The notes under the pieces: model-generated
What the model saw: the letters and a program-made list of their open reading frames with translations, nothing else
Databases searched by the model: none
What the model was told of the DNA's origin: nothing
Position numbers and translations under genes: made by a program
Source of the DNA: Bacteroidales bacterium
GTDB taxonomy: Bacteria; Bacteroidota; Bacteroidia; Bacteroidales; VadinHA17
Direction: 5' to 3'
Assembly: GCA_963668715.1 (NCBI GenBank)
Contig: OY764960.1
Span: 2,959,602 to 3,023,601 of the forward strand
DNA length: 64,000 nucleotides
Part shown: positions 1-64,000 of the stretch, in pieces
Layout of the letters: each line of letters begins with the position of its first letter
How positions within the stretch are numbered: the first letter of the stretch is position 1

Positions 1-1894
1 TATAAAGTTGTGAAGCCGGATTCTTGATAATCTGGCTTTCATCAAGTACGATATAGTGAAAATGAAAGCCTGATATTATATCTATATCCTGTCTTATAGT
101 ATGATAGCTTGATAATATAATATCATGCTCAGGGAAGTATCTCGTAGTTTTCTTTCTTTGGTTGCCTTTATAACTATAAACATGAAGGGATGGTGTGAAC
201 CGTTTTATCTCATTTTCCCAGTTATAGATCAAGGAGGCCGGTACTATCAGCAGTGAAGTCTTTATATTATTATCAGGGGGGAACAGTGTTCCGTTTTCAG
301 GTTCCCTGGCAGTACTGTCTGTCCCGGTCTGGCTATTTATTTCTTTATTGTATTGCAATAAGGCAAGGGTCTGGAGTGTTTTGCCAAGCCCCATATCATC
401 GGCAAGACATCCGCCCAGCTTATTGTTCTGAAGGTAAGCCAGCCATTTCAGGCCTTCAACCTGGTAATCTCTCAGTTCAGCATTCAAACCCTTAGGTAAA
501 CAGAGATCAGGTATGTTATCGGGAACGACAAGTTTTTCAAGCGCAGGGCATATTTTACATTCCTCCTCGTTGAATATGGTATTCAGCAGGGAGAAATGTT
601 GTTTATGTAACCGCAATATGTCATTTGCTGTGTTGCCCAGTTCAAAAAGCTCCCTGTAACTGGCAAACCATTCTTCCGGTAGTATGACTACCGATCCGTC
701 ATCAAGAATAAATTCCCTGTTGCCTTCCAGTATATTTTTGCGAAACCTGATAAAAGGGATCCCGGCTCCGTTTATATATACTATTGCCTGAAGATCGAAC
801 CAGTCATTATCCGTCTCGTAATTGATCTCCAGTTTTAGCGGTTTAAGATTATATATTTTGTCGAGACTTCCGGTAGCAATAACAAATCCTTCCGAGACCA
901 GTTCGTTATATGTCTCATTCAGCCGTTCGACAAGTGAGTATATCTCTTCTTTTCTTTCACCTGATCTGCTCGCTACTGTGAAATTTATATTGTCTTCGCT
1001 GAAGAAACCCAGCTTATTCAGTGTACTGATACATGAAAGCTCCCATGCTATGTCTCTTTTTATCTTACTAAAGATGTACCTTTCATTTTCAAAGATCGTA
1101 TAAGAATTCGCACTATTGTTGTGAAAGAAATCTTTGTCTTTATATCTGAATTTAAGTATAAGGACAGGCAGGTTTAATATGCCCAGTTCCAGTGTAAGAA
1201 AGGCGGTTTTTTCAGGCACAACCTCTTTGATCTCAAATCCTGTTGCCTTAACCGTATGATTATTGATAATATTTTTTACAAAGCCCGAGAAATAATTATC
1301 AATATGTCTTTCGGGGATTATTATCTCATCCTTCGTCAGGAAAGGCAGTAATTTTTTACCTTCTATCTCATCTATCTGTATGAGTGCACCGTTATATCTG
1401 ATCAGACAGGGATAATTGGTCAGTATCTCGATATCATGACCGGCCAGGTTCATTTTATTTCCATCGTGTAGTATCTCAAGCTTGTATGAGTTTTTATCTG
1501 TATTTTTTTTAAATATAAAGACAGGTATGGTTTTACCATTACTTATTGTGAGCAGATCTTCCCGGTGAAGATTCCCTGAGCCGGTCTTATTCCTGTAAAC
1601 GGTTATTGAGTTCTTGTTTATTATTTCAAAACAACTGTACAGTTTTCTCTCAATATAGGGCTTAATATATTTCTCAAATCTGTCCTTATCAATTTTTTCA
1701 GTAAATTCAACAACGTTACGCTCCCTGGAGAACAACCTGAAAAGATGTCTGTCGGAATAACTATTGATCAGTTCTACAAGCTCGATCTGACTTTCAGTTA
1801 GTTCTGTTATGATTCCGGGACTGGCATATGGTGAAAGGCATTCGACAGGGCTGTAATAATCATTACCTTCTTCTTTTTCTATTATCCATGGCAT
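1..1894 (-). CDS. SNF2/RapA-like DEAD/DEAH-box helicase, N-terminal ~630 aa (3' end runs off the window)
   Basis: Absent from the ORF track because it is truncated. I translated the minus strand by hand from the ATG at 1894-1892, which has an in-frame TAA 12 codons upstream. The frame stays open to position 1. SNF2 motifs are near the window edge: LRDYQVEGLKWLAYL, LADDMGLGKTLQTLALL (motif I) and YIVLDESQIIKN (motif II). About 480 aa of unassigned N-terminal domain precede them. Confidence 0.8.
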   Translation of the reverse strand, partial: MPWIIEKEEGNDYYSPVECLSPYASPGIITELTESQIELVELINSYSDRHLFRLFSRERNVVEFTEKIDKDRFEKYIKPYIERKLYSCFEIINKNSITVYRNKTGSGNLHREDLLTISNGKTIPVFIFKKNTDKNSYKLEILHDGNKMNLAGHDIEILTNYPCLIRYNGALIQIDEIEGKKLLPFLTKDEIIIPERHIDNYFSGFVKNIINNHTVKATGFEIKEVVPEKTAFLTLELGILNLPVLILKFRYKDKDFFHNNSANSYTIFENERYIFSKIKRDIAWELSCISTLNKLGFFSEDNINFTVASRSGERKEEIYSLVERLNETYNELVSEGFVIATGSLDKIYNLKPLKLEINYETDNDWFDLQAIVYINGAGIPFIRFRKNILEGNREFILDDGSVVILPEEWFASYRELFELGNTANDILRLHKQHFSLLNTIFNEEECKICPALEKLVVPDNIPDLCLPKGLNAELRDYQVEGLKWLAYLQNNKLGGCLADDMGLGKTLQTLALLQYNKEINSQTGTDSTAREPENGTLFPPDNNIKTSLLIVPASLIYNWENEIKRFTPSLHVYSYKGNQRKKTTRYFPEHDIILSSYHTIRQDIDIISGFHFHYIVLDESQIIKNPASQLY

Positions 1895-2051
1895 AAAGAC
1901 GGGGCCCCATAGCCTGTGGTTACTTAATATTATAACAAAGACGCGATCAGATATTTTTTTCAAAATGTTCAAATCTTATAAAAATCTATATCATGCAATA
2001 ATGGTTAAGATATTACACTTTTCAAAGTAAGTTAAACCACTTTTTTAATTT

Positions 2052-2059
2052 TAATTTTG
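2052..2059 (+). promoter_or_regulatory. Bacteroidota -7 promoter-like box (TAATTTTG, matches TAnnTTTG)
   Basis: TAATTTTG lies 13 nt upstream of the dinB ATG. No clear -33 TTTG was seen. Confidence 0.35.
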
Positions 2060-2071
2060 CATATAAGTACT

Positions 2072-3136
2072 ATGGAAAGGAAAATACTGCATATCGACAT
2101 GGATGCTTTTTTTGCCTCTGTTGAGCAGAATGACAGACCCGGTCTGAAAGGAAAACCTGTTGTGGTTGGTTCACCTTCTGACAGAGGTGTTATAGCGGCA
2201 GCAAGTTATGAGGCCCGAAAATACGGTGTGAGATCTGCCATGCCAAGTACAACGGCGAAGAGGTTATGCCCGGGGCTTATATTTGTAAAACACAGGATGA
2301 GCCGATATAAAGAAGTTTCTGAAGAGGTGTTTGATATATTCCATTCATATACTTCTTATGTTGAAGCCTTGTCGCTTGATGAAGCATTCCTCGATGTCGG
2401 TATGCTTGCATCTGATATAGATGAAGCTGCCATAATAGCCGGAAAGATTAAGAGTAAGATACGTAATAAAACCGGATTGACCTGTTCCGCAGGTGTATCC
2501 GTTAACAAATTTCTTGCAAAGCTGGCATCGGAAATGGATAAGCCTGACGGATTATATATCATATATCCGTCGGATGTTGATCATCTTATCAGTGAGCTGC
2601 CGATAGAGCGTTTTTTCGGGATAGGCAGAGTAACAGCCGATAAGATGCACAGATTTGGTATTCACACCGGGGCCGATCTTAAAAAAGCCGACAGATCGTT
2701 TCTTGACAGGAATTTTGGAAAGGCAGGATGCTTTTTTTATGATATAGCCAGGGGGATAGATACCAGGGAAGTAGACCCCGGTAGGATACGCAAATCAATA
2801 GGCGCCGAACTGACATTTGAAAAAGATCTCATAACTTCTTTTGAAATAATTGCTGAATTGTACAAGCTTGAAAAGGAACTATGGTCAAGGATACAAAAAT
2901 ATGGAAAGACGGGCCGAACAGTAACAGTAAAGGCAAAATTTGACGATTTCACGCAGATTACAAGAAGTAACACTACTGATATCCTGATAGACAGCTTCGA
3001 TCTTCTTCATACCGAAACGGTAAAGCTGAGGAACCAGATAGATTTTAAAAGGAAAAAAGTAAGGTTGCTGGGTGTGACCGTTTCCGGACTGGAAGATGAA
3101 CATCATGATGATGAGCAGCTAAAGATATGGGAATGA
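2072..3136 (+). CDS. dinB: DNA polymerase IV (Y-family translesion polymerase)
   Basis: MERKILHIDMDAFFASVEQ, SLDEAFLDV and the length (~354 aa) are typical of DinB. I prefer the ATG at 2072 over the TTG at 2057 used in the ORF track. Confidence 0.9.
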   Translation: MERKILHIDMDAFFASVEQNDRPGLKGKPVVVGSPSDRGVIAAASYEARKYGVRSAMPSTTAKRLCPGLIFVKHRMSRYKEVSEEVFDIFHSYTSYVEALSLDEAFLDVGMLASDIDEAAIIAGKIKSKIRNKTGLTCSAGVSVNKFLAKLASEMDKPDGLYIIYPSDVDHLISELPIERFFGIGRVTADKMHRFGIHTGADLKKADRSFLDRNFGKAGCFFYDIARGIDTREVDPGRIRKSIGAELTFEKDLITSFEIIAELYKLEKELWSRIQKYGKTGRTVTVKAKFDDFTQITRSNTTDILIDSFDLLHTETVKLRNQIDFKRKKVRLLGVTVSGLEDEHHDDEQLKIWE

Positions 3137-3151
3137 TATATTGATTATAAT

Positions 3152-3209
3152 ATTTCACCACAGGGAAACACTTATTGTTACGGTGTTCCACTGTGGTGAA
3201 ATAGTTTTT
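3152..3209 (+). terminator. Rho-independent terminator hairpin between convergent dinB and the riboswitch-operon end
   Basis: ATTTCACCACAG (3152-3163) pairs with CTGTGGTGAAAT (3191-3202). An inner GGAAACAC/GTGTTCC extension is present, followed by AGTTTTT. Confidence 0.6.
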
Positions 3210-3231
3210 GTCTTGCTCTTTTCAGGCAGGG

Positions 3232-5301
3232 CTATTCGGATGTCCAGTGTCCGTCCAGCAGATCCTGGTATGTCGGATTATAGCTATTACCTGTTATAAC
3301 CCAGTCATCAGCCGTGAATGATGAAACGCAATTACTTAAACCCGAGTAATCAACAAGAGCTTCATTGTATTTTATTGTTATTCCTCCCGTGTTGGTTAAA
3401 GCAGAGAATCCGTCCAGATTAGTAATTGTTGTATTTGTACGGTAACTATCTGCCGATATTGTCAGTATGCCTTCAACGGTTGTCAGTGAAGGCAACTGGA
3501 TATCTGAAATATATCCCCTGTACAGTTGGGTTTTTATACTAAAGTCGCCATGTACTTTTTCAAGTGAAGACAGGCTGAAAACGCCCCCGTCTGCGAAACC
3601 GGTTTGGACCTCCATAGTCCCGACTTCTTTTAATACAGGTATATCAATTGTCGAGCTGTTTTGTAAATAAAATTTACCCCCAACTTCTTCAAGGTCAGGC
3701 AGACTGAATGTTCCTGAGATGTTGGATAAATACAGGCCAAGATCTTCTGTTACCCTGGTGAATCCCATTGTTAAGTCAGTAACATTGCTGTCTGTATTAT
3801 ATCCATATATTGTTACTTTGGTAACTTCTTTGAAACCTGTTATTTCCGCGTTGGAATAATAAAGGTACAGTGTGCCGTCAAATACATCATTGCCCTTAAG
3901 AGAGAAAGAGTTATATATATTTCTCAAATCAATGCTTTCCAGTCCGTCGAAACCTGTAACATCTATTTCTTCAATAGAAGTATTCTGACTATCGTTATAT
4001 ATATAAACTGAAGAAACAGAGCTTAAAGAACTAAAGTCTTCAAGATTGACAAATGGAGTCTGGTATATTGTTAATCCGCTAACTGAGACCAGTGAAGATA
4101 ATCCTGAAAAATTTTCAATAAGATATAAATATCTAAGAGTCAGTTCTTCTCCTACTGTTGTTACAGAATTCAGCCCGTCGAGATCGGCGAGAACAGAAAG
4201 ACTGCTGAGGTACATATTGCCGTAAACAGTTGTCAGTGATGACATATCCAGGCCTGTAAGTACATTCATATCGGATAGAGATACTTCATCAAGTACTATC
4301 TGAAGATTAGGCATGCTAATTGTTTTAACCGAATCCATCCTGGAGATGTCCACGGATGTTGCCATTGTCAGTTCAGGACAGGACAGACTGTTTACAAATG
4401 GCCAGTATGAGCAGGTAAGTACGCCTCCTACGTTTTTCAGGACCGGGAATTCAATCTCTGTCATACCTTTATTTTTGCTCGAACCATAGAAGTACAGATC
4501 TGAAACGACATTTTCCAGCTTGGGAAAATCGACAGATGCAAGTGAATCGGCATTTGAAATCCTAATGCCGTTGCCGACATCAGTCAGTTCGGGAAACTCA
4601 AGTGTTTTGATCCTTTTATTAGATACTGTCAGATCAGACATAATACTGACAAGTGCAGGGAATGATACATCTTCGAGATATTCAAGACTGTTAATATGAA
4701 CCGATCCTGCTTTTTCAAGATTTTCCAGTCCTGTCAGATCAGTCCCTTTGTAGGTCTGATTTATTATCAGGTCATAGTTTACTATTTTCAGTTCCGACAG
4801 GGAAGACAACGATGATATTGAATCTTCTCCCGTTGACATCCCTATTATAAGGTTCCCGTTTATCTCATTAATCTCAAGAGCAGCGAATGCTTCCACGTCG
4901 GCTTGCGTAATAAGTGTTACGTCACCATCATTAACCACGTTGGTCCTTTCAACAGAATAATAATAAACATGGGATGTTTTTTCATATGATGTTATTGTAA
5001 ATGTATATGGTTGATCCCAGTCTGTAACAGCAGAAGGGGAAGGCCTTACGATAGCATTCTCACTTATTGTAATGCTTACTTCAGCACCATCGAGAGACAG
5101 GTTGGCAGGAGCTTTTACTATAATGCTGTCTTCAGATATATGGCCATACAGAATAATATCACCCTGTGTCAGTTCAAAAGAAGAAATAAAATTATCATCT
5201 CCTGTAAAAATAATCTCATCGCGGCTACAGTTATAGAACAGGACAGCCATAAGCAATAAGACAACGAGCTTTTTTATATTATTATATTTCATGATTTCCA
5301 T
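3232..5301 (-). CDS. Predicted surface lipoprotein with leucine-rich / receptor-L-domain-like solenoid repeats (paralog 1)
   Basis: Signal peptide plus lipobox (LFYNCSRDE). An ~100-aa N-terminal beta domain is followed by ~20 degenerate repeats of about 22-24 aa (e.g. LxxLxxVxGxLxI). The C-terminal motif is GNSYNPTYQDLLDGHWT. It is a paralog of 5317..7407. Confidence 0.6.
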   Translation of the reverse strand: MEIMKYNNIKKLVVLLLMAVLFYNCSRDEIIFTGDDNFISSFELTQGDIILYGHISEDSIIVKAPANLSLDGAEVSITISENAIVRPSPSAVTDWDQPYTFTITSYEKTSHVYYYSVERTNVVNDGDVTLITQADVEAFAALEINEINGNLIIGMSTGEDSISSLSSLSELKIVNYDLIINQTYKGTDLTGLENLEKAGSVHINSLEYLEDVSFPALVSIMSDLTVSNKRIKTLEFPELTDVGNGIRISNADSLASVDFPKLENVVSDLYFYGSSKNKGMTEIEFPVLKNVGGVLTCSYWPFVNSLSCPELTMATSVDISRMDSVKTISMPNLQIVLDEVSLSDMNVLTGLDMSSLTTVYGNMYLSSLSVLADLDGLNSVTTVGEELTLRYLYLIENFSGLSSLVSVSGLTIYQTPFVNLEDFSSLSSVSSVYIYNDSQNTSIEEIDVTGFDGLESIDLRNIYNSFSLKGNDVFDGTLYLYYSNAEITGFKEVTKVTIYGYNTDSNVTDLTMGFTRVTEDLGLYLSNISGTFSLPDLEEVGGKFYLQNSSTIDIPVLKEVGTMEVQTGFADGGVFSLSSLEKVHGDFSIKTQLYRGYISDIQLPSLTTVEGILTISADSYRTNTTITNLDGFSALTNTGGITIKYNEALVDYSGLSNCVSSFTADDWVITGNSYNPTYQDLLDGHWTSE

Positions 5302-5316
5302 ATTTGTAGGTTAAAA

Positions 5317-7407
5317 TTATTCATGTGTCCAGCTTCCGGAGGTCATATCCTCGTATGTCGGGTTATATGCATTGTCAGATACATTCCATTCGAAAGAAGA
5401 AAAAGAGGAAATACAATTCTTAAGGCCTTCAAATGAAGCTAAAGCCGACTGATTGGTTATATTAACGCCTGCAACGCTGGTAAGTGCAAGAAAGCCGTCG
5501 AGATCATCCATAAGCGTATTGTACCTTGAATAATTGGGATATGACATAATCGTAAGTATCCCTCCTATTGATTCGAGTGATTCAAATAAAGCCGAAGAGA
5601 GGCTGGTTGCAGTATATCCTGTAGCGAGTGTAAAATTGCCGCTTACCGATTCAAGGGCAGGGAAGCTCAGGGTCTGAACATATTGTGATAATACCTTCAC
5701 ATCAAAATCACCGTCTATTGTCTTAAGCTTTGGAAATTCCATAGTTTCATCTGTTACCCTGTTAAAATGATTAATAATAAAATCTCCTCCGACTTCTTCA
5801 AGGTCGGGAAGGTAGAACCCTGTTTCATTACCGTTTGGCAGATGAAAACCTTTATTTATTTTTTTTATCCCCGCGACATTAACTGAAGTTGAAGTACTCA
5901 GATATCCGCCGAATGAAAGGGAGTCGACTGTACTAAAGCCTTCCAGTTCAGGGAATGCTACGATTATTCCACTGGACACTGATTCATACTGGATACATAA
6001 AGTGCCATGGAAGTCATCATCTCCGATTATTTTTACTCCTTCTGACAGAGCCGATCTTGCAAGGGTTAACTGTCCCAGATCAAGACCCTGTACATATATC
6101 TCAGAAGGTGGGGGAGAATTATAATTATAGAATTTAAGCTCACCTATGCTTGTAAGTGATGAAGGAGCGACAAATGTCTCCATATTAGTTAAGTTATAAA
6201 TAGTAAAAATTCCCCCCACTGAGGTAAGAGAAGGCAGGCAATCAAGATTCCTGATCTTCAGATATTGTAAATAAAGATCATTAGTAACACTGGTAAGTGC
6301 AGACAAGTCAAGATTTTGAAGGCCACTTGTTTCCAGGTCTATGCCTCCTGCCTGCGTTAAGGACGGGAAGCTTAGCTCGGGAATTGATGGTGAATAGATA
6401 TCAATTATTTCAGTGACTTCATGCAGCAAGGGGCAATGTAACAGCATAAGTGACGGCATGTAGTAGATATGTAATCTTGCTGTACTTTTCAGTTCCGGCA
6501 ATTTAAGCTTTGTCGCTTCAGGAAAGCGTGCGAAATATAATTCTCCGGCTTCTTCAAGCCATGGTAATGATACCTCAGAAATATCACCTTTCGAATATGC
6601 ATCGAGTATCTCCAGCCTGCCGCCTGTGTAATGAAGGTTATCGAGAGACAGACTACTCAGGGGGCAGTCTATTGTTGCATCGTTGGAAATACTTGTTAAT
6701 TCACTAAACTGTACTGATGTAATAACTTCGCTTTTGAGATAAATACCTCCCACTGTTTTAAGTCCGGGGAAAGAGACATCGGACAGTGTTTCGATATAAT
6801 CTATTCTTATTTCACCGCCGACTGCCTCAAGCTGGTCAAGTCCGGTAAAATCACTTCCCGAATAAGTAGGATTAATGATAACAGAATAGCCTACTGACTT
6901 TAACTCAGACAGAGCCGAGAGTGACGTAATAGAATCGGTACCAACGGTACGGCCGATAACAAGATTACCTGCTATCGATGTTTTGCCAAGCTCGCCGAAA
7001 GCATCAACTTCGTCCTGGGTTGATAAGACCACTGTCCCTTCGGCATTTATACTGTTTCTGTTTACAGAGTACTGATATAATTTACGGTTACCGTTATAGG
7101 AAGTTACTCCGAATAGTATTTCATCATCCCAGTCGGTTATTGTTTCGGGATCGGGATTAATAGATGCATTTTCGCTAATTGAATAGTTGACAGTTGCCCC
7201 GTCCAGTGATATGTCATCGGGAATGGTCACAATAAGGCTGTCGCCATAAAATGTAACGTTATATGTATTTCCATCCTTTTCAAGCTTAAAGGAAGTTATA
7301 TAATTATCCCGTCCGTCAAAGATAGACGGGTCTTCCGTACATCCTGTAAAAATAAGGCATACAGCAAGTATGGCAATTATAGTTTGTTTTAGTACTGACT
7401 TTTTCAT
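5317..7407 (-). CDS. Predicted surface lipoprotein with leucine-rich / receptor-L-domain-like solenoid repeats (paralog 2)
   Basis: Lipobox IFTGCTEDPS. The architecture and C-terminal motif (SDNAYNPTYEDMTSGSWT) match 3232..5301. The gap to that downstream paralog is 15 nt and the gap to the upstream gene is 21 nt. Confidence 0.6.
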   Translation of the reverse strand: MKKSVLKQTIIAILAVCLIFTGCTEDPSIFDGRDNYITSFKLEKDGNTYNVTFYGDSLIVTIPDDISLDGATVNYSISENASINPDPETITDWDDEILFGVTSYNGNRKLYQYSVNRNSINAEGTVVLSTQDEVDAFGELGKTSIAGNLVIGRTVGTDSITSLSALSELKSVGYSVIINPTYSGSDFTGLDQLEAVGGEIRIDYIETLSDVSFPGLKTVGGIYLKSEVITSVQFSELTSISNDATIDCPLSSLSLDNLHYTGGRLEILDAYSKGDISEVSLPWLEEAGELYFARFPEATKLKLPELKSTARLHIYYMPSLMLLHCPLLHEVTEIIDIYSPSIPELSFPSLTQAGGIDLETSGLQNLDLSALTSVTNDLYLQYLKIRNLDCLPSLTSVGGIFTIYNLTNMETFVAPSSLTSIGELKFYNYNSPPPSEIYVQGLDLGQLTLARSALSEGVKIIGDDDFHGTLCIQYESVSSGIIVAFPELEGFSTVDSLSFGGYLSTSTSVNVAGIKKINKGFHLPNGNETGFYLPDLEEVGGDFIINHFNRVTDETMEFPKLKTIDGDFDVKVLSQYVQTLSFPALESVSGNFTLATGYTATSLSSALFESLESIGGILTIMSYPNYSRYNTLMDDLDGFLALTSVAGVNITNQSALASFEGLKNCISSFSSFEWNVSDNAYNPTYEDMTSGSWTHE

Positions 7408-7428
7408 TATAACAGATTTTTTAGATTT

Positions 7429-9102
7429 TTAATAAAGATGATAGTCATAAGGTGTTCCGGCTTCGCATGATATCTCGCCGACAGCGCTTCCTTTGCCTAT
7501 CATTGCAGTATGTACCTTTACAAAATCGATATATTGCAGATCTATCTCACTGCCGTCTGCCTGAATGGCATTTTCTATAAAAAACAGTGAATTATCTGTT
7601 ACTCCGTCGCCGTAATTATCGACATAACCCCAGTCATAACCGGGAGAGCTTTCTATTTCATCCACCTGCATTGTTGAGGCCAGGCATGTTCCGCATAATG
7701 TATACGAATCTTCTTCGATGAACATAGGGAAATAATAATCCTGGGAATGATAACTGTTATAGTCGACAGAGCTTATTCTTCCGAGATTATCTGTCCACAA
7801 TACATTTTGTTTAGGCTCACCGGGTTTATAATAAGTAATAGCGTATCTCAGTTTTGTTTCTTCTTTACCCGACTCACTTCCTTTCAGTTCATACCATGTG
7901 TCGTTTGGCAGTCCGTCGCCGTTTTCATCCTGCATCACCCATACAATGCCGGGCTCAGACCATCCTGCAAAAGCATTTCCCGTAATTTTCAGGTCAGCGC
8001 CTTCCGAATTATCAACGCTATGGTCAAATCCTACAATATAGTAACCGCCATAAGCGCCAATCATAGCTACTGCCGGGATGGCATTCAGGTTGTTAAGCAC
8101 AGATTCCTTTGTTGTCCCTTCCTGGTAATTGATAAACTGTCCGGGGGCAGGTACAAAATCATATACATAATTTATTATTGAGGTACTGTTCTCATCCTTC
8201 GCGCGATAATATGTGCCTTCCTCATCCACACATTCTACATTAGCTGTGGTGCTGACTATTGATTCACCATCGGTTACCTTTACAGTAACCTCGTATGTTC
8301 CTTTTGCAGAGGGTGTAAAAGTGAAGCATTCACCTGTGGCACTTTGAACAGTGCCATCAACAGACCACTGGAAGCTTGCATTGTCGCTGATATTGCATAA
8401 TACAGGAGCCATCACCAGACTTTTCCCGTAGCAAACACTAAAACGCCGGATCTCATCTTTATTCGATTCAATCCTGTATCTGCCATTATCGAAGAATATC
8501 TCAGGCTCCGGACTTGGTAATACATTAATTGTAATCGCGACCATGTCGGCTCCGTCTTCGTTTTCAACCTTTAATGTCAGGTGATAAATGCCGACTTTGT
8601 CCCGGTTAAATACATAAGTGCTTTCTTCCCCGACCAGTTCCCCGTCGGATTTCCATTTATAGGAAGCATCGTCACTGTTCAAAACCGATTCAGGAGAAAT
8701 TTCGGTATCGGTACCAACGTAAGTGGCAATAACCGTATTAATTGTTATTTCAGGTTCAAGCTTATCGCTGACCGTCACTTTAACCTGATCTTCAGCCGAT
8801 CCGTTTTCAGCATCTACCCTGAATGTCAGGAAGTATTCGCCTATCCGTTCCGCGTTGAACAGATAAAAAGTATCAGTGGAAACTATATTACCGTCCAACT
8901 TCCATGAGTAAAAGGCATCAATAGCATTTGTTACACTAGCTCTTAGCGTATCCTGTTTTCCAACCTTGATACGGTATTCATCCATGGAAAAGCCTATCTC
9001 CGGATCCCCGACTTCGACCGGAGGCTCCTTGATACAGGATTGAATGAAAGCTATAGTCAAACCTGCCAACAACAGGATTTTCAGATTTAATAACTTTTTC
9101 AT
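7429..9102 (-). CDS. Lipoprotein with three to four PKD/Ig-like repeats plus a ~250-aa C-terminal domain of unknown function
   Basis: Lipobox IQSCIKEPP. It carries repeated ~85-aa units (YxWKLDG..., YKWKSDGELV..., FQWSVDGT...) typical of PKD-like Ig folds. The C-terminal domain (PAPGQFIN...GYYIVGFDH...PGIVWVMQDENGDG) is one I cannot name. Confidence 0.55.
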   Translation of the reverse strand: MKKLLNLKILLLAGLTIAFIQSCIKEPPVEVGDPEIGFSMDEYRIKVGKQDTLRASVTNAIDAFYSWKLDGNIVSTDTFYLFNAERIGEYFLTFRVDAENGSAEDQVKVTVSDKLEPEITINTVIATYVGTDTEISPESVLNSDDASYKWKSDGELVGEESTYVFNRDKVGIYHLTLKVENEDGADMVAITINVLPSPEPEIFFDNGRYRIESNKDEIRRFSVCYGKSLVMAPVLCNISDNASFQWSVDGTVQSATGECFTFTPSAKGTYEVTVKVTDGESIVSTTANVECVDEEGTYYRAKDENSTSIINYVYDFVPAPGQFINYQEGTTKESVLNNLNAIPAVAMIGAYGGYYIVGFDHSVDNSEGADLKITGNAFAGWSEPGIVWVMQDENGDGLPNDTWYELKGSESGKEETKLRYAITYYKPGEPKQNVLWTDNLGRISSVDYNSYHSQDYYFPMFIEEDSYTLCGTCLASTMQVDEIESSPGYDWGYVDNYGDGVTDNSLFFIENAIQADGSEIDLQYIDFVKVHTAMIGKGSAVGEISCEAGTPYDYHLY

Positions 9103-9163
9103 ATTTGTTTTATTTGATTAAAAATGATTTTGAAAATTATTTATGTGCTTTAGTATCAATTTT

Positions 9164-10354
9164 TTACAGACCGAGGAGTCTTTCCCTGGTAAAGACAATA
9201 TGAGCGGGGATATCACCTGTTACTGCCTCCCACTTTTTATTGCCTTCAGCATCGAAGCAGTAAACTGTCCCGGGAGTTAAATAATCACCGGCATCAGTAA
9301 CAAAGAATTCCCTGGTTTCAGGATTTACAGCAATACCATAAGGCGTTTCGATCATATCTTCCGTACCGTCTTTTATAAAGCTTCTGGATACAACATTTTG
9401 AGTCCCGGTATTAAAAAGAGTATAGGATACGGTTGTTGATCCTGTATCATAGTTGAACTCCGTGCTGCATATATATAATGAATCGCCGCACAGAGCAAGG
9501 TCACTGGCAGGTATGTTAAGTACATCTGAGACCCTGTCTTTATCAGGGTCAATAACATATATCTTAGACTCCGTATCATAATAGTCTCCCCGTGAGCTAA
9601 CATATATATTATCATAGTTGTCGATCTCCATACGGTGAAGATTAATACCGGCGATAATCTTGTTTGTCTCGGTGAAGGATTCAAGATCAATTACCGAAAC
9701 AGTATTATCATAGTCAGGCACCCTGTATCCTCCCGAGTTGGCTACATACAGTTTATTATTATAAATCACCATTTCTTCGGGTTGGTAGCCTACATTACAG
9801 GTGTCAATAATCTCATAAGTGGCAGTATCAATTTTAGCGACATAACCGAGCCTGGCATTTGGGTCGATAAGCACAGGCCCTGAATATGAGCTGACGTATG
9901 CATAATTTTTATCAAAGACTATGTAACGGCAGTTCGGGACTGTAATGGAAGTAATATGTTCTGCGGTATTAACATCCATTACCTCAATCAGGTTTGAGCA
10001 GTTTATGACTGCATATAGTTTATTTCCGTATATCTGTATGTCATTACCGACATCTCCAAGTTCATGTGTCACATAAGGATTCCTGTCTGCATAGATATTT
10101 TTATAATAGACCCCTGTTTCGTAGTCAAAATAATCCAGGCTTGCTTTATTACTCCCCATATTTCCCTCATTAAGAAGGAAAAAGCCTCTTACAGAGTCTG
10201 TTTCATTACTGCCGGCGCCTACATCTGTAGCATCCGGTTTAATGATGGGATCATCTTTCCGGCATGAATGGATAAGAATGAAAAGCGGAAATACCAATAA
10301 TATTACGATTGTTTCCGGTTTGGATCTGAAAAAATAATTTACACTGGTTTTCAT
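9164..10354 (-). CDS. YncE-like beta-propeller surface lipoprotein, BtuG-like candidate
   Basis: Lipobox LIHSCRKDD, whose K-D-D matches the Bacteroidota lipoprotein export signal. Repeated propeller-blade-like segments are present (LNEGNMGSN..., GDVGNDIQIYGNKLYAV..., LYVANSGG...). It lies immediately downstream of, and overlaps by 4 nt with, the riboswitch-controlled TonB-dependent receptor, as btuG does relative to btuB in Bacteroides. Confidence 0.6.
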   Translation of the reverse strand: MKTSVNYFFRSKPETIVILLVFPLFILIHSCRKDDPIIKPDATDVGAGSNETDSVRGFFLLNEGNMGSNKASLDYFDYETGVYYKNIYADRNPYVTHELGDVGNDIQIYGNKLYAVINCSNLIEVMDVNTAEHITSITVPNCRYIVFDKNYAYVSSYSGPVLIDPNARLGYVAKIDTATYEIIDTCNVGYQPEEMVIYNNKLYVANSGGYRVPDYDNTVSVIDLESFTETNKIIAGINLHRMEIDNYDNIYVSSRGDYYDTESKIYVIDPDKDRVSDVLNIPASDLALCGDSLYICSTEFNYDTGSTTVSYTLFNTGTQNVVSRSFIKDGTEDMIETPYGIAVNPETREFFVTDAGDYLTPGTVYCFDAEGNKKWEAVTGDIPAHIVFTRERLLGL

Positions 10355-12366
10355 ATTGTTACGGTAATAATGAATTTATAATTTATGCCAGGCATAGGAT
10401 AGCACTGAACAACTTCATATTGTTGGTTGAAAAGATTATTAACCTCGGCAGTAAGCCTTATATCATGGTTATTGCGTTTTGTTTTCCATGAGAGGGAAAG
10501 ATCGCTGGTATACCATGGCTGAGTATAGTTCTCGACTATATTGGCTTGCGACTCATACCGCTCGCCGGTATAAATGAAACTATAATTTAGTTCCCATTTT
10601 TTATAGCTGCTGTTAATTATCAGCGAACCGCTGTGCCAGGGAATGTAAGGTATTTGCCCTCCGTAATAATTACTTGCAGGATCAGTGAAATCCTGAGCTT
10701 TCTGGTATGTATAACTGATCCTTGCATCCAGTAAAAAATCATTACCAATATTAAAGCTATTCAAAGCAGAAAGATCAAACCCTCTTATTTCAACATACCC
10801 CAGGTTGACCATAGTCCATCTGAACTGGTTTGATGTGGGCATTGCTACAATTTTATCGGATACTGTGTTGTAATATGCATCGAGCTGTATCTCTATGTTT
10901 TTTAAGTGTTTAAGCGATGTCTCCGTGGAATATGTCATTCCCAGGTTATATTGAGTGGTATATTCAGGATCAAGGTCTGCGTTACCTATGAAAGTATAAT
11001 ACAGGTCATTCAGGGTAGGCATCCTGAAGATATGCTTATAAAAGGCACGCAGGTTAAAATCATGTGTTTTCCATGGTTTGAAGGAAGCAATGACTGTTGG
11101 AGTGAGCTTATTCTTATCGTCAGCAGCATTTTCTCCGGTAAGGGTTTCTTCGTGAACATAAGTGTCCAGAATACTTGCCTGAATTTTAAAACGGTCGAAA
11201 TGCAGGGCAGTTGCCAATGCAATCAGGCCGGTATACCTTCGGGGATAGACAAAGCCATACAGATCAGCATTGAGCAGGTTCCATTGAAAATCAGTTGAAA
11301 TGTTAACTTCCCAGAAGGGGAGGATAAAATAGCGATTGGCTGACGAAATGTATATTTCATGCTGATAATAATGATTATTTATGTACATGGTTGAGATATC
11401 CAGTTCGGGATCGGATAAGTAGTGCAGGTAATCGTATGCATACTTGCATTTGAACATGGTGCTGAACTTATTAAAGGATTTTTTGAAGGAAGACTGGAGG
11501 AAGATGTTGGTATCCCATTGTCTGTCCTGATTTTTAAAGCGTCCGGGTTCTTCTCTTACACAGGCTCCAGGGTATCCTCTTTCGGAGTTATAGAAATAAA
11601 GCTTAGCGTCCCAGTACCCATTGTTATTTAATTTGCCATTCAAGCCATATTCGACCCTTATTGCCTCAACGTCACCGTTCTGTCTTATTGCAGTTGTGTC
11701 ATAGCCATCCTTTTTTGTATAAGTAAATTTGTATTTGCCGTTGGTGTGCATGTATTCAGCATTTATTGAGCCTGACAATGATTCCCTGAGTTTTTTTTCG
11801 AAAAGGATTGATGGGTTGAAGACCCCGAAAGAACCTGTTTTTATTTTTGCCCGGAGATTGGTTGTTTTACAACTGTCAAAAGCAGGTTTCTTCGTCTGCA
11901 GATACAGGGCCCCTGCAGATCCGTAATCCCTGGCAGACTGAAATATTTTGCTTCTTTGCCCGTTATAGACCGAAACCGATTCCATATTATCAAGAGAGAA
12001 CCTGCCGAGATCAATGATACCGTTTTGGGCATTGCCCAATTGAACATCATCATAAAAAATACCTACATGCTGGCTTCCCATGCTTCTGATGTTCACTGTC
12101 TTTAAGCCTCCGATACCCCCGTAGTCCTTTATCTGTATTCCCGAAAAATATCTTATGGCATCGGAAACCGAGTGTACGCTTAGTTTTTGCAGTTCCTTTC
12201 CCTTAAGCATCTGGACAGGAATAACTTCTTTTTCAACCCGGCGGGCTGTTACCACAACTTCATCTATATGTTGTATACTGTCAAGCCTGCTTTGTGAGTT
12301 GGCAGGACATGACACAAAGAGTAAAAAAGCAATTATCAAAAAAATAACATATCCCCGGTCTAACAT
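10351..12366 (-). CDS. btuB: TonB-dependent outer-membrane receptor, cobalamin type (riboswitch-controlled)
   Basis: Signal peptide, plug-domain motifs (DEVVVTARR, VSDAIRYFSGIQIKDYGG, IRSMGSQHVGIFYDDV) and a 671-aa beta-barrel length. A cobalamin riboswitch lies ~140 nt upstream on the same strand. Confidence 0.8.
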   Translation of the reverse strand: MLDRGYVIFLIIAFLLFVSCPANSQSRLDSIQHIDEVVVTARRVEKEVIPVQMLKGKELQKLSVHSVSDAIRYFSGIQIKDYGGIGGLKTVNIRSMGSQHVGIFYDDVQLGNAQNGIIDLGRFSLDNMESVSVYNGQRSKIFQSARDYGSAGALYLQTKKPAFDSCKTTNLRAKIKTGSFGVFNPSILFEKKLRESLSGSINAEYMHTNGKYKFTYTKKDGYDTTAIRQNGDVEAIRVEYGLNGKLNNNGYWDAKLYFYNSERGYPGACVREEPGRFKNQDRQWDTNIFLQSSFKKSFNKFSTMFKCKYAYDYLHYLSDPELDISTMYINNHYYQHEIYISSANRYFILPFWEVNISTDFQWNLLNADLYGFVYPRRYTGLIALATALHFDRFKIQASILDTYVHEETLTGENAADDKNKLTPTVIASFKPWKTHDFNLRAFYKHIFRMPTLNDLYYTFIGNADLDPEYTTQYNLGMTYSTETSLKHLKNIEIQLDAYYNTVSDKIVAMPTSNQFRWTMVNLGYVEIRGFDLSALNSFNIGNDFLLDARISYTYQKAQDFTDPASNYYGGQIPYIPWHSGSLIINSSYKKWELNYSFIYTGERYESQANIVENYTQPWYTSDLSLSWKTKRNNHDIRLTAEVNNLFNQQYEVVQCYPMPGINYKFIITVTI

Positions 12367-12503
12367 TATCAGCCAGTTAAATAATATTCAACAGCTTGCC
12401 GAAAATAAGCACATGAAGAATTTTAAAGATGGCGGGATCGGTTATTGTCCCATATTCTTACGAGTCCTTCAGTTTTATTCCCCGAAAACCAAATAAAATA
12501 TTC

Positions 12504-12685
12504 ATTTTGGCAGGTTTTCTGACTTACTCTGTCTTTGAACGCCCTTCCCATCCCGGGTTTTCGGGACAGTGGATTGAGTATTGTTCAAAGATTTTGGAAG
12601 AGCTTACAGCAGCGGGTCTGTTCAGGATTTACACCTGATTCCCTTTTCACCATTTTTACGAAAATGTAAAATATGGCACCAAAAT
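12504..12685 (-). promoter_or_regulatory. Cobalamin (AdoCbl-type) riboswitch
   Basis: The minus strand reads GGGAATCAGGTGTAAATCCTGAACAGACCCGCTGCTGTAAGC (12643-12602). It continues CCACTGTCCCG...GGGATGGGAAGGGCG and ends with the B12 box AAGTCAGAAAACCTGCC (12525-12509). A P1 helix can form between ATTTTGG (12685-12679) and CCAAAAT (12510-12504). I matched this to the RF00174 consensus from memory only. Confidence 0.85.
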
Positions 12686-12691
12686 CTGTGA

Positions 12692-12699
12692 CAAAAATA
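12692..12699 (-). promoter_or_regulatory. Bacteroidota -7 promoter-like box (TATTTTTG) for the riboswitch operon
   Basis: TATTTTTG on the minus strand ends 6 nt before the predicted P1 5' arm of the riboswitch. Confidence 0.45.
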
Positions 12700-12821
12700 A
12701 TGGATTGCTGTAAACAAAAATATGTTTGATATCAGTTTTTATGAAAACAAAGGGTTTGAAAGTCTGAGGCTGGCAAAGTGCATAGTGAAAAGCCTACAGT
12801 ACACAATGTTAATTCGTTGAT

Positions 12822-12877
12822 TTGTTAAGTTGTTAAGTTGTTAAGTTGTTTAGTTGTTAAGTTGTTTAGTTGTTTAG
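12822..12877. repeat. Tandem 8-nt word array (TTGTTAAG/TTGTTTAG x7), word family D
   Basis: Read directly: ttgttaag x3, ttgtttag, ttgttaag, ttgtttag x2. The same words recur at 46242-46298. Confidence 0.9.
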
Positions 12878-12930
12878 GAGATTACATTCTGTTGGCATGG
12901 ACAGGGAAGCATTGATTGCCTGCTTATTTG

Positions 12931-13422
12931 TCACAATTTGAGTCCGTAGTATAAATGATCCCTCTCATTACCGTTGAAATCCGCGACCCGTGGCATCCTT
13001 CCCCATTCTTTGAACCCGAATTTATTGAGGAGTCTGATACTGGCTTCATTATGCGCAAGCAGAATAGCTATAAGAGTTCTGAAACTATAATAAGGAGCTT
13101 CTTTTATACCGTAGTCCATAAGGGTGGTTCCGATACCTTTTGACCTGTATTTTTCATGCACGTAATAACTGATCTCGGCAGTATATCTCATTGCCTGTCT
13201 GCGGGGACGGTAAGGGCTGAAGGAAAAATAGCCTGCCGTTTCTGCTGCATCGACTGCAACAAACACCGGGTATCTGGATCTGTCACAGGCATTCCACCAT
13301 TTTTCCCTTTCATCCATTGAATAGGGGACCATGTCGGCTGTCGAAGTTTCATATGGTATCACCTGGTTGTAAATATTATTAATGGCTTCCAGGTCGTTAG
13401 TATTTGCTTTACGGATAAACAT
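12931..13422 (-). CDS. GNAT family N-acetyltransferase (phosphinothricin acetyltransferase-like)
   Basis: MFIRKANTNDLEAINNIYNQVI..., acetyl-CoA motif RSKGIGTTLM, ~163 aa. I prefer the ATG at 13422 over the GTG at 13455 in the ORF track. Confidence 0.75.
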   Translation of the reverse strand: MFIRKANTNDLEAINNIYNQVIPYETSTADMVPYSMDEREKWWNACDRSRYPVFVAVDAAETAGYFSFSPYRPRRQAMRYTAEISYYVHEKYRSKGIGTTLMDYGIKEAPYYSFRTLIAILLAHNEASIRLLNKFGFKEWGRMPRVADFNGNERDHLYYGLKL

Positions 13423-13469
13423 GACTGCAAGATAAAAGGAAAAAGTACAAAGCACAAACAGACAGTCTC

Positions 13470-13504
13470 TTTATCTGCAATACTATGGCGGAGAGAGAGG
13501 GATT
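13470..13504. repeat. 35-nt direct-repeat copy of the tRNA-Ser 3' end plus its downstream flank (att-like)
   Basis: tttatctgCaatactatggcggagagagagggatt (13470-13504) versus tttatctgTaatactatggcggagagagagggatt (13812-13846). There is one mismatch and the offset is 342 bp. Confidence 0.9.
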
Positions 13505-13827
13505 AAGCTCCCCGTGGTCGGTTTTCCTGTTGGGGGCATAGTATTTATTTTTTTAACCTTCGGTTTTTATTTCAGTCATTCCCCCACTTTTAAAAGTAAG
13601 CTTTTAACAAAGCGGGGATTATTCGTCGCTTGCCCTGTCCGTTTGCGACGGAACAGGGCAAATCTCCTCATGATCCGCAGTAGGGAAGCTCCATAGTATT
13701 TCCAGATATACGCACCTGACGGTGCTACTATTTAAAAAGGCATACTCCCTTACAAAAGCAAGCTTTTGACGGGGTATGCCTTTTCAAACAGAAACCCACG
13801 CTTGCGTGGGTTTTATCTGTAATACTA

Positions 13828-13919
13828 TGGCGGAGAGAGAGGGATTCGAACCCTCGGTCCCGATTACTCAGGACAACGGTTTTCGAGACCGCCCCGTTCG
13901 ACCACTCCGGCATCTCTCC
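13828..13919 (-). tRNA. tRNA-Ser (anticodon CGA), CCA encoded
   Basis: The minus strand reads GGAGAGATGCCGGAGTGGTCGAACGGGGCGGTCTCGAAAACCGTTGTCCTGAGTAATCGGGACCGAGGGTTCGAATCCCTCTCTCTCCGCCA. It folds as a cloverleaf with a long variable arm, anticodon loop CUCGAAA and T-loop GTTCGAATC. Confidence 0.9.
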
Positions 13920-14074
13920 GTTAACAGGGTGCAAATCTACAAAATATTAATCCTAATACACACGGGATTAGCCTGAAAATATTATTTTAATTATTGAATG
14001 GAGTTTGCTTAAAACTTGTTATTTTGTAAATTCTTTGAACCCAAAAATTAATATAAATAAAAATATCAAAGGTC

Positions 14075-16177
14075 ATGAGAAAGCTTATACCAATACTATT
14101 ATTGCTTCTGGTTACAATAGTTTCATGTAATCAGGATAAGGCAGGCGGGGATAAAGGAAACCCGTTTTTTTCGGAATATGACACACCCTTCGGTGTGCCT
14201 CCATTCGATCTGATAAAGTACGAACATTATATTCCGGCATTTGAGAAAGGAATGGAAGAAGAAAAGACAGAAGTTGAAGCAATCCTGAGCAACAGCGAAG
14301 AGCCTACATTTGAGAATACAATTACGGCTCTGGACAATGCCGGTAAACTTCTGAATAAAGTGTTATATGTGTTTTCCGGACTAAGCAGTGCCAATACCGG
14401 GACTGAATTGCAGGAGATACAGATGGATATATCACCGAAGCTGGCACAGCACAGTGATGAGATAAATCTTGACCCCAGGTTGTTTGACAGGGTTAAGGCT
14501 GTATATGATAACAAGGAAAAATTCGGGCTTACAAATGAGGAAGAGTTCATTCTTGAGAATATATATAAAAATCTCGTAAGAAATGGCGCTGCTCTGGACC
14601 CGGAAGATAAGGAAGAACTGAAAAAGATGAACCAGAGGCTTTCTGTTTTGCAGGTTGAGTTTGACCAGAATGTACTGGCCGAAACTAATAATTATATCCT
14701 GGAGATAAGTAAAGAAGAAGATCTCGCAGGTTTGCCCGAAGCAGTTATAAGCGCAGCAGCAGAGGCTGCCCAGGCACGGGGTTTGGAAGGTGAATGGGTG
14801 TTTACTACACAAAAACCCAGTATGTTACCCTTACTTCAGTATTCTGTTAATCCGAAACTGAGAGAAAGACTATATAATGCATATCTGAACAGGGCTAACA
14901 ATAATAATGATTATGACAATAAGGAGATTCTGGCGGATATAATGGAGATAAGGGCTGACAGGGCTAATCTTTTGGGTTATAAGACACATTCACACCTTGT
15001 GCTTGAACCCAGGATGGCCGGGAATCCGGATAATGTTTACGATCTGTTGAATACTTTGTGGAATGCAGCGCTGCCTGCAGCAAAAAAGGATCTTGCAGAA
15101 ATGCAAAAGATAGCAGACAGGGAAGGCAATGGTTATAAAATAAAGGCCAGCGACTGGTGGTACTATGCAGAAAAGCTGCGCAAGGAAAAATATGATCTTG
15201 ATGATAATGAACTAAGACCTTATTTCATGCTTGAAAATGTTAAACAGGGAGCATTTACCCTGGCTAATAAACTGTATGGTGTTACATTTACAGAGATAGC
15301 AGATATACCGAAGCCTCATGAAGAAGCCTCAGCCTATGAGGTGAAAGAAGAAAACGGAGATCATCTCGGTGTCTTATATATGGATTTCCATCCGCGTGAA
15401 AGTAAAAGTCAGGGTGCATGGTGCGGCTCATACAGGGATCACAAGATTGAGAACGGGAAGGTAGTCTCACCCGTGGTGACAATGGTGATGAATTTTACCA
15501 GGTCCAGCGGGGATAAGCCTTCATTACTGTCGCTTGACGAGGTAAGCACCCTTTTTCATGAGTTCGGACATGCACTTGACGGGCTGTTTTCTAAAAAAAC
15601 ATATGGCTATGAGTTCATTGCATGGGACTTTGTTGAACTGCCCAGCCAGATAATGGAACACTGGGTAACGGAGCCGGAAATGCTTAAGACTTATGCATTA
15701 CATTATGAAACAGGCGAACCGATGCCGGATGTACTTATTGAAAAAATAAAGAACAGTAGCTTTTTTAATCAGGGCTTCATAAAAGGAGAATATCTTGCCG
15801 CTTGTTACCTCGACATGGCTTATCATACAATAGGTCAGGATACTGAAGTTAATGTTCCTGAATTTGAAAAGAGCACTATGGAAGCGATAGGACTGATACC
15901 GGAAATAGAACCAAGGTACAGAAGTACCTACTTTGCGCATATAATAGGAGGCTATGATTCGGGATATTATTCATATGACTGGGCTGCTGTACTGGATAAC
16001 GATGCATATGAGGCATTTAAAGAAAAGGGAATTTTTGACAAGGAGACAGCCGGATCATTCAGGGAAAATGTCCTGGAAAAGAATGGGGTAATGGATGCTA
16101 TGGAAATGTACGTTAATTTCAGGGGAAGAAAACCTGACCGTACAGCATTTCTAAGAAACCTGGGTTTCCTGAATTAA
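14075..16177 (+). CDS. dcp: M3 family peptidyl-dipeptidase (Dcp / oligopeptidase A-like), lipoprotein
   Basis: HEFGHALD zinc motif, ~700 aa, lipobox IVSCNQD. Confidence 0.85.
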   Translation: MRKLIPILLLLLVTIVSCNQDKAGGDKGNPFFSEYDTPFGVPPFDLIKYEHYIPAFEKGMEEEKTEVEAILSNSEEPTFENTITALDNAGKLLNKVLYVFSGLSSANTGTELQEIQMDISPKLAQHSDEINLDPRLFDRVKAVYDNKEKFGLTNEEEFILENIYKNLVRNGAALDPEDKEELKKMNQRLSVLQVEFDQNVLAETNNYILEISKEEDLAGLPEAVISAAAEAAQARGLEGEWVFTTQKPSMLPLLQYSVNPKLRERLYNAYLNRANNNNDYDNKEILADIMEIRADRANLLGYKTHSHLVLEPRMAGNPDNVYDLLNTLWNAALPAAKKDLAEMQKIADREGNGYKIKASDWWYYAEKLRKEKYDLDDNELRPYFMLENVKQGAFTLANKLYGVTFTEIADIPKPHEEASAYEVKEENGDHLGVLYMDFHPRESKSQGAWCGSYRDHKIENGKVVSPVVTMVMNFTRSSGDKPSLLSLDEVSTLFHEFGHALDGLFSKKTYGYEFIAWDFVELPSQIMEHWVTEPEMLKTYALHYETGEPMPDVLIEKIKNSSFFNQGFIKGEYLAACYLDMAYHTIGQDTEVNVPEFEKSTMEAIGLIPEIEPRYRSTYFAHIIGGYDSGYYSYDWAAVLDNDAYEAFKEKGIFDKETAGSFRENVLEKNGVMDAMEMYVNFRGRKPDRTAFLRNLGFLN

Positions 16178-16199
16178 AAGTATATCAGGTAATAAATAC

Positions 16200-16247
16200 A
16201 ATAACCTGCCACTCTTCAGAACGAAAGGATAGCAGGTTATTTTGTTT
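16200..16247 (+). terminator. Hairpin terminator between convergent dcp and the TonB-dependent receptor
   Basis: AATAACCTGC (16200-16209) pairs with GCAGGTTATT (16232-16241), followed by TTGTTT. The loop is rather large (22 nt). Confidence 0.45.
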
Positions 16248-16256
16248 ATGATATAT

Positions 16257-18662
16257 TTAGAAATTTGCTCTCAGAGATAAAATGAAATTTCTTCCGGGTC
16301 CTGATATACCCGAACTGTACGGACGGTAACGCTGGTCCGTCAGGTTTTCTATACCTGCGGAAATTGAAAGAGCATCACTAAGCTCATACATGGCTTTGAT
16401 ATTTAAGGTATGCCATGCAGGAGCATAGTTATTACCGTTAGGATCTTTGGCATAGATCTCATCTTTTCCCTTTTCTTCTTCAGGCATGTCTTCATAGCTT
16501 TTCTCGCCCTGATAGACAGCATAGAACTGTATATTCAGCCTGCCCGACTGATAATTAAGACGTGATATGCCAAACAGCGGTGCGGCATGACGTGAAGGGC
16601 TCGTTGTGCCGTCGTCAAGCTCTTCTTCTCCTTTCTGGTAATTCAGATCGGATGAGATGCTGAAGCCTGCAGGCAGTTTTATTTCAAGCCCGGCCTGTAC
16701 TCCGTACACCTTAGCTACTGCAGCATTCTGAATAGCCTGTATCTGGCTCATAACTCCTTTATACATAATACTGTCCTGTCCATTAAGCTGAAAGTCTCTT
16801 CTGACAAGTGCATTCTGTAATATGGTGTAATAACCTGTAAGGTCGAGTTTTAGAACATCGTCGAAAACCTTGCTTATCCCAAGGTCAAAATTGTAAGCAT
16901 ATTCGGCTTCCAGATCAGGATTAGGTACCACTACTGAACCTGCTTCTGAATCAAATACCTTGCCCACATCATCAACATTTGGTGAACGGAAGGCTGTTCC
17001 GAAGTTTGCACTCAGCACCAGTGTTTCCGAAGGACGTAACACTCCGCCTATACTTCCTGTAAGTGCTCCGTTATTAATATTTGCTGTTGTGAAAGGGAAT
17101 TCAAAGGAGGGGTTGGTAAACTCAGCATCAAGAATGAACTGGTTGTACCTTAATCCGGCCTGCAGGGTGAACTTATCAGACAGCTTTAATTCATCATTAA
17201 TATATGCTGCTATTGACGACCAGGTTGACTGAGGGTATCTTGACGAACTTATTTCACTTGTTGCTGTAGAGATATCTTCCTCGATCCCAGTGGAAGTAAC
17301 ATCATTAATTACATATTCCAGTCCGTAATAGAGAGAGTTCTTGCTCCCTGTATTTTTCATCATATCGAGGTTGATTGAATATGCCTCAACATTTTCAGTC
17401 TGGATACTGCGGGTGTCTTTATTCAGGGAACGGTCTATGCGGCTTTCTTCAAAAGATTGCTGTGCCAGTCGCAGTACGGCATTGTCGTACAGGACATTGT
17501 TTGAATTATGATTAATGGTAAGGTTGTTCATGAGCCATTTCTGAGGCCCGTAATTCCATTCGGCATACCGGGCTGTGCCGTTTCGCATCCTGTTATGTCT
17601 GTCATATCTTCCGTAAGGGGATGTTTCCGAATAATGAAATCCATATTGTATATCCCATTTTTCATTAGGTCTGAAGCGTACCTTCTGCATCAGGTTGACC
17701 TGTGAATATGCCGAGGGTATCTGTAACAAGGGGTCGTCCTGGGTAACCACCCTGTCTATGCTGTCCTGCCTCTGAACATAGTAGTCTTTTATATAATCGT
17801 CCGGACCATGACTCCCCTGACGCAGGTTATCATAGTCCCAACTGCTGAAGCTTGTTGTCAGTGCCCATTTTTTCCAGCCTATATTGACATCGAAGTGTCC
17901 TGTTTTTTCGTTATTGGCAGAAGAATAGCGTGTTACGGCTTTCCCCGTTACTAAAGGCTTGTCATCTAATGAAAATACAGGGTTCAATGTCTGAAAGCTC
18001 ATCACACCGCCTATGGCGTCACTTCCGTAGATCACCGAGCCGGGACCGAAGAGTACCTCGGTATTTTCCACTGCAAACGGATCAATATTTATAACGTTCT
18101 GAATATTACCGCCACGGAAGATAGCAGTATTCATTCTGACACCATCAACTGTGTACAATAGTCTGTTTGTTGCGAAACCTCTTATCATAGGGCTTCCACC
18201 TCCCTGCTGACTTTTTTGGACATAGACCATGCCGGAAATGCCAAGCAGATCGGCGGCTGTCTGACTGTTTTGTAAACTTATGTCTGCCGGCGATACGGAT
18301 ACTACCCTGGCTGGCACCTCGCTTGTCGATTGCCTCCATCTGGTGGCTGAAACAACCACCTCATCGAGGTTAATATTCGACACATCAAGGAAAAGGATAA
18401 ATGATCCGGCTTCAAGATCGCTGTAGCTTAATGTTAAGGTTTTGTATCCGAGGGTGCGTATATCAATCCTGTCAGATCCTATGAATGCCGACACATCGGC
18501 CTGACCTTTTGCATTCGTGATTGCAAATGCGGCAGGGTTCTCGCTTGTCAGGGTTGCCAGTTCCAGTGGTTTCTGGCTATCCCTGTCTTTGATGGTTATG
18601 GTTTGGGCGTTTGTAATAATAAAACTCAAACCCAATATCCATAAGAAAAATATTTTTTTCAT
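16257..18662 (-). CDS. TonB-dependent receptor with an N-terminal carboxypeptidase-regulatory-like domain
   Basis: Signal peptide, N-terminal beta-sandwich (ITIKDRDSQKPLELATL), plug motifs (DEVVVSATR, IRGFATNRLLYTVDGVRMN, GPGSVIYGSDAIGGV) and a terminal F. The substrate is unknown. The plug resembles heme/hemoglobin-type receptors. Confidence 0.8.
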   Translation of the reverse strand: MKKIFFLWILGLSFIITNAQTITIKDRDSQKPLELATLTSENPAAFAITNAKGQADVSAFIGSDRIDIRTLGYKTLTLSYSDLEAGSFILFLDVSNINLDEVVVSATRWRQSTSEVPARVVSVSPADISLQNSQTAADLLGISGMVYVQKSQQGGGSPMIRGFATNRLLYTVDGVRMNTAIFRGGNIQNVINIDPFAVENTEVLFGPGSVIYGSDAIGGVMSFQTLNPVFSLDDKPLVTGKAVTRYSSANNEKTGHFDVNIGWKKWALTTSFSSWDYDNLRQGSHGPDDYIKDYYVQRQDSIDRVVTQDDPLLQIPSAYSQVNLMQKVRFRPNEKWDIQYGFHYSETSPYGRYDRHNRMRNGTARYAEWNYGPQKWLMNNLTINHNSNNVLYDNAVLRLAQQSFEESRIDRSLNKDTRSIQTENVEAYSINLDMMKNTGSKNSLYYGLEYVINDVTSTGIEEDISTATSEISSSRYPQSTWSSIAAYINDELKLSDKFTLQAGLRYNQFILDAEFTNPSFEFPFTTANINNGALTGSIGGVLRPSETLVLSANFGTAFRSPNVDDVGKVFDSEAGSVVVPNPDLEAEYAYNFDLGISKVFDDVLKLDLTGYYTILQNALVRRDFQLNGQDSIMYKGVMSQIQAIQNAAVAKVYGVQAGLEIKLPAGFSISSDLNYQKGEEELDDGTTSPSRHAAPLFGISRLNYQSGRLNIQFYAVYQGEKSYEDMPEEEKGKDEIYAKDPNGNNYAPAWHTLNIKAMYELSDALSISAGIENLTDQRYRPYSSGISGPGRNFILSLRANF

Positions 18663-18734
18663 CTTGAAAAATCTGGTTTTTGTTAATAATCGCCCGTTAT
18701 AACGGGCTGAAAAGGATTTGGAACTTTAGGGTTT

Positions 18735-19265
18735 TCAGACTGCCTGAGGGGGAGGATAAGGTGGAGGGATAGTTGGGGAGAGATAAAAAAAGTCACTTAA
18801 AACAGGTCTGCTCACATTCAGGCTCTTTATATTAACCGGCCATTCACCGGGAGTATGAAAGAAGAGTGTCTTGAACCAGTTATTAAGGTGCTCCTTATTA
18901 TCGTTTTTTTGTTGCTCATTATCAACCGAGTATTTTCCAAGATCACTTATCTGTTTATTCAGCAGTGTTTCGGCAATGTCCCACCAGCACCAGTAATATA
19001 TACTGTCATTTACAGTCTTCAACTCAACGATATCATACATCTGATGGTTATACTCAAATTCCCTTGAATGTCCCCAGCGTAATTCTGTTTGTGTTTCTTC
19101 AATTGTAAACCCAAGTAATACCAGATCCACTTCTTCAATTCCGCTTTCAATATTCCTCCCGACACTGATCTTAACCATCGATTTTTTATATTGTAACCAG
19201 TAATAGGCTACCGTAGGTGAGAGCAGAATAAAAATAAATAATATGGAGATGACTTTTTTTTTCAA
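18735..19265 (-). CDS. Hypothetical membrane-anchored protein (N-terminal TM, Pro-rich C-terminus)
   Basis: MKKKVISILFIFILLSPTVAYYW hydrophobic N-terminus, WCWWD motif, C-terminal PTIPPPYPPPQAV. It lies 72 nt upstream of the TonB-dependent receptor on the same strand. I recognise no family. Confidence 0.45.
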   Translation of the reverse strand: MKKKVISILFIFILLSPTVAYYWLQYKKSMVKISVGRNIESGIEEVDLVLLGFTIEETQTELRWGHSREFEYNHQMYDIVELKTVNDSIYYWCWWDIAETLLNKQISDLGKYSVDNEQQKNDNKEHLNNWFKTLFFHTPGEWPVNIKSLNVSRPVLSDFFYLSPTIPPPYPPPQAV

Positions 19266-19446
19266 AACCCAGGTTGCTAAACAAGCAAATTTAGAAAATA
19301 ATAGGAGGTAACGGAATATTATTTAACACATGAAGTTTTTTTTAACTATTTATAACACTTTTTTTGAACTTGCAGAAGTATTTCTGAAGAATGTAAATAA
19401 TGTTTGCCGTATGTTTATTCAACGGATCGATTTCATTTTCAGTATT

Positions 19447-19761
19447 TTATTTCAGTTTAACGGCTGTGCCGTAAACAAGTATCTCTGAGCATCCCTGCAT
19501 TATCATTGAAGTGTGCATCCTGATGTTAATAACAGCATCTGCTCCAAGATTTTTAGCATCCTCTATCATCCTTTGCAGGGCCTGTTCCCTTGCCTGTGCC
19601 TGTAGTTCCGTATATTCATGTATTTCACCGCCTACTATGTTTTTCAGTCCTGCAAAAAAATCTTTGCCAAGGTTACGGGCCCTTACAGTGCTTCCGCGTG
19701 ATATACCAATAATTTCAATTATTTCCTTACCCGGAATCGAATCAGTTGTTGTTGTTATCAT
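19447..19761 (-). CDS. YbjQ/UPF0145 family protein
   Basis: 104 aa containing GKEIIEIIGISRGSTVRARNLGKDFFAGLKNIVGGEI...QAREQALQRMIEDAKNLGADAVI, typical of the YbjQ family. Confidence 0.8.
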   Translation of the reverse strand: MITTTTDSIPGKEIIEIIGISRGSTVRARNLGKDFFAGLKNIVGGEIHEYTELQAQAREQALQRMIEDAKNLGADAVINIRMHTSMIMQGCSEILVYGTAVKLK

Positions 19762-19950
19762 GATGTGTTTTTGTTTTAAAAGTACGAATTATGGTGAAAT
19801 ATATTATTTATGTATTGATTATTACTTATATAAATAAGTATCCCGCATTTATTTATACTGTTATTAAGATGCCGGCTTTTACCTGCTGATAAACATTTTA
19901 TTACATTTAGGAATAAGTTACCTTTATGAAAACAACAAATACCTCTCAAA

Positions 19951-21225
19951 ATGAAGAATACCCGTCGCGAGTTTATTAAAATCGGAGGATTAACCATAGC
20001 AGGTACCGGTTTTGTAAGCCCTTTCCTGAAATCATGTGTCGAAAATAGCACCGGTAGTACTGACCATGGCCTTGTAAGCGAGGTTGGAAATATTGAACCT
20101 CTGAACGAGCAGGATTATAGAAGGAGATATGAGAAGTTACTCGAGTTGATGATTCAGCAGGATATCGAAGCTTTGTTTATCGAGGGTAGTACGAACCTTT
20201 CTTACTTTTTCAATTTGTCGTGGTGGCTGAGTGAAAGGACCTTCGGACCCGTTATTAATGTGAAGAAAGAACCTGTATGGATCTGTCCTGAATTTGAGCT
20301 TGAAAGGGCAAAAGAACAGATACCGGAGGGTCATGAGATAAGGACATGGGCCGAACATGAATCCCCATACACTGTTATGGCCGGTATTGTCGCGGATCTT
20401 AATATAGACAAGAGGAAAGTAGCGGTTGGGCCTTCCGTAAGAAGCTTTATCTCAGAAGGATTTCAAAGATCTCTGCGAACAGATATACTTGATGGCAGCT
20501 TGGCTGTAAACATGGTAAGGGCTGTTAAGTCGGAAAAAGAGATAGGCTTTATGGAACTGGCAAATAATATTACCAAGAAGGCTTACAAATACGGATTCAG
20601 CCGGTTGGAGGAAGGGATGACAAAAGAACAGCTTGCAGAACATATAAGGTTTGCACATTCGGAAATGGGAACCAGCGGTAGTGGCGGCCCCAGTTTCGGT
20701 TTCACTTCTGCTTTCCCGCATGGTACCAATCAGGTGAGGAATCTGCACGAAGGGGATATTGTGCTGGTTGACGGAGGTTGTATTATCGAAGGCTTCAGGA
20801 GTGATGTTACCCGTACCATAGTATTTGGAAAACCCAGTGACAGGCAGAGGGAGGTTTTTAATGTTGTTCTGGAAGCCAAGCATGAGGCTCATAATGCAAT
20901 AAAGCCAGGAATACAGGCAGGAGAAATAGACAAAGCGGCAAGAAAGGTGATAGAGGGTGCAGGTTTCGGTCCCGGTTATAAATATTTTGCTCACAGGCTG
21001 GGTCATGGTATAGGAATGGACTATCATGAATATCCATATCTTGTTAAGGATAATCCCTTCATATTACAACCCGGGATGATATTCAGTAATGAACCGGGTA
21101 TATATATTTACGGGGAATTCGGTATAAGGATTGAAGATTGTTTTGTTGTAACTGAAGATGGAGCAAGAATGCTGGGAGGGATGGTTACTACGGATATTGA
21201 ACATCCTTTCGGGATGACGGACTGA
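19951..21225 (+). CDS. M24 family Xaa-Pro peptidase with a twin-arginine signal
   Basis: Tat-like RREFIKIGGLTIAG, plus M24 metal-ligand motifs (VLVDGG, HRLGHGIGMDYHE, SNEPGIY, IRIED). Confidence 0.8.
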   Translation: MKNTRREFIKIGGLTIAGTGFVSPFLKSCVENSTGSTDHGLVSEVGNIEPLNEQDYRRRYEKLLELMIQQDIEALFIEGSTNLSYFFNLSWWLSERTFGPVINVKKEPVWICPEFELERAKEQIPEGHEIRTWAEHESPYTVMAGIVADLNIDKRKVAVGPSVRSFISEGFQRSLRTDILDGSLAVNMVRAVKSEKEIGFMELANNITKKAYKYGFSRLEEGMTKEQLAEHIRFAHSEMGTSGSGGPSFGFTSAFPHGTNQVRNLHEGDIVLVDGGCIIEGFRSDVTRTIVFGKPSDRQREVFNVVLEAKHEAHNAIKPGIQAGEIDKAARKVIEGAGFGPGYKYFAHRLGHGIGMDYHEYPYLVKDNPFILQPGMIFSNEPGIYIYGEFGIRIEDCFVVTEDGARMLGGMVTTDIEHPFGMTD

Positions 21226-21736
21226 TTATCTGGTAAAGTAGTTCATTGCTGAAGCCATCTTTTTCTCTGAGCCAGTCTTTTTTAACACCTATTTTAATGA
21301 AGCCCAGTTTTTCGAACAGGGAAACGGAAGGTTTATTCTCCTCGGTAATATTGCAATAAACCTGGTGAAGCTTAAGATGGTTAAAGCAATAGTCCAGAAC
21401 ACATTGCAAAGCCATTCTTGCAAAGCCTTTTCTCCTCTCATCCTTTTCAGCAATAAGTATGCCTACTCCTGCACGCAGATTAAACGGATCGAAATCAAAG
21501 ATATCGACGGTTCCGATCGTCTTTCCGCTGTCTCCGATAATTATCATGAATCTTATCTGGCCTGTCTCAAAAACGGATTTATTCGAATTTTCTATATATT
21601 TTCTGAGTGTATACTTTGAAAACGGGCTAAGTGTGCTACTTACCAGCCATGTCTCAGGGTCGTTTTCCCAATCATAAAGAAGATCAAGGTCTTCAGGTTC
21701 GGGAGCCCTTAATTTTATTTTATCGCAGATCATCAT
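21188..21736 (-). CDS. GNAT family N-acetyltransferase (RimJ/RimL-like)
   Basis: KLRAPEPEDLDLLYDWEND, RRKGFARMALQCVLDYCF. I chose the ATG at 21736 (or 21733), which overlaps the stop of the upstream gene. The 3' end overlaps the convergent M24 gene by 38 nt. Confidence 0.75.
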   Translation of the reverse strand: MMICDKIKLRAPEPEDLDLLYDWENDPETWLVSSTLSPFSKYTLRKYIENSNKSVFETGQIRFMIIIGDSGKTIGTVDIFDFDPFNLRAGVGILIAEKDERRKGFARMALQCVLDYCFNHLKLHQVYCNITEENKPSVSLFEKLGFIKIGVKKDWLREKDGFSNELLYQIISPSSRKDVQYP

Positions 21737-24230
21737 GTCTATCCTGAAGTGTTTGTTTTTCAAGTATATCAATTGCCTTAATAAAAGCTGATCCGTAACC
21801 GGCATCATGTATCACGGAAAGAGCCTGTCTTGCCCTTGAATAACCCTGGTATTCACCAATGATATAACGGTAGAAACCATCTGCACTTTTTACTTCCCTG
21901 ACATTTTCAAGTCCTCTGAAATCTCCTGATGCTTTATTCTTAAGAGCATGGATCTGAATAGTATAAAGCTCAGGCAGTTCTTTCCGCGGGGCTGATGATT
22001 CGGGAAGGTCATATTCGGTTATTATATATGAATTTTTGAATCCTTTATCTGTGAGATCGGTCAGGCAGGAGAGAGCATCAAGTCTTGTCCTGAATCCGCC
22101 GAGAGCATATATATAATTGTTATTTAGCCGGTATTCGTTGATGAATGAGAACTGGCTTATCCCGAAGGTACTGAAGAATCCGGCTGAAAGCGGAGTGGCG
22201 GATTCCTTTATAACCACATAGAAACCGTAGTTATAAGGCTTCTTAAGATGGACAGGTACATTGAGATATGATTCAACAGGCAACAGATAACCGTTATTTT
22301 TAATATTGATGCTTACTCTGCGGTTGTATATGCGTCCGGTGGGATTGTCTTTTCCATTGGGTGTGAAATTGTCAGTAATAAAGTTCACTTCACCAGGCGC
22401 TTTTGTACTGAGTCTGTTTATATCAATACCCGCCTTAACCAGATAATCCCTTACTTTTACCGCTCTTTCCATGGAGAGCTTTTTATTATATGAAGCGCTT
22501 CCGATAGCATCGGCATATCCTTCGATTATGATATTCAGGTCGGGGTGGGAGAGAAGAACAGGTATAATTTTTTCAATTTCAATTTTGGCTTCTCTTTTAA
22601 GTCCGGTACTGTCGAAGCCGAAGAGAATATTCCTGATAGCAAGAAATTCACCGCTTGCAACCTTTTCAGGTATCAGATTACCGGTAATATATATATCCTT
22701 TTGTTCATATGACTCCGGAATACACAAGTTCACCGTATCAGTAATATATCCCGGGTATCTGAAGATAAAGTCAAACATTCCTTTTTGCAATTCTGAACTG
22801 AAGCTTCCTGATGAGTCGGCTCTGACAGATGCAAGCAGGGAGTCTTTTCCTGCGGCATATACTGATATTTCCAGTTGTGAAGGAATTATATCCAGTCCGT
22901 CTTCAAGAGACACATTCCCCATGGCAGTAATATGTCCGGATACGGCTTTTCCCAGTATACCCACAATATATATATTACTGAATGAAGAAGTGTCATCAGG
23001 GGGTATGCTTAATATTCCGGACCCTTCTGCACGTGGTACAAAATTAAGATCGTCCGATGTGGTATTAATTGGATATGGTATATGTACGGGATATGACCAG
23101 GTCCTGTCTTTACGGGAGTAGAAGATATCGTAACCGCCAAAGCCTTCGTGACCGGTAGAACTAAAATAGAGTGTTCCGGTTTTACTGTCATAATACGGGG
23201 TATTTTCTTCGAGAGAGGTGTTTATGACAGGGCCCAGATTTACGGGCTGAGATGCATTGAATTTATCATCAAGCTCTGCACTGTATATATCCAGACTGCC
23301 GTAGCCGCCGGGCATGTTGCTTGCAAAATACAGCATGGTACCATCGTTACTGATGCAGGCATGAGACTCCCAGTATTTTGTGTTCACATTCTTTCCAAAT
23401 TTATCAAGTCGGCTCCAGTTACCGTTTATCCGGTGCGACAGGTAAATATCTCCTCTGATACCGTTATTACGGGATATAACCAGTGTTTTACCATCTTTGG
23501 TTATCGAATTGGTATACATATCCTTATAATTACCGAGGTCGTCACTGATATTTTCAGGCACTGACCATGAGCCCGTATTTTTATATGAGCAATATATCCT
23601 GTTCTCATACTTCTCTTTTACAGTAAAGACAAATACAGAATCATTACCTGAGATAACCGGATTTATGGCATTACGGAAATCTGTTAGCCATGGCGCCAGC
23701 AGTTCTCTGGAGATCATCATGCTGGTGTCGGCTGACAGCAGAGTAAGACATGCTTTTATCTGTATATCTATATACTCAATTTCCCCTGCCTTCGTGACTT
23801 TTAGAAGGTTACGGTATTTTTTATAGCTTTCAACAGCTTTTTCGAGTTCCATGTTTACCTGATATGCAAATGCCAGGTAATAGTTTACATCAATAGGTGA
23901 TTTATCGCCAAGAGTTGAATAAGCAGGATCGTCAACCCATGATGATGAAGCATATTCGAGCAGTTCAAGTGCTTTTTTCTTTTTGCCCGTCATATTGAGG
24001 TAGCATACTCCCAGCTTATAATTCAGATTATGATTGCCGGGTTGTGTCTCCATAAGCTTCTCATATATACTGGCAGCTTCAGTGTAGTTTTCATCATATA
24101 TGAAATATCCGTCTGCCTCATTTGTCAGTCTTGTAATAAGTCTGATGTCGGACAATTCATCCTGGGCAGTAATATTAAGTATGCAAATAGAAAGAAAAAC
24201 AGTAATTATAGAGAACCTGACGGCATTCAT
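21720..24230 (-). CDS. TPR + TolB-like PD40 beta-propeller + OmpA-like + two SPOR-like domains (paralog D)
   Basis: Signal peptide and TPR-like helices (YKLGVCYLNMTGKKKKALELLE). PD40-like blades (YWESHACISNDGTMLYFASNMPGGYGSLDIY, YFSSTGHEGFGGYDIFYS). OmpA_C motif (NIIIEGYADAIGSASYNKKLSMERAVKVRDYL). C-terminal SPOR-like segments (YTIQIHALKN...GFYRYIIGEYQGYSRARQAL). Confidence 0.7.
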   Translation of the reverse strand: MNAVRFSIITVFLSICILNITAQDELSDIRLITRLTNEADGYFIYDENYTEAASIYEKLMETQPGNHNLNYKLGVCYLNMTGKKKKALELLEYASSSWVDDPAYSTLGDKSPIDVNYYLAFAYQVNMELEKAVESYKKYRNLLKVTKAGEIEYIDIQIKACLTLLSADTSMMISRELLAPWLTDFRNAINPVISGNDSVFVFTVKEKYENRIYCSYKNTGSWSVPENISDDLGNYKDMYTNSITKDGKTLVISRNNGIRGDIYLSHRINGNWSRLDKFGKNVNTKYWESHACISNDGTMLYFASNMPGGYGSLDIYSAELDDKFNASQPVNLGPVINTSLEENTPYYDSKTGTLYFSSTGHEGFGGYDIFYSRKDRTWSYPVHIPYPINTTSDDLNFVPRAEGSGILSIPPDDTSSFSNIYIVGILGKAVSGHITAMGNVSLEDGLDIIPSQLEISVYAAGKDSLLASVRADSSGSFSSELQKGMFDFIFRYPGYITDTVNLCIPESYEQKDIYITGNLIPEKVASGEFLAIRNILFGFDSTGLKREAKIEIEKIIPVLLSHPDLNIIIEGYADAIGSASYNKKLSMERAVKVRDYLVKAGIDINRLSTKAPGEVNFITDNFTPNGKDNPTGRIYNRRVSINIKNNGYLLPVESYLNVPVHLKKPYNYGFYVVIKESATPLSAGFFSTFGISQFSFINEYRLNNNYIYALGGFRTRLDALSCLTDLTDKGFKNSYIITEYDLPESSAPRKELPELYTIQIHALKNKASGDFRGLENVREVKSADGFYRYIIGEYQGYSRARQALSVIHDAGYGSAFIKAIDILEKQTLQDRHDDLR

Positions 24231-26152
24231 TCCCTGTTCCCCCTGAAGACGGTTTTTACAAATATTTCTTCAGGGTAACCCTGCCTGATAAGCTCATCCC
24301 TTCTTGTGTAAGCTTCACCCTTAGTCTCGAACTGGCCGGTTGTATATCTGTAGAAACGGTCGTCATCGTTATACACTACAGTTACCCTGGTATTCTTAAA
24401 GAAGCTCACATCGACAGGATTATAAAGAGCCATAAGCTGAATGGTGTAATACAGAACATCAGCATTGGTTGAGTCGGAATCACTTACATCTTTTATAATA
24501 ACATCGGTAACCAGTATTGATGAGTCTATCTCATCTATAACAGTGACTTTGGAAAAATCAAGTTTTTCAAATTCTTCAGGTATTTCGGCCACATAGTTAG
24601 TGTCGGGTTCAAGTGTAATGTTGATTATTTCCTCTTTTGAAGGGTGATCCTCAAGTATAGTAAGTTCCCTGGTAACAGGTATGTATGCAGGTCCTTCATA
24701 GGTAAGGCTGTAGATATCAGGTTTAACAAGGAAGCTGTAATGCCCGGATGTTTTGTTGGGATAACCGACGTCCAGGGTATCTTCAGATGAATTACTGTAC
24801 AGTATTATCCTGTAGTCATCAGTAAATTCTATTATTGTATCACTCAGGCTGAGCACTCCCTTTATTTCAAAAGTAGGTATTGACTGCTTCTCACCCAGAT
24901 TGATATAATAAATATCTTTTTCCTTATATCCTGTTACCATTGAATAAAAGGCATTTTGCCCGTTAATATATGGAAAGAAGAACAGGTCATCGTCAGGTGT
25001 ATTGACAGGGTAGCCGATATTGGAAGGGCTTTTCCATATACCACCTATGAGTCTTGATCTGAAGATATCATATCCCCCTATATTAGTGTGGCCTTCGGAG
25101 CTGAAGAACAGGATGGAGTCATTATTGGTTATAAAGGGTGTGTCTTCATTAAAAGGAGTATTTATTGCTGATCCCAGGTTTCTGGGATTTCCCCATTCTC
25201 CCTTACTGTCTTTTTCGGATACATATATATCCAGGCCTCCTTCTCCACCGTCCCTGTTTGATGTAAAATACAGTTTGTCTCCGCCGGATGATATTGAAGC
25301 ATGGGATTCATAGAACTTTGTATTTATATTCCTGTTCAGTTTTTGTACTCTTGACCATGACCCGTTTTCAAATGTCGACATATATATGTTTCCGTCGAAA
25401 TTATCATTTTTGTACAGGTATAGTTCAGTGCCGTCATAATTCAGCGAGTTGGAACTGCAGTCGGTATCCCCGCCGAGTTGTGCTGTAATATCTACAGGTT
25501 CGCCCCATTCACCTCTTTCTTTCTTAACATAATATATAGTATTTTCAAGACCTCTTTTTTCAGTATAGACCAGTGTGTTCCCGTCGCCGCTGACAGTTGG
25601 GTTAATATTAACCGAGCCCAGGTTTATGTCCGGACCCAGGCTTTCCTTACTGAAGTCAACGGGTTTTTCAACGGATGTCATAGCATTTCTGCATGCGCGT
25701 ATCTGCTGGTCGATAAAGTCTGCATTTTCCAGTTCTCCTTTGTCGGGCATCAGTTCATTGAGTTTAGCATATGTGCCCAGTGCTTTTTCAAATTCATAAT
25801 TGATCCTGTATGCAGAGGCAAGCGCAAAATATGCTTCAAGCGGAGCTCTGGTTTCCCTGAAAGATTCGGAGTTGGCATCATAGCTGGAATTCTTCACCGC
25901 ATCTTCAAGGTATGGTATGGCTTTTGTTTTTTCATCGGGAATATGCAGATAACAATTACCTATTTTAAATTTGATATTGGCATTTCCCGGCATATATTCG
26001 TCAAGAATGATGTAGAGCGGGTTTGCCAGTTCATATTCTCCGTACAGGTAATGTGATTCAGCCTCCACAAATATTTCGCGGAGATCGTCATTCTGCCCAT
26101 TGATATTAACAGCAATCAGGAGAATTATGACAGTAATAAGACTTCTATGCAT
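24227..26152 (-). CDS. TPR + TolB-like PD40 beta-propeller + SPOR-like domain (paralog C)
   Basis: The N-terminal TPR/PD40 architecture matches its neighbours (FYESHASISSGGDKLYFTSNRDGGEGGLDIY, FFSSEGHTNIGGYDIFRS). The C-terminus YYTIQLMALYN...RFYRYTTGQFETKGEAYTRRDELIRQGY is SPOR-like. It overlaps paralog D by 4 nt. Confidence 0.7.
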   Translation of the reverse strand: MHRSLITVIILLIAVNINGQNDDLREIFVEAESHYLYGEYELANPLYIILDEYMPGNANIKFKIGNCYLHIPDEKTKAIPYLEDAVKNSSYDANSESFRETRAPLEAYFALASAYRINYEFEKALGTYAKLNELMPDKGELENADFIDQQIRACRNAMTSVEKPVDFSKESLGPDINLGSVNINPTVSGDGNTLVYTEKRGLENTIYYVKKERGEWGEPVDITAQLGGDTDCSSNSLNYDGTELYLYKNDNFDGNIYMSTFENGSWSRVQKLNRNINTKFYESHASISSGGDKLYFTSNRDGGEGGLDIYVSEKDSKGEWGNPRNLGSAINTPFNEDTPFITNNDSILFFSSEGHTNIGGYDIFRSRLIGGIWKSPSNIGYPVNTPDDDLFFFPYINGQNAFYSMVTGYKEKDIYYINLGEKQSIPTFEIKGVLSLSDTIIEFTDDYRIILYSNSSEDTLDVGYPNKTSGHYSFLVKPDIYSLTYEGPAYIPVTRELTILEDHPSKEEIINITLEPDTNYVAEIPEEFEKLDFSKVTVIDEIDSSILVTDVIIKDVSDSDSTNADVLYYTIQLMALYNPVDVSFFKNTRVTVVYNDDDRFYRYTTGQFETKGEAYTRRDELIRQGYPEEIFVKTVFRGNRE

Positions 26153-26159
26153 AGCAGGC

Positions 26160-27437
26160 TTACTTAAATGTTATTTTATATATATCCTCCTTACCAAAAC
26201 CTTTTCCTTCCCTGAGCACTGAAATATAACCTGTACTTCCGTCCCCTACAGGCATAAAGAAATAGTCGTCATCCGAACTGTTGAGGGGGTAACCCAGGTT
26301 TTCCGGTTTTGACCATTTCCCGTTATCAAGCATGTCAGACCTGAAGAGGTCAAATCCACCCATATTATAATGACCCTGTGAGCAGAAAAACAGTTGCTTC
26401 CCGTTATTAACAAGAAAAGCCCTGTCTTCATTAAACGGTGTATTTATTTCAGGCCCCAGATTAATTGCTTTTCCCCATTCCCCTTTCTCGTTCCTGTAAC
26501 ATACATACAGATCAAGACCTCCCATTCCTCCTGGTCTGTCGGATGAAAAGATCATTGCTGACCCGTCGTCAGAAACAGTAGCATGAGATTCCCAGTAGTT
26601 TGTATTTATATTTCCGGATAGAGGCTCTGCAGCCGACCATTTAATGCCGTCGTAGCGGCTTAGATATATGTCGCTTTGGTCATTATTGTCTTTCGACATA
26701 TAAAGTGTGTTACCATTATCGGCAAGGCAGGATATATAAAGGTCACCGTCGGATTTCAGATCAGGGGTGATATTAACAGGAGGGCTCCATCTTCCTTTCT
26801 CCCTGAACGAAAAAAAGACGGCATCGTAAAACTTGAGAGAAGACATATACACAAACCGTAGTCCGTCGGCTGATATCACAGGATTAAAGTTACTGTTTGA
26901 GTCGTTAAACTGTTCCCCGATATTTTCCTCATCATATTTTACGGGTTTGCTCATCAGGTTTTTAGCATTATCGCAGACATCGATCTGATGTTCAATGAAC
27001 AATATATTATCGGTGTCATCATCGAGTAATGTTTCCCTGTATTTCTTATATGCTTCTTTGGCTTTGTCGAACTGGTAGTTTATTCTGTATGCGTTACCCA
27101 GGAAATACCAGGCCGTATAGGGTGAGGTTGCCTGACGCAGCGACCCTTCCTTATACGATGCGCCGGAGTATTTTGCAGCATCTTCAAGATACTCTATAGC
27201 TTTGTTTTTTTGTCCGGCTATTCCCATGTAACATATTCCAATCCTGTAGGAAAGGTTATGATTATCCGGATAGGCTTTAAATAGTTCCAGATAGTAAGGC
27301 AGAGCATCGGTATAATCTTCAAACATAAGAAAGTACTCAGCTTCCAGAAATGTTTCCTGATCTTTCTTAAAATTCTGGGAGTAAATGTTACTGCCAATGA
27401 TTGTAAAAAGAATCAGACTTGTTAATATTCGAGTCAT
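26160..27437 (-). CDS. TPR + TolB-like PD40 beta-propeller protein (paralog B, no C-terminal extension)
   Basis: Signal peptide, TPR-like region (YRIGICYMGIAGQKNKAIEYLE) and PD40 blades (YWESHATVSDDGSAMIFSSDRPGGMGGLDLY, FFCSQGHYNMGGFDLFRS). The gap to paralog C is 7 nt. Confidence 0.7.
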   Translation of the reverse strand: MTRILTSLILFTIIGSNIYSQNFKKDQETFLEAEYFLMFEDYTDALPYYLELFKAYPDNHNLSYRIGICYMGIAGQKNKAIEYLEDAAKYSGASYKEGSLRQATSPYTAWYFLGNAYRINYQFDKAKEAYKKYRETLLDDDTDNILFIEHQIDVCDNAKNLMSKPVKYDEENIGEQFNDSNSNFNPVISADGLRFVYMSSLKFYDAVFFSFREKGRWSPPVNITPDLKSDGDLYISCLADNGNTLYMSKDNNDQSDIYLSRYDGIKWSAAEPLSGNINTNYWESHATVSDDGSAMIFSSDRPGGMGGLDLYVCYRNEKGEWGKAINLGPEINTPFNEDRAFLVNNGKQLFFCSQGHYNMGGFDLFRSDMLDNGKWSKPENLGYPLNSSDDDYFFMPVGDGSTGYISVLREGKGFGKEDIYKITFK

Positions 27438-27534
27438 ATCCCGGGAGATTTGATTATAACAAAAATATTAAATTAATAAGAATATAAAAACCTGAATTAA
27501 TATATATAAAGCCAGACATTCATATTGTTATTAT

Positions 27535-30036
27535 TTAATCATTTTTTTTCTTTTTTTTTCCGGCTCCGAAAATTATTACAGTAACAGCCACTCCTCCCAG
27601 GATTATCCACAGAACCCACAGCTTTCTTCCTTTACCGGACTGGATATAGTCAACAATTTCTTCTGCCGTCTTATCGGTAGCGTTTATTATTTTCGAGAAT
27701 GCTTCAAATACTTCGTCCTTTGTATAGCCAAGCCTGTCTGTATTGCTTAGGAGGTAGCTGATTATTTCCTCGGGGCTGTGTTTTTTAAGTTCATCGAGAT
27801 CTATCTTTTCCAGTGATGCTTTCAGGTTATGATCTGCATACTGTACAAGCCTGTCCAGATATTCTTCGGCGCTGTTTCCAGACTCGGCAGACATAGCAGC
27901 GATAAGCTTTGTAAGAAGTTCTTTTTCAGCACCGTCCTCTATTGCCACCGAATACAATGATTCAAGCCATTCTCCTGCTTTCTTGATCTGTTTTTCATTT
28001 GTTTTCAGAATAGCTTCTTTAATTGTATTATCTGTTTCACTTACTTCAGTTATGATCTGACCCATGCGGTCGATAGATTCAGTCTCTTTTGTCTGAGTTG
28101 CCTTAAGACTGTCAAGAGCTCTCTGTTGAGCAAGCAGTACCTGTGGATCGGGTTCAGTAACCGGTTCTGTAATCTCCGGCTTAATTTCAGGTTCACTGGC
28201 AAGGAACTCAAAATCTTTTATAGTGACATTGTTGAACCGGTCCCTGATAGTAAATTTAAGTTTGTTATCACCTGTGACTGCTTCAGTTTTATAGTTAAAT
28301 GACGGTTCGTTAATATAGAATTCTTCTGTTTTAATCAGGCTGTCGCCCTGCCAGTGTTCAACGGTCAGTATTGAATTGGGTTCAAGTGTAAGGTCAAACA
28401 TGGCAGTATCACCCCGGCTGTATATAAGTGAGTCGAATACAACCGGTATTTCTATTTCAGCAATGAAGTCTGTTTTATGTAGTTGTTCTTCAGGCATCAG
28501 AATGCTGTCGGAGGGGTGTATCAGATCTATTCTCAGGTCTTTTTCAATTTTTTCGGAACCATCAGACTGATATACAACTTTATAATCCCCTTGTGGTATT
28601 TCGAACTCATACCGGCCGGTACGGGGATCAGAGTATACAGCTACCAGTGTATCCATGTTAGACTTTTCGAGTGCATAAATTTTCACGCTGTCGCTGTACT
28701 GGCTTAAAAGGTCCTTAAGTTTTACCATTCCTCTGACATAGAATTTTCTCGGATGTTCTTCGGAGAATACTTCCACCCTGTAAATATCCTCCATCCCAAA
28801 ACCATTAGGGTCAAACATTGAAACATATGCCAGATATCCCTCGCCTACAGGTGAGAAAAACACATCATCATCAGTAGTATTAACCGGGTATCCCATATTG
28901 ACAGGGACAGACCACTGGCCGTTTTCCATTTTTGTTGAATAGAAAATATCATGGCCTCCCATGTTAAAGTGCCCTCTGGAGCTAAAGAACAGAACGTTGT
29001 CGCTGCTGCCGAGGAAAGGTGTCTCTTCGTTAAACGGCGTATTGATAACAGGCCCCATGTTCACGGCCGGTCCCCAGTTGTCCAGGCTGTCTTTTTCGGA
29101 TACATAAATATCCAGCCCGCCGTAGCTGTCTTTACGGTTGCTTGTAAAGTAAAGTTTCTTGCCGTCGTTTGAGATGCATGCATGCGATTCCCAGTATTTG
29201 GTGTTTATGTTTTCGTTAAGTTTTTCAGCCGGCGTCCATCGTCCGTCAACGTAGTTACTGACGTAAATATTTCCGTCATAGCCGTCGTCCCTGTAGATAT
29301 ACAACTCTGTTCCGTCATGTGACAGGCACGTTGAATAACCGTCGTCAATCAGCAACTCTTCCTGTATCTGTACGGGAGGAGACCATACCGAATCAACTTT
29401 TTTTGAATAGAATATACCTTCATAAAAGGGCAATTCCCGTGTAAACACTATTGTTTTTTCATCGGCTGATACTACCGGACTGACATCTGATCTCTGGTCG
29501 TTTATAAATTCCCCCTGGTTCTCACGCTTGAGGTAAAGGGGGGTTTTCATAAGCTCTTTTGCATTTCTGCAGGCTTCAATTTGCAGCTTTACGATTGTTG
29601 AATCATACATTTTATGATCCATGCCCCTGTAGAAGGAACCGTATGTTTCAATTGCCTTATCCAGTTGGTTTGTTATTCTGTATGCTGTTGCGAGGTAGAA
29701 CAGGGCATCATAGGGGGCCTCTGTTTCTTTGAAACGGCCTTCCTTGTATTTCAGGTTAATATGTTGAACAGCACCCTGCAGATATGGTAATGCTTTTTCT
29801 TTTTCTCCCGGTGTATTAAGATAGCAGACCCCGATCCTGTATTTATAGTTATAGTTTTCAGGGTAGATATCCAGCAGATCCAGGTAAAGAGGGAGCGCTT
29901 CGGGGTATTCCTCGAACAACATCCAGGACTCGGCCTCAAAAAACATATCCTTGATTTCCCTCCTGCTTTGCGCTGATATTGTAGCTGAACTTAATAATAG
30001 GGCAATCAGTAGGAGTTTAATAGCCTGTCTGTTCAT
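27535..30036 (-). CDS. TPR + TolB-like PD40 beta-propeller + Ig-like/helical extension + C-terminal TM tail anchor (paralog A)
   Basis: Signal peptide and the same TPR/PD40 core (YWESHACISNDGKKLYFTSNRKDSYGGLDIY, FFSSRGHFNMGGHDIFYS). A ~400-aa extension ends in LWVLWIILGGVAVTVIIFGAGKKKKKND. Confidence 0.7.
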   Translation of the reverse strand: MNRQAIKLLLIALLLSSATISAQSRREIKDMFFEAESWMLFEEYPEALPLYLDLLDIYPENYNYKYRIGVCYLNTPGEKEKALPYLQGAVQHINLKYKEGRFKETEAPYDALFYLATAYRITNQLDKAIETYGSFYRGMDHKMYDSTIVKLQIEACRNAKELMKTPLYLKRENQGEFINDQRSDVSPVVSADEKTIVFTRELPFYEGIFYSKKVDSVWSPPVQIQEELLIDDGYSTCLSHDGTELYIYRDDGYDGNIYVSNYVDGRWTPAEKLNENINTKYWESHACISNDGKKLYFTSNRKDSYGGLDIYVSEKDSLDNWGPAVNMGPVINTPFNEETPFLGSSDNVLFFSSRGHFNMGGHDIFYSTKMENGQWSVPVNMGYPVNTTDDDVFFSPVGEGYLAYVSMFDPNGFGMEDIYRVEVFSEEHPRKFYVRGMVKLKDLLSQYSDSVKIYALEKSNMDTLVAVYSDPRTGRYEFEIPQGDYKVVYQSDGSEKIEKDLRIDLIHPSDSILMPEEQLHKTDFIAEIEIPVVFDSLIYSRGDTAMFDLTLEPNSILTVEHWQGDSLIKTEEFYINEPSFNYKTEAVTGDNKLKFTIRDRFNNVTIKDFEFLASEPEIKPEITEPVTEPDPQVLLAQQRALDSLKATQTKETESIDRMGQIITEVSETDNTIKEAILKTNEKQIKKAGEWLESLYSVAIEDGAEKELLTKLIAAMSAESGNSAEEYLDRLVQYADHNLKASLEKIDLDELKKHSPEEIISYLLSNTDRLGYTKDEVFEAFSKIINATDKTAEEIVDYIQSGKGRKLWVLWIILGGVAVTVIIFGAGKKKKKND

Positions 30037-30085
30037 CTGCGTTAGGTTTCATTTTCCCAAAACTACTAAATATTAAGAGAATTAT

Positions 30086-30119
30086 AAAAAAAAATGGGTC
30101 AAGAAAAATTCGACCCATT
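30086..30119 (-). terminator. Rho-independent terminator downstream of the E2 acyltransferase gene
   Basis: The minus strand reads AATGGGTCgaatttttcttGACCCATT followed by a T9 run. Confidence 0.7.
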
Positions 30120-30143
30120 ATTTGTTTTTTCATGGGCTACAGG

Positions 30144-31475
30144 TTAAAGTGCCAGGTCCTGTATTGATTTGTTCTGCACAAATCCTTCCAGGTTCTCCTT
30201 TAATACTTTAAGAAATAATCCGCCCAGCGCCCCGTCAATTACACGATGGTCATAGCTTAGCGAAAGGTATACAATGGTACGGATACCTATGAGATCGCCT
30301 GAGGGGGATTCAATTACTACCGGCATTTTTCTTGCGGCACCGATACCAAGAATTGCTGCCTGCGGCTGATTGATAATGGGTGATCCCATAAGAGTGCCGG
30401 CAGTACCATAATTAGTTACCGAGAATGTTCCACCCGTTATTTCCTCCGGCTTCAGCTTATTGTTTCTGGCTCTTACGGCAAGGTCATTTACCTCGCGGGC
30501 AAGCCCCAGGATGCTTTTCTCATCAGCCTTTTTTATGACCGGTACGATGAGGTTGCCTCCGGGCAGAGCTGTTGCCATTCCTATGTTTATATTTTTCTTC
30601 TTTATTATTCTGTCTCCGTCTACTGAAACATTGATCATGGGTACCTGTCTGACAGCACGTGCCGTAGCTTCAATAAATATCGGGGTAAGCGTGAGTTTTA
30701 TCCCTTCGCGGTCATGGAATTTATCCTTTACTTTTTCTCTCCATTTGACTATATCGGTAATATCCACATCAATATATGATGTAACGTGAGGTGATGTATG
30801 TTTGGATCTGACCATATGTTCGGCAATAATTTTGCGCACACGGTCCATCTCAATGATCTCATCTCCTTCAGCAGTCATTGGCGGAGCCTCAGATACGGCT
30901 GTTTTTGCTACGGACTTATCCTCAACTTCCTCCCTTACCGGTTTAGCCTGGCTATAACGCGATGCTATGTAGCTCAGCACATCATCCTTTGTTATTCTTC
31001 CATCCATCCCCGTCCCTTTGACCTTATCCAGTTCATTATAACTCAGGTTCTCTGTTTCTGCTATCTTCCTGACCAACGGGGACAGGAATTTATCGCCTGG
31101 CGTTCTGCTTTTTAGTCCTTCGGCTGTTTTTTTCTCTTCATCCTTTTGTGTAATGAAAGCAGAGGATGCTTTTTTTACTTCTCTGAAATCCTTTTCAACC
31201 TCCGGTGCCGATTTCTCAGATGATGTTTCGAGTGAATCACTCTCAATATAAGCCAGTACATCGCCCACCTTTGGAATATCGCCTTCTTTAAAGGCTATAT
31301 CCCTAAGTATTCCTGAGGCCGGAGCAGGTATTTCAGTATCTACCTTATCAGTTGCCACTTCCACCACCGGGTCGTCTTCTTCGACCTTGCTTCCTTCACT
31401 GATAAGCCATTTGGTTATAGTTGCTTCGATCACACCTTCACCCATTGCCGGTAAAAAAATCTCGATTTTTCCCAT
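30144..31475 (-). CDS. 2-oxoacid dehydrogenase complex E2 component (dihydrolipoamide acyltransferase)
   Basis: Lipoyl domain with VATDKVDTEIPAP, a peripheral subunit-binding segment and the catalytic motif SYDHRVIDGA. Confidence 0.85.
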   Translation of the reverse strand: MGKIEIFLPAMGEGVIEATITKWLISEGSKVEEDDPVVEVATDKVDTEIPAPASGILRDIAFKEGDIPKVGDVLAYIESDSLETSSEKSAPEVEKDFREVKKASSAFITQKDEEKKTAEGLKSRTPGDKFLSPLVRKIAETENLSYNELDKVKGTGMDGRITKDDVLSYIASRYSQAKPVREEVEDKSVAKTAVSEAPPMTAEGDEIIEMDRVRKIIAEHMVRSKHTSPHVTSYIDVDITDIVKWREKVKDKFHDREGIKLTLTPIFIEATARAVRQVPMINVSVDGDRIIKKKNINIGMATALPGGNLIVPVIKKADEKSILGLAREVNDLAVRARNNKLKPEEITGGTFSVTNYGTAGTLMGSPIINQPQAAILGIGAARKMPVVIESPSGDLIGIRTIVYLSLSYDHRVIDGALGGLFLKVLKENLEGFVQNKSIQDLAL

Positions 31476-31528
31476 TTTACGTATTAAATTCAGTGTCTAA
31501 ATATAAAACAAATAAAAAAGAAAATGTT

Positions 31529-33136
31529 TCAATAAATTCTACCTACTTCCAATGAATATATCTCGCCCTTGAGAAGTTTTGAATTGCTCCCGATCACATA
31601 TTCGGATTCTGTTCGGGCAATTTTCTTCAATACCGGCGATTCGGCCAGTTTTTTCATAGTCTCTATTATCTCTCCTGTACTTAGATCGTTTGAGCTGAAA
31701 ATAATCTCGTCAATACTATTGATCCTTATAACCTCATCAATATTTCCGGGGTTACCCAGCGTGTCGGGTCCGGCTTCAGTATTGGACGGGCTTACGCGGC
31801 CTGAAATATTATAAGCCTCATTACAGGATTCAATGATCCTTTTTATTTTTATATATTCGTCTTCTTTGCTGATAATCAATACGTTCCTGGGTCTCTTACT
31901 TATTCCTTTTACATCTGCCCATCCTGTTATTCCTGCAATAGCACGTATAGCTGTTGATAGCAGGAGTGCCATAACCGTACCAAGCATTATAAGGGCTCTC
32001 GAGAATCTCAATTCAAGAGGGAGCAAGGCATAAATAACAAGAATGAGAACCGATCCTGTAAATATACCTTTGTAAGCGGCAGGGATGCTTAGCGGTTTAT
32101 TGTATCCTTTGAAAAGAGCTGTAGCAACTATCCATACCAGTGTATAAACCGGAAGGATGATATGCCTCAGTACCGGGGGATAGTCATATTCAGTATTAAA
32201 TGAATATGTTTCCCAGAATCCTGTAAGCATCAGATATGATAATAAATATGCAGTATATTCAATAACCGGCAATATGGTTTTCCTTATTACAGATATTATA
32301 TAAGACAGGGAAGCCCTTAAAAAGATGGCAATATTCATAATCCAGATCAGCAGTTTGATATTCTTCCCTGAAAAATGTTTCCGGATGAATATCATCATTG
32401 CCCTGTAGAAGTGGATTACGTAATTCAGGGTTCCTTTACTGGTGCTCTCTCCTTTATAGTGTATAATAGAAGGTTCGGGAAGGTAATAGATGCTGTAGCC
32501 TTCTTTTAGTATTCTGTAACTCAGATCTATATCTTCGCCATACATAAAGAATGACTCATCAAAGAATCCGACCTTGTCAAGTATTTCTTTACGTGTAAAA
32601 AAGAAGGCCCCCGTTAATACCTCAATTTTCTGAATAACATCTTCCGACAGGTTACCAAGGTAATATTTGTTAAACCTGCCTGAATGAGGGAAGACCCTGC
32701 TGATTCCGAAAATTTTGTAAAAAGCGGTTGCCGGATCGGGAAGGGCTCTTTTTGATTCGGGCAGGAATCTGCCTTTCCCGTCAATCATTTTTACGCCTGC
32801 CGCACCTGCGTCAGGATGTTCCTCCATAAAATCCACACACTGGCGAATAGTCGATTCTTCTATAACAGTATCGGGATTGAGCAACAGTATATACCGTCCT
32901 TTAGCGATCTTCAATGCCTTATTATTGGCTGCTCCAAAGCCTATATTCTCCCTGTTGACTATAAGCTTAACCTCAGGGAATTTTCTTTTTATCAGCGATA
33001 CGGAGCCGTCGGTTGAGTTGTTGTCTACGACAATAACTTCATGATCAATATCTTCCAACGCCCTGAATACTGAAACAAGGCATTGTTCCAGGAAATGTCT
33101 TACATTATAGTTTACTATAATTACCGATATTCCCAT
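31529..33136 (-). CDS. Family 2 glycosyltransferase fused to a multi-TM region and a C-terminal Rossmann-like module
   Basis: N-terminus ISVIIVNYNVRHFLEQC...VVDNNSTDGS...NPDT (GT2). Several hydrophobic helices span about aa 240-400. The C-terminus is RNVLIISKEDEYIKIK...IDEIIFSS. Confidence 0.7.
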   Translation of the reverse strand: MGISVIIVNYNVRHFLEQCLVSVFRALEDIDHEVIVVDNNSTDGSVSLIKRKFPEVKLIVNRENIGFGAANNKALKIAKGRYILLLNPDTVIEESTIRQCVDFMEEHPDAGAAGVKMIDGKGRFLPESKRALPDPATAFYKIFGISRVFPHSGRFNKYYLGNLSEDVIQKIEVLTGAFFFTRKEILDKVGFFDESFFMYGEDIDLSYRILKEGYSIYYLPEPSIIHYKGESTSKGTLNYVIHFYRAMMIFIRKHFSGKNIKLLIWIMNIAIFLRASLSYIISVIRKTILPVIEYTAYLLSYLMLTGFWETYSFNTEYDYPPVLRHIILPVYTLVWIVATALFKGYNKPLSIPAAYKGIFTGSVLILVIYALLPLELRFSRALIMLGTVMALLLSTAIRAIAGITGWADVKGISKRPRNVLIISKEDEYIKIKRIIESCNEAYNISGRVSPSNTEAGPDTLGNPGNIDEVIRINSIDEIIFSSNDLSTGEIIETMKKLAESPVLKKIARTESEYVIGSNSKLLKGEIYSLEVGRIY

Positions 33137-33152
33137 TATAACCGCCTCATTA

Positions 33153-34361
33153 TTATTTTATGAATCCGGATATTACATCCGACAGTCGCCTGACGCCCCT
33201 GGTGATTTCGTCCTTGTCGCAATATGAAAAATTGATTCTCATGGTATTTTTTCCGCAATCATTGCAGTAAAAAACCGAGCCTTTTACAAATGCCACGTTA
33301 TTTTCTACAGCTTTTTCGAACACTTCATCGGCATCTATTTCTTCAGGCAGTGTAAGGAAAAGGAACAATCCTCCTTCAGGCCTTGTCCATTTGACGCCTT
33401 CCGGCATGTATTTTTTGAAGGCTTCCAGCATGTGATCCCGGCGTGCCTTATAGAGCCTTATGGTATTAATAAGATTTTTTTCCAGCAGCCCTCTCTTCAT
33501 ATATTCGGCTATGATCTTTTGCACGAGAACAGGTGAGCAGATATCAGCCGACTGTTTGGCCATAATGAATTTATTTATTATTTCGGGGCTGGCTATCAGC
33601 CAGGCGATCCTGAAGCCCGGGGCAAGAATCTTTGAAAAGGTGAACAGAGTGATAACCCTTCCGTCATTGTCAAGCTCATAAATGAGTTTCATGGCCTTTC
33701 CTTCAAAACGAATATCCCTGTAAGGGCTGTCCTCAACAACCAGCACGTCGTATTCAGATGCCAGTTGCAGTATTTCAGTCCTTCGGGATTCAGGCATAGT
33801 GATTCCTGCAGGGTTCTGGAAATCCGGAATGGTATAAATGAATTTTACCTTTTTATTACTGTCTCTGAGATCCCTGAGTGTTTTTTCCATCTCATCGGGC
33901 CTCATTCCGTTCTCATCGAACCTGATCCCGTGCATTTCAGCCCCATATACATTAAAAGAGGAAATTCCCCCGAGATAAGAGGGTAATCCGCAAATAATAC
34001 AATCACCGGGATCAATGAACAGTTTTGATAATATATCAAGGGCCTGCTGTGACCCGGTACTTATGGCAAGATTTTCATTCCCGACCTTAAGCCCCTGTTC
34101 ACTGTGTCTTTTTATGATCATTTCCCTGAGTTCTGCAACGCCTTCCGTTGTTCCATACTGAAGAGCTGAGGCGCCATCGGTATCAAGTATCATGTCTGTA
34201 ATTTCTTTTACTTCAGCTACCGGAAAAGAGTCAGGTGAAGGTAATCCGCCTGCAAAGGAAATCATTTCAGGATTCTGCAACAGTTTTAATATTTCCCTTA
34301 TTGCCGAACGTTTCATTGCTTTGGCTGAGCGCGAAAGCTTACTGTCGATATCATGTAACAT
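33153..34361 (-). CDS. PLP-dependent aminotransferase (class I/II, 2-aminoadipate/MocR-like catalytic domain)
   Basis: ISFAGGLPSP..., TGSQQALD, TFSKILAPGFRIAW (PLP lysine motif), 402 aa. Confidence 0.8.
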   Translation of the reverse strand: MLHDIDSKLSRSAKAMKRSAIREILKLLQNPEMISFAGGLPSPDSFPVAEVKEITDMILDTDGASALQYGTTEGVAELREMIIKRHSEQGLKVGNENLAISTGSQQALDILSKLFIDPGDCIICGLPSYLGGISSFNVYGAEMHGIRFDENGMRPDEMEKTLRDLRDSNKKVKFIYTIPDFQNPAGITMPESRRTEILQLASEYDVLVVEDSPYRDIRFEGKAMKLIYELDNDGRVITLFTFSKILAPGFRIAWLIASPEIINKFIMAKQSADICSPVLVQKIIAEYMKRGLLEKNLINTIRLYKARRDHMLEAFKKYMPEGVKWTRPEGGLFLFLTLPEEIDADEVFEKAVENNVAFVKGSVFYCNDCGKNTMRINFSYCDKDEITRGVRRLSDVISGFIK

Positions 34362-34409
34362 TTTGAATATATTTTAGGTTATTAATTGGGTATCTTTTTT
34401 CTCCTTCGC

Positions 34410-34465
34410 CTTTAGTCTTTTGTCTTTAGTCTTTAGTCTTTTGTCTTTAGTCTTTAGTCTTTTGT
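34410..34465. repeat. Tandem 7-nt word array (CTTTAGT/CTTTTGT x8), word family A
   Basis: Read directly: ctttagt cttttgt ctttagt ctttagt cttttgt ctttagt ctttagt cttttgt. A degenerate cttcttc unit follows. Confidence 0.9.
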
Positions 34466-34476
34466 CTTCTTCTACA

Positions 34477-35097
34477 TCATTCCCCGCTATCAAAAGGCGT
34501 CCTGTTGACTATTGACCTGCCCAGGGTTACCTCATCAGTATATTCAAGCTCGTCTCCAACAGCCACTCCCCTTGAAAGAGATGTGATCTTTATATTATAT
34601 GGTAATAATCTGCGGTAAATATAATAGTTGGTCGTATCTCCTTCCATAGTGGTGCTTAATGCGAATATGACCTCATCGACCCCCCTTTTTTTTACTTTGT
34701 CCTCAAGCTGATCGATATTAAGGTCGGAAGGACCAATGCCATCCATAGGAGAAATTATCCCGCCAAGGACATGATACAGACCTCTGTATTGTCCTGTATT
34801 TTCAACTGCTATAACGTCTCTGATGTTTTCTACAACACATATTGTTGCTTTGTCCCTGGATCTGTCACTACATATATCGCATACTTCGTTATCAGAAATA
34901 TTAAAACATATTTTACAGTATTTGATCTCTTTCTTAAGCTTTATGATACTTTCCCCGAATCTTTCTACGTCGGAATCTTTCTGTCTGAGTAAATGCATTA
35001 CCAGTCTGAATGCTGTTTTTTTGCCTACTCCCGGCAGGGATGCAAATTCATTTACAGCACTTTCAAGAAGTTTTGATGGATAATCTGAAAAAGTCAT
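34477..35097 (-). CDS. recR: Recombination protein RecR
   Basis: HhH N-terminus ([12 protein letters not shown]), C4 zinc finger [18 protein letters not shown], Toprim region, 206 aa. Confidence 0.9.
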
Positions 35098-35194
35098 ATG
35101 TTTCTATACTGTAATTGATAAAATTAACATATTAAATTAATAATTATTATTTTTTCTCTCTCCTGTTTTTATTATCCTTACCAAAAAAAATAAT

Positions 35195-36643
35195 ATGAGT
35201 CCGGTACTTATCCTGGTAATTATCCTGCTATATTTCAGCCTTCTATTACTAATAGGCTGGTATACAGGCCGTAAGGCCGATAGTGAAAGTTTTTTCATAG
35301 GTAACCGGAAGTCTCCATGGTTTGTCGTGGCTGTCGGGATGATAGGAGCTTCTCTTTCCGGTGTAACATTCATATCGGTTCCCGGGTGGGTTATAGACAG
35401 TCAGTTTTCCTATATGCAGATGGTACTGGGTTACCTGGTTGGCTATGCAGTAATTGCAGAGATCTTGCTACCCCTGTATTACAGGCTGAAATTAACATCA
35501 ATATACACTTATTTGTCCGGCAGGTTTGGTACATATTCATACAAGACCGGAGCATCCTTTTTCCTGTTGTCAAGAACGATAGGCGCTTCATTCAGGTTGT
35601 TTCTTGTAGCTATGGTTCTACAGTACACAATATTTGATTCATGGAATGTTCCTTTTATAATAACCGTTGCCATAACCCTGGGACTGATCTGGCTTTATAC
35701 TTACAGGGGCGGGATCAGGACTATTATATGGACTGATACCCTTCAGACAATACTGATGCTTACTGCTGTTATTCTGACAGTTGTTTTTATTACCAGGGAA
35801 ATGGATCTTGATTTCGGATCAATGGTTACAGCGGTCAGGGAGAGCAGTTTTTCAAAGACTTTCTTTTTTAGTGATTTTAATGATGAGAGGCATTTTGTGA
35901 AACAGTTTCTGGGAGGGATGTTCATTACGATTGTCATGACAGGTCTTGATCAGGATATGATGCAGAAAAATATCAGTTGCCGGACACTGAAGGATGCCAA
36001 AAAGAATGTATATACTTACAGCCTTGCATTTGTGCCCGTGAATATAGTATTTCTTGTTTTGGGTGTTCTTCTTGTCATCTATACGGGCTTTGCCGGGATG
36101 TCATTACCCGCTCAGGCTGATAACCTGTTTCCTATGGTTGCTACAAGGGGAGGTCTTGCACCCTTAGTAAGCATATTCTTTATACTCGGACTGATTGCTG
36201 CAGCCTATTCAAGTGCCGACTCTGCGCTGACTGCACTTACAACTTCCTTCACAGTCGATATTCTGGGAAAAGGGAATGAGGATGAACCTGTATTGAAGAA
36301 GATCCGCTTCAGGGTTCATATAATGTTTTCCGTTATACTGATGATAGTTATTCTGGTATTCCGTCTTATCAATGACCAGAGTGTAATAAGCGCACTTTTC
36401 ACAGTAGCAGGATATACATATGGTCCTTTACTGGGTATGTATTCGTTCGGTCTTTTAACAAGGTGGGAAGTTAAAGACAGGCTGGTGCCTTATGTGGCTG
36501 TGCTTTCTCCTCTTTTGTGTATATTGTTGAATGCCTTCTCAGAAGAATTGTTCAGCGGATACAGGTTTGGTTTTGAGTTACTGATTGTGAATGGTATCAT
36601 AACATTTCTGGGAATGATGCTTATTCGCCGGAGGAATGTCTGA
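35195..36643 (+). CDS. Sodium:solute symporter (SSF) family transporter
   Basis: 482 aa, ~13 hydrophobic helices, N-terminal FFIGNRKSPWFVVAVGMIGASLSGVTFISVPG typical of SSF. Confidence 0.75.
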   Translation: MSPVLILVIILLYFSLLLLIGWYTGRKADSESFFIGNRKSPWFVVAVGMIGASLSGVTFISVPGWVIDSQFSYMQMVLGYLVGYAVIAEILLPLYYRLKLTSIYTYLSGRFGTYSYKTGASFFLLSRTIGASFRLFLVAMVLQYTIFDSWNVPFIITVAITLGLIWLYTYRGGIRTIIWTDTLQTILMLTAVILTVVFITREMDLDFGSMVTAVRESSFSKTFFFSDFNDERHFVKQFLGGMFITIVMTGLDQDMMQKNISCRTLKDAKKNVYTYSLAFVPVNIVFLVLGVLLVIYTGFAGMSLPAQADNLFPMVATRGGLAPLVSIFFILGLIAAAYSSADSALTALTTSFTVDILGKGNEDEPVLKKIRFRVHIMFSVILMIVILVFRLINDQSVISALFTVAGYTYGPLLGMYSFGLLTRWEVKDRLVPYVAVLSPLLCILLNAFSEELFSGYRFGFELLIVNGIITFLGMMLIRRRNV

Positions 36644-37298
36644 AAGGAATACGGTATATAATATAATATGATACTGCAGGCGAGAGGAAAGCATCAGTCC
36701 CGCCCATGCCGGGAATATAGACGGCTCCCTCACCGTTCTTGCCGGAGCAATAAATAAGTGTTCTTAGTTTTACAGCCCAGCCGATAAGCAGGTTATCGAA
36801 TATTTCAGCTTTGATACTTCCCTGCAGTTCCAGAAAATGAGCGGTAGCCCTGTTACTTTCAACTGAAGTAACTACTTCCCCCCAGTAGCTGTCCATGCTT
36901 ATAAAAGGAGTCTCCTGCTGAAAAACTGCTAATCCGTACCTTAGACCTATACCTGCAAAATGATTGATCTTCGTGGCAACAGGCTGAAGCATGCTTATAT
37001 CGGTCCCAAATCTCATAAAGTAACCCTTACACGAATATTCATAGTTGTAATTGTCAGTATTAAAACTTCCATATCCGGGTTCCAGTACGATAAAATACTT
37101 GTAATTCAGCCTGTAACTGAGATACCCTTCAAAATCAGATCTCGAATTGTCAATAGAGTAGAGGACAGGTCCTGTAACATCAAATCCCAGACTTACGGAT
37201 TTGCGTGCCTTAACGGTATCGGCCTGCTGCTGTGCTGAAGTATTAAAAAATATCAGCAGCAATAAAATGCTAAAAGAATATTTCAATATTCTCTTCAT
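36621..37298 (-). CDS. Predicted outer-membrane beta-barrel protein (hypothetical)
   Basis: Signal peptide (FFNTSAQQQ), alternating amphipathic beta-strand pattern, aromatic-rich strands. It overlaps the upstream lipoprotein gene by 29 nt and the convergent SSF gene by 23 nt. Confidence 0.5.
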   Translation of the reverse strand: MKRILKYSFSILLLLIFFNTSAQQQADTVKARKSVSLGFDVTGPVLYSIDNSRSDFEGYLSYRLNYKYFIVLEPGYGSFNTDNYNYEYSCKGYFMRFGTDISMLQPVATKINHFAGIGLRYGLAVFQQETPFISMDSYWGEVVTSVESNRATAHFLELQGSIKAEIFDNLLIGWAVKLRTLIYCSGKNGEGAVYIPGMGGTDAFLSPAVSYYIIYRIPFRHSSGE

Positions 37299-37725
37299 CT
37301 GAAGGATTAACGGAATTACTTGTTATTATTATATTTTTTATATCATCACCTGAGAAGTCCGCTTCCTCCAGTTCATAAAGGAAGATATATCCGCAGGCCT
37401 GTGACAGGAACTCAAGTTTCGCTTTGTAATATACTGATATGGTGTCAGTCCGCGTTCCGTTCTTAAAAATGAACGAGCAGGATGTCGATGAAGGATTGAG
37501 CGGCAGGCTTATACCGCTTTGCTTTCCCATTGAAACAATAAGAGAGTCAGGTATCTCCGTCCCGTATACCGTTAAGCTGTCAATAGTATACTGGTCACCT
37601 GATCCGCTTAAATAGAATCCTGCATTCATGTAAACTTCAGTATCCAGATCGCATGCTTCTCTGGTGCATGAACTTCCGTAAATGACAGCTAATACTATCA
37701 ACAGCCGGATAAATGTTTTTTCCAT
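37270..37725 (-). CDS. Small predicted lipoprotein (hypothetical)
   Basis: Signal peptide with lipobox (IYGSSCTRE), 151 aa. It appears translationally coupled to the beta-barrel gene downstream. Confidence 0.5.
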   Translation of the reverse strand: MEKTFIRLLIVLAVIYGSSCTREACDLDTEVYMNAGFYLSGSGDQYTIDSLTVYGTEIPDSLIVSMGKQSGISLPLNPSSTSCSFIFKNGTRTDTISVYYKAKLEFLSQACGYIFLYELEEADFSGDDIKNIIITSNSVNPSDEENIEIFF

Positions 37726-37796
37726 ATGTATAATACAAAACCGATGTCAAAAGTATGAAAAATGACTGTCCTAAAAAAGCCATGTTATACGATGAA

Positions 37797-38131
37797 GGGC
37801 AAAAGACAAAAGACTAAAGGAATGGAATGATGGAGTAAAGGAATAAAGGAATAATGGAATGATGGAATGATGGAATGATGGAATGATGGAATAATGGAAT
37901 AATGGAATGATGGAATGATGGAATGATGGAATGATGGAATGATGGAATGATGGAATGATGGAATGATGGAATGATGGAATGATGGGTCTTAAAAAGTAAA
38001 TAACATGAGACAGAATGCATACTGTCCGTTTGTCGTTAGTCGTTAGTCGTTTGCCCTTAGTCTGAACAACCCATTTAAACTCATTCTCAATCTTTTAAAC
38101 CCTTTTGTCTTTAGTCTTTAGTCTTTTGTCG
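37797..38131. repeat. Composite intergenic word-repeat element (modules A', B array, spacer, A variant, C', A)
   Basis: gggcaaaagacaaaagactaaag (37797-37819), then (ggaatgat)n, a 40-nt unique spacer and tttgtcgttagtcgttagtcgtttgcccttagtc. Next comes tgaacaacccatttaaactcattctcaatcttttaaaccc, then ttttgtctttagtctttagtcttttgtcg. The end arms are inverted complements. Confidence 0.9.
37819..37985. repeat. Tandem 8-nt array, about 20 copies of GGAATGAT (variants GGAATAAT, GGAATAAA, GGAGTAAA), word family B
   Basis: I counted units directly from 37824 to 37983: 20 full units plus partial units at both ends. Confidence 0.95.
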
Positions 38132-38136
38132 TACAA

Positions 38137-40773
38137 TCAGCCGGTTATGTCTTTTACCAGTTCCCTGACTCTGTCGAGAGCTGCTTTAATACCTCCGGGA
38201 TCACTTCCTCCGGCAACCGCCATAAACGGCTGGCCTCCTCCTCCTCCTTTTATCCGGCTGGCGGCATCACGCACGATATTTCCTGCATGGATATTCTTTC
38301 CTTTAACAAGATCATCACTAATCATTATCAGCAGGTGAGCCTTGTCTTCAATTTGTGTCCCGACAGCAAGAATGATGTTTTTATGTGCCGTTCTTATCAT
38401 CTGGGCGATCTTTTTCAAAATATCAACCGAGTCGACATCTATCTGTTCAGCTATAAAATTAATCCCTCCGATCTCTTCTGATTTATTAATCAGTTCAGTT
38501 CGTAAAGTTGCAGATATTCCGGATTCCAGTCTTTCAACTCTTTTATTAAGGTCATTGACCTGTTTAATGATCCTTGATACTGATTCTGTTATATCAGTAT
38601 TGCCCGGAAGCATATTTTCTATTTCTTCCAGTGTGGCGAGCTTGTTGTTTATATAGTCCAGGGCATGAGCGGAAGTGACAGCTTCTATTCTTCTTATACC
38701 TGCTGCAACAGCAGTTTCGGAAATAATTTTGAACATACCTATCTGCCCTGTATTTGAAACATGCGTACCGCCGCATAATTCAAGCGATTCCCCGAACCCG
38801 ACCACACGTACCTTTTCGTCATATTTTTCACCGAACAGGGCAATTGCTCCTTTTTCAAGTGCTTCATTCACCGGCATGTCTTCAATAATGCTGGCAGGAA
38901 TGTTTTTCCCTATAATTTCGTTAACAAGGTTTTCAATTTTCCTGATATCTTCGGGACTTATTTTTCCAAAATGGCTGAAGTCGAAACGTAGTTTTTTATC
39001 TGTAACCAGTGAGCCTTTCTGTTCAACATGCCTGCCAAGTATTTTTCTTAAAGCGTAATGCAGCAGGTGCGTTGCGGTATGGTTTCTGGCAGTTGCTTCC
39101 CTTTTACCGGTATCTACGAATGCCCTGTATATTTCATGAGGTTTTGCAGGTATTTTATTACTGATATGGATAATAAGGTTATTTTCTTTGACCGTATCGG
39201 TAATTATTATCTTCTCTTCACCGTTTGTTATGTATCCTGTATCGCCTGCCTGCCCTCCCGATTCGGCATAAAAAGGTGTTTTATCGAAGACCATCTGATA
39301 CAGTTCCTTTCCTTTTGCCTTAATTATACGGTATCGTGTAAGTCTGACTTCATCCATGGTTGTTTTGTAGCCGGTAAATTCCGTCCCCAGGTGTTCCTTT
39401 ACGATAGTCCAGTCGCCTGTTTCTTTTTCAGCATCGGTCTTTGATCTTTGCTTTTGTTTTTTCATCTCCCTTTCAAAACCTGACGTATCTACCTCTATTG
39501 AGCTTTCTCTAAGTATAAGTTGGGTAAGGTCAAGAGGAAATCCGTAGGTATCGTAAAGGACAAAGGCATCTTCTCCGGGAAAAATATTGGTCTCTGATTT
39601 TTTTATTTCAGGTAAACGCTTTTCTATAAGCTTAATACCCTTCCCTAAAGTATTGAGAAAGGCAATTTCTTCCTGTTTGATGGTTGTTGTAATATGTTGT
39701 TCCTGTGATCTCAGTTCCGGGAAGTATTCTCCCATGGTTTTTACGAGAACGGGAACGAGCCTGTAAATAAAGGGTTCATCCTGTCCAAGATAGTTATACC
39801 CGTATCTTATAGCCCTTCTGAGTATTCTTCTGATTACATAACCGGCCTTGTTATTTGAAGGTATCTGTCCGTCGGCCACTGAAAACGACACAGCCCTGAG
39901 GTGATCTGCCACCACCCTCAATGCTATATCGGTTTCTTCCCTTACATTGTATTTTATTCCTGTAATTGATGATATTTCGGTTATAAGCGACTGGAAAATG
40001 TCAGTATCGTAATTGGACTTTTTCCCCTGTACTGCCATACACAGCCTCTCAAAGCCCATCCCCGTATCGACATGCTTGTCGGGAAGCAATTCGAGCGATC
40101 CGTCTGCCTTCCTGTTATATTGAATAAACACAAGGTTCCATATCTCAATAACCAGAGGATGATTTTTATTTACGAGTGTATGTCCCGGAACATTCTTTCT
40201 TTCATCATTATCCCTGAGATCAAGATGTATCTCCGAGCACGGACCGCAAGGTCCCGTATCGCCCATTTCCCAGAAATTATCTTTTTTCGACCCGTTCAGT
40301 ATCCTGTTCCCGGTATCTCCCAGGTGCAAAGCCCAGTACCGGGCCGATTCGTTATCCCGTTCAAGTCCTTCTTCACTGCTGCCTTCAAATACCGTTGCAT
40401 AGATCCTGTCGGGAGAAATATTTAGTACTGAAGTAAGGAACTCCCAGGCCCATTCAATGGCTTCTTTCTTAAAATAATCCCCGAATGACCAGTTGCCCAG
40501 CATTTCAAACATTGTATGATGATAGGTGTCACGGCCAACTTCTTCGAGATCGTTATGCTTACCGGAAACCCTCAGACATTTCTGGCTGTCTGCCAGTCGT
40601 TTGCTTACCGGCTTTTCGTTTCCCAGAAAAATATCCTTAAACTGGTTCATCCCGGCATTTGTGAACATCAGTGTGGGGTCGTTCTTAAGCACCATGGGGG
40701 CTGATTTGACAATACTGTGTCCCTTTTCGCTGAAAAAATCAAAAAATGCCTTTCTTAGTTCTCTGGAATACAT
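38137..40773 (-). CDS. alaS: Alanine--tRNA ligase
   Basis: 878 aa, N-terminal FFDFFSEKGH, editing-domain HTATHLLH and CGGTH, C-terminal DHHA1-like GGGGGQPFMA. Confidence 0.95.
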   Translation of the reverse strand: MYSRELRKAFFDFFSEKGHSIVKSAPMVLKNDPTLMFTNAGMNQFKDIFLGNEKPVSKRLADSQKCLRVSGKHNDLEEVGRDTYHHTMFEMLGNWSFGDYFKKEAIEWAWEFLTSVLNISPDRIYATVFEGSSEEGLERDNESARYWALHLGDTGNRILNGSKKDNFWEMGDTGPCGPCSEIHLDLRDNDERKNVPGHTLVNKNHPLVIEIWNLVFIQYNRKADGSLELLPDKHVDTGMGFERLCMAVQGKKSNYDTDIFQSLITEISSITGIKYNVREETDIALRVVADHLRAVSFSVADGQIPSNNKAGYVIRRILRRAIRYGYNYLGQDEPFIYRLVPVLVKTMGEYFPELRSQEQHITTTIKQEEIAFLNTLGKGIKLIEKRLPEIKKSETNIFPGEDAFVLYDTYGFPLDLTQLILRESSIEVDTSGFEREMKKQKQRSKTDAEKETGDWTIVKEHLGTEFTGYKTTMDEVRLTRYRIIKAKGKELYQMVFDKTPFYAESGGQAGDTGYITNGEEKIIITDTVKENNLIIHISNKIPAKPHEIYRAFVDTGKREATARNHTATHLLHYALRKILGRHVEQKGSLVTDKKLRFDFSHFGKISPEDIRKIENLVNEIIGKNIPASIIEDMPVNEALEKGAIALFGEKYDEKVRVVGFGESLELCGGTHVSNTGQIGMFKIISETAVAAGIRRIEAVTSAHALDYINNKLATLEEIENMLPGNTDITESVSRIIKQVNDLNKRVERLESGISATLRTELINKSEEIGGINFIAEQIDVDSVDILKKIAQMIRTAHKNIILAVGTQIEDKAHLLIMISDDLVKGKNIHAGNIVRDAASRIKGGGGGQPFMAVAGGSDPGGIKAALDRVRELVKDITG

Positions 40774-40836
40774 ATAAAAATAAGGTTCTTTAACATGATG
40801 AAATACTAACGGTTTGTAAAATTAGTTTATTTAAAT

Positions 40837-40844
40837 TAGATTTG
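40837..40844 (+). promoter_or_regulatory. Bacteroidota -7 promoter-like box (TAGATTTG)
   Basis: Matches TAnnTTTG, 38 nt upstream of the M23 peptidase ATG at 40882. Confidence 0.3.
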
Positions 40845-40881
40845 CTCCAACTGATAACAAAAATCAATTTGTTTTAGCCTG

Positions 40882-41844
40882 ATGCTTAGACGGAGGTATT
40901 TGCTTGATAAAAACCAACTGGTCTTTAAAGAATACAGACTTTCATTTGGTCAGAAGCTTTTCAGGTTCAGCATGATCTTGATTGTATCAATAATACTGGC
41001 AGGGGCATATGGTCTTGCTTTCAAGCATTTTTTCGGTTCGCCAAAGGAAAACAGGCTTCAGGCCGAACTGGATGAGATTCGTTACAAATACAGGTTACTG
41101 GAAACCGACTTCGACCATATCAGCGATGAGCTTAAAGAGATTGCCTCGGCTGAGGATAATGTGTACAGGCCTGTCTTCAGTATGGAGATGATCCCACAGT
41201 CATTCAGACAGTCAGGCTTCGGAGGTACAAGAAAGTATACAGAGCTGGAAGGTTATATGAATTCAGACCTGCTTATTTCTGCAACCAGAAAAGTGGATGA
41301 ATTGCTTCGTAAAACATATATCCAGTCAAAATCATTCGAAGAAATTATACCTGTGGCCTCCGATTGGAAGAATATGTGGGAACACCTGCCTGCCATCAGA
41401 CCTGTTACAGTTAATATACCTCTGGGTGATGGTTTGAAATTCAGGGAAAAACATCCGGTGCTCGGAAGTCCGAGGTGGCATTACGGCCAGGATTTTTCAG
41501 CGCCTGTAGGTACTGAGGTCTTTGCAACAGGAGCAGGTGTTGTGTCAAGGGCGGGATGGAGTCCTTACGGTTTCGGCAGAATGGTTGAGATTGACCACGG
41601 TTATGGCTTTACTACTATCTATGGTCATTTAAGTAAGGTAAAGGTAACCGTGGGACAGCAGGTTGTAAGAGGAGATCCTGTCGGGCTGTCGGGCAGTACC
41701 GGTATTTCTTCAGGCCCTCATCTGCATTACGAGATACATCACGACGGGAAAGTGGAGAATCCGCTGCATTTCTTCGGCGATGACCTGAGCCTTGAAGAAT
41801 ATGATCATATGATTGATGTACTTAACGGCAACCCCGTGGATTAA
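40882..41844 (+). CDS. M23 family metallopeptidase with an N-terminal TM and coiled coil (paralog 1)
   Basis: HYGQDFSAPVGTEVFA and GPHLHYEIH motifs, with an N-terminal TM helix. Confidence 0.85.
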   Translation: MLRRRYLLDKNQLVFKEYRLSFGQKLFRFSMILIVSIILAGAYGLAFKHFFGSPKENRLQAELDEIRYKYRLLETDFDHISDELKEIASAEDNVYRPVFSMEMIPQSFRQSGFGGTRKYTELEGYMNSDLLISATRKVDELLRKTYIQSKSFEEIIPVASDWKNMWEHLPAIRPVTVNIPLGDGLKFREKHPVLGSPRWHYGQDFSAPVGTEVFATGAGVVSRAGWSPYGFGRMVEIDHGYGFTTIYGHLSKVKVTVGQQVVRGDPVGLSGSTGISSGPHLHYEIHHDGKVENPLHFFGDDLSLEEYDHMIDVLNGNPVD

Positions 41845-41926
41845 CAATTCCTGAAAATATTTGTTTTATGTTGGTAATTATATTGGCCATTACTTTTGTA
41901 ATTAATTATATTTAATATATTTATGC

Positions 41927-41934
41927 TATATTTG
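41927..41934 (+). promoter_or_regulatory. Bacteroidota -7 promoter-like box (TATATTTG)
   Basis: Matches TAnnTTTG, 17 nt upstream of the ATG at 41951. Confidence 0.35.
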
Positions 41935-41950
41935 CGCAATATTTCAGGAT

Positions 41951-42925
41951 ATGGCAAAGGTAAAATATAAATATAACCCCGAATCATTATCCTTCGATAG
42001 AATTAACGTCACATTCAGAGAGCGCTTCCTGAGGTTTCTGGCTTACTTTACGGGATCACTGCTTCTTGCCGTAATTTATGGGCTGATATTTACATATCTC
42101 TTCGACTCACCCAAGGAGAAAGTTCTGAAGAGGGAGAATGCACAGATGAGGCTTCAGTATGAGTTGCTGAACAAGGACCTTGAGAAAGTAGAAAAGGTCC
42201 TTGCTCACCTGCAGGAGACCGATGATAATCTATACAGGACGGTTTTTGAGGCAGAACCGATACCCAAGTCCCTGAGGGAAGGAGGTATCGGAGGCGTGAA
42301 CAGGTACGAGGAACTGGAAGGATATGATAACTCACGTATAGTTATTGAAACGGCTGTAAGGCTTGACAGGATAAAAAAGAAAACATATGTTCAGTCAAAA
42401 TCATTTGATGAACTCATTAAAATGGCCGGGGAGAAGGAAGAAATGCTGAGGAGCATACCTGCCATTATGCCCATTTCCAACAAAGACCTTACACGTACGG
42501 CATCGGGCTGGGGATACAGGATACATCCTATCTACAAGATAAGAAAAATGCATTATGGGATGGACTTTACAGCGCCTACAGGCACGGAGATTTATTCGAC
42601 GGGAGATGGCAGGGTTGCCCGCATAACCAGCAGTAAACGGGGACTGGGGAATCATATTGTGATCGATCATGGCTTCGGATATCAGACTGTATATGCTCAC
42701 ATGAGCCGGTTTAACAATCTCAGGGTCGGACAGGAAGTGAAGAGGGGTGATGTGATCGGATTTGTTGGAAGTACAGGCCTCTCAACTGCACCACATCTGC
42801 ATTATGAGGTTCATCTGAATTCAAAAAAGGTCGATCCTGCCAATTATTACTTCAACGACCTGACCGCCGATGAATATGAGAAAATGATTGAACTTGCAAT
42901 GAGAAGTGGGCAATCGTTTGATTAA
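41951..42925 (+). CDS. M23 family metallopeptidase with an N-terminal TM and coiled coil (paralog 2)
   Basis: HYGMDFTAPTGTEIYS and APHLHYEVH motifs. Same architecture as 40882..41844. Confidence 0.85.
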   Translation: MAKVKYKYNPESLSFDRINVTFRERFLRFLAYFTGSLLLAVIYGLIFTYLFDSPKEKVLKRENAQMRLQYELLNKDLEKVEKVLAHLQETDDNLYRTVFEAEPIPKSLREGGIGGVNRYEELEGYDNSRIVIETAVRLDRIKKKTYVQSKSFDELIKMAGEKEEMLRSIPAIMPISNKDLTRTASGWGYRIHPIYKIRKMHYGMDFTAPTGTEIYSTGDGRVARITSSKRGLGNHIVIDHGFGYQTVYAHMSRFNNLRVGQEVKRGDVIGFVGSTGLSTAPHLHYEVHLNSKKVDPANYYFNDLTADEYEKMIELAMRSGQSFD

Positions 42926-42950
42926 GATCATAATACAAAAAACTTACTCT

Positions 42951-44045
42951 ATGCGCTACCTGTTTGCCGCGCATTCATTGATATTTTTTTTCCTTATAAC
43001 CGTACCTTTCAATATTCTACATTCACAGGATACGATAGCCGGGCATAACCGTATTAGCACCTTTACTGTTGCAGCCGCAGGAGATATTATGTTAGGCACT
43101 TCTTTCCCGGGTAAACGTTATCTGCCATCGGGTGATAACCCTTATCCGCTTATGACTGATCTTTTCGGCGATCTTTCAGGTGCAGATATTACTTTCGGAA
43201 ACCTGGAAGGCCCGTTCTCCGACGATGCTGATCTTACAAAGAAATGCAGGGACACAACCACCTGTTATGCTTTCAGGGTCCCTGAAAGATATGCGGGGGT
43301 ACTGGATAGCGCCGGATTTGATTTCATAAGCCTGGCAAATAATCATATAGGTGATTTTGGCTATGAAGCCAAAGAAACAACGGCAAAGATCCTTGATTCC
43401 CTTGGTATCAGTTATGCCGGTACCGTTGAATATCCGTGGGCTGTCAGGAAGATAAGAGACAGCCTGCTGATAGGCTTCTGTGCCTTTGCTCCAAACAAGG
43501 GAACCGTAAATATGCATGACAGTATTGCCGTGAGCAGGATCATGCGCTTCCTGGAAGATACCTGCGATATCGTTATAGCTTCTGTGCATGGCGGAGGAGA
43601 GGGGGCAGAACACCAGAACATATTGAGAGAAGAAGAGTTCTATTTTGGTGAAAACAGGGGTAATATGTATAAGTTTACACATGAACTGATTGATATGGGA
43701 GCTGATATAGTACTGGGACACGGACCTCATGTAAGCAGGGCGATTGAAGTATACAGGGGACGATTAATAGCTTACAGCCTCGGGAATTTTTGTACATACA
43801 GACGATTTAATCTTAACGGACCAAATGGATATGCGCCATTGATAATTGTCGAAATGAACATGAGCGGTGAATTAATTTCAGGCCGGATAATACCTGTTTA
43901 CCAAAATAATGACGGTCATGTCAGGCATGATACACGCAAAAGGGCTGTTTTTAAAATACGTGACCTCGTAAGAGAAGATTTCCCTGAATCGGAGATAGAT
44001 ATTGATGATGATGGTAATATAATTTTAAACCTTGATTATGAATAA
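42951..44045 (+). CDS. CapA family protein (PGA_cap metallophosphatase-like)
   Basis: AAGDIMLG..., LANNHIGDFG, SVHGGGEGAEHQ, GHGPHV motifs. I prefer the ATG at 42951 over the GTG at 42906. Confidence 0.7.
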   Translation: MRYLFAAHSLIFFFLITVPFNILHSQDTIAGHNRISTFTVAAAGDIMLGTSFPGKRYLPSGDNPYPLMTDLFGDLSGADITFGNLEGPFSDDADLTKKCRDTTTCYAFRVPERYAGVLDSAGFDFISLANNHIGDFGYEAKETTAKILDSLGISYAGTVEYPWAVRKIRDSLLIGFCAFAPNKGTVNMHDSIAVSRIMRFLEDTCDIVIASVHGGGEGAEHQNILREEEFYFGENRGNMYKFTHELIDMGADIVLGHGPHVSRAIEVYRGRLIAYSLGNFCTYRRFNLNGPNGYAPLIIVEMNMSGELISGRIIPVYQNNDGHVRHDTRKRAVFKIRDLVREDFPESEIDIDDDGNIILNLDYE

Positions 44046-44046
44046 G

Positions 44047-44373
44047 ATGACCGACAATAAAGACAAACTGTACTATTCGATAGGTGAAGTGGCGGAAATG
44101 CTTGGAGAACAAACCTCGGCAGTAAGGTACTGGGAGAAGGAATTTGATATTATCAAACCTCATAAGAACAAAAAAGGAAACAGGATGTTCACTTCTGAAG
44201 ATATTGAAAACCTGAAGATCATACACTACCTTCTGAAAGAAAAAGGCATGACTATCGCCGGTGCGAGAAAAAAGATGGCAGATAATCCCGAGAGTGTCCG
44301 TAAGAATCATGAGGTAATAAAATCACTGAAAAGAATAAGGAAACTGCTGATCAAAATAAAAGATGAACTTTAA
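44047..44373 (+). CDS. MerR family transcriptional regulator
   Basis: YSIGEVAEMLGEQTSAVRYWEKEF helix-turn-helix. The start could be the ATG at 44047 or at 44038. Confidence 0.8.
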   Translation: MTDNKDKLYYSIGEVAEMLGEQTSAVRYWEKEFDIIKPHKNKKGNRMFTSEDIENLKIIHYLLKEKGMTIAGARKKMADNPESVRKNHEVIKSLKRIRKLLIKIKDEL

Positions 44374-44384
44374 TTAGTACTAAC

Positions 44385-45494
44385 ATGAAATTAGCCGGGT
44401 TGACAGGATATCTTGAATCCGTAGTACCTCTTTCCTTCCAGGAGTCATATGATAATACGGGAATACAGGTTGGTGATTTTGAAAAAGATGTGGAATCGGT
44501 ACTTCTTTCACTTGATATAACCGAAGAAGTAGTGGATGAAGCTGCTGAAAACAGGTGTGATTTAATAATCTCACATCATCCTCTTATTTTCAAGCCTTTG
44601 AGGAGTGTCAGTGATAATACGGTGACAGGCAGAATTATCAGGAAGCTGATAGAAAAGGATATATGTGTTTACAGCATGCATACCAACCTTGATATTATTA
44701 AGGGGGGAGTCAGCTACCGCATGGCAGAGAAAGCAGGCCTTTCCGGGGTATACCCTATGGTGCCGCTGACAGGTAAACTGCTTAAGCTTGTTGTGTTCGT
44801 ACCCGGGGATCATGCACCGAAGCTCAGGGATGCTGTCTTTAATGCCGGAGCAGGATATATCGGTAATTATGACAGGTGCAGTTATAACGTATCAGGCGAG
44901 GGAACATTCAGGGCGGGGCCGGGAACCCATCCGTATAAAGGAAAACAGGGCGTTGAACATACAGAGGCAGAAATAAGAATTGAGACTGTATTCCCTGAAT
45001 ATTTAAAGAATAATGTAGTCAGGGCCATGATTGATGCTCATCCCTACGAGGAGGTTGCATATGATCTGTACAGCCTGGAAAATGAAATTCCGGGAGCCGG
45101 CCTCGGATGCGTAGGCGAACTGGATGAGCCTGTAAGGGATTCGGAATTTATCGAATATATAAGCGGTATATTTGAGGCAAAAGGAATAAGACATTCCGGC
45201 TTAACAGGTAATATGATCAAAAAAATAGCCATGATGGGAGGGTCGGGGGGAGCTTATGTTGACAGGGCAAGGCTGGCAGGTGCCGATGCTTATATTACTG
45301 CCGACATAAAGTACCATTCATTCTTTGATGCAGGTAAGAGCCTGCTGCTGGCTGATATAGGACATTATGAGAGCGAAAAACCGGCTCTTGAGGTTATACA
45401 TGAATTAATTATAAAAAAATTCCCTAAATTTGCAATCCGGTTTTCGGAAATAAGTACAAATCCAGTTAACTATTTACAGGCATGGAAAAAGTGA
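44385..45494 (+). CDS. Nif3-like dinuclear metal-centre protein (GTP cyclohydrolase I type 2 homolog)
   Basis: DNTGIQVG, ISHHPLIF, MHTNLD, with an inserted PII-like domain, 369 aa. Confidence 0.85.
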   Translation: MKLAGLTGYLESVVPLSFQESYDNTGIQVGDFEKDVESVLLSLDITEEVVDEAAENRCDLIISHHPLIFKPLRSVSDNTVTGRIIRKLIEKDICVYSMHTNLDIIKGGVSYRMAEKAGLSGVYPMVPLTGKLLKLVVFVPGDHAPKLRDAVFNAGAGYIGNYDRCSYNVSGEGTFRAGPGTHPYKGKQGVEHTEAEIRIETVFPEYLKNNVVRAMIDAHPYEEVAYDLYSLENEIPGAGLGCVGELDEPVRDSEFIEYISGIFEAKGIRHSGLTGNMIKKIAMMGGSGGAYVDRARLAGADAYITADIKYHSFFDAGKSLLLADIGHYESEKPALEVIHELIIKKFPKFAIRFSEISTNPVNYLQAWKK

Positions 45495-46249
45495 AAGCAG
45501 GCGGGAAAGAAATGACCGTTGAGGAAAAACTAAAAGCCTTGTACAGGCTGCAGGTTGTAGATTCAGAAATAGATAAAATAAAGACACTCAGGGGTGAACT
45601 TCCGCTTGAGGTACAGGACCTTGAGGATGATGTTGAAGGTCTCGAGACCAGAATAACCAAACTTAAGGAAGAATTGGCTGATCTCGAAAATGCTGCCAGG
45701 GGCAAGCAAAACGAAATAGTGGATGCTGAGAACCTTATTAAAAAATATGAGGAACAGCAAAACAATGTGCGTAACAACAGGGAATATGATTCCCTTTCAA
45801 AGGAAATAGAATACCAGACCCTCGAGATAGAGTTGTGCAATAAAAAAATAAAGGAATATACGGGTCTGAAGGAAGAAAAGACAGTCGTCATTGAAGACTC
45901 GAAGAAGAATCTGGAAGAGTTGAAAGGTGATCTGGAGAATAAGAAATCGGAGCTTGACTCAATAATTGCCGACACAAGGAAAGAAGAAGAAGCTCTTGTG
46001 AAAGATTCTGATAATATTGGCAAGGTCATAGAAGACAGACTGTTAACAGCATATAAACGTATACGGCAGAACGCAAGGAACGGACTGGCAGTAGTTCCTG
46101 TCCAAAGAGATGCCTGTGGGGGCTGTTTTAACCAGATACCGCCGCAACGACAGCTTGATATTAAATCAAGAAAAAAAATAATAGTGTGTGAGTACTGCGG
46201 ACGTATACTGGTTGACGATGAAATACTTGGTGAAGAAAAAGCTGTTTAG
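45482..46249 (+). CDS. Coiled-coil protein with a C-terminal C4 zinc ribbon (DUF164-like Nif3 partner)
   Basis: E/K-rich coiled coil, then CGGCFNQIPPQ...CEYCGRIL. This pairing with nif3 is conserved. An alternative start is the ATG at 45512. Confidence 0.75.
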   Translation: MEKVKAGGKEMTVEEKLKALYRLQVVDSEIDKIKTLRGELPLEVQDLEDDVEGLETRITKLKEELADLENAARGKQNEIVDAENLIKKYEEQQNNVRNNREYDSLSKEIEYQTLEIELCNKKIKEYTGLKEEKTVVIEDSKKNLEELKGDLENKKSELDSIIADTRKEEEALVKDSDNIGKVIEDRLLTAYKRIRQNARNGLAVVPVQRDACGGCFNQIPPQRQLDIKSRKKIIVCEYCGRILVDDEILGEEKAV

Positions 46250-46337
46250 TTGTTAAGCTGTTTAGTTGTTAAGCTGTTAAGGCTGTTAAGCTGTTGATGG
46301 CCTTTAGCCTTTTGTCTTTAGCCTTTTGTCGTTTGCC
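46242..46337. repeat. Word-repeat locus: D-type 8-mers (CTGTTTAG/TTGTTAAG) followed by A-type 7-mers (CCTTTAG/CCTTTTG)
   Basis: ctgtttag ttgttaag ctgtttag ttgttaag ctgttaag gctgttaag ctgttgat, then cctttag ccttttg tctttag ccttttg tcgtttg. The TAG stop of the upstream gene (46247-46249) lies inside the first unit. Confidence 0.9.
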
Positions 46338-46442
46338 GTATCGTGAATTCCCTTCGTAACATTCGGTGTTATTTTAGCTGCCGGCCTTGTACTTTTTTTG
46401 TAACTTAGTCGGAACATCACAGCAATAAAATTAGCAGATACT

Positions 46443-48458
46443 ATGAATGAGTTCCATAAACAAATTCTGGAGGGTATTCCTGATGTGCTTCCGGCAGTTA
46501 AGCCATATGACAGCAATGTCAATCATGCACCGAAACGTAAAGATATACTTACAGCAAAAGAAAAACGTCTTGCAGTAAGAAATGCCCTGAGGTATTTTCC
46601 TGAAAATATGCATGAGCAACTGGCTGGTGAGTTTGCCGGTGAACTGAAAAAGTACGGCAGGATATATATGTACAGGTTCAGGCCTGATTATGTGATCAAG
46701 GCAAGGCATATCGATGATTTTCCACACAGATCAAGGCAGGCAGCTGCCATCATGTTAATGATAAGTAACAACCTGGATGATGCGGTGGCCCAGCACCCCC
46801 ATGAACTGATTACTTATGGCGGTAACGGGGCTGTATTCCAGAACTGGGCGCAATACAGGCTTGTTATGAAGTACCTGGCTACAATGACAGACCGTCAGAC
46901 CCTGGTTATGTATTCGGGTCATCCGCTAGGGCTTTTCCCTTCACATACAGAAGCTCCGCGTGTTGTTGTAACAAACGGAATGGTCATTCCTAATTATTCC
47001 AGCAGTGATCACTGGGAGAAGTTCAATGCGCTGGGAGTGAGTCAGTACGGACAGATGACGGCAGGTTCATATATGTATATCGGACCTCAGGGTATAGTGC
47101 ACGGTACAACAATAACGATCCTGAATGCTGCCAGGAGTATATCAGTCTCTGATACTGATAAAAGGTTAAAGCTGTTTGTTTCTTCCGGATTAGGGGGAAT
47201 GTCGGGGGCGCAGCCCAAAGCAGCAAGTATAGCAGGCGTAATATCCGTGATAGCAGAGGTTAATCCGAAAGCTATTGAAAAAAGGTATTCGCAGGGCTGG
47301 GTTGATGAGGTTATTGAAGATACCGCCGGCCTGGTTAAAAGAGTGAAGGAACTCAGAGAAGGAGATGAACCTGTTTCACTTGCATATCACGGAAATATAG
47401 TGGATGTATGGGAAGCTTTTGCTGAAGAAAGTATCATGGTCGATATAGGTTCAGATCAGACATCCCTTCATAATCCATGGTCAGGAGGATATTATCCGGC
47501 AGGCATAAGTTTTGAAAAAGCCAACAGCATGATGTCGGAGGATCCCGGTCAATTCAGGAAACTGGTACAGCAGTCATTGAAGAGACAGGTAAAGGCTATT
47601 AACAGACATACTGCCGCCGGAACATATTTTTTTGATTATGGTAATGCATTTTTACTTGAAGCATCCAGGGCAGGGGCAGATATTCTTAATTCTGATGGTA
47701 GCTTCAGGTATCCAAGTTATGTTCAGGACATTATGGGACCTGTTTGCTTTGACTATGGCTTCGGTCCTTTCAGGTGGGTATGTTGTTCAAACAGAAATGA
47801 AGATCTTGTTGTCACAGATGATATTGCCTGCGGTGTGCTTGAAGAAATATCGGCACACTCGCCGGAACGGATAAAGCAACAGATGCTTGACAATATTAAA
47901 TGGATCCGTGAGGCAGGTAAGAATAATCTGGTAGTAGGATCACAGGCAAGAATACTTTATGCTGATGCAGAGGGCAGGATAGAGATAGCTTCAGCCTTCA
48001 ACAGGGCTATAAGGGACGGAAGGATAAGTGCTCCTGTAGTGCTGGGCAGAGATCACCATGACGTGTCGGGCACGGACTCACCATTCAGGGAGACATCAAA
48101 TATTTATGACGGGTCGTGTTTTACAGCCGACATGGCAATACAGAATGTTATAGGTGATTCTTTCAGAGGCGCTACCTGGGTAAGTATTCATAATGGCGGC
48201 GGAGTAGGATGGGGTGAGGTCATAAACGGAGGGTTCGGACTTCTGCTTGATGGCTCGGATGATGTTGACAGACGATTGAAAACAATGCTCCACTGGGATG
48301 TTAATAATGGAATTGCGAGGAGAAGCTGGGCAAGAAATGATGAAGCTATGTTTACTGCAATCAGGGAGATGGAAAGAACGCCTGAACTGAAAGTGACAAT
48401 GCCTTATATAGCGGATGATAAGCTGATCGAAAATTTGTTCAGGGAAAAGGACGACTAA
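46443..48458 (+). CDS. hutU: Urocanate hydratase
   Basis: 671 aa, GLGGMSGAQPKA NAD-binding segment, YGGNGAVFQNW, GRDHHD; overall urocanase-like. Confidence 0.85.
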   Translation: MNEFHKQILEGIPDVLPAVKPYDSNVNHAPKRKDILTAKEKRLAVRNALRYFPENMHEQLAGEFAGELKKYGRIYMYRFRPDYVIKARHIDDFPHRSRQAAAIMLMISNNLDDAVAQHPHELITYGGNGAVFQNWAQYRLVMKYLATMTDRQTLVMYSGHPLGLFPSHTEAPRVVVTNGMVIPNYSSSDHWEKFNALGVSQYGQMTAGSYMYIGPQGIVHGTTITILNAARSISVSDTDKRLKLFVSSGLGGMSGAQPKAASIAGVISVIAEVNPKAIEKRYSQGWVDEVIEDTAGLVKRVKELREGDEPVSLAYHGNIVDVWEAFAEESIMVDIGSDQTSLHNPWSGGYYPAGISFEKANSMMSEDPGQFRKLVQQSLKRQVKAINRHTAAGTYFFDYGNAFLLEASRAGADILNSDGSFRYPSYVQDIMGPVCFDYGFGPFRWVCCSNRNEDLVVTDDIACGVLEEISAHSPERIKQQMLDNIKWIREAGKNNLVVGSQARILYADAEGRIEIASAFNRAIRDGRISAPVVLGRDHHDVSGTDSPFRETSNIYDGSCFTADMAIQNVIGDSFRGATWVSIHNGGGVGWGEVINGGFGLLLDGSDDVDRRLKTMLHWDVNNGIARRSWARNDEAMFTAIREMERTPELKVTMPYIADDKLIENLFREKDD

Positions 48459-48795
48459 AGACCAAAGGCTAACGACGAAAGGCAAAAGGATTTAAAAGGT
48501 TGAGAATGAGTTGAGAATGAGTTTAAATGGATTGTTCGGACTAAAGGCTAACGACGAACGACTAAAGGGTTGAGAAAAGTTTATAAAAGTTGAATGAGTT
48601 TAGATGACTCCTAATTAACTAATCACCCAATATACAAATTAACATTGTGGATTGTGGACTGCGGATTGAGGACGAAAGGCAGAAGGGTTTAATAGGTTGA
48701 GAATGAGTTGAGAATGAGTTTAAAATGTCATCATTCCAGTACTCCAGTATTCCAGCATTCCACTCCTTTAGTCTTTTGTCTTTCGTCGTCAGTCC
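48445..48795. repeat. Composite intergenic word-repeat element (A', C, A', C-like, unique, E words, A', C, B', A)
   Basis: It is colinear with the reverse complement of 37797-38131. For example, caaaaggatttaaaaggttgagaatgagttgagaatgagtttaaatggattgttcggactaaaggctaacgac matches caaaagggtttaaaagattgagaatgagtttaaatgggttgttcagactaagggcaaacgac. The right end is tcatcattccagtactccagtattccagcattccactcctttagtcttttgtctttcg. Confidence 0.9.
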
Positions 48796-48804
48796 TGTAT
48801 GTAA

Positions 48805-49170
48805 TCAAAAATTGCTGTTGTTCAGCATTATAAGCATACAATCCTCAATTACCTCAATACCCTGTGAACGAGCCATGTCGGCAAAGACCGGATTGCGTGT
48901 GCCGGGATTAAATATAATACGTCTGGGCTCAAGCGACAGGATATAATCGTAATATTCCTCCTGGTTCTTAGGGTTAAGATAAAGGCTTACCGTATGTACC
49001 GGACCTATATTATCAGGCTTGCCCTGCCTTATTTTTATCCCGTCAAGGTCAGCATCTTTCCTTCCGATAGCTATTACAGGTATATTCCTTCTTTGAAGGC
49101 TTCTGACAGCCTTATAGGCGAACCTGTCGGGTTTGTGGCTTGCTCCCAGGACTAATGTGGTTTTTTCCAT
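48805..49170 (-). CDS. CoA-binding domain protein
   Basis: 121 aa, TTLVLGASHKPDRFAYKAVRSLQRRNIPVIAIG Rossmann-like CoA-binding motif. Confidence 0.75.
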   Translation of the reverse strand: MEKTTLVLGASHKPDRFAYKAVRSLQRRNIPVIAIGRKDADLDGIKIRQGKPDNIGPVHTVSLYLNPKNQEEYYDYILSLEPRRIIFNPGTRNPVFADMARSQGIEVIEDCMLIMLNNSNF

Positions 49171-49220
49171 TTGGCTTTTCTTACAAATTTAAAAAAAAAG
49201 ACCACAAAAAGAATTATCAG

Positions 49221-49700
49221 CTATTTTTTTTGGAGAAGCACTGACGATACAGCCATAACACCTTCCCCGCGCCCTGTAAAGCCCATCTTCTCCGTGGTTG
49301 TGGCTTTGACAGATATTCTTTCTGTTTCAATACGGCATATGCCGGCCAGACACTTACGTATTTCTTCTATATACGGTGATATTTTTGGTTCTTCAAGGCA
49401 AACGGTACTGTCGATATTAATGATTTCATATCCTGCGGAGTTTATCATATCTATGCTTTCCTTCAGAAGTATCTTACTGTCTATTTGCAGGTATTTATCA
49501 TCATTATCCGGGAAATGGAATCCGATGTCCCTTAATCCTGCAGCGCCTAAGATGGCATCACAGATAGCATGAATAAGCACATCGCCGTCGGAATGAGCCA
49601 GACATCCCTTTTCTGACGGAATTTGTATTCCCCCAAGCCAGAAAGGCTTTCCTTTGACCAGTTGATGAAAGTCAATACCCTGACCTATCCGTATGTTCAT
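49221..49700 (-). CDS. ispF: 2-C-methyl-D-erythritol 2,4-cyclodiphosphate synthase
   Basis: MNIRIGQGIDFHQL and HSDGDVLIHAICDAILGA. The ATG at 49700 directly abuts the porV stop at 49702. Confidence 0.9.
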   Translation of the reverse strand: MNIRIGQGIDFHQLVKGKPFWLGGIQIPSEKGCLAHSDGDVLIHAICDAILGAAGLRDIGFHFPDNDDKYLQIDSKILLKESIDMINSAGYEIINIDSTVCLEEPKISPYIEEIRKCLAGICRIETERISVKATTTEKMGFTGRGEGVMAVSSVLLQKK

Positions 49701-49701
49701 A

Positions 49702-50859
49702 TTATGATGATCTGACATTCCTGAAAGCATCAAAATCGAATGACAAAGAAAACCTGAGGGTACGTGCCATAGGATGGTTATTGACCAGAGGCATCAGGTA
49801 TGAAAAATCAAGCGAAAAAACATTCATCCTGAACCCTGCTCCGGCAGTGAAATATTTTCTGTTACCCTTGCTTGCATGTTCATGGAAATACCCCCCCCTG
49901 ATTGCAAATTGTTTGTTATACCAGTATTCAAGCCCGAACGAATAGCTGATCTCGTTAAGTTCTTCCTTCAGTCCTCCCGGTGCATCAGCGAATGACTGGA
50001 ATATTGCAACAGGCATTGAAACATCAGGATTTTTTCCGGCTATAATGGAATCGCCATCCATTAGAGGCGGGGTGGGAACAAGAAGTTTGTTAAGGTCTAA
50101 TGATACATTTATTTTATTGTAATTATCAAGGAAAACGGATGCTGAACCTCCAAGCCTCATATTCATTGGAATGAAATCTCTGGTGTCATCATCAGTATAT
50201 TCCATCTTTGATCCCAGGTTGGACAGATTAGTTCCGAAGGCTATATCACCGTCTTTACTGCCAAAAGAAATTTGTTTGTAATAATAAAAGGAGATATCTG
50301 CCGCTAATGACAGTCCGGGTTTGGTTTCCGTAGCTCCATCATAATAACCGCCGGTCAGATTTGAATAGATAAACCGGAAAGCAATACCCCCGGAAATATT
50401 TTCAGATAATTTCCTGGAGTAGGCAGCATCAAGACTGAATTCATTTGCCCTGAAGATTAACATTTCATTTCCAAAGTTATCGGTGAACTGAATATCTCCC
50501 AGGCTGGAATAAAGAAGGCTGGTGCTGAACACCTGTTTGTCGTCAATTCTGAAGTAACTGGTTAAGTAGGCAATATTAATATCGGGAACAAGAGCTCTCA
50601 GCCAGGGTGAGTATGAAATACCAAGTCCTCCCTCCCCGTCAATAAAAGCATATTTTGCAGGGTTCCAGTGCATGCTGTACAGGTCGGGTGTTGTTGCCAC
50701 CCCCACGTCTCCCATTGCACCTGCCCTCGAGTCAGGTGCTATAAGAAGAAACGGGACCACGTAATGTATGGCGTTCAACTCATCCGTATCCTGTGCCTTT
50801 ATTAGCTGTGGCAGGATCATACATATAATTACAAAGGCAGTTGTTAATCTTATTTTCAT
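49702..50859 (-). CDS. porV: Type IX secretion outer-membrane shuttle/channel protein PorV (FadL-like barrel)
   Basis: Signal peptide (QLIKAQD), APDSRAGAMGDVGVATTPD motif and ~385 aa beta-barrel pattern. It is immediately downstream of porU, the conserved arrangement in Bacteroidota. Confidence 0.8.
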   Translation of the reverse strand: MKIRLTTAFVIICMILPQLIKAQDTDELNAIHYVVPFLLIAPDSRAGAMGDVGVATTPDLYSMHWNPAKYAFIDGEGGLGISYSPWLRALVPDINIAYLTSYFRIDDKQVFSTSLLYSSLGDIQFTDNFGNEMLIFRANEFSLDAAYSRKLSENISGGIAFRFIYSNLTGGYYDGATETKPGLSLAADISFYYYKQISFGSKDGDIAFGTNLSNLGSKMEYTDDDTRDFIPMNMRLGGSASVFLDNYNKINVSLDLNKLLVPTPPLMDGDSIIAGKNPDVSMPVAIFQSFADAPGGLKEELNEISYSFGLEYWYNKQFAIRGGYFHEHASKGNRKYFTAGAGFRMNVFSLDFSYLMPLVNNHPMARTLRFSLSFDFDAFRNVRSS

Positions 50860-50920
50860 TAAAATTTTTTTAGCAAACAAATATATAAACAATTTATACT
50901 ACTCTTTATTGTGCCCCGGG

Positions 50921-53900
50921 CTATAAAATGACCATGCGCCCGGTTATGCGTGCTGTTTCTTCACCCGATTTGAATAATACCGTATACAGATAAACACCGG
51001 CTGCAACCCTGTTACCGTAATTATCTCTTGCATCCCATACTACAGGACTTAATCTGTAACCGTCTGATATTTCCGTTGTCATAATGGTTTTTACCAGTTG
51101 GCCATTCCTTCCGTATATATTGATTATTATCTCGATAGAGGAACCCGGCCTGTTATGTTCAAGGCAGATATTTGTATGGCTGCTGAACGGATTAGGATAG
51201 TTAAACAGCCTGTTAAGGACAAGACCTTCTTCATCCCTGACGAAGAAGACCAGGGAAGCAACAGATGAATTATTATAGCTATCCCATGCTTTCAGGAATA
51301 ATTTGTGTTCCCCCTTGTCAAGGTTATAGAAGGGATAAGTAATGTTTCCCGATTTGTAAGTGCCGAGATCATTTTCATAATAGTTATTCAGGATAATTGA
51401 ATTTCCGATATCCCCGTCCATGAAGGCTACAATGTCATGTCCTATCCCGGTACCTGTTGTGTTGATACTGCCAGGATCACTAAGGCGTGCGAGCAATACA
51501 GGGTCGGTATCTGTAATCCCTCCGTCTTTGAACAGGGTATCGTTCATATAAAGATCTATAACCGGACCTGTTGTGTCGGTAATAATTGTATTACTGAAAC
51601 CTCCTATCGTCAGGGTATCGAAATATCCCTTATAATCGATATTCCCGTCATCGGCGTAATAGCTTATTTTGCCGTTTCCGTATGTATAATCGATATCACG
51701 CGGGATTAGTAATGATATCCTGAACCTGCCGCCGGTAACCTCGGCTTTCCCCCTGAATAAAACCCGTTCGCGTGTATTGTAGCTGAAAGGTAATCCGCCG
51801 TCATTTGCCATTGTTGTAAGTTCGTACTCCTTATCATAAATCTTCGGGTAAATAAATCCGTTGAAAGACTCTGCCAGGTTGCCGTTTACATCACTTATAT
51901 GGCCTGCTATTGTCAGTTCTGAGAGAGCTCTGACGGTATCATTAAAAGAGTAAACATCCGTACCGTTCAAAGAGTCTGTTATTATATTTCCATGCCAGGG
52001 ATAAGCCAGCCTCAGGGCAGGGTCGCCCAGAAGTGTGAAATTTCTTTTGTTCTCTCCTCCGGTATTTACCTTTGCAAACCTTATTATTTCACCCAGTGTA
52101 AGCCCCTTGCCGTCAGGAGTAAGAGAAAATGCATTTTCATATAATTTTGATGCGAGATTATAATTATGCGAGGCAAACACTATTCTTGTGGTTGTCATTA
52201 ATGCAATAGCTCCCCCTTCCGGATTCAATAATACAAGCTCCCCGGCTGATGATTTTTGCGTGATCTCACCTGTTCCTGCTTCAATATCGATATCTTCAAA
52301 ACGTGAAAATTCACATGTAGCAGTAATAAATAAAGGATATTTCCCTTTGTTAGACCATGAATTTATATTTTCAACAGACAGTACCCTTTCATGAGCAAGC
52401 CCCAGTTCATTGCCATGGCCGGCATAATTAAGGATGAGGCATCCGTCATTTATCCTGTCATTAATTGCCCTTGTTGCGTCGGGGTATGAGTCGCCGTTAA
52501 CCGAAGTGACCTGTTTGTAAAGGTCAAGGTATATTTTTTCAATATTAAATGACGGTTCTGCCTCGCTTATTATCTTTGCCAGGTTGTCGGAGTCATTCAT
52601 ATGGATATTACTGTCTTCGTCATCTGCAACCATTGCAATGATATTTCTCCATGGCCCGTTATATTCAGGGCTGATATAATCTTTTATCTTGGTCAGAATT
52701 GCAGCAGCCTGTACTGTATCCGAAACAGGGATCCTTCCTATTCCTATATCCAGTAATCCTTCGTATTCACCTTCGCCTTCGTCCAGCAGCCCGAAAAAAT
52801 CGTCAGATGTGAATGATGAAATACTGATATTGGAGTTCTGTGTCTGGTATGTAGGTATGAAATTCGGATTTTCAGGCGGGAGTTTTTTGTTATCAAACGA
52901 GCCGTCTCCAAAGAGGATCAGGTAACTGAGGGGTTTGTTGCTTCCTTTGTTCCTGTTATAAACCATGCGGATATAGTTTCTTATGGCGCTGATATCAGGT
53001 ATTCCACCTGAAAATTCGTTATAGATCTCTTCCGGGCTTACGATCTTGCTGATATATGAATCATTGGTATAGTGTATTTCTGCAAGCTGGCCGGCATAAT
53101 TACTGAATAACGGATGACTGAGTATTATCATATCGTATTGTTCATCCTGATGCAGGTTCTGGTTTGGCACCGGTTTGTTTTCCAAAACCGGTTTATGTGC
53201 ATCCTGTAGCCTGAATGCAATAAAAGTTCTCAGGCTGTCTGTTTTTGCAATAAACCTGTACTCACCCCGGGAGTATACTTTCTGAATTTCCCTGATCACA
53301 TTATCACCGGTAATATCCCAGATAAACAGGTCGTCATAGCCTGACTGAATACTGAACTCAGTTATATATCCTTCATGTACGGTATTTTTATCCCTGATCA
53401 AAAAGAATCCATCATCAGGGCTCAGGTAGGTATTTTTTATTTTTGTTTTCAATATCAGGTAATCGAGCCATGCCTTTGCATTTGCATCCCCGTTATTATA
53501 AAACGTAACTGATATATCCTGATCCTGTGAGGTCATATTCATTATACCATGTTCCTCTACGATCCTGGCATAGGTGCCTGAAGTATTATAGATATTTACC
53601 TCCGGTATCATTAGCGAACTTATAAGTTCATCATTGTTATAAAGCCTCATTACCGTCTGGTTCTCCGATCTGCCCAGAACTCTGATGTCATACTCCGTAT
53701 CTGCTCCTTCATCTCTTATATAGGAGCCGGCAGATAAATCAATGCTGAATACGGTTCCCGGAGGCACAGGCTGATACCATTCGCGTCCCGACCTTAATAT
53801 ATTATTTTCTTCTTCCTCGTGTATGTCCATGTAGTCGGAAACATCTGAGAAATAATCAGGGGACCCCTCATTATCCATGAGGCTTATCTCCAGGGGAGGT

Positions 53901-54331
53901 TCGTTCAGTTTGATAAAATATACTGCCGTATCAGAATAATAATGTCTTTTGAAATAGTAATCGTTTGCAGTCGGATCGTAAATCCATCTGTGAGTCGACC
54001 TGCCGTAGAACAGAATATAATCGCCATTATTGAATATCCCGTCCTGCCCTCTGTTGACATAGACAGTAGTTTTCAGCAGGTCGTCCGGAGCAGAATCGTC
54101 ATTATAGTATGACAGGAGGCCGAAGTTGTTACTGTAAACAGCTACCTCGTTCCCGGCATTGAGACCAATACCGGCGAGATCCTCAAAGTCGATCCTGTAA
54201 ATACCGTCTTTTGTTATTTTTGCTTTATACCACAACCCGGAAGAGAGAGCAGATGAGGATGTATAATCCTGAGCCTGTACCAAAAACGGTATAGTAACTA
54301 TTGCGGTCAGTATATAAAGCAGCTTCTTCAA
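50921..54331 (-). CDS. porU: Type IX secretion C-terminal signal peptidase PorU (C25 gingipain-like)
   Basis: 1136 aa, C25-like catalytic region (LNYAGHGNE..., FITATCEFSRF), C-terminal T9SS sorting-domain-like NYPNPFSSHT. It shows porU-porV-gldJ synteny. Confidence 0.85.
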   Translation of the reverse strand: MKKLLYILTAIVTIPFLVQAQDYTSSSALSSGLWYKAKITKDGIYRIDFEDLAGIGLNAGNEVAVYSNNFGLLSYYNDDSAPDDLLKTTVYVNRGQDGIFNNGDYILFYGRSTHRWIYDPTANDYYFKRHYYSDTAVYFIKLNEPPLEISLMDNEGSPDYFSDVSDYMDIHEEEENNILRSGREWYQPVPPGTVFSIDLSAGSYIRDEGADTEYDIRVLGRSENQTVMRLYNNDELISSLMIPEVNIYNTSGTYARIVEEHGIMNMTSQDQDISVTFYNNGDANAKAWLDYLILKTKIKNTYLSPDDGFFLIRDKNTVHEGYITEFSIQSGYDDLFIWDITGDNVIREIQKVYSRGEYRFIAKTDSLRTFIAFRLQDAHKPVLENKPVPNQNLHQDEQYDMIILSHPLFSNYAGQLAEIHYTNDSYISKIVSPEEIYNEFSGGIPDISAIRNYIRMVYNRNKGSNKPLSYLILFGDGSFDNKKLPPENPNFIPTYQTQNSNISISSFTSDDFFGLLDEGEGEYEGLLDIGIGRIPVSDTVQAAAILTKIKDYISPEYNGPWRNIIAMVADDEDSNIHMNDSDNLAKIISEAEPSFNIEKIYLDLYKQVTSVNGDSYPDATRAINDRINDGCLILNYAGHGNELGLAHERVLSVENINSWSNKGKYPLFITATCEFSRFEDIDIEAGTGEITQKSSAGELVLLNPEGGAIALMTTTRIVFASHNYNLASKLYENAFSLTPDGKGLTLGEIIRFAKVNTGGENKRNFTLLGDPALRLAYPWHGNIITDSLNGTDVYSFNDTVRALSELTIAGHISDVNGNLAESFNGFIYPKIYDKEYELTTMANDGGLPFSYNTRERVLFRGKAEVTGGRFRISLLIPRDIDYTYGNGKISYYADDGNIDYKGYFDTLTIGGFSNTIITDTTGPVIDLYMNDTLFKDGGITDTDPVLLARLSDPGSINTTGTGIGHDIVAFMDGDIGNSIILNNYYENDLGTYKSGNITYPFYNLDKGEHKLFLKAWDSYNNSSVASLVFFVRDEEGLVLNRLFNYPNPFSSHTNICLEHNRPGSSIEIIINIYGRNGQLVKTIMTTEISDGYRLSPVVWDARDNYGNRVAAGVYLYTVLFKSGEETARITGRMVIL

Positions 54332-54436
54332 TTTTCAGGCTTATTTATTAAGTTTGTCATATATGATCACAATAATAAACGTATCATAATTGTTCATATT
54401 GCGATAATAAAACATCAAATATCCGTTTATCTGTTA

Positions 54437-55411
54437 ATGATCAGAGATGTAAAAATACTTATTCTTGTCTTATGTTTTGCACCTGTTGCTTATCATGCTG
54501 AAGGACAGGATACGGAGTATTTATCATTTTATTATAATCCGGTCAGGTCCAACCCTGCCATGACAGGTTCCGAAGGGGTCGGAAAACTGAGAATGGTGTA
54601 CAGGGATTATTATCCGGGGAGGGGGCTGGATCTTTTTAGTATAGATTGTTCATATGATACCTATATAGACAGGATTCACGGGGGGCTGGGCTTTTTTGTG
54701 TCCGAAAATATGCCGGGCACCGTTTTAAATGACCTCAGGGCAGGCGCCGGGTATTCTTACCACCTGAGGGCAAGCAGGGATCTGTATGTAAATGCCGGGT
54801 TTATGGCTTCTGTAATTTACAGGGGGCTTAATGCCCGGGGAATAATCTTACCTGAACAGATCGACCCTCTGCAGGGTATTGTCTTTCCTGCTTCTGAGAT
54901 TATCAGTTCAGGAGCACATACTTCGTTTGATGCAGGTGTGGGCTTTCTGTTCAGCTATATGAATTATCATGCAGGTATATCCGTCAGCCATCTTTTTAAG
55001 CCTGCTCTGGGAAACAACGGAGTTGATGAATCAAGGCTGGACAGGAGATACTCTTTTCATGGATCGGCGGTTTTCTTACAGGGAGCAGGGGATATAAGCC
55101 TTATTCCCGGATTCCTGTTTAATATTCAGGGTAATAGTACAACAGGCGCTGCCGGACTGAGCTGCCTGTATAAAAACTTTACAGCTAATATAATGCCATT
55201 TGTAAACACAGGGCAGGGATTGATTTTTGTACAATCCGGTATAGGCTTTATAAAAGGACAGGTTGAGATTGGATATAATTATAATTTTGTACCCGTGGCA
55301 GGAAGCGGACTTCAACCATTCACTCTTTCAAATCAGGTGTATGTTTCAATAGGTTTAAATAATGTTGAAAAAAGAGATATTATTAAGGCAATAATATATC
55401 CTAAAATGTAG
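54437..55411 (+). CDS. PorP/SprF family type IX secretion membrane protein
   Basis: 324 aa with a signal peptide, YYNPVRSNPAMTG motif and beta-barrel pattern typical of PorP/SprF. Confidence 0.75.
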   Translation: MIRDVKILILVLCFAPVAYHAEGQDTEYLSFYYNPVRSNPAMTGSEGVGKLRMVYRDYYPGRGLDLFSIDCSYDTYIDRIHGGLGFFVSENMPGTVLNDLRAGAGYSYHLRASRDLYVNAGFMASVIYRGLNARGIILPEQIDPLQGIVFPASEIISSGAHTSFDAGVGFLFSYMNYHAGISVSHLFKPALGNNGVDESRLDRRYSFHGSAVFLQGAGDISLIPGFLFNIQGNSTTGAAGLSCLYKNFTANIMPFVNTGQGLIFVQSGIGFIKGQVEIGYNYNFVPVAGSGLQPFTLSNQVYVSIGLNNVEKRDIIKAIIYPKM

Positions 55412-55450
55412 TTATATTTGAGAAATAATCACACTTTTATCAAAAAGTGT

Positions 55451-55458
55451 TATATTTG
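55451..55458 (+). promoter_or_regulatory. Bacteroidota -7 promoter-like box (TATATTTG)
   Basis: Matches TAnnTTTG, 12 nt before the ATG at 55471 and 33 nt before the ATG at 55492. Confidence 0.35.
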
Positions 55459-55470
55459 ACTTTAATTAAT

Positions 55471-56970
55471 ATGATCAAAACCTTTCGTATTATGTATAAA
55501 ATTGCATCCTCACTGATGGTCGCTATTGCAGTTATACTGCTTGCTTCCTGTAACCGTGGTGATAATCCGAATGTATCACCTACAACAGGCTGGGCATATA
55601 ACGATCCTGATAATGGTGGGTTCGAAGTTGTTATCGGGGCTGAGCAGGAAACAGGACCCGGCCTTGTACTTATCGAAGGAGGTACTTTTACCATGGGCCG
55701 TGTGCAGGAAGATGTTATGTATGACTGGAATAATCCCATACGCAGAGTAACAGTGTCTTCGTTCTACATGGATGAAACCGAAGTACGGAATGTTGATTAC
55801 AAGATGTATCTCTGGTGGCTTAAAAGGGTTTATGCTGACTATCCCGAGGTTCATATGAGAGCTCTGCCAGATACACTGGTGTGGCGCTCGCCCCTGGGTT
55901 TTAACGAGCCATATGTCCAGTACTATTTCCGTCATCCTTCCTATAATAACTATCCGGTGGTCGGTGTCAACTGGTTGCAGGCCAATGACTACTGCATGTG
56001 GCGTACCGACAGGGTGAACGAACAGATACTTATTGATGAAGGGATACTAAACTATGACCCGAATCAGGTAAATGAAAATAATTTCAACACCGATGCATAT
56101 CTGGCAGGTCAGTATGAAGGTGTGGTCAACCAGAATCTTCCAAGCCTTGATCCCAATAAGGAAACAAGAAGGGTTATGATAGAAGACGGAATACTTTTAC
56201 CTAAATACAGGCTTCCAACAGAGGCAGAATGGGAATTTGCAGCTTATGCCCTGAAAGGGAACACTTTCGAAGAGAGAATATTTGAAAGAAGAGAATATCC
56301 ATGGGACGGACATAATGTGCGTAATGCAAATAAGAAAAGTCGTGGTGAATTCATGGCTAATTTTGTCAGGGGAAGGGGTGACCTGATGGGTGTTGCCGGG
56401 AGCCTGAATGATAACGGATCGGTTACAGTGGATGTGAAATCATACTGGCCTAACGACTATGGCCTCTACTGCATGGCCGGAAATGTGAATGAATGGGTAC
56501 AGGACGTATACAGGCCTATGAGCTCAGAAGATGTGGATGCGTTTAATCCTTTCAGGGGTAACGTTTATACCGATCTTGCCCGTGATGCCAATGGTAACCT
56601 CCTGACAAAAGATGAACTTGGCAAGATGCAGGTTGATACTGTTAGTGCTGAGGATGTGGCAAACAGGTATAATTATCAGAAAGGCGATTACAGAAACTAC
56701 CTTGACGGTGATTACCTTTCAACCATACAGGAGAGCGGACAGTGGACAGGCGAGCAAACCGAAGGTACAGAGTCGATGTACCTGCAAAACGAAGAACAGT
56801 ATGTTTCTCTTATTAACGACAGAGCCAGGGTAATAAAAGGCGGTTCCTGGAAAGACAGGGCTTACTGGCTTAACCCTTCTACCAGGAGATTCCTCGATCA
56901 GGAAGCTGCCCGTGATGACCTGGGCTTTCGCTGTGCTATGATAAGAGTAGGAAGTCCTTCAGGATTATAA
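55471..56970 (+). CDS. gldJ: Gliding-motility/T9SS lipoprotein GldJ (FGE-sulfatase fold)
   Basis: Lipobox LLASCNRGD. FGE/SUMF1-like motifs are present (GGTFTMG, NYPVVGVNWLQANDYCMW, LPTEAEWEFAA, GGSWKDRAYW, LGFRCA). It is adjacent to porU and followed by murF, as in Flavobacterium. The start is the ATG at 55471 or 55492. Confidence 0.85.
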   Translation: MIKTFRIMYKIASSLMVAIAVILLASCNRGDNPNVSPTTGWAYNDPDNGGFEVVIGAEQETGPGLVLIEGGTFTMGRVQEDVMYDWNNPIRRVTVSSFYMDETEVRNVDYKMYLWWLKRVYADYPEVHMRALPDTLVWRSPLGFNEPYVQYYFRHPSYNNYPVVGVNWLQANDYCMWRTDRVNEQILIDEGILNYDPNQVNENNFNTDAYLAGQYEGVVNQNLPSLDPNKETRRVMIEDGILLPKYRLPTEAEWEFAAYALKGNTFEERIFERREYPWDGHNVRNANKKSRGEFMANFVRGRGDLMGVAGSLNDNGSVTVDVKSYWPNDYGLYCMAGNVNEWVQDVYRPMSSEDVDAFNPFRGNVYTDLARDANGNLLTKDELGKMQVDTVSAEDVANRYNYQKGDYRNYLDGDYLSTIQESGQWTGEQTEGTESMYLQNEEQYVSLINDRARVIKGGSWKDRAYWLNPSTRRFLDQEAARDDLGFRCAMIRVGSPSGL

Positions 56971-56990
56971 AATATAATTGCAAAATATTG

Positions 56991-57027
56991 AACCTCATTA
57001 TGGACAACCATAATGAGGTTTTTTTTG
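56991..57027 (+). terminator. Strong rho-independent terminator after gldJ
   Basis: AACCTCATTATGG acaa CCATAATGAGGTT (13-bp perfect stem) followed by TTTTTTT. The T-run ends 1 nt before the murF ATG. Confidence 0.8.
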
Positions 57028-57028
57028 A

Positions 57029-58324
57029 ATGAAAAGCATAGATCTGTATAAAATATTAAGGGACAATAATTTCAAATTGTCAACAGATTCCAGGAAAATT
57101 ACCGGGGGAGAGGTGTTCTTTGCAATTAAGGGAGATAATTTTGACGGAAACAGCTTTGCAGGCGAAGCACTGAAAAAAGGAGCAGAGATAGCCGTGATTG
57201 ATGACCCTTCCTGTAAAAGGGAAGGAGCTTACCTCGTCTCTGATGTTATGAAAGCACTTCAGTCTGTCGCTGCCGAACACAGGAAACATCTTGATATTCC
57301 TGTGATGGCTGTCACAGGAAGTAACGGTAAGACAACAACAAAAGAATTAATGGCAAGGGTTCTTGCAAAGGACTATAACGTACATTATACAAGAGGTAAC
57401 CTCAATAATCATATAGGTGTACCCCTGACTATACTCTCGGCCCCCGAAGAAGTACAGTTTATGATAGTGGAAATGGGCGCCAGTCATAAAGGAGAGATAA
57501 GAGATCTTTGTGAAATTGCTCAGCCGGGTTATGGCTTGATAACAAATATAGGCAAAGCTCATCTTGAAGGGTTCGGCTCGTTGGGATCGGTAATAGAGGC
57601 AAAATCGGAAATGTATGATTATATAGCTGCAAAAGGAGGATCCGTCTTTTATAATGATGATAACAGTATTCTGACAGACCTGGTCACCGGCAGGGATATA
57701 AATGCCATCCCGTACTCAAAGCCGGGAAAACATGAGGTTGAGGTCAGACAGGTGCGGCAGAACCCGCAACTGGAATTGATAACTGAGATCGACGGACAGG
57801 AATATAGCTTCGATACTAACCTGTTTGGATACCATAACATGGAAAATGTGGTTGCAGCCATTGCAACAGGCCTTTACTTCGGTCTGGTTCCTGAACGTAT
57901 GCAGAGGGCTGTTGAATCGTATATGCCGGATAATAACAGGTCACAAATATTCAGGACCGGTAAAAATGTCCTGATATGTGATTCCTATAATGCAAACCCG
58001 GTAAGTATGAACAGGGCAATAGGATCTTTTGTTGATTATCCTTCGGAAAAGAAGACGGTAATACTGGGCGACATGCTTGAACTGGGCGGGTATGAGCAGG
58101 AGGAACATGAGATGCTGCTAAAGAAACTGGCAGATAATAAGGATATTAACGTAATACTTGTAGGGAGAGTATTTCATTCTCTGGCACATAAATATAATAT
58201 GCTGTCTTTCGAATCCAGGGAGGAACTGATAAGGTATCTTATCGCTAATCCGTTAAGGGATAGCCTGGTCCTTATTAAGGCTTCAAGAGCGCTCGGACTG
58301 GAGAAGATATATGGGTTGATGTAA
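57029..58324 (+). CDS. murF: UDP-N-acetylmuramoyl-tripeptide--D-alanyl-D-alanine ligase
   Basis: VTGSNGKTTTKE P-loop, Mur ligase middle and C-terminal domains, 431 aa. Confidence 0.9.
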   Translation: MKSIDLYKILRDNNFKLSTDSRKITGGEVFFAIKGDNFDGNSFAGEALKKGAEIAVIDDPSCKREGAYLVSDVMKALQSVAAEHRKHLDIPVMAVTGSNGKTTTKELMARVLAKDYNVHYTRGNLNNHIGVPLTILSAPEEVQFMIVEMGASHKGEIRDLCEIAQPGYGLITNIGKAHLEGFGSLGSVIEAKSEMYDYIAAKGGSVFYNDDNSILTDLVTGRDINAIPYSKPGKHEVEVRQVRQNPQLELITEIDGQEYSFDTNLFGYHNMENVVAAIATGLYFGLVPERMQRAVESYMPDNNRSQIFRTGKNVLICDSYNANPVSMNRAIGSFVDYPSEKKTVILGDMLELGGYEQEEHEMLLKKLADNKDINVILVGRVFHSLAHKYNMLSFESREELIRYLIANPLRDSLVLIKASRALGLEKIYGLM

Positions 58325-58353
58325 TAGCACCGAATAATTTTAACCTGAATACT

Positions 58354-59025
58354 ATGTATGATAAATTAATGGATCCTATAGGACGTTTGATGGGATTGCG
58401 ATATAAATCTCATCCCTGGCATGGAATTGATATTGGCGATAATGCCCCTGATATTGTTACCTGTTTTATTGAAATGGTGCCATCTGATACTGTTAAATAT
58501 GAAGTTGACAAGGTAAGCGGCTATCTCAGGCTGGACAGGCCGCAGAAGTACTCGAATGTGGTCCCGGCCCTTTACGGGTTCCTTCCTCTTACCTATAGCG
58601 GGGAAAAGGTGGCGGAGTTCAGCCGGGAAAAAACCGGAAGACAGTCTATCGTTGGGGATAAAGATCCTGTTGATATCTGTGTTCTTACCGAGAAAGAGAT
58701 AACTCATGGTAATATACTTGTCAGGGCCAGGCCGATAGGAGGATTCAGGATGCTTGACGGTAATGAGGCCGATGATAAGCTTATAGCAGTACTCTATAAT
58801 GATGCTGTGTATGCACAGTTCAAGGATATTGCTGATTTGCCTGAGGTGGTGACAAACAGGCTCAAACATTATTTTCTTACATATAAGGATCTTCCGGGCA
58901 ATGTGGCTGATGTGGAGATAACGCATGTTTACGGGGCTGATGAGGCAAAGGAAGTCATAAACCGTTCGCTTGAAGACTACCGTAAGAAATTTGAGCCTTT
59001 GAATGATGCAGTATCTTCGGTTTAG
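58354..59025 (+). CDS. ppa: Inorganic pyrophosphatase (family I, long form)
   Basis: CFIEMVPSDTVKYEVDK, GDKDPVDICVL, DDKLIAV motifs. Confidence 0.8.
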   Translation: MYDKLMDPIGRLMGLRYKSHPWHGIDIGDNAPDIVTCFIEMVPSDTVKYEVDKVSGYLRLDRPQKYSNVVPALYGFLPLTYSGEKVAEFSREKTGRQSIVGDKDPVDICVLTEKEITHGNILVRARPIGGFRMLDGNEADDKLIAVLYNDAVYAQFKDIADLPEVVTNRLKHYFLTYKDLPGNVADVEITHVYGADEAKEVINRSLEDYRKKFEPLNDAVSSV

Positions 59026-60161
59026 TCTTTGAAAGTAAGTGTGATATCAAGTATCTCCGCTTTGCTGCCAATCCTTACCCTCGGGCCCCAACTCCCGAAG
59101 CCTGACGACACAATATAATGTGATCCGTTAATTATTTTATGTCCGTATTTTATCTTGTATAACCTGCCGGTCAGATAGTTTAAAGGCCACATTTGCCCGT
59201 TATGGGTATGGCCTGATAACATCAGGTCAAAATCAGCGCTGATATCTTCTTTCCTGTACGGTGGTTGATGATCAAGAATAATAACAGGCCTGGTATGGTC
59301 ACAATTTTTTAACAGTTCATCGAGATCCTTCCTTTTTCTGCCTGTATACCTTTCCGAATCCCTGTCTGTTCTGCCGGCAATCTGTATGCCTTCTTCCAGG
59401 TCCTTTACCTCATCCTGCAAAACAGGTATCCCGTTAGCCTCAATATATGGGATTGTCTTTGAGCTTCCTCCTATATATTCGTGATTTCCGGTAACAGCAT
59501 AAATATATTTTGCAGTTGCGGGGAGTCGAAGCGATTTCAGGAGGTCATCCCTCAGCACGGGATTTATTTCACCATCTACAATATCGCCCAAAAGTAATAC
59601 GATATCAGGCTTTACAGAGTCGAGTTTTCCTGATAATAAACGCATGCTTCTTCTTCTGATAACACTCCCCAGATGTATATCCGATACGGCTGCGATCCTT
59701 ATACTTCTGACAGATGCTTTCTTACTGATCTGAATATTGTATCTTCTTACAACCGAGAAGATGGTATTTAAGAAACCTGCTGTTATCAGCAACAGGGCAA
59801 AGCAGAAAGCTGAAAGATAAATTATCTGTTTTACCCTAATATTAATTTCATAAATACCTGTTGCATTTATAATCAGAATTACAAGATCTGAGAGTATTAT
59901 AACTATAAAAGAGTATAGCATAAATGACAGCCAGAATCCCCCTATGAGGTTGAGTCCGTCGGCTATTATCAATGATGAATTTCTCTCAAGTATCTTTCCT
60001 GCCGGGAACGATAATGACAGTAAAAGGAATAATATTGTATATACATTTTTGTCTGTTACCCCCTCAAAAGCCGATGCTCCTCTGAAAAACAGGAATATGT
60101 TGACAGCCGAATATATTATCAGTATAACTGAAAAAAAGATAATTAAATCCCTTGACCTCAT
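59022..60161 (-). CDS. Membrane-anchored metallophosphoesterase (YkuE-like)
   Basis: N-terminal TM helices followed by VSDIHLG, GDIVDG, GNHE and GHTHNGQ calcineurin-like motifs. Confidence 0.8.
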   Translation of the reverse strand: MRSRDLIIFFSVILIIYSAVNIFLFFRGASAFEGVTDKNVYTILFLLLSLSFPAGKILERNSSLIIADGLNLIGGFWLSFMLYSFIVIILSDLVILIINATGIYEINIRVKQIIYLSAFCFALLLITAGFLNTIFSVVRRYNIQISKKASVRSIRIAAVSDIHLGSVIRRRSMRLLSGKLDSVKPDIVLLLGDIVDGEINPVLRDDLLKSLRLPATAKYIYAVTGNHEYIGGSSKTIPYIEANGIPVLQDEVKDLEEGIQIAGRTDRDSERYTGRKRKDLDELLKNCDHTRPVIILDHQPPYRKEDISADFDLMLSGHTHNGQMWPLNYLTGRLYKIKYGHKIINGSHYIVSSGFGSWGPRVRIGSKAEILDITLTFKD

Positions 60162-60173
60162 ATAATCAATTTT

Positions 60174-61199
60174 TTATCTGGCATGGAGCTGAATAAATGT
60201 CTTTTTACCTTTTATATAGAAATTAAAAACAAGGCTTTTATCCAGTACCAGCCCGGACGCATATGTGTTTTCTTTCTCCGGTATCAATGATCTTTTCATT
60301 CTCAGTGTTTTCTTATGCCTGTAAAAATGAATATGTGCTTTAAACACGTTCAGGAATGCTTTTGTTTTGAACATTAACAGAAAATGCAGGGCCGCTATCC
60401 CGTCCATTATCTTCCTTATGAACATTATTTTAGCCAGTTTGCTCTCAGGCAGGTTCTTATACAGCATAAACAGGTTATTCCTGAAATTATAATACACTTT
60501 TGAAGGAGAGTTGTACGAGAGAGTGCCTCCCCCCAGGTGGTAAACATATGACTGAGGTATGACCATGATTTTTCTGCCCGCATTGTTAAGCCTCCAGCAC
60601 AGGTCAATCTCTTCCATATGTGTAAAAAAAACGGGATCGAAGCCACCGGCAGACTTCCAGTCGGACGAACGTATAAAGAGGCATGCACCGGTTGCCCAGA
60701 ATACCTGTTTTATATCATCATACTGTCCATAGTCATTCTCCGCAATATTGAACACCCTTCCCCGGCAATACGGATAACCGTACCTGTCGATGAAACCTCC
60801 GGATGCTCCTGCGTATTCAAATTTATCAGGATTGTTCAGGCTTAGTATCTTGGGTTGACAGGCAGCTACATCCGGATTTTTGTCCATATATTCTGCAAGA
60901 GGGTCAAGCCAGTTTTTTTCAACCCTTACATCAGAGTTCAGCAGTACATAATACTCCGATTCTATCCTTTCCAGGGCCTTATTATACCCCCCTGCGAAGC
61001 CATAATTATTATCCAGTTCTATGATATTCACTTTCGTATGATAATCTCTGACATAATCTACAGAGTCATCGGTACTGCCATTATCGGCAAGGTAAACACT
61101 ACAGCAGTCCGATGCTGAGTTTTCGACGGTTGAGCCCAGGAAATCCTCCAGGTATTTCTTACCGTTCCAGTTAAGTATGACAACCGATATTTTTGTCAT
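60174..61199 (-). CDS. Family 2 glycosyltransferase
   Basis: MTKISVVILNWNGKKYLE, DNGSTDDS, NSDV. Its ATG overlaps the upstream stop codon (ATGA at 61199-61196). Confidence 0.8.
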   Translation of the reverse strand: MTKISVVILNWNGKKYLEDFLGSTVENSASDCCSVYLADNGSTDDSVDYVRDYHTKVNIIELDNNYGFAGGYNKALERIESEYYVLLNSDVRVEKNWLDPLAEYMDKNPDVAACQPKILSLNNPDKFEYAGASGGFIDRYGYPYCRGRVFNIAENDYGQYDDIKQVFWATGACLFIRSSDWKSAGGFDPVFFTHMEEIDLCWRLNNAGRKIMVIPQSYVYHLGGGTLSYNSPSKVYYNFRNNLFMLYKNLPESKLAKIMFIRKIMDGIAALHFLLMFKTKAFLNVFKAHIHFYRHKKTLRMKRSLIPEKENTYASGLVLDKSLVFNFYIKGKKTFIQLHAR

Positions 61200-62080
61200 T
61201 TGCCATCCGGTTTCTTGTGTTTCCATCTTTTATGCGTCCACATCCAGAGCTCAGGCCTGCGTTTTATCTGTTCTTCCAGCATCTTTACATGCTTTTCTGT
61301 TACCTCGTAGGGTGCAAGCTTTGAAGGATCATCTGTAACCAGTTCGGCTTTCAGCTCATAGTATCCTCTGCGTACCTTTTCTATTTTGAAAAAAATTACT
61401 GCCATATTGAATTTATGAGACAGTTTTTCTATTCCAAGATATACAGGTGTGTCCTGATTAAGAAATTTTGTCCAGTATTGTATTTCGCCGTTTGGGGGAG
61501 TCTGGTCGGCAACCAGTCCTGTTAGTGTGTTTATTCCGGCCTTTTCGTAACGGAAGACTGTCCTGCCGGTTTTGATCATTGGGATAAGCTCCAGGCCGTA
61601 CTGCGAACGGAAGTCAAAGAAGTACTTATCAAAGTATTTATTGGCAAGCGGTTTATATACGGTAACACATTTATATTCTATACTCAGAGGGAGGCTTATT
61701 ATCCATTCCCAGTTACCATAATGCCCAAACACGGCTATTGTGCTTTTCCCTTCTTTTTTAAGGTTGTTGAGCAGTTCCGGGTTCGTGACCCTGTATCTTC
61801 TTTTTATCTCCGATGGCTTCATGTGCTGAAGCTTCATTATTTCTAAAAAGACATCAGCCAGATGTTTGTAAAACTTTTTTGCTATAGTTTTCAGGTCTTC
61901 TTCTTTTTTGTCGGGGAATGAATTACGGAGATTTTTCATAACAACATTTTTCCTGTACCCCGGCACATAATAAAGTACAAAGAAGAACAGGGGAGAGAAG
62001 ATAACAAATAAAACTGACAGGGGCAGAAGTGTTATTATCCAGTTTATTGCTTTGAATATGTTAAATAAGACAGCTTTCAT
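61196..62080 (-). CDS. Lysophospholipid / lipid A biosynthesis (LpxL-HtrB family) acyltransferase
   Basis: N-terminal TM, FGHYGNWEW active-site region, 294 aa. Confidence 0.75.
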   Translation of the reverse strand: MKAVLFNIFKAINWIITLLPLSVLFVIFSPLFFFVLYYVPGYRKNVVMKNLRNSFPDKKEEDLKTIAKKFYKHLADVFLEIMKLQHMKPSEIKRRYRVTNPELLNNLKKEGKSTIAVFGHYGNWEWIISLPLSIEYKCVTVYKPLANKYFDKYFFDFRSQYGLELIPMIKTGRTVFRYEKAGINTLTGLVADQTPPNGEIQYWTKFLNQDTPVYLGIEKLSHKFNMAVIFFKIEKVRRGYYELKAELVTDDPSKLAPYEVTEKHVKMLEEQIKRRPELWMWTHKRWKHKKPDGK

Positions 62081-62880
62081 TTAAGGTCCGGTATCATATG
62101 TTTTTGTACTTCATCCCTGAAGATATTAAATAATTTATTATTGGAAGCCACTATTTCCGAGCCGTTAATGTTTTCATGTTTCCCGTAAAAGTCAGACACT
62201 ATACCTCCGGCTTCTCTTATTATTATTGTTCCGGCTGAAACATCCCAGCTATTAAGTCCGTATTCAAAGAATCCGTCAAATCTTCCGCATGCCACATAGG
62301 CAAGGTCTATAGCAGCGGATCCCATTCTCCTCACGCCATGTGTATTTTTGATAAAGAATTTCAGACAATCCATATAACTGTCAAGCTTGTTGTAGTACCT
62401 GTAAGGGAAGCCTGTAGCTATCAGGCTGTCTTCCAGCCTGTCTGTTTCAGTGACATATATCCTTTCGCCATTTAGCCATGCTCCTCCTTTCTCATATGCA
62501 TAGAAAAGTTCTTTACCTTTAATATCGAGGATAACGCCAAGTATTATTTTTCCTTTATTGGAAAGAGCAATACTTATTGAATAAACGGGTACGCCGTGTA
62601 TAAAATTTGTTGTTCCGTCAAGCGGATCAATGATCCATTTTAAGTCTGTTTCCGATTCCAGTGCCGTTTTTTCTTCAGTCAGGAAGCCTGATTCAGGCAG
62701 TAACACAGCCAGGTCGGCAACAAGTTTTTTTTCCGCTTCCAGATCAACATAAGATACAAAATCATGCTTCCCTTTAACTTGTATATCATTGATCCTGAAA
62801 TTTTGTGACTCCTTCAGAATAAAATCACCTTTTTCAACAGCTATTCCGCATACTTTCTCACATAAGGTTTTCAGATCCAT
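62077..62880 (-). CDS. Inositol monophosphatase family protein (SuhB-like)
   Basis: WIIDPLDGTTNF and WDVSAG motifs, 267 aa. Confidence 0.85.
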   Translation of the reverse strand: MDLKTLCEKVCGIAVEKGDFILKESQNFRINDIQVKGKHDFVSYVDLEAEKKLVADLAVLLPESGFLTEEKTALESETDLKWIIDPLDGTTNFIHGVPVYSISIALSNKGKIILGVILDIKGKELFYAYEKGGAWLNGERIYVTETDRLEDSLIATGFPYRYYNKLDSYMDCLKFFIKNTHGVRRMGSAAIDLAYVACGRFDGFFEYGLNSWDVSAGTIIIREAGGIVSDFYGKHENINGSEIVASNNKLFNIFRDEVQKHMIPDLK

Positions 62881-62891
62881 AAAAGCAGATT

Positions 62892-64000
62892 TTATACTAT
62901 AAAATTACCATTTTCGTCGGTGTCATGTAATATATGACTTGTTATTTGTCCCTCCAGCCGGCTGTCATAAGCTGTATATACTCTTATATAATTCTCCGTA
63001 AATCCGCCTGTCATGCCTGGCTTGTCTTCTCTCTCCCATAATATATTAACACTTGAACCTGTACATTTATTTTTAAAAGCCGTTCTTTTTTTATCCGACA
63101 GCGCCTGAAGCTTTTTGCTTCTGATCTGCCTGGTCATGCTATCAACATGGTTCCCCATTTCAGCAGCGTCTGTTCCTTTTCTACGTGAATAATTAAATAC
63201 ATGAAGATAAGAAATATCCAGGGAGTCCAGGAAATTATAAGTGTCATTAAAATCTTCTTCTGTTTCACCCGGGAACCCTGCAATAACATCAGCTCCGATA
63301 CCTGCCAGCGGCATATATTCCCTTATTTTTTCTACTTTTGATCTGAAGAGTTCTCTCCTGTATCTCCTTCGCATTGTGGCAAGTATTTTATCCGACCCGC
63401 TCTGAAGAGGTATATGAAAATGAGGAAGTAATTTCTCACCGGATGCAACCAGTTTGATTATTTCGTCACTGAGGAGATTGGGTTCGACTGATGATATGCG
63501 GTATCTTTCTATTCCTCTTACTGTTGTGAGTTCTTTAAGCAGGTCATAAAACGATTCGTCGGTTGTTTTTCCGAAGTCTCCTATATTGACACCTGTAAGT
63601 ACTATTTCTTTAATACCTTCTGACGCGATTTCATTTGCTTCTTTTATGCAGTCGGCTATTGTCTGGTTCCTGCTTTTGCCTCTTGCTACAGGTATTGTAC
63701 AATATGAACAGTTATAGTCGCATCCATCCTGTATTTTCAGGAATGATCTTGTCCGGTCGGTTCCCGAGTATGAGGGGTTGAACAATATCATGTCATTCTT
63801 TTCGCAATTATGTATTTCGGGTACCGGTCTTTTTTTTATGTTCTGCAGATATTCCCTGATATTAAATTTTTCATTTGTTCCGAGTATGAGGTCGACGCCG
63901 GGTATTTTTGCAATTTCATTATATCTTAATTGTGCATAACAGCCGGCAACTACAATAAGGGCATCCGGAGCTCGTCTGACGGTTCTTTTTATCATCTGCC
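62892..64000 (-). CDS. mtaB: Radical-SAM methylthiotransferase, MtaB-like (5' end beyond the window)
   Basis: CDYNCSYCTIP radical-SAM cluster motif and a C-terminal TRAM-like domain. The reading frame is still open at 64000, so the N-terminal UPF0004 domain is cut off. Confidence 0.8.
   Translation of the reverse strand, partial: QMIKRTVRRAPDALIVVAGCYAQLRYNEIAKIPGVDLILGTNEKFNIREYLQNIKKRPVPEIHNCEKNDMILFNPSYSGTDRTRSFLKIQDGCDYNCSYCTIPVARGKSRNQTIADCIKEANEIASEGIKEIVLTGVNIGDFGKTTDESFYDLLKELTTVRGIERYRISSVEPNLLSDEIIKLVASGEKLLPHFHIPLQSGSDKILATMRRRYRRELFRSKVEKIREYMPLAGIGADVIAGFPGETEEDFNDTYNFLDSLDISYLHVFNYSRRKGTDAAEMGNHVDSMTRQIRSKKLQALSDKKRTAFKNKCTGSSVNILWEREDKPGMTGGFTENYIRVYTAYDSRLEGQITSHILHDTDENGNFIV

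Follow-up and report, generated by a model that had tools for sequence, protein, structure and literature searches.

By sequence comparison, two adjacent genes near the start of the 64,000-nucleotide stretch of Bacteroidales DNA analyzed here (the window) are a duplicated pair of btuL genes, and their products are new members of a known, poorly understood family. ORF calls placed both on the minus strand, the proximal gene (5317–7407) encoding the 696 residue P0002 and the distal gene (3232–5301) the 689 residue P0001, whose start may be an ATG nine bases downstream of the called one, as the database copy has 686 residues. A BlastP comparison aligned the two over their full length (1e-110, 36% identity), a resemblance far beyond chance, and their initial description as tandem paralogous solenoid-repeat lipoproteins of ~690 residues was borne out. 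The same sequence-only reading had proposed them as a new accessory component of corrinoid capture with an architecture seen in no characterized B12-locus protein; this novelty is lost, since both are full-length homologs of BtuL (BT_1955), which was named and partly characterized in 2025 in Bacteroides thetaiotaomicron (Juodeikis et al., PMC12751083). We located the BT_1955 sequence on a 6,260,361-bp Bacteroides chromosome with both published cloning primers. BlastP matched residues 11–689 of P0001 to residues 2–695 of BT_1955 (8e-57, 27% identity) and P0002 over its full length (4e-44, 24% identity), and hhalign, run with the family alignment on BT_1955, gave a probability of 100 (7e-61, 643 columns); a spurious end-to-end alignment is, on these scores, very unlikely.

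The window proteins and BtuL (696 residues) share a lipobox, an Ig-like domain, a receptor-L-domain/LRR solenoid and a (Y/F)NPT(Y/F) cap, which is YNPTY in both P0001 and P0002. The lipobox cysteine, invariant in all 74 aligned BtuL-family sequences (74/74), is Cys25 in P0001 (...LFYN-C-SRDEII) and Cys23 in P0002 (...IFTG-C-TEDPS), read directly from the sequences, as was that of BtuL (...LGA-C-DKNDE). In both window proteins it is followed by acidic residues, a putative Bacteroidota surface and vesicle sorting signal. Mature P0001 and P0002 are themselves acidic (pI 4.06 and 4.19, respectively), as is BtuL (4.48), and values of 4.1–4.2 are compatible with vesicle sorting, though no proof of it. 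Pfam searches matched Recep_L_domain (PF01030) above its gathering score of 21.8 in P0001 (28.9 bits) and P0002 (30.6 bits), and above it in BT_1955 as well; in addition, LRR_EndoS (PF23952) matched P0001 (36 bits against a gathering score of 27.9), LRR_5 (PF13306) matched P0002 below threshold, and there were weak DUF5018-like matches at the N-termini of P0002 and BtuL. No NCBIfam model matched P0001 or P0002, and a search of PDB sequences with P0001 returned nothing useful, the top match being to a ribosomal protein (E = 0.37). Leucines are conserved at a spacing of 22–26 residues (L217, 239, 262, 288, 311 and 333), in keeping with the Leu-rich L-domain or LRR repeats of ~22–24 residues originally read from the sequence. 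These repeats show better in the conserved leucine spacing and the AlphaFold2 models than in hydrophobic autocorrelation, where a 23-residue period was weak in P0001 and not clearly present in P0002. The C-terminal motif noted earlier reads ITGNSYNPTYQDLLDGHWTSE in P0001 and VSDNAYNPTYEDMTSGSWTHE in P0002, and its conservation extends to the family, with W667, Y674, N675, P676, T677 and G684 kept among the 74 members. Two labels attached to the family were also checked: no glycoside-hydrolase domain of the kind suggested by a ‘xylanase’ annotation was found by Pfam in P0001, P0002 or BT_1955, and no domain corresponding to ‘LpoB’, the JGI label of one homolog, was detected.

AlphaFold2 returned confident models of both proteins (pLDDT 94.1 and pTM 0.82 for P0001; pLDDT 93.7 and pTM 0.81 for P0002). 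Each begins with a beta-sandwich (residues 39–120 in P0001 and 37–118 in P0002), which agrees with the ~100-residue N-terminal beta domain anticipated from the sequence and is the best-conserved region of the BtuL family, and continues from approximately residue 146 to 660 as an unbroken beta-solenoid of the single-stranded type with repeats of ~23 residues. On these models, a solenoid of ~20 turns mounted on an Ig-like stalk is expected to make up a rod on the order of 100 Å. In the Foldseek step of the structural check proposed with the sequence-only reading, a search of the PDB with the whole P0001 model identified no relative matching the whole protein, the best matches were to N-terminal Ig-like domains over ~100 residues (1e-3 to 6e-2), and those to LRR and L-domain proteins (InlA, LGR4, TLR8/9, ErbB3, EGFR and the insulin receptor) were weak, with E-values of at least 0.01 and TM-scores of 0.11–0.23. 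Between the PDB sequence search and Foldseek we found no solved structure spanning P0001 end to end. The likeness to the receptor L domains of EGFR and the insulin receptor (L1/L2) lies in the above-gathering Pfam match and the predicted beta-solenoid, and the window solenoids differ from them in being much longer and without Cys-rich regions; bacterial LRR solenoids (EndoS LRR, BspA-type LRR and internalins) belong to the same general solenoid class with no close match. The Ig-like domains of Bacteroides lipoproteins (levan utilisome 8AA2 chain G, BT_2081 3HBZ, BF4250 3OWR and DUF5018) match the stalk only, and in the 8AA2, 3HBZ and 3OWR proteins, which belong to polysaccharide-utilization loci and not to B12 loci, glycan-binding or hydrolase domains take the place of the solenoid.

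As had been recognized from the sequence, the pair occupies the distal end of a B12-riboswitch operon; its order is riboswitch-btuB-btuG-btuH-btuL-btuL. At its head is a cobalamin riboswitch aptamer (12492–12698, minus strand), which matched Rfam RF00174 over the full model (1–189) at 104.9 bits (gathering score 31.5; E = 3e-25), followed on the same strand by btuB (10351–12366), which encodes a TonB-dependent outer-membrane B12 transporter of 671 residues with Pfam Plug and TonB_dep_Rec_b-barrel domains, its top NCBIfam match being to TonB-B12 (TIGR01779, 8e-31), under the equivalog cut-off. Next, btuG (9164–10354, minus strand) encodes a 396 residue surface beta-propeller B12-binding lipoprotein (Pfam DUF5074) that matches chain B of the BtuB1G1 complex (8BLW_B, 2e-41; PMC10404256) and further BtuG structures in the PDB, and btuH (7429–9102, minus strand) a 557 residue lipoprotein with three PKD repeats (Pfam PKD_3) and a C-terminal B12-binding domain; residues 103–548 of this lipoprotein match BtuH2 (PDB 7BIZ, 6e-85; PMC8941943). 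The intergenic gaps around the btuL pair are tight (15 and 21 nt), and the pair is probably co-transcribed with btuB, btuG and btuH from the riboswitch, so that its expression would be expected under B12 scarcity. The operon likely ends at a hairpin (3154–3200) with a perfect 10-bp stem (TTCACCACAG/CTGTGGTGAA) read from the sequence between the distal btuL and the convergent Y-family polymerase gene dinB (2057–3136, plus strand), where a terminator scan placed a plus-strand site at 3175–3199 followed by a T run. BtuL itself is encoded in a similar setting, with btuH and btuG as neighbors and a cobalamin riboswitch upstream, in cobamide-uptake operon 2 of strain VPI-5482; there it is a single copy, whereas the window operon closes with two copies that have diverged. 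The window operon also differs in having neither btuJ nor btuFCD, and a profile search for DUF4465 (BtuJ) found no match anywhere in the source genome.

To place the pair among its relatives we sought their loci with a 10-sequence BtuL-family alignment. Every full-length homolog locus from other genomes (57/57) included btuB, btuG or btuH in the same orientation, in contrast to 0/15 loci with L-domain-only partial matches, and RF00174 was found upstream in 13/13 loci scanned with Rfam, with a cobalamin riboswitch upstream in two further loci located by whole-genome search. The proposed tie to corrinoid uptake consequently holds across the family, and no full-length homolog unlinked to these genes was encountered. 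Bacteroidota proteins with LRR or L-domain repeats are often adhesin-like, and one could regard the pair as surface proteins without any connection to B12 (generic adhesins, decoys or glycan-active proteins) that merely sit beside the operon, the more so as distant partial matches in Flavobacteriia are T9SS-sorted proteins without btu neighbors and as BT_1955, which was detected only in the vesicle proteome, was labeled a putative ‘xylanase’ in that study (PMC3952158, Table 2). We consider this highly improbable: Pfam searches gave no glycoside-hydrolase domain, B12 starvation raises BtuL ~100-fold in cells and ~1000-fold in vesicles (PMC12751083), and the genomic linkage, together with riboswitch control, already largely refutes it.

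A phylogenetic tree of the family placed P0002 in a ‘proximal’ clade (18 rows, SH-aLRT 99) and P0001 in a ‘distal’ clade (11 rows, SH-aLRT 95), with BtuL apart from both in a third clade of single-copy J-H-L-G-B(-F) operons. The source organism groups with Prolixibacteraceae in this tree and not with the gut Bacteroides of BtuL, and the family extends to Dysgonomonadaceae, Odoribacteraceae, Rikenellaceae, Muribaculaceae and Chitinophagaceae. Both paralog clades are present together in 25/57 loci, while about half of the loci, that of B. thetaiotaomicron included, have a single copy. Judged from the tree, the pair goes back to an ancient duplication whose two products persist as orthologous clades in several families, which seems to be a new point. 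Comparing the two clades residue by residue, we found three positions conserved but different, 12 conserved in the proximal clade only and one in the distal clade only, and as these are too few we propose no divergent site. Given the identity of 24–27% and the position of BtuL in a third clade, the function of the pair may have diverged from that of BtuL. We considered whether one or both paralogs are additional corrinoid binders, perhaps for a cobamide or precursor not tried on BtuL. The pair is encoded in a B12-regulated capture operon, a setting where most other accessory lipoproteins bind B12 (BtuG, BtuH, BtuJ and BtuK1; PMC12751083), the window proteins fall in clades distinct from BtuL, and tandem copies can differ in binding; BtuK1 and BtuK2, the tandem accessory lipoproteins of B. 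thetaiotaomicron operon 1, of which the first binds B12 and the second does not, are a precedent for such a division of labor, although with PKD domains and a seven-bladed propeller they have an unrelated fold and no sequence similarity to the window pair. However, recombinant BtuL did not bind cobalamin (PMC12751083), we found no resemblance to known B12-binding folds (Foldseek gave Ig-like and LRR/L-domain matches, the latter at TM <0.25), and conservation in the family falls mainly on structural Leu, Gly and Pro residues, together with the Ig domain and cap. A binding role, one of the options first raised for these proteins, is by analogy with BtuL improbable.

In 50/54 loci with enough upstream DNA, the gene just upstream of the first btuL is btuH, an arrangement that recurs across the orders B-G-H-L-L, J-H-L-G-B-F and J-G-H-L-B-F. 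That btuH immediately precedes the first btuL whatever the order of btuB and btuG seems to be a new point, as does the presence of the family in genomes lacking BtuJ (DUF4465), which was not found in 7/10 other genomes with tandem btuL pairs, nor in the source genome. L-domain and LRR solenoids are typical protein-binding modules, and the btuH-btuL adjacency, conserved though the positions of btuB and btuG vary, speaks for a scaffold role, another of the options first raised. In this reading the paralogs would serve BtuH specifically as docking or scaffold partners, perhaps with the two joined in a heteromer, holding BtuH off the membrane or at BtuBG, and the vesicle phenotype of B. thetaiotaomicron would be secondary; the occurrence of the family without BtuJ and the joint retention of both clades fit this reading too. 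Against this, operon neighbors share a history with or without physical interaction, single-copy loci are as frequent as noted above, and BtuH also occurs in loci without BtuL, e.g., locus 1 of B. thetaiotaomicron (PMC8941943), and we judge this reading rather unlikely, if clearly less so than corrinoid binding. Its more specific form, that BtuL proteins are primarily BtuH-docking scaffolds and not vesicle-release factors, with the two long-duplicated paralogs of lineages like this one forming a heteromeric rod that presents BtuH above BtuBG for a BtuJ-independent corrinoid hand-off, and with the vesicle phenotype of B. thetaiotaomicron being a by-product of outer-leaflet crowding by such rods, is more doubtful still.

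We regard as reasonably probable a different account, namely that P0001 and P0002 are BtuL-family lipoproteins made under B12 scarcity that act at the surface and in vesicles through protein contacts. By analogy with B. thetaiotaomicron BtuL, from which location, lack of binding and vesicle effect are all carried over, they would be exported both onto the cell surface and into outer-membrane vesicles and would themselves bind no corrinoids. Their protein-protein contacts would most likely be with BtuH, a partnership suggested by gene adjacency, and may promote the release or organization of vesicles or surface assemblies bearing B12 binders, thereby extending capture past the BtuBG transporter. 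The vesicle role of BtuL comes from one primary paper, in which a btuL deletion mutant released fewer vesicles early in growth (PMC12751083), and a 2026 review that describes BtuL as a receptor-L-domain lipoprotein terms its mechanism entirely uncharacterized (PMC13616437). The published model couples BtuL with the vesicle cargo BtuJ; as no BtuJ match was found in the source genome, the cargo here could only be BtuH or BtuG, unless the role is a different one.

Placing P0001 and P0002 in the BtuL family cancels the claim of a new component, and bears on what is the least understood named part of the Bacteroidota B12-capture machinery. Four features of the family were not found in the two papers that discuss BtuL: its reach well past gut Bacteroides, its constant linkage to btu genes, its tracking of btuH and not btuJ, and its frequent occurrence as a conserved pair of diverged paralogs. 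These comparative points bear on the route by which BtuL acts, through BtuJ-loaded vesicles or through BtuH.

Five tightly packed minus-strand genes lie behind a cobalamin riboswitch in the window (RF00174, 104.9 bits; 12492-12698 (-)). The first encodes a TonB-dependent receptor (btuB, 10351-12366 (-)) whose best NCBIfam match is a B12 receptor model, under the equivalog cut-off; the second, a DUF5074 propeller lipoprotein (btuG, 9164-10354 (-)), matched BtuG structures including 8BLW chain B (2e-41; PMC10404256), and the third, a PKD-repeat lipoprotein (btuH, 7429-9102 (-)), matched the BtuH2 structure 7BIZ (6e-85; PMC8941943). Based on these matches, the operon reads riboswitch-btuB-btuG-btuH, followed by two solenoid lipoproteins, the proximal P0002 (5317-7407 (-), 696 aa) and the distal P0001 (3232-5301 (-), 689 aa), with intergenic gaps of 21 nt (btuH-P0002) and 15 nt (P0002-P0001). 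Beyond the 3' end of the P0001 gene come a hairpin and a Y-family polymerase gene in convergent orientation, so the pair closes the operon. A genome search identified these two copies of the family only. The start of P0001 is ambiguous (5292-5301): the first ATG, at 5301, gives 689 aa, and the database copy uses the next ATG, giving 686 aa (MKYNNIKK...).

P0001 and P0002 are 36% identical end to end (1e-110) and acidic (pI about 4.1), and each has a lipoprotein signal with a lipobox cysteine (Cys25 and Cys23, respectively) followed by acidic residues. Both score above the gathering score for the Pfam Recep_L_domain, with further LRR-type matches, and they end in ...NSYNPTYQDLLDGHWTSE and ...NAYNPTYEDMTSGSWTHE, respectively. 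AlphaFold2, supplied with a 74-sequence alignment of the homologs recovered in this analysis, gave very confident models for P0001 and P0002 (pLDDT 94.1 and 93.7; pTM 0.82 and 0.81, respectively). Both are predicted to start with a signal helix and, past the lipid cysteine, a flexible linker, followed by an Ig-like beta-sandwich (residues ~39-120), a short capping helix and an unbroken beta-solenoid (~146 to 660); the YNPTY motif sits in a small C-terminal cap. The identity, domain matches and models bear out the three-part, duplicated lipoprotein pair described in the sequence-only reading. Foldseek identified only partial relatives in the PDB, none covering the whole protein: the N-terminal domain resembles Ig-like stalk domains of Bacteroides surface lipoproteins (levan utilisome 8AA2_G, BT_2081, BF4250), and the solenoid is weakly like those of internalins, LGR4, TLRs, EGFR/ErbB3 and the insulin receptor (TM 0.11-0.23). 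The Ig-like domain, together with the cap helix and initial solenoid turns that follow it, and the C-terminal cap are the best-conserved parts of the family; the mid-solenoid is least conserved, and repeat number there also varies among homologs.

The chromosome from which we obtained BT_1955, the Bacteroides thetaiotaomicron BtuL, is presumably that of VPI-5482. We located the gene with the BT_1955 cloning primers listed in the supplement of PMC12751083, which bracket a 696-aa ORF. Within the genus holding L051, one of our homolog loci, 14 of 250 genomes contain the reverse-primer target. The neighbors of this ORF are DUF4465 (BtuJ2), a PKD protein (BtuH2), BtuG, BtuB and BtuF, with a riboswitch upstream; the published B. 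thetaiotaomicron operon 2 is btuJ2-btuH2-btuL-btuG2-btuB2-btuFCD-btuX, with BT_1955 as btuL. BT_1955 aligned end to end with both P0001 (8e-57, 27% identity) and P0002 (4e-44, 24% identity), and its match to the family profile (hhalign probability 100) takes in both the N-terminal DNFI(T/S)S motif and the CGYNPTFQNM...YT cap at the C-terminus. Based on these matches P0001 and P0002 belong, almost certainly, to the BtuL family, and the earlier view that their architecture had no characterized counterpart in B12 loci is superseded, as the pair are new, duplicated members of that family. The public labels of family members look misleading: a JGI copy (P0017) carries the name 'PBP1b-binding outer membrane lipoprotein LpoB', and a 2014 vesicle proteome (PMC3952158 Table 2), in which BT_1955 was found in vesicles only, gives it as a putative 'Xylanase'. 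No domain that would back either name was detected.

A pattern scan, run on a single genome from each GTDB species, identified full-length homologs at 57 loci (25–45% identity) in Prolixibacteraceae, Dysgonomonadaceae, Odoribacteraceae, Prevotellaceae, Rikenellaceae, Bacteroidaceae, Muribaculaceae and Chitinophagaceae, and partial, L-domain-only matches at 15 loci in Flavobacteriia and other groups. Every one of the 57 full-length loci has same-strand btuB, btuG or btuH homologs, which were found at none of the 15 partial-match loci. All 13 loci scanned with Rfam have a cobalamin riboswitch 5' of the operon and on its strand, as do two more found by whole-genome search. The B12 association proposed from the window's riboswitch operon is thus real and strong, and an unrelated role as an adhesin or hydrolase, which this linkage contradicts, is effectively excluded. 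Gene order varies (B-G-H-L-L, J-H-L-G-B-F, J-G-H-L-B-F and G-H-B-L-L, where letters denote btu genes and J encodes DUF4465); despite this, btuH lies directly 5' of the first btuL at 50 of the 54 loci with enough upstream DNA. That P0001 and P0002 serve purely as a scaffold for BtuH, a main rival to the mechanism favored below, is, in our estimation, unlikely. The family is thinly distributed: searches with its profile at E ≤ 1e-30, which scored two candidates per genome and so give lower bounds, identified it in at least 1 of 400 other genomes drawn from across the phylum and at least 7 of 400 from across the order, with no match in three sampled genomes of the window's own family.

Four J-H-L-G-B-F loci (L049-L052), in genomes labelled Alistipes sp., Phocaeicola coprophilus, Bacteroides propionicigenes and Bacteroides ndongoniae, are 99.9–100% identical over 13–15 kb, which points to a recent horizontal transfer of the whole B12-uptake locus, btuL included; the pattern is in line with the mobile B12 transporters of PMC8759732. 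At a Mangrovibacterium MAG locus (L017:8351-9984; B-G-H-H-L) the btuH match is in two pieces, which may reflect a frameshift or an assembly error, and a BtuL homolog in another genome (G753:C180:2313-4448) has an in-frame TAA.

Tandem btuL pairs occur at 25 of the 57 loci, and one locus has four copies; carriers available in culture include Dysgonomonas gadei ATCC BAA-286 and Proteiniphilum acetatigenes DSM 18083, both with the pair. In a quick-search maximum-likelihood tree (75 sequences, with SH-aLRT as the sole support measure), P0002 groups with the copies nearest the promoter in other pairs (18 rows, support 99) and P0001 with distal copies (11 rows, support 95), with six more rows in a sister group (92); B. 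thetaiotaomicron BtuL falls in a third clade, which consists of single-copy J-H-L-G-B operons. The nearest relatives of the window proteins in both clades are from Prolixibacteraceae MAGs. As the proximal and distal clades each span Prolixibacteraceae, Dysgonomonadaceae, Chitinophagaceae and Prevotellaceae, either the duplication is old or the operon as a whole has passed between lineages, with both copies kept. The two clades have 78 conserved positions in common, and clade-specific constraint is greater in the proximal clade (12 positions versus 1 in the distal). The four tandem genes, in a Proteiniphilum MAG (L024:698-13916), lie between two btuH genes (G-H-L-L-L-L-H) and are spread over different clades of the tree.

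Our literature search found BtuL discussed by name only in PMC12751083 and PMC13616437. Recombinant BtuL did not bind cobalamin (Juodeikis et al., PMC12751083), and it is highly improbable, in our view, that one of the window paralogs binds corrinoids directly. Cobamide starvation raised BtuL ~100-fold in cells and ~1000-fold in vesicles, and a btuL deletion mutant released fewer vesicles early in growth (PMC12751083). In the published model BtuL drives vesiculation and BtuJ (DUF4465) loads the vesicles with B12. A DUF4465 search gave no match anywhere in the window's own genome, with a positive B. thetaiotaomicron control, nor in 7 of 10 other pair-carrying genomes examined; the family thus tracks BtuH, not BtuJ. 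Four cobalamin riboswitches are present in the window's own genome, that of the operon and three further ones. About 2 kb downstream of one of the latter, far from the operon, lies another BtuG-like gene (26% identity), with no BtuL there (G000:C1, about 1,567,092-1,579,838 and 440,350, for these additional features).

This analysis documents that the pair belongs to the BtuL family, its predicted fold and its linkage to the operon and riboswitch. By analogy with B. thetaiotaomicron BtuL, the two proteins would in addition not bind B12, be enriched in vesicles and promote their release early in growth. We tentatively favor, at somewhat less than even confidence, a mechanism in which P0001 and P0002 would be made when B12 is low, as acidic surface- or vesicle-sorted rods, and would contact other proteins, most likely BtuH, and through such contacts may release or organize vesicles or surface assemblies bearing B12 binders. 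The comparative leads toward the mechanism of BtuL are the btuH-btuL adjacency, the probably ancient paralog pair and the independence from BtuJ.

Follow-up and report, generated by a model that had tools for sequence, protein, structure and literature searches.

What are four consecutive genes that repeat one signal peptide, TPR-like region and PD40 propeller, and that each end in a different way? The genes lie in the genome of an environmental Bacteroidales bacterium (97.7% complete), and the initial annotation had read them as possibly fusing TolB-, Pal- and CpoB-like modules, in a combination taken to be uncharacterised, with a possible role in envelope tethering or at the division site. 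To our knowledge, the Bacteroidota are without a recognisable TolB/Pal/CpoB set, little is understood of how their outer membrane is attached to the wall and to the inner membrane, and within a very large TPR-propeller family only PorE and CHU_0125 have been studied.

Gene order and junctions

In the window (the whole stretch of 64,000 nucleotides that was analysed), the four minus-strand open reading frames (ORFs) were recovered exactly as first described, including the 7 nt gap between B and C and the 4 nt overlap between C and D; the A–B spacer is 97 nt. The reported overlap of D with a RimJ-like GNAT gene was also found, and measures 89 nt with the longest GNAT ORF or ~14–17 nt with the start that matches the 173–182-aa orthologues.

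27535..30036, minus strand: paralogue A (ORF, 833 aa; signal peptide, TPR, PD40 propeller, two beta-sandwiches, Pro/Glu linker, helical module, TM helix, KKKKK)
26160..27437, minus strand: paralogue B (ORF, 425 aa; signal peptide, TPR and propeller, no further module)
24227..26152, minus strand: paralogue C (ORF, 641 aa; signal peptide, TPR-like region, propeller, beta-sandwich, SPOR)
21720..24230, minus strand: paralogue D (ORF, 836 aa; signal peptide, TPR, propeller, beta-sandwich, OmpA_C, SPOR, SPOR)
21188..21736, minus strand: GNAT gene (Acetyltransf_3, RimJ/RimL-like; PF13302, 82.5 bits), overlapping the end of D; conserved final gene of the cluster
30093..30119, minus strand: terminator-like hairpin and T-run, in the gap separating A from the E2 acyltransferase gene upstream
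30058..30065, minus strand: TAGTTTTG, a motif like the Bacteroidota -7 box, ~22 nt upstream of the A ATG (suggestive only)
27460..27467, minus strand: TATTTTTG, a -7-box-like motif in the A–B spacer, ~23 nt upstream of the B ATG (suggestive only)

The number of -7-box-like motifs across the whole window was at chance level (58 vs 60.8). The neighbours of the array encode an E2 acyltransferase, a GT2, an aminotransferase, the GNAT and a peptidase; neither a TolQ/R/A-like motor nor a division gene was linked to the array, and the cluster itself held no partner gene for the heads (outer-membrane barrel or motor).

A common head

Pairwise identity among the four proteins was 33–43% over ~420–540 aa (E 1e-76 to 1e-132), far beyond chance, and the proposed common plan of signal peptide, TPR-like region and PD40 propeller was borne out. 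The signal peptides are of the signal-peptidase-I type with a conserved Gln at +1, and the sole Cys of the D signal region sits in an atypical LSIC context. All four proteins exceeded the PD40 (PF07676) gathering score of 20.9 (A, 54.9; B, 56.0; C, 55.7; D, 41.2 bits). Pfam TPR matches in A, B and D were weak or near the cut-off, and C gave none, although it is homologous to the other paralogues from residue 4–8 on. The two parts of the head were delimited in A.

29548..29964, minus strand: TPR-like helical region of A, residues 25–163 (all-helical in the AlphaFold2 model by DSSP; weak Pfam TPR)
28771..29529, minus strand: PD40 beta-propeller of A, residues 170–422 (TolB-like fold; PD40 match, AlphaFold2, Foldseek)

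The TolB-like character of the propeller was upheld at the level of fold, with the TolB propellers 2w8b and 1c5k as the best compact Foldseek matches (E ~1e-7, rmsd ~5 Å, 240–265 columns, 12–14% identity). The recurring signature motifs by which the paralogues had first been grouped are indeed present in all four, but they are PD40-repeat motifs that occur also in the true PorE of this genome. In the common core, 37 columns are at least 90% conserved with an identical residue in all four orthologous groups, including Q23 and the Cys pair C71 and C156 (A numbering), and only 4 columns are conserved yet different among the groups. Within each group, 99–145 of 430 core columns are at least 90% conserved, each of the four being under separate purifying selection.

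Different C-terminal ends

The paralogues had been said to differ only in their C-termini; the ends do differ, but A, C and D also carry one or two beta-sandwiches before the anchor. The AlphaFold2 model of A (mean pLDDT 82) supplied the domain boundaries and resolved the Ig-like and helical region of the initial annotation into two beta-sandwiches and a helical module.

28195..28746, minus strand: two beta-sandwich (CRD/Ig-like) domains of A, residues 431–519 and 538–614 (AlphaFold2 secondary structure)
27637..28146, minus strand: helical module of A, residues 631–800 (no family assigned; tail model pLDDT 88)
27538..27630, minus strand: C-terminal TM helix of A (LWVLWIILGG...) with a KKKKKND tail (predicted inner-membrane anchor, tail cytoplasmic)

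CarboxypepD_reg gave weak matches only, to the corresponding segments of D and a fifth copy. The helical module had no Pfam or PDB sequence match and no Foldseek match (best E 0.69), and modules of its type were found in only 241 representative clusters among 1.84 billion proteins; neither its sequence nor its fold has a relative, and as a periplasmic module it would be new. It varies from ~1 to ~20 copies, being repeated 2–20 times in longer homologues, a variation that fits a fixed-length periplasmic spacer poorly. The closing TM helix and basic tail were kept in 48 of 48 aligned homologues (consensus ...LWILWILLGxG...RRKKK). An exosortase- or sortase-type C-terminal sorting signal was considered for this tail and rejected: none of the 48 tails has a sorting motif (PEP, LPXTG or GlyGly) before the helix, and the genome has no match to an XrtF or EpsH-family exosortase that could process the anchor.

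B has no extension, its 425 aa being taken up by signal peptide, TPR and propeller, and it is predicted to be a soluble periplasmic protein. C and D end in domains of peptidoglycan-binding type.

24230..24487, minus strand: SPOR domain of C, about residues 556–641 (orthologue matches and hhalign to the D SPOR)
22281..22658, minus strand: OmpA_C domain of D, about residues 525–650 (peptidoglycan-binding domain; motif GYADAIGSASYNKKLSMERA at residue 571)
21996..22277, minus strand: first SPOR domain of D, about residues 652–745 (hhalign against the second SPOR, 98.7%, E 2e-16)
21741..21965, minus strand: second SPOR domain of D, about residues 756–830 (PF05036, 24.7–31.4 bits vs a cut-off of 21)

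The SPOR-like domain assigned to C lies below the PF05036 cut-off in its own sequence (14.2 bits, E 0.056), but 21 of 30 orthologous tails matched SPOR at E <= 0.01 and a profile of the C tail aligned to the D SPOR at 98.7% (hhalign, E 4e-16). In D, the assignment of one OmpA_C and two SPOR domains was confirmed: OmpA (PF00691) scored 69.7 bits against a cut-off of 27.2, the last SPOR is above its cut-off and the first was recognised by hhalign. Among the solved OmpA_C structures matched by the D OmpA_C is 6TOP, the C-terminal domain of PorE (E 4.6e-11); the D domain also carries the canonical Asp/Asn/Arg peptidoglycan-binding motif, mapped to PorE D576/N584/R591 by motif alone; the D tail profile also matches the CwlC SPOR structure 1x60 (E 0.002). 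Every domain call was sustained (PD40, TPR-like, OmpA_C, SPOR and the TM tail), with Pfam TPR weak and the C SPOR sub-threshold on its own.

Relationship to PorE, CHU_0125 and Tol-Pal

A to D are ancient, diverged paralogues of the characterised Bacteroidota PorE/CHU_0125 superfamily, whose members are periplasmic scaffolds, an assignment made because NF052230 (PorE) and NF053607 (CHU_0125) were the best or second-best full-length matches (114–206 bits). All remained below the curated cut-offs of 600 for NF052230 (A, 117; B, 142; C, 119; D, 205 bits) and 620 for NF053607 (135–187 bits). No protein in the whole genome exceeded the NF053607 cut-off, and a genuine PorE is encoded elsewhere (C1:791299-793266, 703.6 bits), to which A–D are only 24–27% identical.

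Reading the array as a new TolB/Pal/CpoB fusion did not survive comparison with the family models. A–D scored 12–26 bits against TolB (TIGR02800, cut-off 343; genome best, 57 bits), and the N-terminus of A is TPR, not the TolB alpha/beta domain. The D OmpA_C reached 44–49 bits against Pal (TIGR02802, cut-off 125), in a protein of 836 aa that is no lipoprotein; for CpoB/YbgF (TIGR02795, cut-off 90) only B gave a trace (14.3 bits, E 0.046), the genome best of 55.6 bits lying elsewhere. The suggested genome-wide check for canonical tolB, pal and cpoB accordingly found none above the family cut-offs.

Nor is the module combination itself uncharacterised, as the order TPR–propeller–CRD–OmpA_C is already published and partly characterised (PMC12773672, PMC5891637). 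PorE (PG1058 of Porphyromonas gingivalis) acts in the T9SS, binds PorP via its propeller and requires its own OmpA_C (PMC12773672). D has the same TPR, PD40/WD40 propeller, CRD-like beta-sandwich and OmpA_C, with the peptidoglycan-binding motif conserved and two SPOR domains added, whereas A, B and C lack OmpA_C and have a TM anchor with helical module, no end module, and SPOR, respectively. In contrast to PorE, which has a lipoprotein signal, A–D lack a lipobox Cys for outer-membrane lipidation, and neither PorP nor type-B cargo is encoded alongside them. CHU_0125 of Cytophaga hutchinsonii, described as a ‘Pal homologue’, likewise combines TPR, PD40 and OmpA_C, and its deletion led to a six-fold over-production of outer-membrane vesicles, sensitivity and mislocalised outer-membrane proteins (PMC5891637), a loss of outer-membrane integrity of the kind of role proposed here for the array; it is, however, a single gene without TM-anchored, anchor-less or SPOR versions.

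The E. coli Tol-Pal system with CpoB shares domain types with the array (a PD40 propeller fold of the six-bladed type, OmpA_C and TPR) and the proposed role in envelope cohesion, and A would span from the inner membrane as TolA does. It differs in that the array has no TolB, Pal or CpoB sequence membership, no TolB N-terminal domain and no linked TolQR motor, that the A anchor is C-terminal and without the TolA polar TM motif, and that the array domains are fused in single chains, as in PorE.

With PorE as the closest named family, A–D could instead be T9SS accessory adaptors whose heads bind PorP/SprF-type shuttle barrels, fixing type-B cargo to the wall (C, D) or inner membrane (A), so that the array would work in secretion or in surface display rather than in cohesion of the envelope at large. 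The PorE propeller interacts with PorP (PMC12773672), and in Flavobacterium johnsoniae five operons each combine a PorE homologue with a type-B substrate and an SprF-like shuttle (PMC12618676), the several paralogues per genome being proposed static wall anchors. Of the 7 PorP-family genes in the present genome, one lies immediately upstream of a further PD40 paralogue (C1:2357651-2360003). Unlike those operons, with one homologue each beside an SprF/PorP barrel and cargo, the array has four paralogues and neither barrel nor cargo, and no PorP/SprF or type-B CTD gene was found in or next to it at ~75 loci surveyed. PorP genes occur in 32 of 32 genomes with A-type tails, but this co-occurrence is uninformative because 381 of 401 genomes have PorP (0.95^32 = 0.19). 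The genome also has its own bona fide PorE, and the array family forms a clade apart from PorE (support 96/98). A T9SS role is possible but, on this evidence, rather doubtful.

Conservation of the array

The conservation check across relatives showed the set to be kept as a unit; of the 401 genomes sampled in the order, 32 had A-type tails (25 of 237 genera, at least 12 families). In the tree, A, B, C and D form four orthologous clades (100% bootstrap each) that mirror the species branching, and the B group (100/100) is sister to an OmpA-type clade. The layout was ABCD then GNAT at 30 loci and ABC then GNAT at 17; the median C–D gap was -1 nt, and GNAT came directly after the array at 53 of 58 loci. 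The order A-B-C-(D)-GNAT is old and stable. The four-part logic is not obligatory, because D is missing from about one third of arrays, including that of one species of the same genus, and B is occasionally absent; in variant arrays, plain OmpA-type members stand in place of SPOR members.

The conserved order could in part be a product of general synteny, since the flanking aminotransferase, GT2, E2 and peptidase genes are also syntenic across most loci and over the same genome range. Taken further, the four could have no joint function and be independent paralogues from old tandem duplications, together only through the conserved gene order of the lineage; the dispensability of D, and sometimes B, fits this, as does the -7-box-like motif before B, by which A may be transcribed separately. 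Against it, the order is kept over the at least 12 families at A identities down to ~41–45%, the array is intact at two loci with different upstream genes (L046 and L112), the C–D overlap and short B–C spacer suggest translational coupling, and purifying selection acts on each group separately. We regard a purely positional association as very unlikely.

The same survey bears on the division-site role first proposed, a Tol-Pal/CpoB analogue held at the septum via SPOR and coordinating outer-membrane constriction with septal peptidoglycan remodelling. The SPOR domain type in other bacteria prefers denuded, septal glycan. Like the division proteins FtsN, DamX, DedD and RlpA, and like CwlC, C and D end in SPOR, and the TolB-like propeller fold, the Pal-like OmpA_C of D and the absence of canonical TolB, Pal and CpoB would suit such a machine. 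In C and D, however, the SPOR domains, with predicted septal glycan binding, sit on a PorE-type scaffold, an arrangement for which no description was found in the literature. The septal reading has its basis in these two proteins only; SPOR is lacking from A and B, loss of D is frequent, SPOR members are exchanged for plain OmpA-type ones, no motor or division gene is linked, and the TolB, Pal and CpoB models stay far below cut-off. A division-site machine is therefore quite improbable. A broader version, in which A-B-C-(D) is a self-contained, undescribed trans-envelope system of environmental Bacteroidales, is likewise unlikely. Here the inner-membrane A, whose helical module would be lineage-specific and variable in copy number, the free B and the wall-bound C and D would assemble through their heads into one complex replacing Tol-Pal/CpoB, septal via SPOR, where the canonical system is missing.

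Proposed function

On balance, the set probably comprises periplasmic adaptors with like heads that act in envelope cohesion, A being tethered to the inner membrane, B to nothing, and C and D to peptidoglycan. The envelope-tethering role put forward initially is reasonable because the set is conserved as a unit. A would be held in the inner membrane by its C-terminal TM helix, the positive tail predicted to be cytoplasmic, and its head would be spaced from the membrane by the two beta-sandwiches, the flexible linker and the helical module. B would be free in the periplasm, C would bind peptidoglycan via one SPOR domain, and D would do so via OmpA_C plus two SPOR domains. By analogy with the binding of an outer-membrane barrel by the PorE propeller and of peptidoglycan by the PorE OmpA_C, and with vesiculation on loss of CHU_0125, the like heads may engage a common or similar partner, be it an outer-membrane protein, a periplasmic protein or each other, and the different ends would fix this partner to the inner membrane and wall. 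In this lineage, which lacks canonical TolB, Pal and CpoB, the set would then hold the envelope together non-covalently, as a module with a function like that of Tol-Pal or Lpp.

Many uncultured relatives have kept the four-gene set, which has yet to be investigated as a unit. One head combined with four different attachments (inner membrane, none, SPOR, OmpA_C plus SPOR) offers a natural experiment in where such a scaffold must be fixed, and the conserved array yields defined constructs for probing the head ligand. The carriers are uncultured environmental bacteria, so practical impact will be modest until a tractable host is found. The constant last gene of the cluster encodes a cytoplasmic-type GNAT, of which the tether model gives no account.

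Gene array and family identity

The source genome is a single 4.27-Mb contig, on which the window spans G000:C1:2959602-3023601. ORF positions bore out the four consecutive minus-strand genes, A–D, of the initial annotation, with spacers of 97 nt between A and B and 7 nt between B and C, a 4-nt overlap between C and D, and a cytoplasmic-type GNAT acetyltransferase overlapping the end of D.

Genes of the array and its downstream neighbor (window coordinates)
27535-30036, minus: A, ORF of 833 aa
26160-27437, minus: B, ORF of 425 aa
24227-26152, minus: C, ORF of 641 aa
21720-24230, minus: D, ORF of 836 aa
21188-21736, minus: GNAT (Acetyltransf_3, RimJ/RimL-like; 82.5 bits)

Pairs of the four proteins are 33–43% identical over spans of about 420–540 residues (pairwise BLASTP, E 1e-76 to 1e-132). 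In the Pfam search proposed with the initial annotation, all four proteins exceeded the gathering score for PD40, TPR matches were weak or near the cut-off (A, B and D), and both OmpA (69.7 bits) and SPOR (24.7 bits) were above cut-off in the whole D protein, the terminal SPOR of D rising to 31.4 bits when its tail was scanned alone. The tail of C, scanned alone, reached only 14.2 bits against SPOR (E 0.056), and its assignment came through orthologues, of whose tails 21/30 matched PF05036 at E ≤ 0.01, and through a C-tail profile that matched the SPOR of D (98.7% probability, E 4e-16); by these sequence comparisons, the tail of C is a SPOR domain at the family level. The first SPOR-like stretch of D is homologous to the second (98.7%, E 2e-16), the D-tail profile matches the CwlC SPOR structure 1x60, and the OmpA_C of D, which contains the canonical GxxDxxGxxxxNxxLSxxRA motif, matches solved OmpA_C domains, among them the PorE C-terminal domain (6TOP).

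The array had been proposed as a new fusion of CpoB, TolB and Pal. Membership of A–D in these families is ruled out by the family models, which gave only traces on the four proteins and whose cut-offs were reached by no protein in the whole genome, such that the suggested check for canonical tolB, pal and cpoB returned none at cut-off. The closest NCBIfam families are PorE (NF052230) and CHU_0125 (NF053607), against which A–D score 114–206 bits, far under the cut-offs of 600–620; a bona fide PorE (703.6 bits) is encoded elsewhere in the genome, as are a second OmpA-type paralogue and two other TPR/PD40 proteins. PorE has the architecture TPR-WD40-CRD-OmpA_C, in which OmpA_C and its peptidoglycan-binding residues are essential and the propeller is implicated in PorP binding (PMC12773672). 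CHU_0125, described as a ‘Pal homologue’, is TPR-PD40-OmpA_C, and its deletion mutant forms six-fold more vesicles, is sensitive to harmful compounds and loses outer-membrane proteins (PMC5891637). Because the TPR-propeller-OmpA_C architecture is that of an existing, published protein family, the fusion itself is not new. ‘TolB-like’ does hold as a description of fold, since the propeller of A superposes best on TolB propellers.

Apparently equivalent heads and different ends

Conservation of the heads was determined from 59 A, 62 B, 55 C, and 35 D orthologues. Within each group 99–145 of 430 columns are conserved, and 37 columns hold the same residue at ≥90% conservation in all four groups, including the +1 Gln after the signal peptide, the TPR Cys pair (in A, C71 and C156, in the regions of window positions 29826 and 29571), and the PD40 motifs. 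Just four columns are conserved within groups yet differ between them, which speaks against functionally diverged heads; from this alignment the heads of A–D look equivalent, with the difference made by their ends. The Cys pair and its equivalents in B, C and D probably form a periplasmic disulfide.

An AlphaFold2 model of A, built with 48 homologues (mean pLDDT 82), divided the protein into seven segments.

Segments of A in the AlphaFold2 model
Residues 25-163: TPR
Residues 170-422: propeller
Residues 431-519: beta-sandwich 1
Residues 538-614: beta-sandwich 2
Residues 617-630: Pro/Glu linker, disordered
Residues 631-800: helical module
Residues 803-832: TM helix

The C-terminal helix and an Arg/Lys tail were present in 48/48 homologues of A. 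No sorting motif precedes the TM helix in the homologues of A and no exosortase occurs in the genome, which rules out a sortase/exosortase signal, a label (‘LPXTG-motif’) that some pipelines give to A homologues, and we therefore take the tail of A to be a simple inner-membrane anchor whose basic residues are predicted to be cytoplasmic by the positive-inside rule. The Lys tail is coded by an A9-G-A8 tract (window 27536-27562, minus strand), slippage in which would leave all but the final few cytoplasmic residues unchanged; orthologues encode their tails with mixed Arg/Lys codons, so that the tract itself is not conserved.

The helical module matched nothing in Pfam, among PDB sequences or in fold searches, which leaves it without a known family or fold. 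Among 1.84 billion proteins it is confined to 241 representative clusters, and its partner is nearly always the same PD40 head. Longer homologues (950–2108 aa) carry the module in 2–20 repeats, and the repeat is clear only in these; an internal repeat in the window’s own A tail was not significant (12/500 shuffles reach the score; hhalign, 4%). Variation in the number of terminal helical units, which reaches about 20, explains why the length of A-type proteins varies between about 700 and >2000 aa (homologues P0121, 2108 aa, and P0125, 1485 aa; a 1523-aa ORF on contig G415:C56); the longest exceed what a simple rigid periplasmic spacer allows.

Conservation and phylogeny of the array

The order A-B-C-D was found in 15/15 sampled species of the genus, and D is missing from the array in one species of the same genus. 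Relatives of A are encoded by 575 stretches from species-representative genomes, the best 80 of which were surveyed and all originate from uncultured Bacteroidales or Bacteroidia MAGs. Among these best 80 of 575 loci, the commonest layouts were A-B-C-D then GNAT (30 loci) and A-B-C then GNAT (17 loci), with a variant of A, two OmpA-type members and a core-only member in five loci; GNAT came next in 53 of the 58 loci with a visible next gene, across families, and the C–D gap had a median of -1 nt. Profiling of the four-gene array, as initially suggested, thus found its order kept in many relatives and D absent from some layouts. The order was unchanged at loci where upstream genes differ (L046, L112), the flanks are otherwise syntenic too, and kept gene order is therefore by itself no proof of coupling. 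Using an A-tail profile, 32/401 sampled genomes of the order were found to carry the A tail (25/237 genera, at least 12 families), carriers that a single-sequence tail probe under-counts (14 vs 32).

The maximum-likelihood tree, built from 85 heads, placed A, B, C and D in one clade each (bootstrap 100), with an identical species branching repeated in every clade, and these four ancient orthologous groups rule out recent local duplication. The array members together formed a clade (96/98) separate from the genome’s PorE and other paralogues. The sister group of B (98/92) was an OmpA-type clade from the variant arrays, and B has thus probably lost its anchor.

The subfamily has a fifth member, unlinked to the array, which lies outside the window (C1:347651-349615, minus; 654 aa) and shares 50% identity with C from end to end, SPOR tail included. 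In the tree it clusters with the C-types of other lineages rather than with those of its own genus, and is thus an old duplicate or a transfer.

Transcriptional organization

Features upstream of the array and its candidate signals (window coordinates)
30144-31475, minus: E2 acyltransferase, complete, with lipoyl, E3-binding and catalytic domains
30119-30093: terminator-like hairpin (10-bp) and T-run, 3' of the E2 gene and upstream of A
About 22 nt before the ATG of A: TAGTTTTG box, pattern match, suggestive only
About 23 nt before the ATG of B: TATTTTTG box, pattern match, suggestive only

The promoter motif TANNTTTG occurs at chance-level frequency across the whole window. The E2 gene, flanked by a GT2 gene on one side and the array on the other, has no adjoining E1/E3 genes; it preceded A in 56/73 loci. 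The hairpin and T-run after E2, a median E2–A gap of 234 nt, and the occurrence of the array without E2 at some loci make E2 unlikely to be an operon member. On our reading of these patterns, the unit excludes E2, A may have a transcript of its own, and B-C-D-GNAT are tightly coupled.

Proposed envelope attachment and alternatives

The best-supported reading, modestly favored, is that A–D are like-headed periplasmic adaptors with different attachments, in which A would be fixed to the inner membrane, B to nothing, C to peptidoglycan via SPOR, and D to peptidoglycan via OmpA_C and two SPOR domains. By analogy with PorE and CHU_0125, these adaptors would keep the envelope layers, or a partner in the outer membrane, in position. 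A role of the array as T9SS adaptors is less likely; seven PorP-family genes occur in the genome, one adjoining another PD40 paralogue, but the array is accompanied by neither a PorP gene nor a cargo gene. That pairing (locus L004, C1:2357651-2360003, plus; outside the window) consists of a PorP/SprF-family gene directly upstream of a 475-aa PD40 protein with two PKD domains and resembles the PorE-homologue/SprF operons of F. johnsoniae, five in number, in each of which a PorE homologue is combined with a type-B cargo and an SprF-like shuttle (PMC12618676). Co-occurrence is uninformative with regard to a T9SS link, as PorP is present in 381/401 (95%) of the sampled genomes. The SPOR domains are the sole basis for reading the array as a division-site system, and a septal role is improbable.

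The literature yielded no paper on the four-gene array or on a PorE relative with a SPOR or TM anchor, and database names of the members are limited to ‘hypothetical’, ‘PD40 domain-containing’ or ‘tetratricopeptide repeat protein’. The novelty is the conserved multi-anchor array; scaffolds of the PorE/CHU_0125 type were already known.

Two further genes were observed. A PorP/SprF-family (T9SS) gene in the window (54437-55411, plus; TIGR03519, 123 bits) is about 24 kb from the array, not adjacent to it, and two ORFs, of 507 and 431 aa, come after it. Outside the window, a 532-aa TPR/PD40 paralogue (locus L006, C1:3463116-3464714, plus) terminates in a tandem repeat of the 14-residue unit PDTLTEVTDSLIIK, with five near-perfect copies.

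Follow-up and report, generated by a model that had tools for sequence, protein, structure and literature searches.

The 64-kb stretch of DNA analysed here (the window) contains recR, alaS and hutU, names that were borne out by NCBIfam, together with a Zn-ribbon gene and a gene for a CoA_binding_2 protein, the latter judged from syntenic orthologues. The source belongs to the Bacteroidota, as the best relatives of its AlaS (70-74% identity) are named Bacteroidales and type IX secretion genes are found in the window. According to the original prediction, arrays of a purine-rich word, GAC(A/T)AAAG, closely follow the stop codons of recR, alaS, hutU and the CoA-binding gene, always in the sense orientation. 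The four sequences quoted and the coordinates of the four stop codons are all correct, and the arrays are far in excess of chance. However, the real unit is a head-to-tail tandem repeat of 7 nt, (GACWAAA)n, detected by TRF with a period of 7, 3-8 copies and 80-100% matches, and the window holds six arrays of this type rather than four, at 34411-34466 (-), 37798-37818 (+), 38103-38130 (-), 46303-46330 (-), 48450-48488 (+) and 48767-48795 (-). Searching the window with two units, GACWAAAGACWAAAG, at no more than one mismatch yielded 18 matches, against 0.04 expected from dinucleotide shuffles. Two of the six arrays, 37798-37818 (+) and 46303-46330 (-), are antisense to all neighbouring genes; the rule of four sense arrays out of four came from the selection of cases. 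Other short tandem repeats lie beside the arrays, namely (CGACWAA)n, which is one substitution apart from the main unit, (CATTCCAT)x20, (AAGYTGTT)n, (ATTGTGG)n and an 11-mer, GTTGAGAATGA.

The recR array comprises eight GACWAAA units on the minus strand (34411..34466), starting 10 nt after the recR stop codon (34479-34477) and ending 49 nt before the start codon of an aminotransferase gene. It also has an exact 21-nt super-period by TRF. As RNA it is predicted to be unstructured (z = +2.4), with less structure than all 200 shuffles. The two genes are probably co-transcribed across the array, since no Bacteroidetes-type promoter motif can be read in the 49 nt that follow it. Further along the window, the Zn-ribbon gene terminates on a TAG (46247-46249) within an octamer array (AAGCTGTT/TAGTTGTT) on the plus strand (46239..46295). 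Next to it, a (GACAAAA/GGCTAAA)x4 array occupies the minus strand at 46303..46330, antisense to both plus-strand flanking genes, Zn-ribbon and hutU. A further octamer array of the same unit family, (TGTTAAGT)x8.5, is located at 12807..12874 (+), 56 nt past the stop of an acetyltransferase gene on the minus strand, and is A-rich on the sense strand of that gene. The hutU gene is three codons longer than in the relatives and terminates on a TAA borne by the repeat.

The predicted closeness of arrays to stop codons was confirmed. The distance from stop to array is 10 nt for recR, 6 nt for alaS and 9 nt for the CoA-binding gene, and it is 0 nt for the Zn-ribbon gene and hutU, in which the stop lies inside the repeat. 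For recR, alaS and the Zn-ribbon gene, uniform placement of the arrays within their own spacers gives a joint probability of about 0.003 by arithmetic from the coordinates. While abutting the stops, the window arrays keep at least 49 nt from the next start codon.

Four of the arrays are the ends of two larger blocks that represent one mosaic in two copies. Over ~340 nt, the alaS block (37798-38130, - strand) matches the hutU/CoA block (48446-48795, + strand) in its modules and in their order and orientation: an A-array, a core, (CGACWAA)n, a variable interior, (CATTCCAN)n and an inverted A-array. The core is a non-tandem module of ~40 nt, made of RTTTAAAAGRTTGAGAATGAG (once or twice) and TTTAAATGGRTTGTTCRGAC. 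Comparison of the two copies yields a mean column identity of 76%, with the non-tandem core well conserved and large differences in array lengths and interiors. As two homologous copies are present, some copying between loci has occurred.

In the alaS block, the left terminal array is (GACWAAA)x4 (38103..38130, -), located 6 nt after the alaS stop codon (38139-38137). On the same strand it is followed by the core module GGGTTTAAAAGATTGAGAATGAGTTTAAATGGGTTGTTCAGAC (38063..38102), common to the hutU block, by a (CGACWAA)x5 array (38027..38062), whose unit GACWAAC is one substitution from GACWAAA, and by a small hairpin, GGACAG-N8-CTGTCT, with a T-rich tail (38008..38027), which is kept in the centroid fold. 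The interior is filled by the octamer array (CATTCCAT)x20 (37822..37985, -; ATGGAATG on the plus strand). The right terminal array, (GRCAAAA/GACTAAA)x3, is inverted (37798..37818, +), pairs with 38103-38130, and lies antisense to both alaS and the gene that comes next.

In the hutU/CoA block, the left terminal array is a degenerate GACWAAA-type array (48450..48488, +) with the hutU stop codon (48456-48458) inside. It is followed by a core (ATTTAAAAGGTTGAGAATGAG x2 TTTAAATGGATTGTTCGGAC) and a (CGACWAA)-type array (48490..48568, +), which together are homologous to 38027-38102. Then come (ATTGTGG)x4, a short GACGAAAGGCAGAAGG array remnant and a second core copy (GGTTTAATAGGTTGAGAATGAG x2 TTTAAAATG) at 48644..48727 (+), and an octamer array, (CATTCCAG)x4 (48732..48762, +), which is homologous to the octamer array inside the alaS block. 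The right terminal array, a GGACTGACGACGAAAGACAAAAGACTAAA array on the minus strand (48767..48795), pairs with 48450-48488 and is separated by 9 nt from the stop that ends the CoA-binding gene (48807-48805).

The gene order CoA-binding / hutU / Zn-ribbon / ... / alaS / DUF6452 / ... / recR / aminotransferase is kept in five relatives. Over 110 kb of these syntenic regions, we found neither a GACWAAA array nor any array of 7- or 8-nt units with at least three copies, and the spacers at the four matching sites are short and repeat-free in all five. The spacer between alaS and the next gene is 43 nt in the relatives (L121) and 411 nt in the window; that between recR and the aminotransferase gene is 77-101 nt and 115 nt, respectively; and the convergent stops of hutU and the CoA-binding gene, which abut or overlap in the relatives (0 nt), lie 346 nt apart in the window. 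Given that the relatives have short spacers and no arrays, the arrays are lineage-specific gains. Away from the stop codon, the window spacers can be aligned with those of the relatives, for example at the TTTG-containing CATTTTTCATACTTTTGA ahead of DUF6452; it follows that the repeats came in between the stop and a conserved promoter or leader. Arrays as additions at gene ends had been anticipated, and this part stands: comparison of the orthologous sites establishes a recent gain in this Bacteroidota lineage.

Orientation and distance were analysed in other genomes. Scanning species-representative genomes with (GACWAAA)3G gave at least 117 loci, none overlapping the window, in which genes were called crudely as greedy longest ORFs. 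Among the matches listed, 73 loci are from Bacteroidota, and the rest include cyanobacteria, gamma-proteobacteria, Acidobacteriota and Patescibacteria. In co-directional spacers, arrays among the matches listed are sense rather than antisense by 43:10 (p = 5.6e-6), or 42:10 when counted per spacer, and the bias is seen both within Bacteroidota (26:7) and in the other phyla (13:2). Among the same matches there are more convergent than divergent spacers (25:10). The 5' end of the array lies no more than 13 nt from a co-oriented stop in 18 of 68 of the matches listed, against 10.7 expected under uniform placement within the spacer (p = 0.007). This stop-adjacent enrichment also fits function or targeting. 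Stop-adjacent, sense placement is a real tendency; what was expected as a rule turned out to be a strong sense bias with a modest enrichment at stops. The A/T skew of the sense strand in co-directional spacers is only +0.03 after masking of tandem repeats, too small for background skew to be the cause of the bias, and that candidate was rejected. Other heptamers in the same bacterial loci have the A-rich strand in sense by 15:11, a ratio that tells little because many of them are inverted partners of the selected arrays; controls in viral contigs took its place.

The survey also bears on how the arrays change. The nearest relatives of the window genome (70-74% AlaS identity) carry no arrays, and a change of length by whole units was seen in a pair of Limnobaculum species, in which the orthologous array differs by exactly 14 nt, that is, two units. 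Some other genomes carry the array joined to flanks that are conserved and dispersed (L100/L113 and L019/L111). A convincing inverted partner accompanies approximately 15% of the arrays elsewhere, among the matches listed.

Control heptamers with matched composition were used to assess whether the GACWAAA unit is special. In viral contigs, the target array was found at 26 loci, and the controls CAGWAAA, GCAWAAA, GAWCAAA and GAACWAA at 31, 40, 39 and 50 loci, respectively. The controls show a sense bias of 46:12 (p = 8e-6), compared with 7:0 for the target in these contigs. Since the controls are equally frequent and sense-biased, the bias belongs to A-rich heptamer repeats generally and not to GACWAAA, and recognition of a specific word is not needed. 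The idea of the word as a specific signal is thus contradicted. The result argues for strand-asymmetric expansion, or for a filter in transcripts that distinguishes long A-rich from long U-rich arrays, and against a factor that reads GACWAAA. One lead was noted in passing. The Bacillus subtilis cold-shock protein CspB has an in vitro consensus of 5'-GTCTTT(G/T)-3', and one cold-shock domain covers a heptamer (PMC1904285). This consensus is the complement of GACAAAA in register, so that (GTCTTTT)n repeats the CspB optimum heptamer in tandem. As the control heptamers behave likewise, the match was treated as a coincidence and not as an explanation.

Heptamers are the commonest class of long simple-sequence repeats in prokaryotes, with polymerase slippage proposed as their cause (Mrazek, Guo & Shah 2007, as reported in PMC4679880 and PMC4692102). 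With the LSSRs as portrayed in those two reports, the arrays share head-to-tail 7-nt units, a mostly intergenic location, lengths far beyond chance and a sporadic occurrence across lineages, whereas the combination of arrays with a non-tandem core into a repeated mosaic differs from that portrayal. LSSRs also change in copy number by whole units, which was seen here for the Limnobaculum array. The window arrays have the tandem 7-nt unit and the frequency beyond chance by which LSSRs are recognized. Our best reading is that they are heptanucleotide simple-sequence repeats of the LSSR or STRR-like class, a known kind of bacterial repeat. No description of the GACWAAA unit or of its spread in Bacteroidota was found in the literature searched, and a literal sequence search returned nothing relevant.

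The cyanobacterial STRR, reportedly described by Mazel and co-workers in 1990, are said to be tandem heptamers in the intergenic DNA of heterocystous cyanobacteria, and in Nostoc small dispersed repeats are reportedly nested in heptamer arrays, an observation attributed to Elhai and co-workers in 2008. Similar to these, the window has tandem intergenic heptamers, short non-tandem modules between arrays, inverted pairs and restriction to a lineage. However, the organism is a member of the Bacteroidota, the unit is another one, the core is ~40 nt and mobility is only a candidate property, and we do not count the arrays among the STRR. Also comparable are the TAACTGA direct repeats of marine Beggiatoaceae, some Cyanobacteria and five Bacteroidetes, to which no function is assigned (MacGregor 2015, PMC4679880). 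They carry stops in all three frames, so that in some cases they reach into the end of the preceding ORF, and most lie a few nt before start codons (PMC4679880). Like the arrays here, they are intergenic heptamer direct repeats in a 'forward' orientation. In contrast to TAACTGA, which is found near starts and whose related heptamers are rare, GACWAAA lies by stops and its matched heptamers behave alike, which places it outside that family. The heptamers GGGAATC of Xanthomonas and GGGGAYT of Nostoc (Rehm et al. 2015, PMC4692102) are likewise intergenic simple-sequence repeats, some in inverted pairs, that vary in length between related species at the same loci; unlike the A-rich and unstructured arrays here, they are G-rich and form quadruplexes.

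Therefore, based on the chance, control and empty-site comparisons, we propose, with a little more confidence than doubt, that the arrays are slippage-prone heptanucleotide repeats that are copied between loci and survive where, and in the orientation in which, transcripts tolerate them. The arrays would lengthen and shorten by replication slippage in whole 7-nt units, and would be copied between loci by recombination between arrays or by a transposition. Their place and polarity would then be effects of survivorship and not of function. They would be tolerated only directly after, or over, the preceding stop, because the promoter and leader of the following gene occupy the rest of the short spacer; where an array lands over the stop, the repeat would provide a new stop codon. 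In addition, they would be well tolerated only with the purine-rich, A-rich strand in the transcript, the complement being U-rich and TTTG-rich. Transcripts are in general loaded with purines, which agrees with this orientation. The arrays themselves would not terminate transcription. When a block is flanked by inverted arrays, its transcript could form a long stem, with protection of the upstream mRNA as a possible by-product. Some results count against this explanation. With a skew of only +0.03, a sense bias of 80% calls for real selection or for a mutation process that differs between the strands. In addition, slippage cannot account for a 346-nt block in the hutU/CoA spacer, which has zero length in the relatives, or for two copies of one mosaic, and some step of copying or insertion is required. 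The enrichment by stops in other genomes would also fit a function or targeting.

That step could be transposition, if the ~340-nt mosaic were a non-autonomous, MITE-like element with heptamer arrays as terminal inverted repeats and a preference for gene ends or stops; solo arrays such as that of recR would then be remnants or half-elements. We consider this possible but rather doubtful. The shared order and orientation of the two copies, their column identity and the conserved non-tandem core are in line with it, and the terminal inverted arrays do pair in both the MFE and the centroid folds of both blocks. The orthologous sites are empty in the five relatives, one copy sits where convergent stops abut or overlap in the relatives, and the array is joined to conserved dispersed flanks elsewhere. 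However, comparison of the flanks with the empty sites revealed no target-site duplication at the borders of either block, and neither a transposase nor a RAYT nor a reverse transcriptase is present in the 64-kb window. The mosaic is known from just two copies, both in the 64 kb of the source genome: the core GTTGAGAATGAGTTTAAA has no match in 122 other loci, and its two matches in JGI metagenomes are both chance ones inside unrelated sequence. Array lengths and interiors diverge strongly between the copies, and constraint alone also predicts proximity to stops. A bolder version is that the mosaic represents a new kind of small Bacteroidales mobile element that integrates at stop codons, even at a zero-length junction of convergent stops, with the heptamer arrays as recombination or targeting sites and the A-rich strand kept as a 3'-UTR module. 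This we think unlikely.

A function of the arrays as RNA elements, in 3' UTRs and in intercistronic spacers, is equally improbable. Arrays that stand alone might serve as unstructured A-rich platforms for S1 or cold-shock-domain proteins, or as spacers that keep the termination zone open, and inverted pairs might act as stem-loops like those of REP/BIME that block 3' exonucleases and stabilize the upstream mRNA. REP/BIME are extragenic mosaics of enterobacteria that lie between convergent genes or at the 3' ends of genes, and their inverted copies form stems in transcripts. The REP unit is an imperfect palindrome of ~35 nt and is associated with the RAYT transposase. REP elements are also known in the context of REPINs (PMC3116915). 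The mosaic here resembles them in being extragenic, in occupying these two kinds of site and in the transcript stems that its inverted copies are predicted to form. However, the units are non-palindromic tandem heptamers, no RAYT-like gene is present in the 64-kb window, and stabilization of mRNA would be only a candidate role. A role in RNA would account for the strong sense bias that background composition leaves unexplained, the excess of convergent over divergent spacers and the enrichment by stops among the matches listed, the low structure of the recR array and the long terminal stems of both mosaic blocks. The coverage of a heptamer by one cold-shock domain (PMC1904285) fits as well and has been discussed for the TAACTGA repeats (PMC4679880). 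Against this, the five relatives carry the same genes without arrays, so that the genes do not need them, any A-rich heptamer behaves alike, and in the window itself two arrays out of six are antisense. Elsewhere, the approximately 15% of arrays with a convincing inverted partner, among the matches listed, are a minority, and no consistent G-U asymmetry favouring one strand was seen in inverted arrays, a test that is biased as the U/G-rich strand pairs promiscuously. The fold z-scores of the two blocks are weak (-1.2 to -2.2). No family of Rfam 15 matches the arrays at the gathering score, and its only matches in the window are a cobalamin riboswitch and a tRNA.

That the arrays stand in for canonical intrinsic terminators, or are entry sites for Rho, is very unlikely. 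The idea drew on their location directly after stops and on the lack of classical hairpins with a T-run downstream. The latter holds for three of the four sites as regards a strong GC hairpin, but the alaS block does contain the 6-bp hairpin with a T-rich tail (38027->38008, -), its sole terminator-like site, and, at the CoA-binding gene, a second, weak one with a T-run overlaps the stop (48827->48813, -). The arrays themselves have neither a hairpin nor a U-run. Their RNA is predicted to be unstructured, yet with one C and one G per 7-nt unit it has no excess of C over G, unlike the C-rich, G-poor rut sites. At the four sites, the relatives have no terminator for the arrays to replace. In the 150 nt that follow sense arrays, terminator-like sites are at the baseline (7 of 73 among the matches listed, against 8.3% at array-free gene ends), the Limnobaculum array sits before a classical bidirectional terminator, and transcription probably runs through the array from recR into the aminotransferase gene. 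A DNA-level role, in which single-stranded (GTCTTTT)n would be a run of the cold-shock protein optimum or phased A-tracts would bend the DNA and so influence neighbouring promoters, is suggested by the in-register CspB consensus (PMC1904285) and the 21-nt super-period of the recR array, but is highly improbable, since control heptamers without the CspB motif are equally frequent and equally oriented, the consensus is an in vitro result for a Firmicute protein, and pure (GACAAAA)n has a 7-bp phase that does not sum to a bend.

We therefore return to slippage-prone repeats that spread between loci and survive where transcripts tolerate them. GACWAAA arrays belong with the LSSR-type heptamer repeats, as a new unit within a known class. 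There is a practical warning, in that such arrays displace annotated stop codons and break assemblies. The comparison of gains with empty sites shows that these repeats lodge precisely between a stop codon and the promoter of the next gene and can even donate a stop. In addition, A-rich heptamer arrays of any letter order are about 80% sense in spacers of nearly symmetric composition, which points to a filter at the level of the transcript.

The recR array (34411-34466) has a super-period of exactly 21 nt, GACAAAA GACTAAA GACTAAA, and therefore carries an A4 tract once per two helical turns. Judging from this spacing, the array could bend DNA. The complement of (GACAAAA)n arrays such as this one is (GTCTTTT)n, which matches 5'-GTCTTT(G/T)-3', the in-vitro optimum heptamer of Bacillus subtilis CspB on single-stranded DNA (PMC1904285). 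This match is probably a coincidence, because the control heptamers, composition-matched A-rich 7-mers surveyed in viral contigs, show similar behaviour.

The window also contains octamer arrays. The interior of the alaS block holds 20 copies of ATGGAATG over 164 nt (37822-37985), and the equivalent position of the hutU block (48732-48762) is occupied by a short and diverged counterpart, CATTCCAG x4. Two further octamer arrays, at 12807-12874 and 46239-46295, share a common unit family (AAGTTGTT / AAGCTGTT-TAGTTGTT) and are oppositely oriented relative to their adjacent genes, the latter enclosing the stop codon of a Zn-ribbon gene.

In four of the five syntenic relatives (L118, L277, L278 and L279), alaS and DUF6452 are separated by a gene of the AMP-binding type (acyl-CoA synthetase-like), which is lacking in the window (at 37726-38136) and in the fifth relative, L121. 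The mosaic block of the window occupies the site at which four of the five relatives have this gene. Synteny with the relatives also includes PorV and the C25 peptidase of the type IX secretion gene cluster (PorV, C25 peptidase and PorP/SprF; 49702-55411). This gingipain-like peptidase has 1136 residues, with a FlgD Ig-like domain near the C-terminus (residues 1062-1118). Elsewhere in the window, a cobalamin riboswitch (12492-12698, minus strand; Rfam RF00174, 104.9 bits) lies upstream of a TonB-dependent receptor gene (10351-12366, minus strand) with closest similarity to vitamin B12 receptors, and the sole tRNA found with Rfam within the 64 kb is tRNA-Ser with anticodon CGA (13828-13919, minus strand).

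In other genomes, several loci have (GACWAAA)n joined to a common, conserved flank, namely ..CCTTGATTTTTGATTAGTTCTGGTGCGTGGAACGCACCCTACGG in a Methylococcales sponge symbiont (L100:1828; L113:4438, 5890 and 7823) and ..TTATCCACGAAGGGGCA in Ca. Versatilivorator (L019:3299 and L111:7131). The repeated array-flank fusion suggests that both carry dispersed elements with a heptamer array at one end. Assembly gaps (N runs) were found directly beside arrays at two other loci (L024:3100-3234 and L101:5650-5816); heptamer arrays are places where short-read assemblies are broken or scaffold-gapped. Among the viral contigs with (GACWAAA)3 (L125-L150), about half belong to giant-virus bins (GVMAG), and therefore A-rich heptamer arrays are not limited to bacteria and their phages.

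Follow-up and report, generated by a model that had tools for sequence, protein, structure and literature searches.

The spacer behind alaS in a Bacteroidales genome is a patchwork of short tandem repeats resembling the repeat islands of cyanobacteria and some Bacteroidetes

The 335-bp spacer between alaS and the DUF6452 protein gene (positions 37797-38131 of the window, by which we mean the whole 64,000-nt stretch of Bacteroidales DNA analysed here) is a patchwork of tandem repeats with units of 7, 8 and 11 bases. It resembles the tandem-repeat islands known from cyanobacteria and some Bacteroidetes. With moderate confidence we regard it as probably an island of the STRR/LSSR kind, one member of a dispersed family that would have been built by slippage and local copying. 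This repeat family has been found so far only in this Bacteroidales lineage. The element at alaS was most likely built in place and not inserted as one mobile element.

We use H+ for a heptamer array reading GACNAAA and H- for its complement, GTCTTTN. In the sense of alaS, which is encoded on the minus strand, the element runs from an H+ array through the E module, a second H+ array, a unique spacer of 40 nt and 20.5 copies of an 8-mer to an H- array (Table 1). The proximal H+ array begins 5 nt past the alaS stop codon, and the element fills the gap from this stop to the conserved promoter block of the DUF6452 gene, ending 10 nt from the block. Tandem Repeats Finder (TRF) detected three heptamer arrays besides the 8-mer array, which it described as having a period of 8 and 94% matches. 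The units of the 8-mer array are identical in its centre and degenerate at its edges, which fits recent slippage. The E module is a single 11-mer unit, GTTGAGAATGA, with TTTAAA on its flanks; the second H+ array appears on the plus strand as CGTTAGT/CGTTTGC units (38027-38062), and the H- arm reads (GTCTTTA)(GTCTTTT)(GTCTTTG). The unique spacer holds the only terminator-like hairpin of the element (38027-38008 on the minus strand, with a 6-bp stem and a T-rich tail), which places H+-E-H+ in the alaS 3' UTR and the 8-mer array and H- beyond the hairpin.

A preliminary description of this DNA had proposed a modular non-coding element of about 335 bp directly after alaS, and each module that it listed was recovered where it had placed it. 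The perfect 15-nt inverted complement that it had seen in the arms was also confirmed (37805-37819 and 38116-38130); this pair extends to 27 nt at 85% complementarity, and the arms are 289-296 nt apart. Its view that the spacer is free of ORF-like sequence holds apart from a 68-codon ORF (37814-38020), which is a mere by-product of the 8-mer array.

Table 1. Modules and flanks of the alaS element and the other word arrays of the window. H+ arrays read GACNAAA and H- arrays GTCTTTN.
Feature	Position	Strand	Sequence and remarks
Proximal H+ array (right arm)	38102-38131	-	alaS sense CGACAAAAGACTAAAGACTAAAGACAAAAG, also given as CGACAAAAGACTAAAGACTAAAGACAAAAGG
E module	38072-38101	-	GTTTAAAAGATTGAGAATGAGTTTAAATGG in alaS sense; the plus strand is its complement
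Second H+ array	38027-38066	-	variant units GACTAAC / GACAAAC; GACTAAGGGCAAACGACTAACGACTAACGACAAACGG
Unique spacer, about 40 nt	37986-38026	-	holds the terminator-like hairpin
8-mer array	37822-37985	-	plus strand GGAATGAT; alaS sense CCATCATT
Distal H- array (left arm)	37797-37821	-	plus strand GGGCAAAAGACAAAAGACTAAAG; alaS sense CTTTAGTCTTTTGTCTTTTGCCC, (GTCTTTN)n
alaS	38137-40773	-	Pfam tRNA-synt_2c; flank of the element
Gene for 151-aa DUF6452 protein	37270-37725	-	other flank of the element
DUF6452 promoter block, outside the element	37747-37786	-	90% identical to relatives; contains TACTTTTG
Second composite element	48445-48804	+	between the convergent hutU and CoA-binding genes
Simple H array	34410-34468	-	21-mer, 2.8 copies; 8 nt past the recR stop codon; H+ in recR sense
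Octamer array	46239-46335	+	AAGCTGTTTAGTTGTT, 3.5 copies; then an H- type array, GCCTTTA / GCCTTTT / GTCGTTT
Octamer array	12807-12874	+	TGTTAAGT / TGTTTAGT, 8.5 copies; from the GNAT gene stop codon to a cobalamin riboswitch

The element is one of five window loci at which TRF found tandem repeats, with periods of 7, 8, 11, 14, 16 and 21. The window has roughly 4,200 intergenic bases, and of these about 900, or about a fifth, fall in word arrays as estimated from the locus spans. The preliminary description had stated that the words of the alaS element recur at four other intergenic loci. All four loci are real, but the array at 12807-12874 shares its octamers with 46239-46295 only, whose words are related to its own, and not with the alaS element. 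The heptamer 15-mer occurs 18 times in the window with up to two mismatches (0.19 expected), and the 13-mer of the E module five times with up to one mismatch (0.17 expected). Every one of these matches is intergenic, in four or five spacers, and the words are not an artefact of composition.

The element beside hutU is the second composite. Its modules run H+, E, H+, E', unique sequence, (ATTGTGG)n, H+, E, (CATTCCAG)n and H-, so that the two composites have in common the order H+, E, H+, followed further on by an 8-mer array and H-. They also share an H+-E-H+ core of about 100 nt, 80-85% identical between them and differing by an indel of one 11-nt unit. Three copies of this core are present at the two loci, the third being partial and located inside the hutU element, and a profile of the core run with nhmmer against all loci fetched for comparison matched just these three window copies. 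The conserved module order and the identity of the core call for some copying mechanism, an observation that counts against the island reading.

The arrays are closely associated with the ends of genes. They start between -10 and +8 nt from five stop codons; the octamer array at 46239 itself provides the stop codon of the Zn-ribbon gene, and the hutU element that of hutU. All four heptamer arrays that adjoin a stop codon in the window read GACNAAA in the sense of the gene concerned. Positions and sense alike could mean targeting or function, as opposed to mere tolerance.

We compared the window with its relatives, in which the closest proteins in the collection are 73-74% identical for alaS and 82-83% for hutU. 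The gene order of the relatives is alaS, a gene for a 592-aa AMP-binding protein, DUF6452 and DUF6048. The window is without the AMP-binding gene, and the 335-bp element sits at its place; tblastn found no remnants of this gene in the element or in the rest of the window. At the syntenic loci of the relatives no array of the window type was found; the corresponding 20.5 kb of the window contain 10 such arrays, with a summed length of 464 bp. Because they are absent from relatives, the elements appear to be dispensable. Two further spacers illustrate the difference. In one relative lineage, whose hutU is 83% identical, the ends of hutU and the CoA-binding gene have 4 nt in common (TTAA). In the window 346 bp of repeats separate the two genes, and the C-terminus of hutU has changed from LFSD* in that lineage to LFREKDD* in the window. 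The spacer between the Zn-ribbon gene and hutU measures 99 bp in relatives, where it contains a canonical terminator, versus 193 bp in the window.

For the central part of the alaS element there is a counterpart in these genomes. In one relative lineage, the alaS 3' spacer aligns co-linearly with the unique spacer and the initial units of the 8-mer array (score 34, p = 0.004 in 500 shuffles). The aligned spacer holds CATCATTCCAT once, equal to 1.4 units of the 8-mer, on the right strand and at the right position, and a second relative lineage shares TGTTATTTA at the corresponding place in a short co-linear match. This one alignment and one short match show the centre of the alaS element to be, as far as sequence comparison goes, an old local spacer whose 8-mer was apparently amplified in place. 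Homology to the ancestral alaS 3' spacer, seen for the seed of the 8-mer as well as for the unique spacer, indicates that the element was assembled in place and did not arrive by insertion of one unit.

These observations suggest a course of events in which the core of about 100 nt, H+-E-H+, would have been copied in directly behind the alaS stop codon, an 8-mer native to the former alaS 3' spacer would have been amplified about 20-fold by replication slippage, and an inverted copy of the heptamer array would have come to lie at the point from which the 592-aa AMP-binding gene was lost. The repeats may have spread from locus to locus by copying that relies on the homology of their heptamer arrays, for example through template switching or gene conversion, with no need for a dedicated transposase. 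The arrays would persist because the first bases past a stop codon tolerate insertions. If the island reading is true, the window is a clear example of repeat islands remodelling bacterial intergenic DNA. The arrays abut or rewrite stop codons, changing the hutU C-terminus by three residues and supplying the stop of the Zn-ribbon gene; they part convergent genes that overlap in relatives and mark the site at which a 592-aa gene was lost. The practical use would lie in annotation (spurious ORFs, assembly breaks and strain typing by copy number), and concepts would stay unchanged.

To see how widely the words occur, we scanned a genome collection with the heptamer 15-mer CTTTAGTCTTTTGTC, a short pattern that yields many chance matches. 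About a third of the loci among the matches listed were true (GTCTTTN)n arrays; these often adjoin other 7- or 8-nt arrays, sometimes in inverted pairs. Their hosts among the matches listed are Bacteroidales MAGs, Flavobacteriia, Ca. Hatepunaea, Cloacimonadota, Patescibacteria, Omnitrophota and the cyanobacterium Brasilonema, which carries a GTCTTTN array (locus L055). Viruses have such arrays too: 32 viral contigs, some of them from giant-virus bins, carried at least four heptamer units in a row. Where viral contigs are related and their flanks identical, the arrays have 4, 5, 8 or 10 heptamer units, a variation in unit number that shows slippage in action. Neither the E module nor the 8-mer module was found beyond the window in the sequence collections scanned. 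In a metagenome scan with the 17-mer core of E, the best 40 of 120 loci appear to be chance hits or coding sequence (the peptide ENEFK is one instance), with the exception of one locus (L175). In other genomes, by rough ORF calls, H+ followed a stop codon in the sense of the gene in about 12 cases versus 6, and other configurations were as common. We therefore rejected a general rule that H+ follows stop codons in sense; orientation is mixed in other genomes despite the four of four in the window.

The preliminary description had recognised no described repeat family in the element. This is correct for CRISPR, REP-like repeats and Rfam, in which only matches at chance level (E of about 9) were obtained for 37600-38300 and none for 46150-48900. 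CRISPR repeats are about 23-50 nt long and are separated by unique spacers of similar length; we rejected this class, as the units here measure 7-11 nt and follow one another directly, head to tail. Short tandemly repeated repetitive sequences (STRR) are reportedly heptamer-dominated intergenic arrays of heterocystous cyanobacteria, and the words of the window presumably differ from the classical STRR1-3. According to the account of Mrazek et al. 2007 given in PMC4679880, long simple-sequence repeats (LSSRs) have units of 5-11 nt, with heptamers the most abundant class, and occur in prokaryotes generally. The likeness to STRR/LSSR lies in intergenic, heptamer-dominated arrays with several words per genome, many loci, sporadic lineages and presumed slippage. 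The window arrays consist of 7-11-nt units arranged head to tail, are dispersed outside coding sequence, and are sporadic and absent from relatives. They differ in that 8- and 11-nt arrays accompany the heptamer arrays in an order that recurs, with a core of about 100 nt shared across loci.

It is in respect of heptamer tandem-repeat assemblages, already described, that the preliminary description went too far. TAACTGA and other heptamer assemblages have been reported from Beggiatoaceae, cyanobacteria and five Bacteroidetes (MacGregor 2015, PMC4679880). Among these, Gramella, Aequorivita and Elizabethkingia have heptamer assemblages where the spacers of close relatives are shorter and repeat-free (PMC4679880), the same pattern as in the window. 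However, the heptamer of the window is GTCTTTN / GACNAAA and not TAACTGA, its arrays follow stop codons whereas those assemblages stand just upstream of start codons, and the composite syntax with inverted arms is a feature of the window that is not described for them (PMC4679880).

REPINs are hairpin-forming doublets of REPs that RAYT transposases mobilise; each REP is itself a palindrome of about 16-20 nt, the two stand on either side of a short spacer, and a RAYT gene is associated with them (PMC3116915). The window element is like REPINs in having short extragenic repeats in inverted pairs that are able to form hairpins in ssDNA or mRNA, and it invites the same selfish-DNA reading (PMC3116915). 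Its words are, however, non-palindromic tandem heptamers in arms about 290 nt apart, and neither a RAYT nor a Y1 transposase was found in the window (40 of 44 proteins scanned), so the REP/REPIN class was rejected.

An explanation that we consider unlikely is a non-autonomous MITE with an internal minisatellite, in which the heptamer arms would be the terminal inverted repeats for a transposase encoded elsewhere. There is precedent in BrickBuilt of Porphyromonas gingivalis, a MITE with an internal minisatellite of 23-nt units, a leader and a tail (Klein et al. 2015, PMC4596501). BrickBuilt is likewise found in Bacteroidales, always intergenic, multi-copy and modular, with a spacer-less internal array and small inverted-repeat ends (PMC4596501); the window element departs from this described architecture in its 8-nt unit, its ends made of heptamer arrays and its local centre. 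Two composite copies with the same module order and inverted heptamer ends, together with a clean empty site at the hutU locus of relatives, would fit such an element. At hutU there is also a weak candidate duplication, either TCAG on both sides or CTGTTCAG on the left against CTGTATG on the right. The alaS site, however, has no target-site duplication. The arms at both loci are heptamer arrays of variable length without defined termini, and share no defined terminal inverted repeats. A scan of 40 of the 44 proteins encoded in the window, itself 64 kb of a 4.27-Mb genome, detected no transposase, RAYT or Y1 protein, and BLAST with low-complexity filtering gave no match in plasmid or phage records. 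Some simple arrays of these words stand without a partner (34410 and 46300), and the local ancestral origin of its centre means that the 335 bp of the alaS element are not one arriving unit. The MITE-like ends suggested by the preliminary description are therefore not borne out.

The same description had raised the possibility of a long-range stem. An H+/H- stem is present in the minimum-energy folds of both composite elements, but whole-element folds were no more stable than those of dinucleotide shuffles (z = -1.61, -1.65 and -1.44). In RNAduplex the H- arm of the alaS element pairs with its own partner at -24.6 kcal/mol versus -28.1 kcal/mol with the recR array, and each H- arm pairs equally well or better with the H+ arrays of other loci. 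We had considered that the arms might carry variant units private to each element, as expected from covariation; this was rejected because RNAduplex shows no preference for the own partner. Arm complementarity is generic, because one heptamer family occurs in both orientations, and a stem maintained by selection is not supported. The inverted arms and their stem are probably by-products without sequence-specific function.

This bears on a distinctly unlikely alternative, that the spacer is a 3'-UTR RNA element. Here (GUCUUUN)n would be a predicted multivalent platform for cold-shock-domain or other single-strand RNA-binding proteins, and the H+/H- stem would be formed or melted by such proteins, tuning termination, read-through or mRNA stability. 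The attraction lies in the match to a known ligand. The optimal heptamer of Bacillus subtilis CspB is 5'-GTCTTTG/T-3', in which C is strongly preferred at position 3 (PMC1904285), and GUCUUUA RNA has been co-crystallised with CspB (PMC7825780). The H- strand, (GTCTTTN)n, is an exact match to both. In 201 units from many taxa, none of them used for seeding, the frequencies were G.77, T.80, C.95, T.78, T.94 and T.87, with position 7 free; C3 is thus the most conserved position, in agreement with the preference of CspB. In Ca. Hatepunaea a cold-shock-domain gene has four units directly past its stop codon, the arrays are situated past stop codons and ahead of terminators, in 3' regions that are transcribed, and Bacteroides encodes a canonical cold-shock protein and RRM-1 RNA chaperones (PMC13370968).

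Several results count against an RNA element. At all four stop codons of the window that adjoin a heptamer array, the sense RNA that follows is the complementary AAAGAC strand and not GUCUUU, and in other genomes the arrays have no uniform orientation with respect to genes. Conservation at T2 and T4 is lower than at T5, which departs from the CspB logo. Four-unit GTCTTTT arrays are not enriched over isocompositional heptamers in 2.9 million viral contigs (18 loci versus 23, 25, 9, 13 and 5). The arms show no covariation and the fold scores are not significant, the other array words (GGAATGAT, TGTTAAGT and GTTGAGAATGA) are left unexplained, and the elements, being missing in relatives, would be dispensable. 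(GTCTTTN)n arrays were seen here and in Bacteroidota, Cloacimonadota, Patescibacteria, cyanobacteria and viruses, and from the sequence match one may speculate more broadly, as a long shot, that such arrays are multivalent, high-affinity landing pads for cold-shock domains, with one protein per heptamer, and that with an inverted (GACNAAA)n array they would form long-range 3'-UTR stems melted by chaperones, acting as a temperature- or chaperone-responsive switch of termination or mRNA stability. The one part of possible wider importance is that the most widespread heptamer matches the CspB optimum exactly; if this is real, it would give a testable molecular partner to heptamer repeats, which have long been without a function.

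We think it very unlikely that the element is an insulator or terminator, in which the 164-nt array, G-poor and C-rich as (CCAUCAUU)n, would be a predicted Rho loading site that shields the downstream promoter. In the sense of alaS this array is nearly G-free with 37% C and evenly spaced YC dimers, the weak terminator-like hairpin lies just upstream of it, and the distal part of the hutU element is likewise C-rich and G-poor in the sense of hutU. Other arrays of the family (TGTTAAGT, AAGCTGTT and H+) are, however, not rut-like, relatives do without any spacer between convergent genes, and the composition could be an accident of the word that was amplified.

An assembly artefact of a long-read genome is extremely improbable: the source is a single 4.27-Mb contig and a search for an independent assembly of this organism found none, but specific variant units stand at fixed positions of the arrays, the words are common to five loci, the flanking genes are intact, with hutU and the Zn-ribbon gene ending at stops supplied by the arrays, and equivalent arrays are present in many independent short-read MAGs.

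Comparison of the alaS-DUF6452 junction between the window and its relatives revealed a difference in gene content. In the relatives, a 592-aa AMP-binding (acyl-CoA-ligase-like) gene lies between alaS and the DUF6452 gene, while no remnant of it was detectable in the window, where the junction without this gene is taken up by the repeat island, the 335-bp spacer of short tandem repeats. The AMP-binding gene has been lost from the window.

Repeat arrays also differed at gene 3' ends. hutU and the CoA-binding gene converge, and in relatives (L354 8004-8007; also L355 and L356) their ends share a 4-nt overlap (TTAA); in the window, a gap of 346 bp (48459-48804) separates the two. The window hutU is 3 residues longer than that of relatives, because the array provides its final codons and stop. 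One relative has a Zn-ribbon gene extended by 31 residues (L352 5819-5921): GAGAAG and GCTAAG hexamers, repeated in frame, give it an EK- and AK-rich tail. At this same 3' end, the window carries out-of-frame octamer arrays.

Similar arrays were found well beyond these relatives. Two Bacteroidales MAG loci contain (GTCTTTN) arrays bordered by 8-mer arrays of the AGGAATTC and TTAGAGGA types, echoing the window's own arrangement of a GGAAT-containing 8-mer beside the heptamer array, which hints that such word combinations may recur across Bacteroidales. Among the metagenome matches inspected (the best 40 of 120), only a JGI contig carried the core word of E, the 30-nt module of the repeat island, in a repeat rather than coding context. 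In the MAG of Ca. Hatepunaea meridiana, the source of 5 of the 118 array loci among the matches listed, GCTTTAGTCTTTTGTCTTTAGTCTTTTG is located directly past the stop codon of a cold-shock-domain gene, and by sequence match comprises four heptamers of the CspB consensus (GTCTTTG/T) in sense orientation relative to that gene.

Four related IMG/VR contigs (L245, L260, L262 and L275) have identical flanks around (GTCTTTC)n arrays of 5, 8, 10 and 4 units, respectively, and this is copy-number polymorphism of the window's heptamer type. Arrays of (GTCTTTT)n and (GTCTTTA)n, with up to 16 units, were present in giant-virus MAG contigs from IMG/VR. The GTCTTTN-type heptamer repeat is therefore not restricted to bacteria.

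Locations of features in the window and in comparison loci
Feature	Location	Strand	Remark
Cobalamin riboswitch	window 12492-12698	-	Rfam RF00174, 104.9 bits
tRNA gene, 89 nt	window 13831-13919	-	Rfam RF00005, 57.1 bits
Four consecutive paralogous genes, PD40 (WD40-like beta-propeller) proteins	window 21720-30036	-	
AMP-binding gene region, relatives	L119 6638-8662; L122 6638-8661		compared with window 37726-38136
Heptamer and 8-mer arrays, Bacteroidales MAGs	L006 5461-5770; L032 5917-6191		
Long (CGTGAGT/CGTGAAT) heptamer array, then TTGAGAATGAGTTTAAATTGTTGAGAATCA	L175 355-535		JGI metagenome contig
Cold-shock-domain gene, Ca. Hatepunaea meridiana	L025 169-448	-	43-44% identical to BsCspB and EcCspA
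(GTCTTTT)n/(GTCTTTA)n, giant-virus bins	L246, L251-L253, L255, L259, L268, L270, L274, L276		

Elsewhere in the window, the cobalamin riboswitch precedes a gene for a TonB-dependent receptor (10351-12366), with a TGTTAAGT octamer array approximately 110 nt further upstream. The tRNA gene, within a 619-bp divergent spacer, is probably of the long-variable-arm type. The PD40 genes, two of which also encode TPR repeats and one an OmpA domain, look like a tandem gene family expansion.
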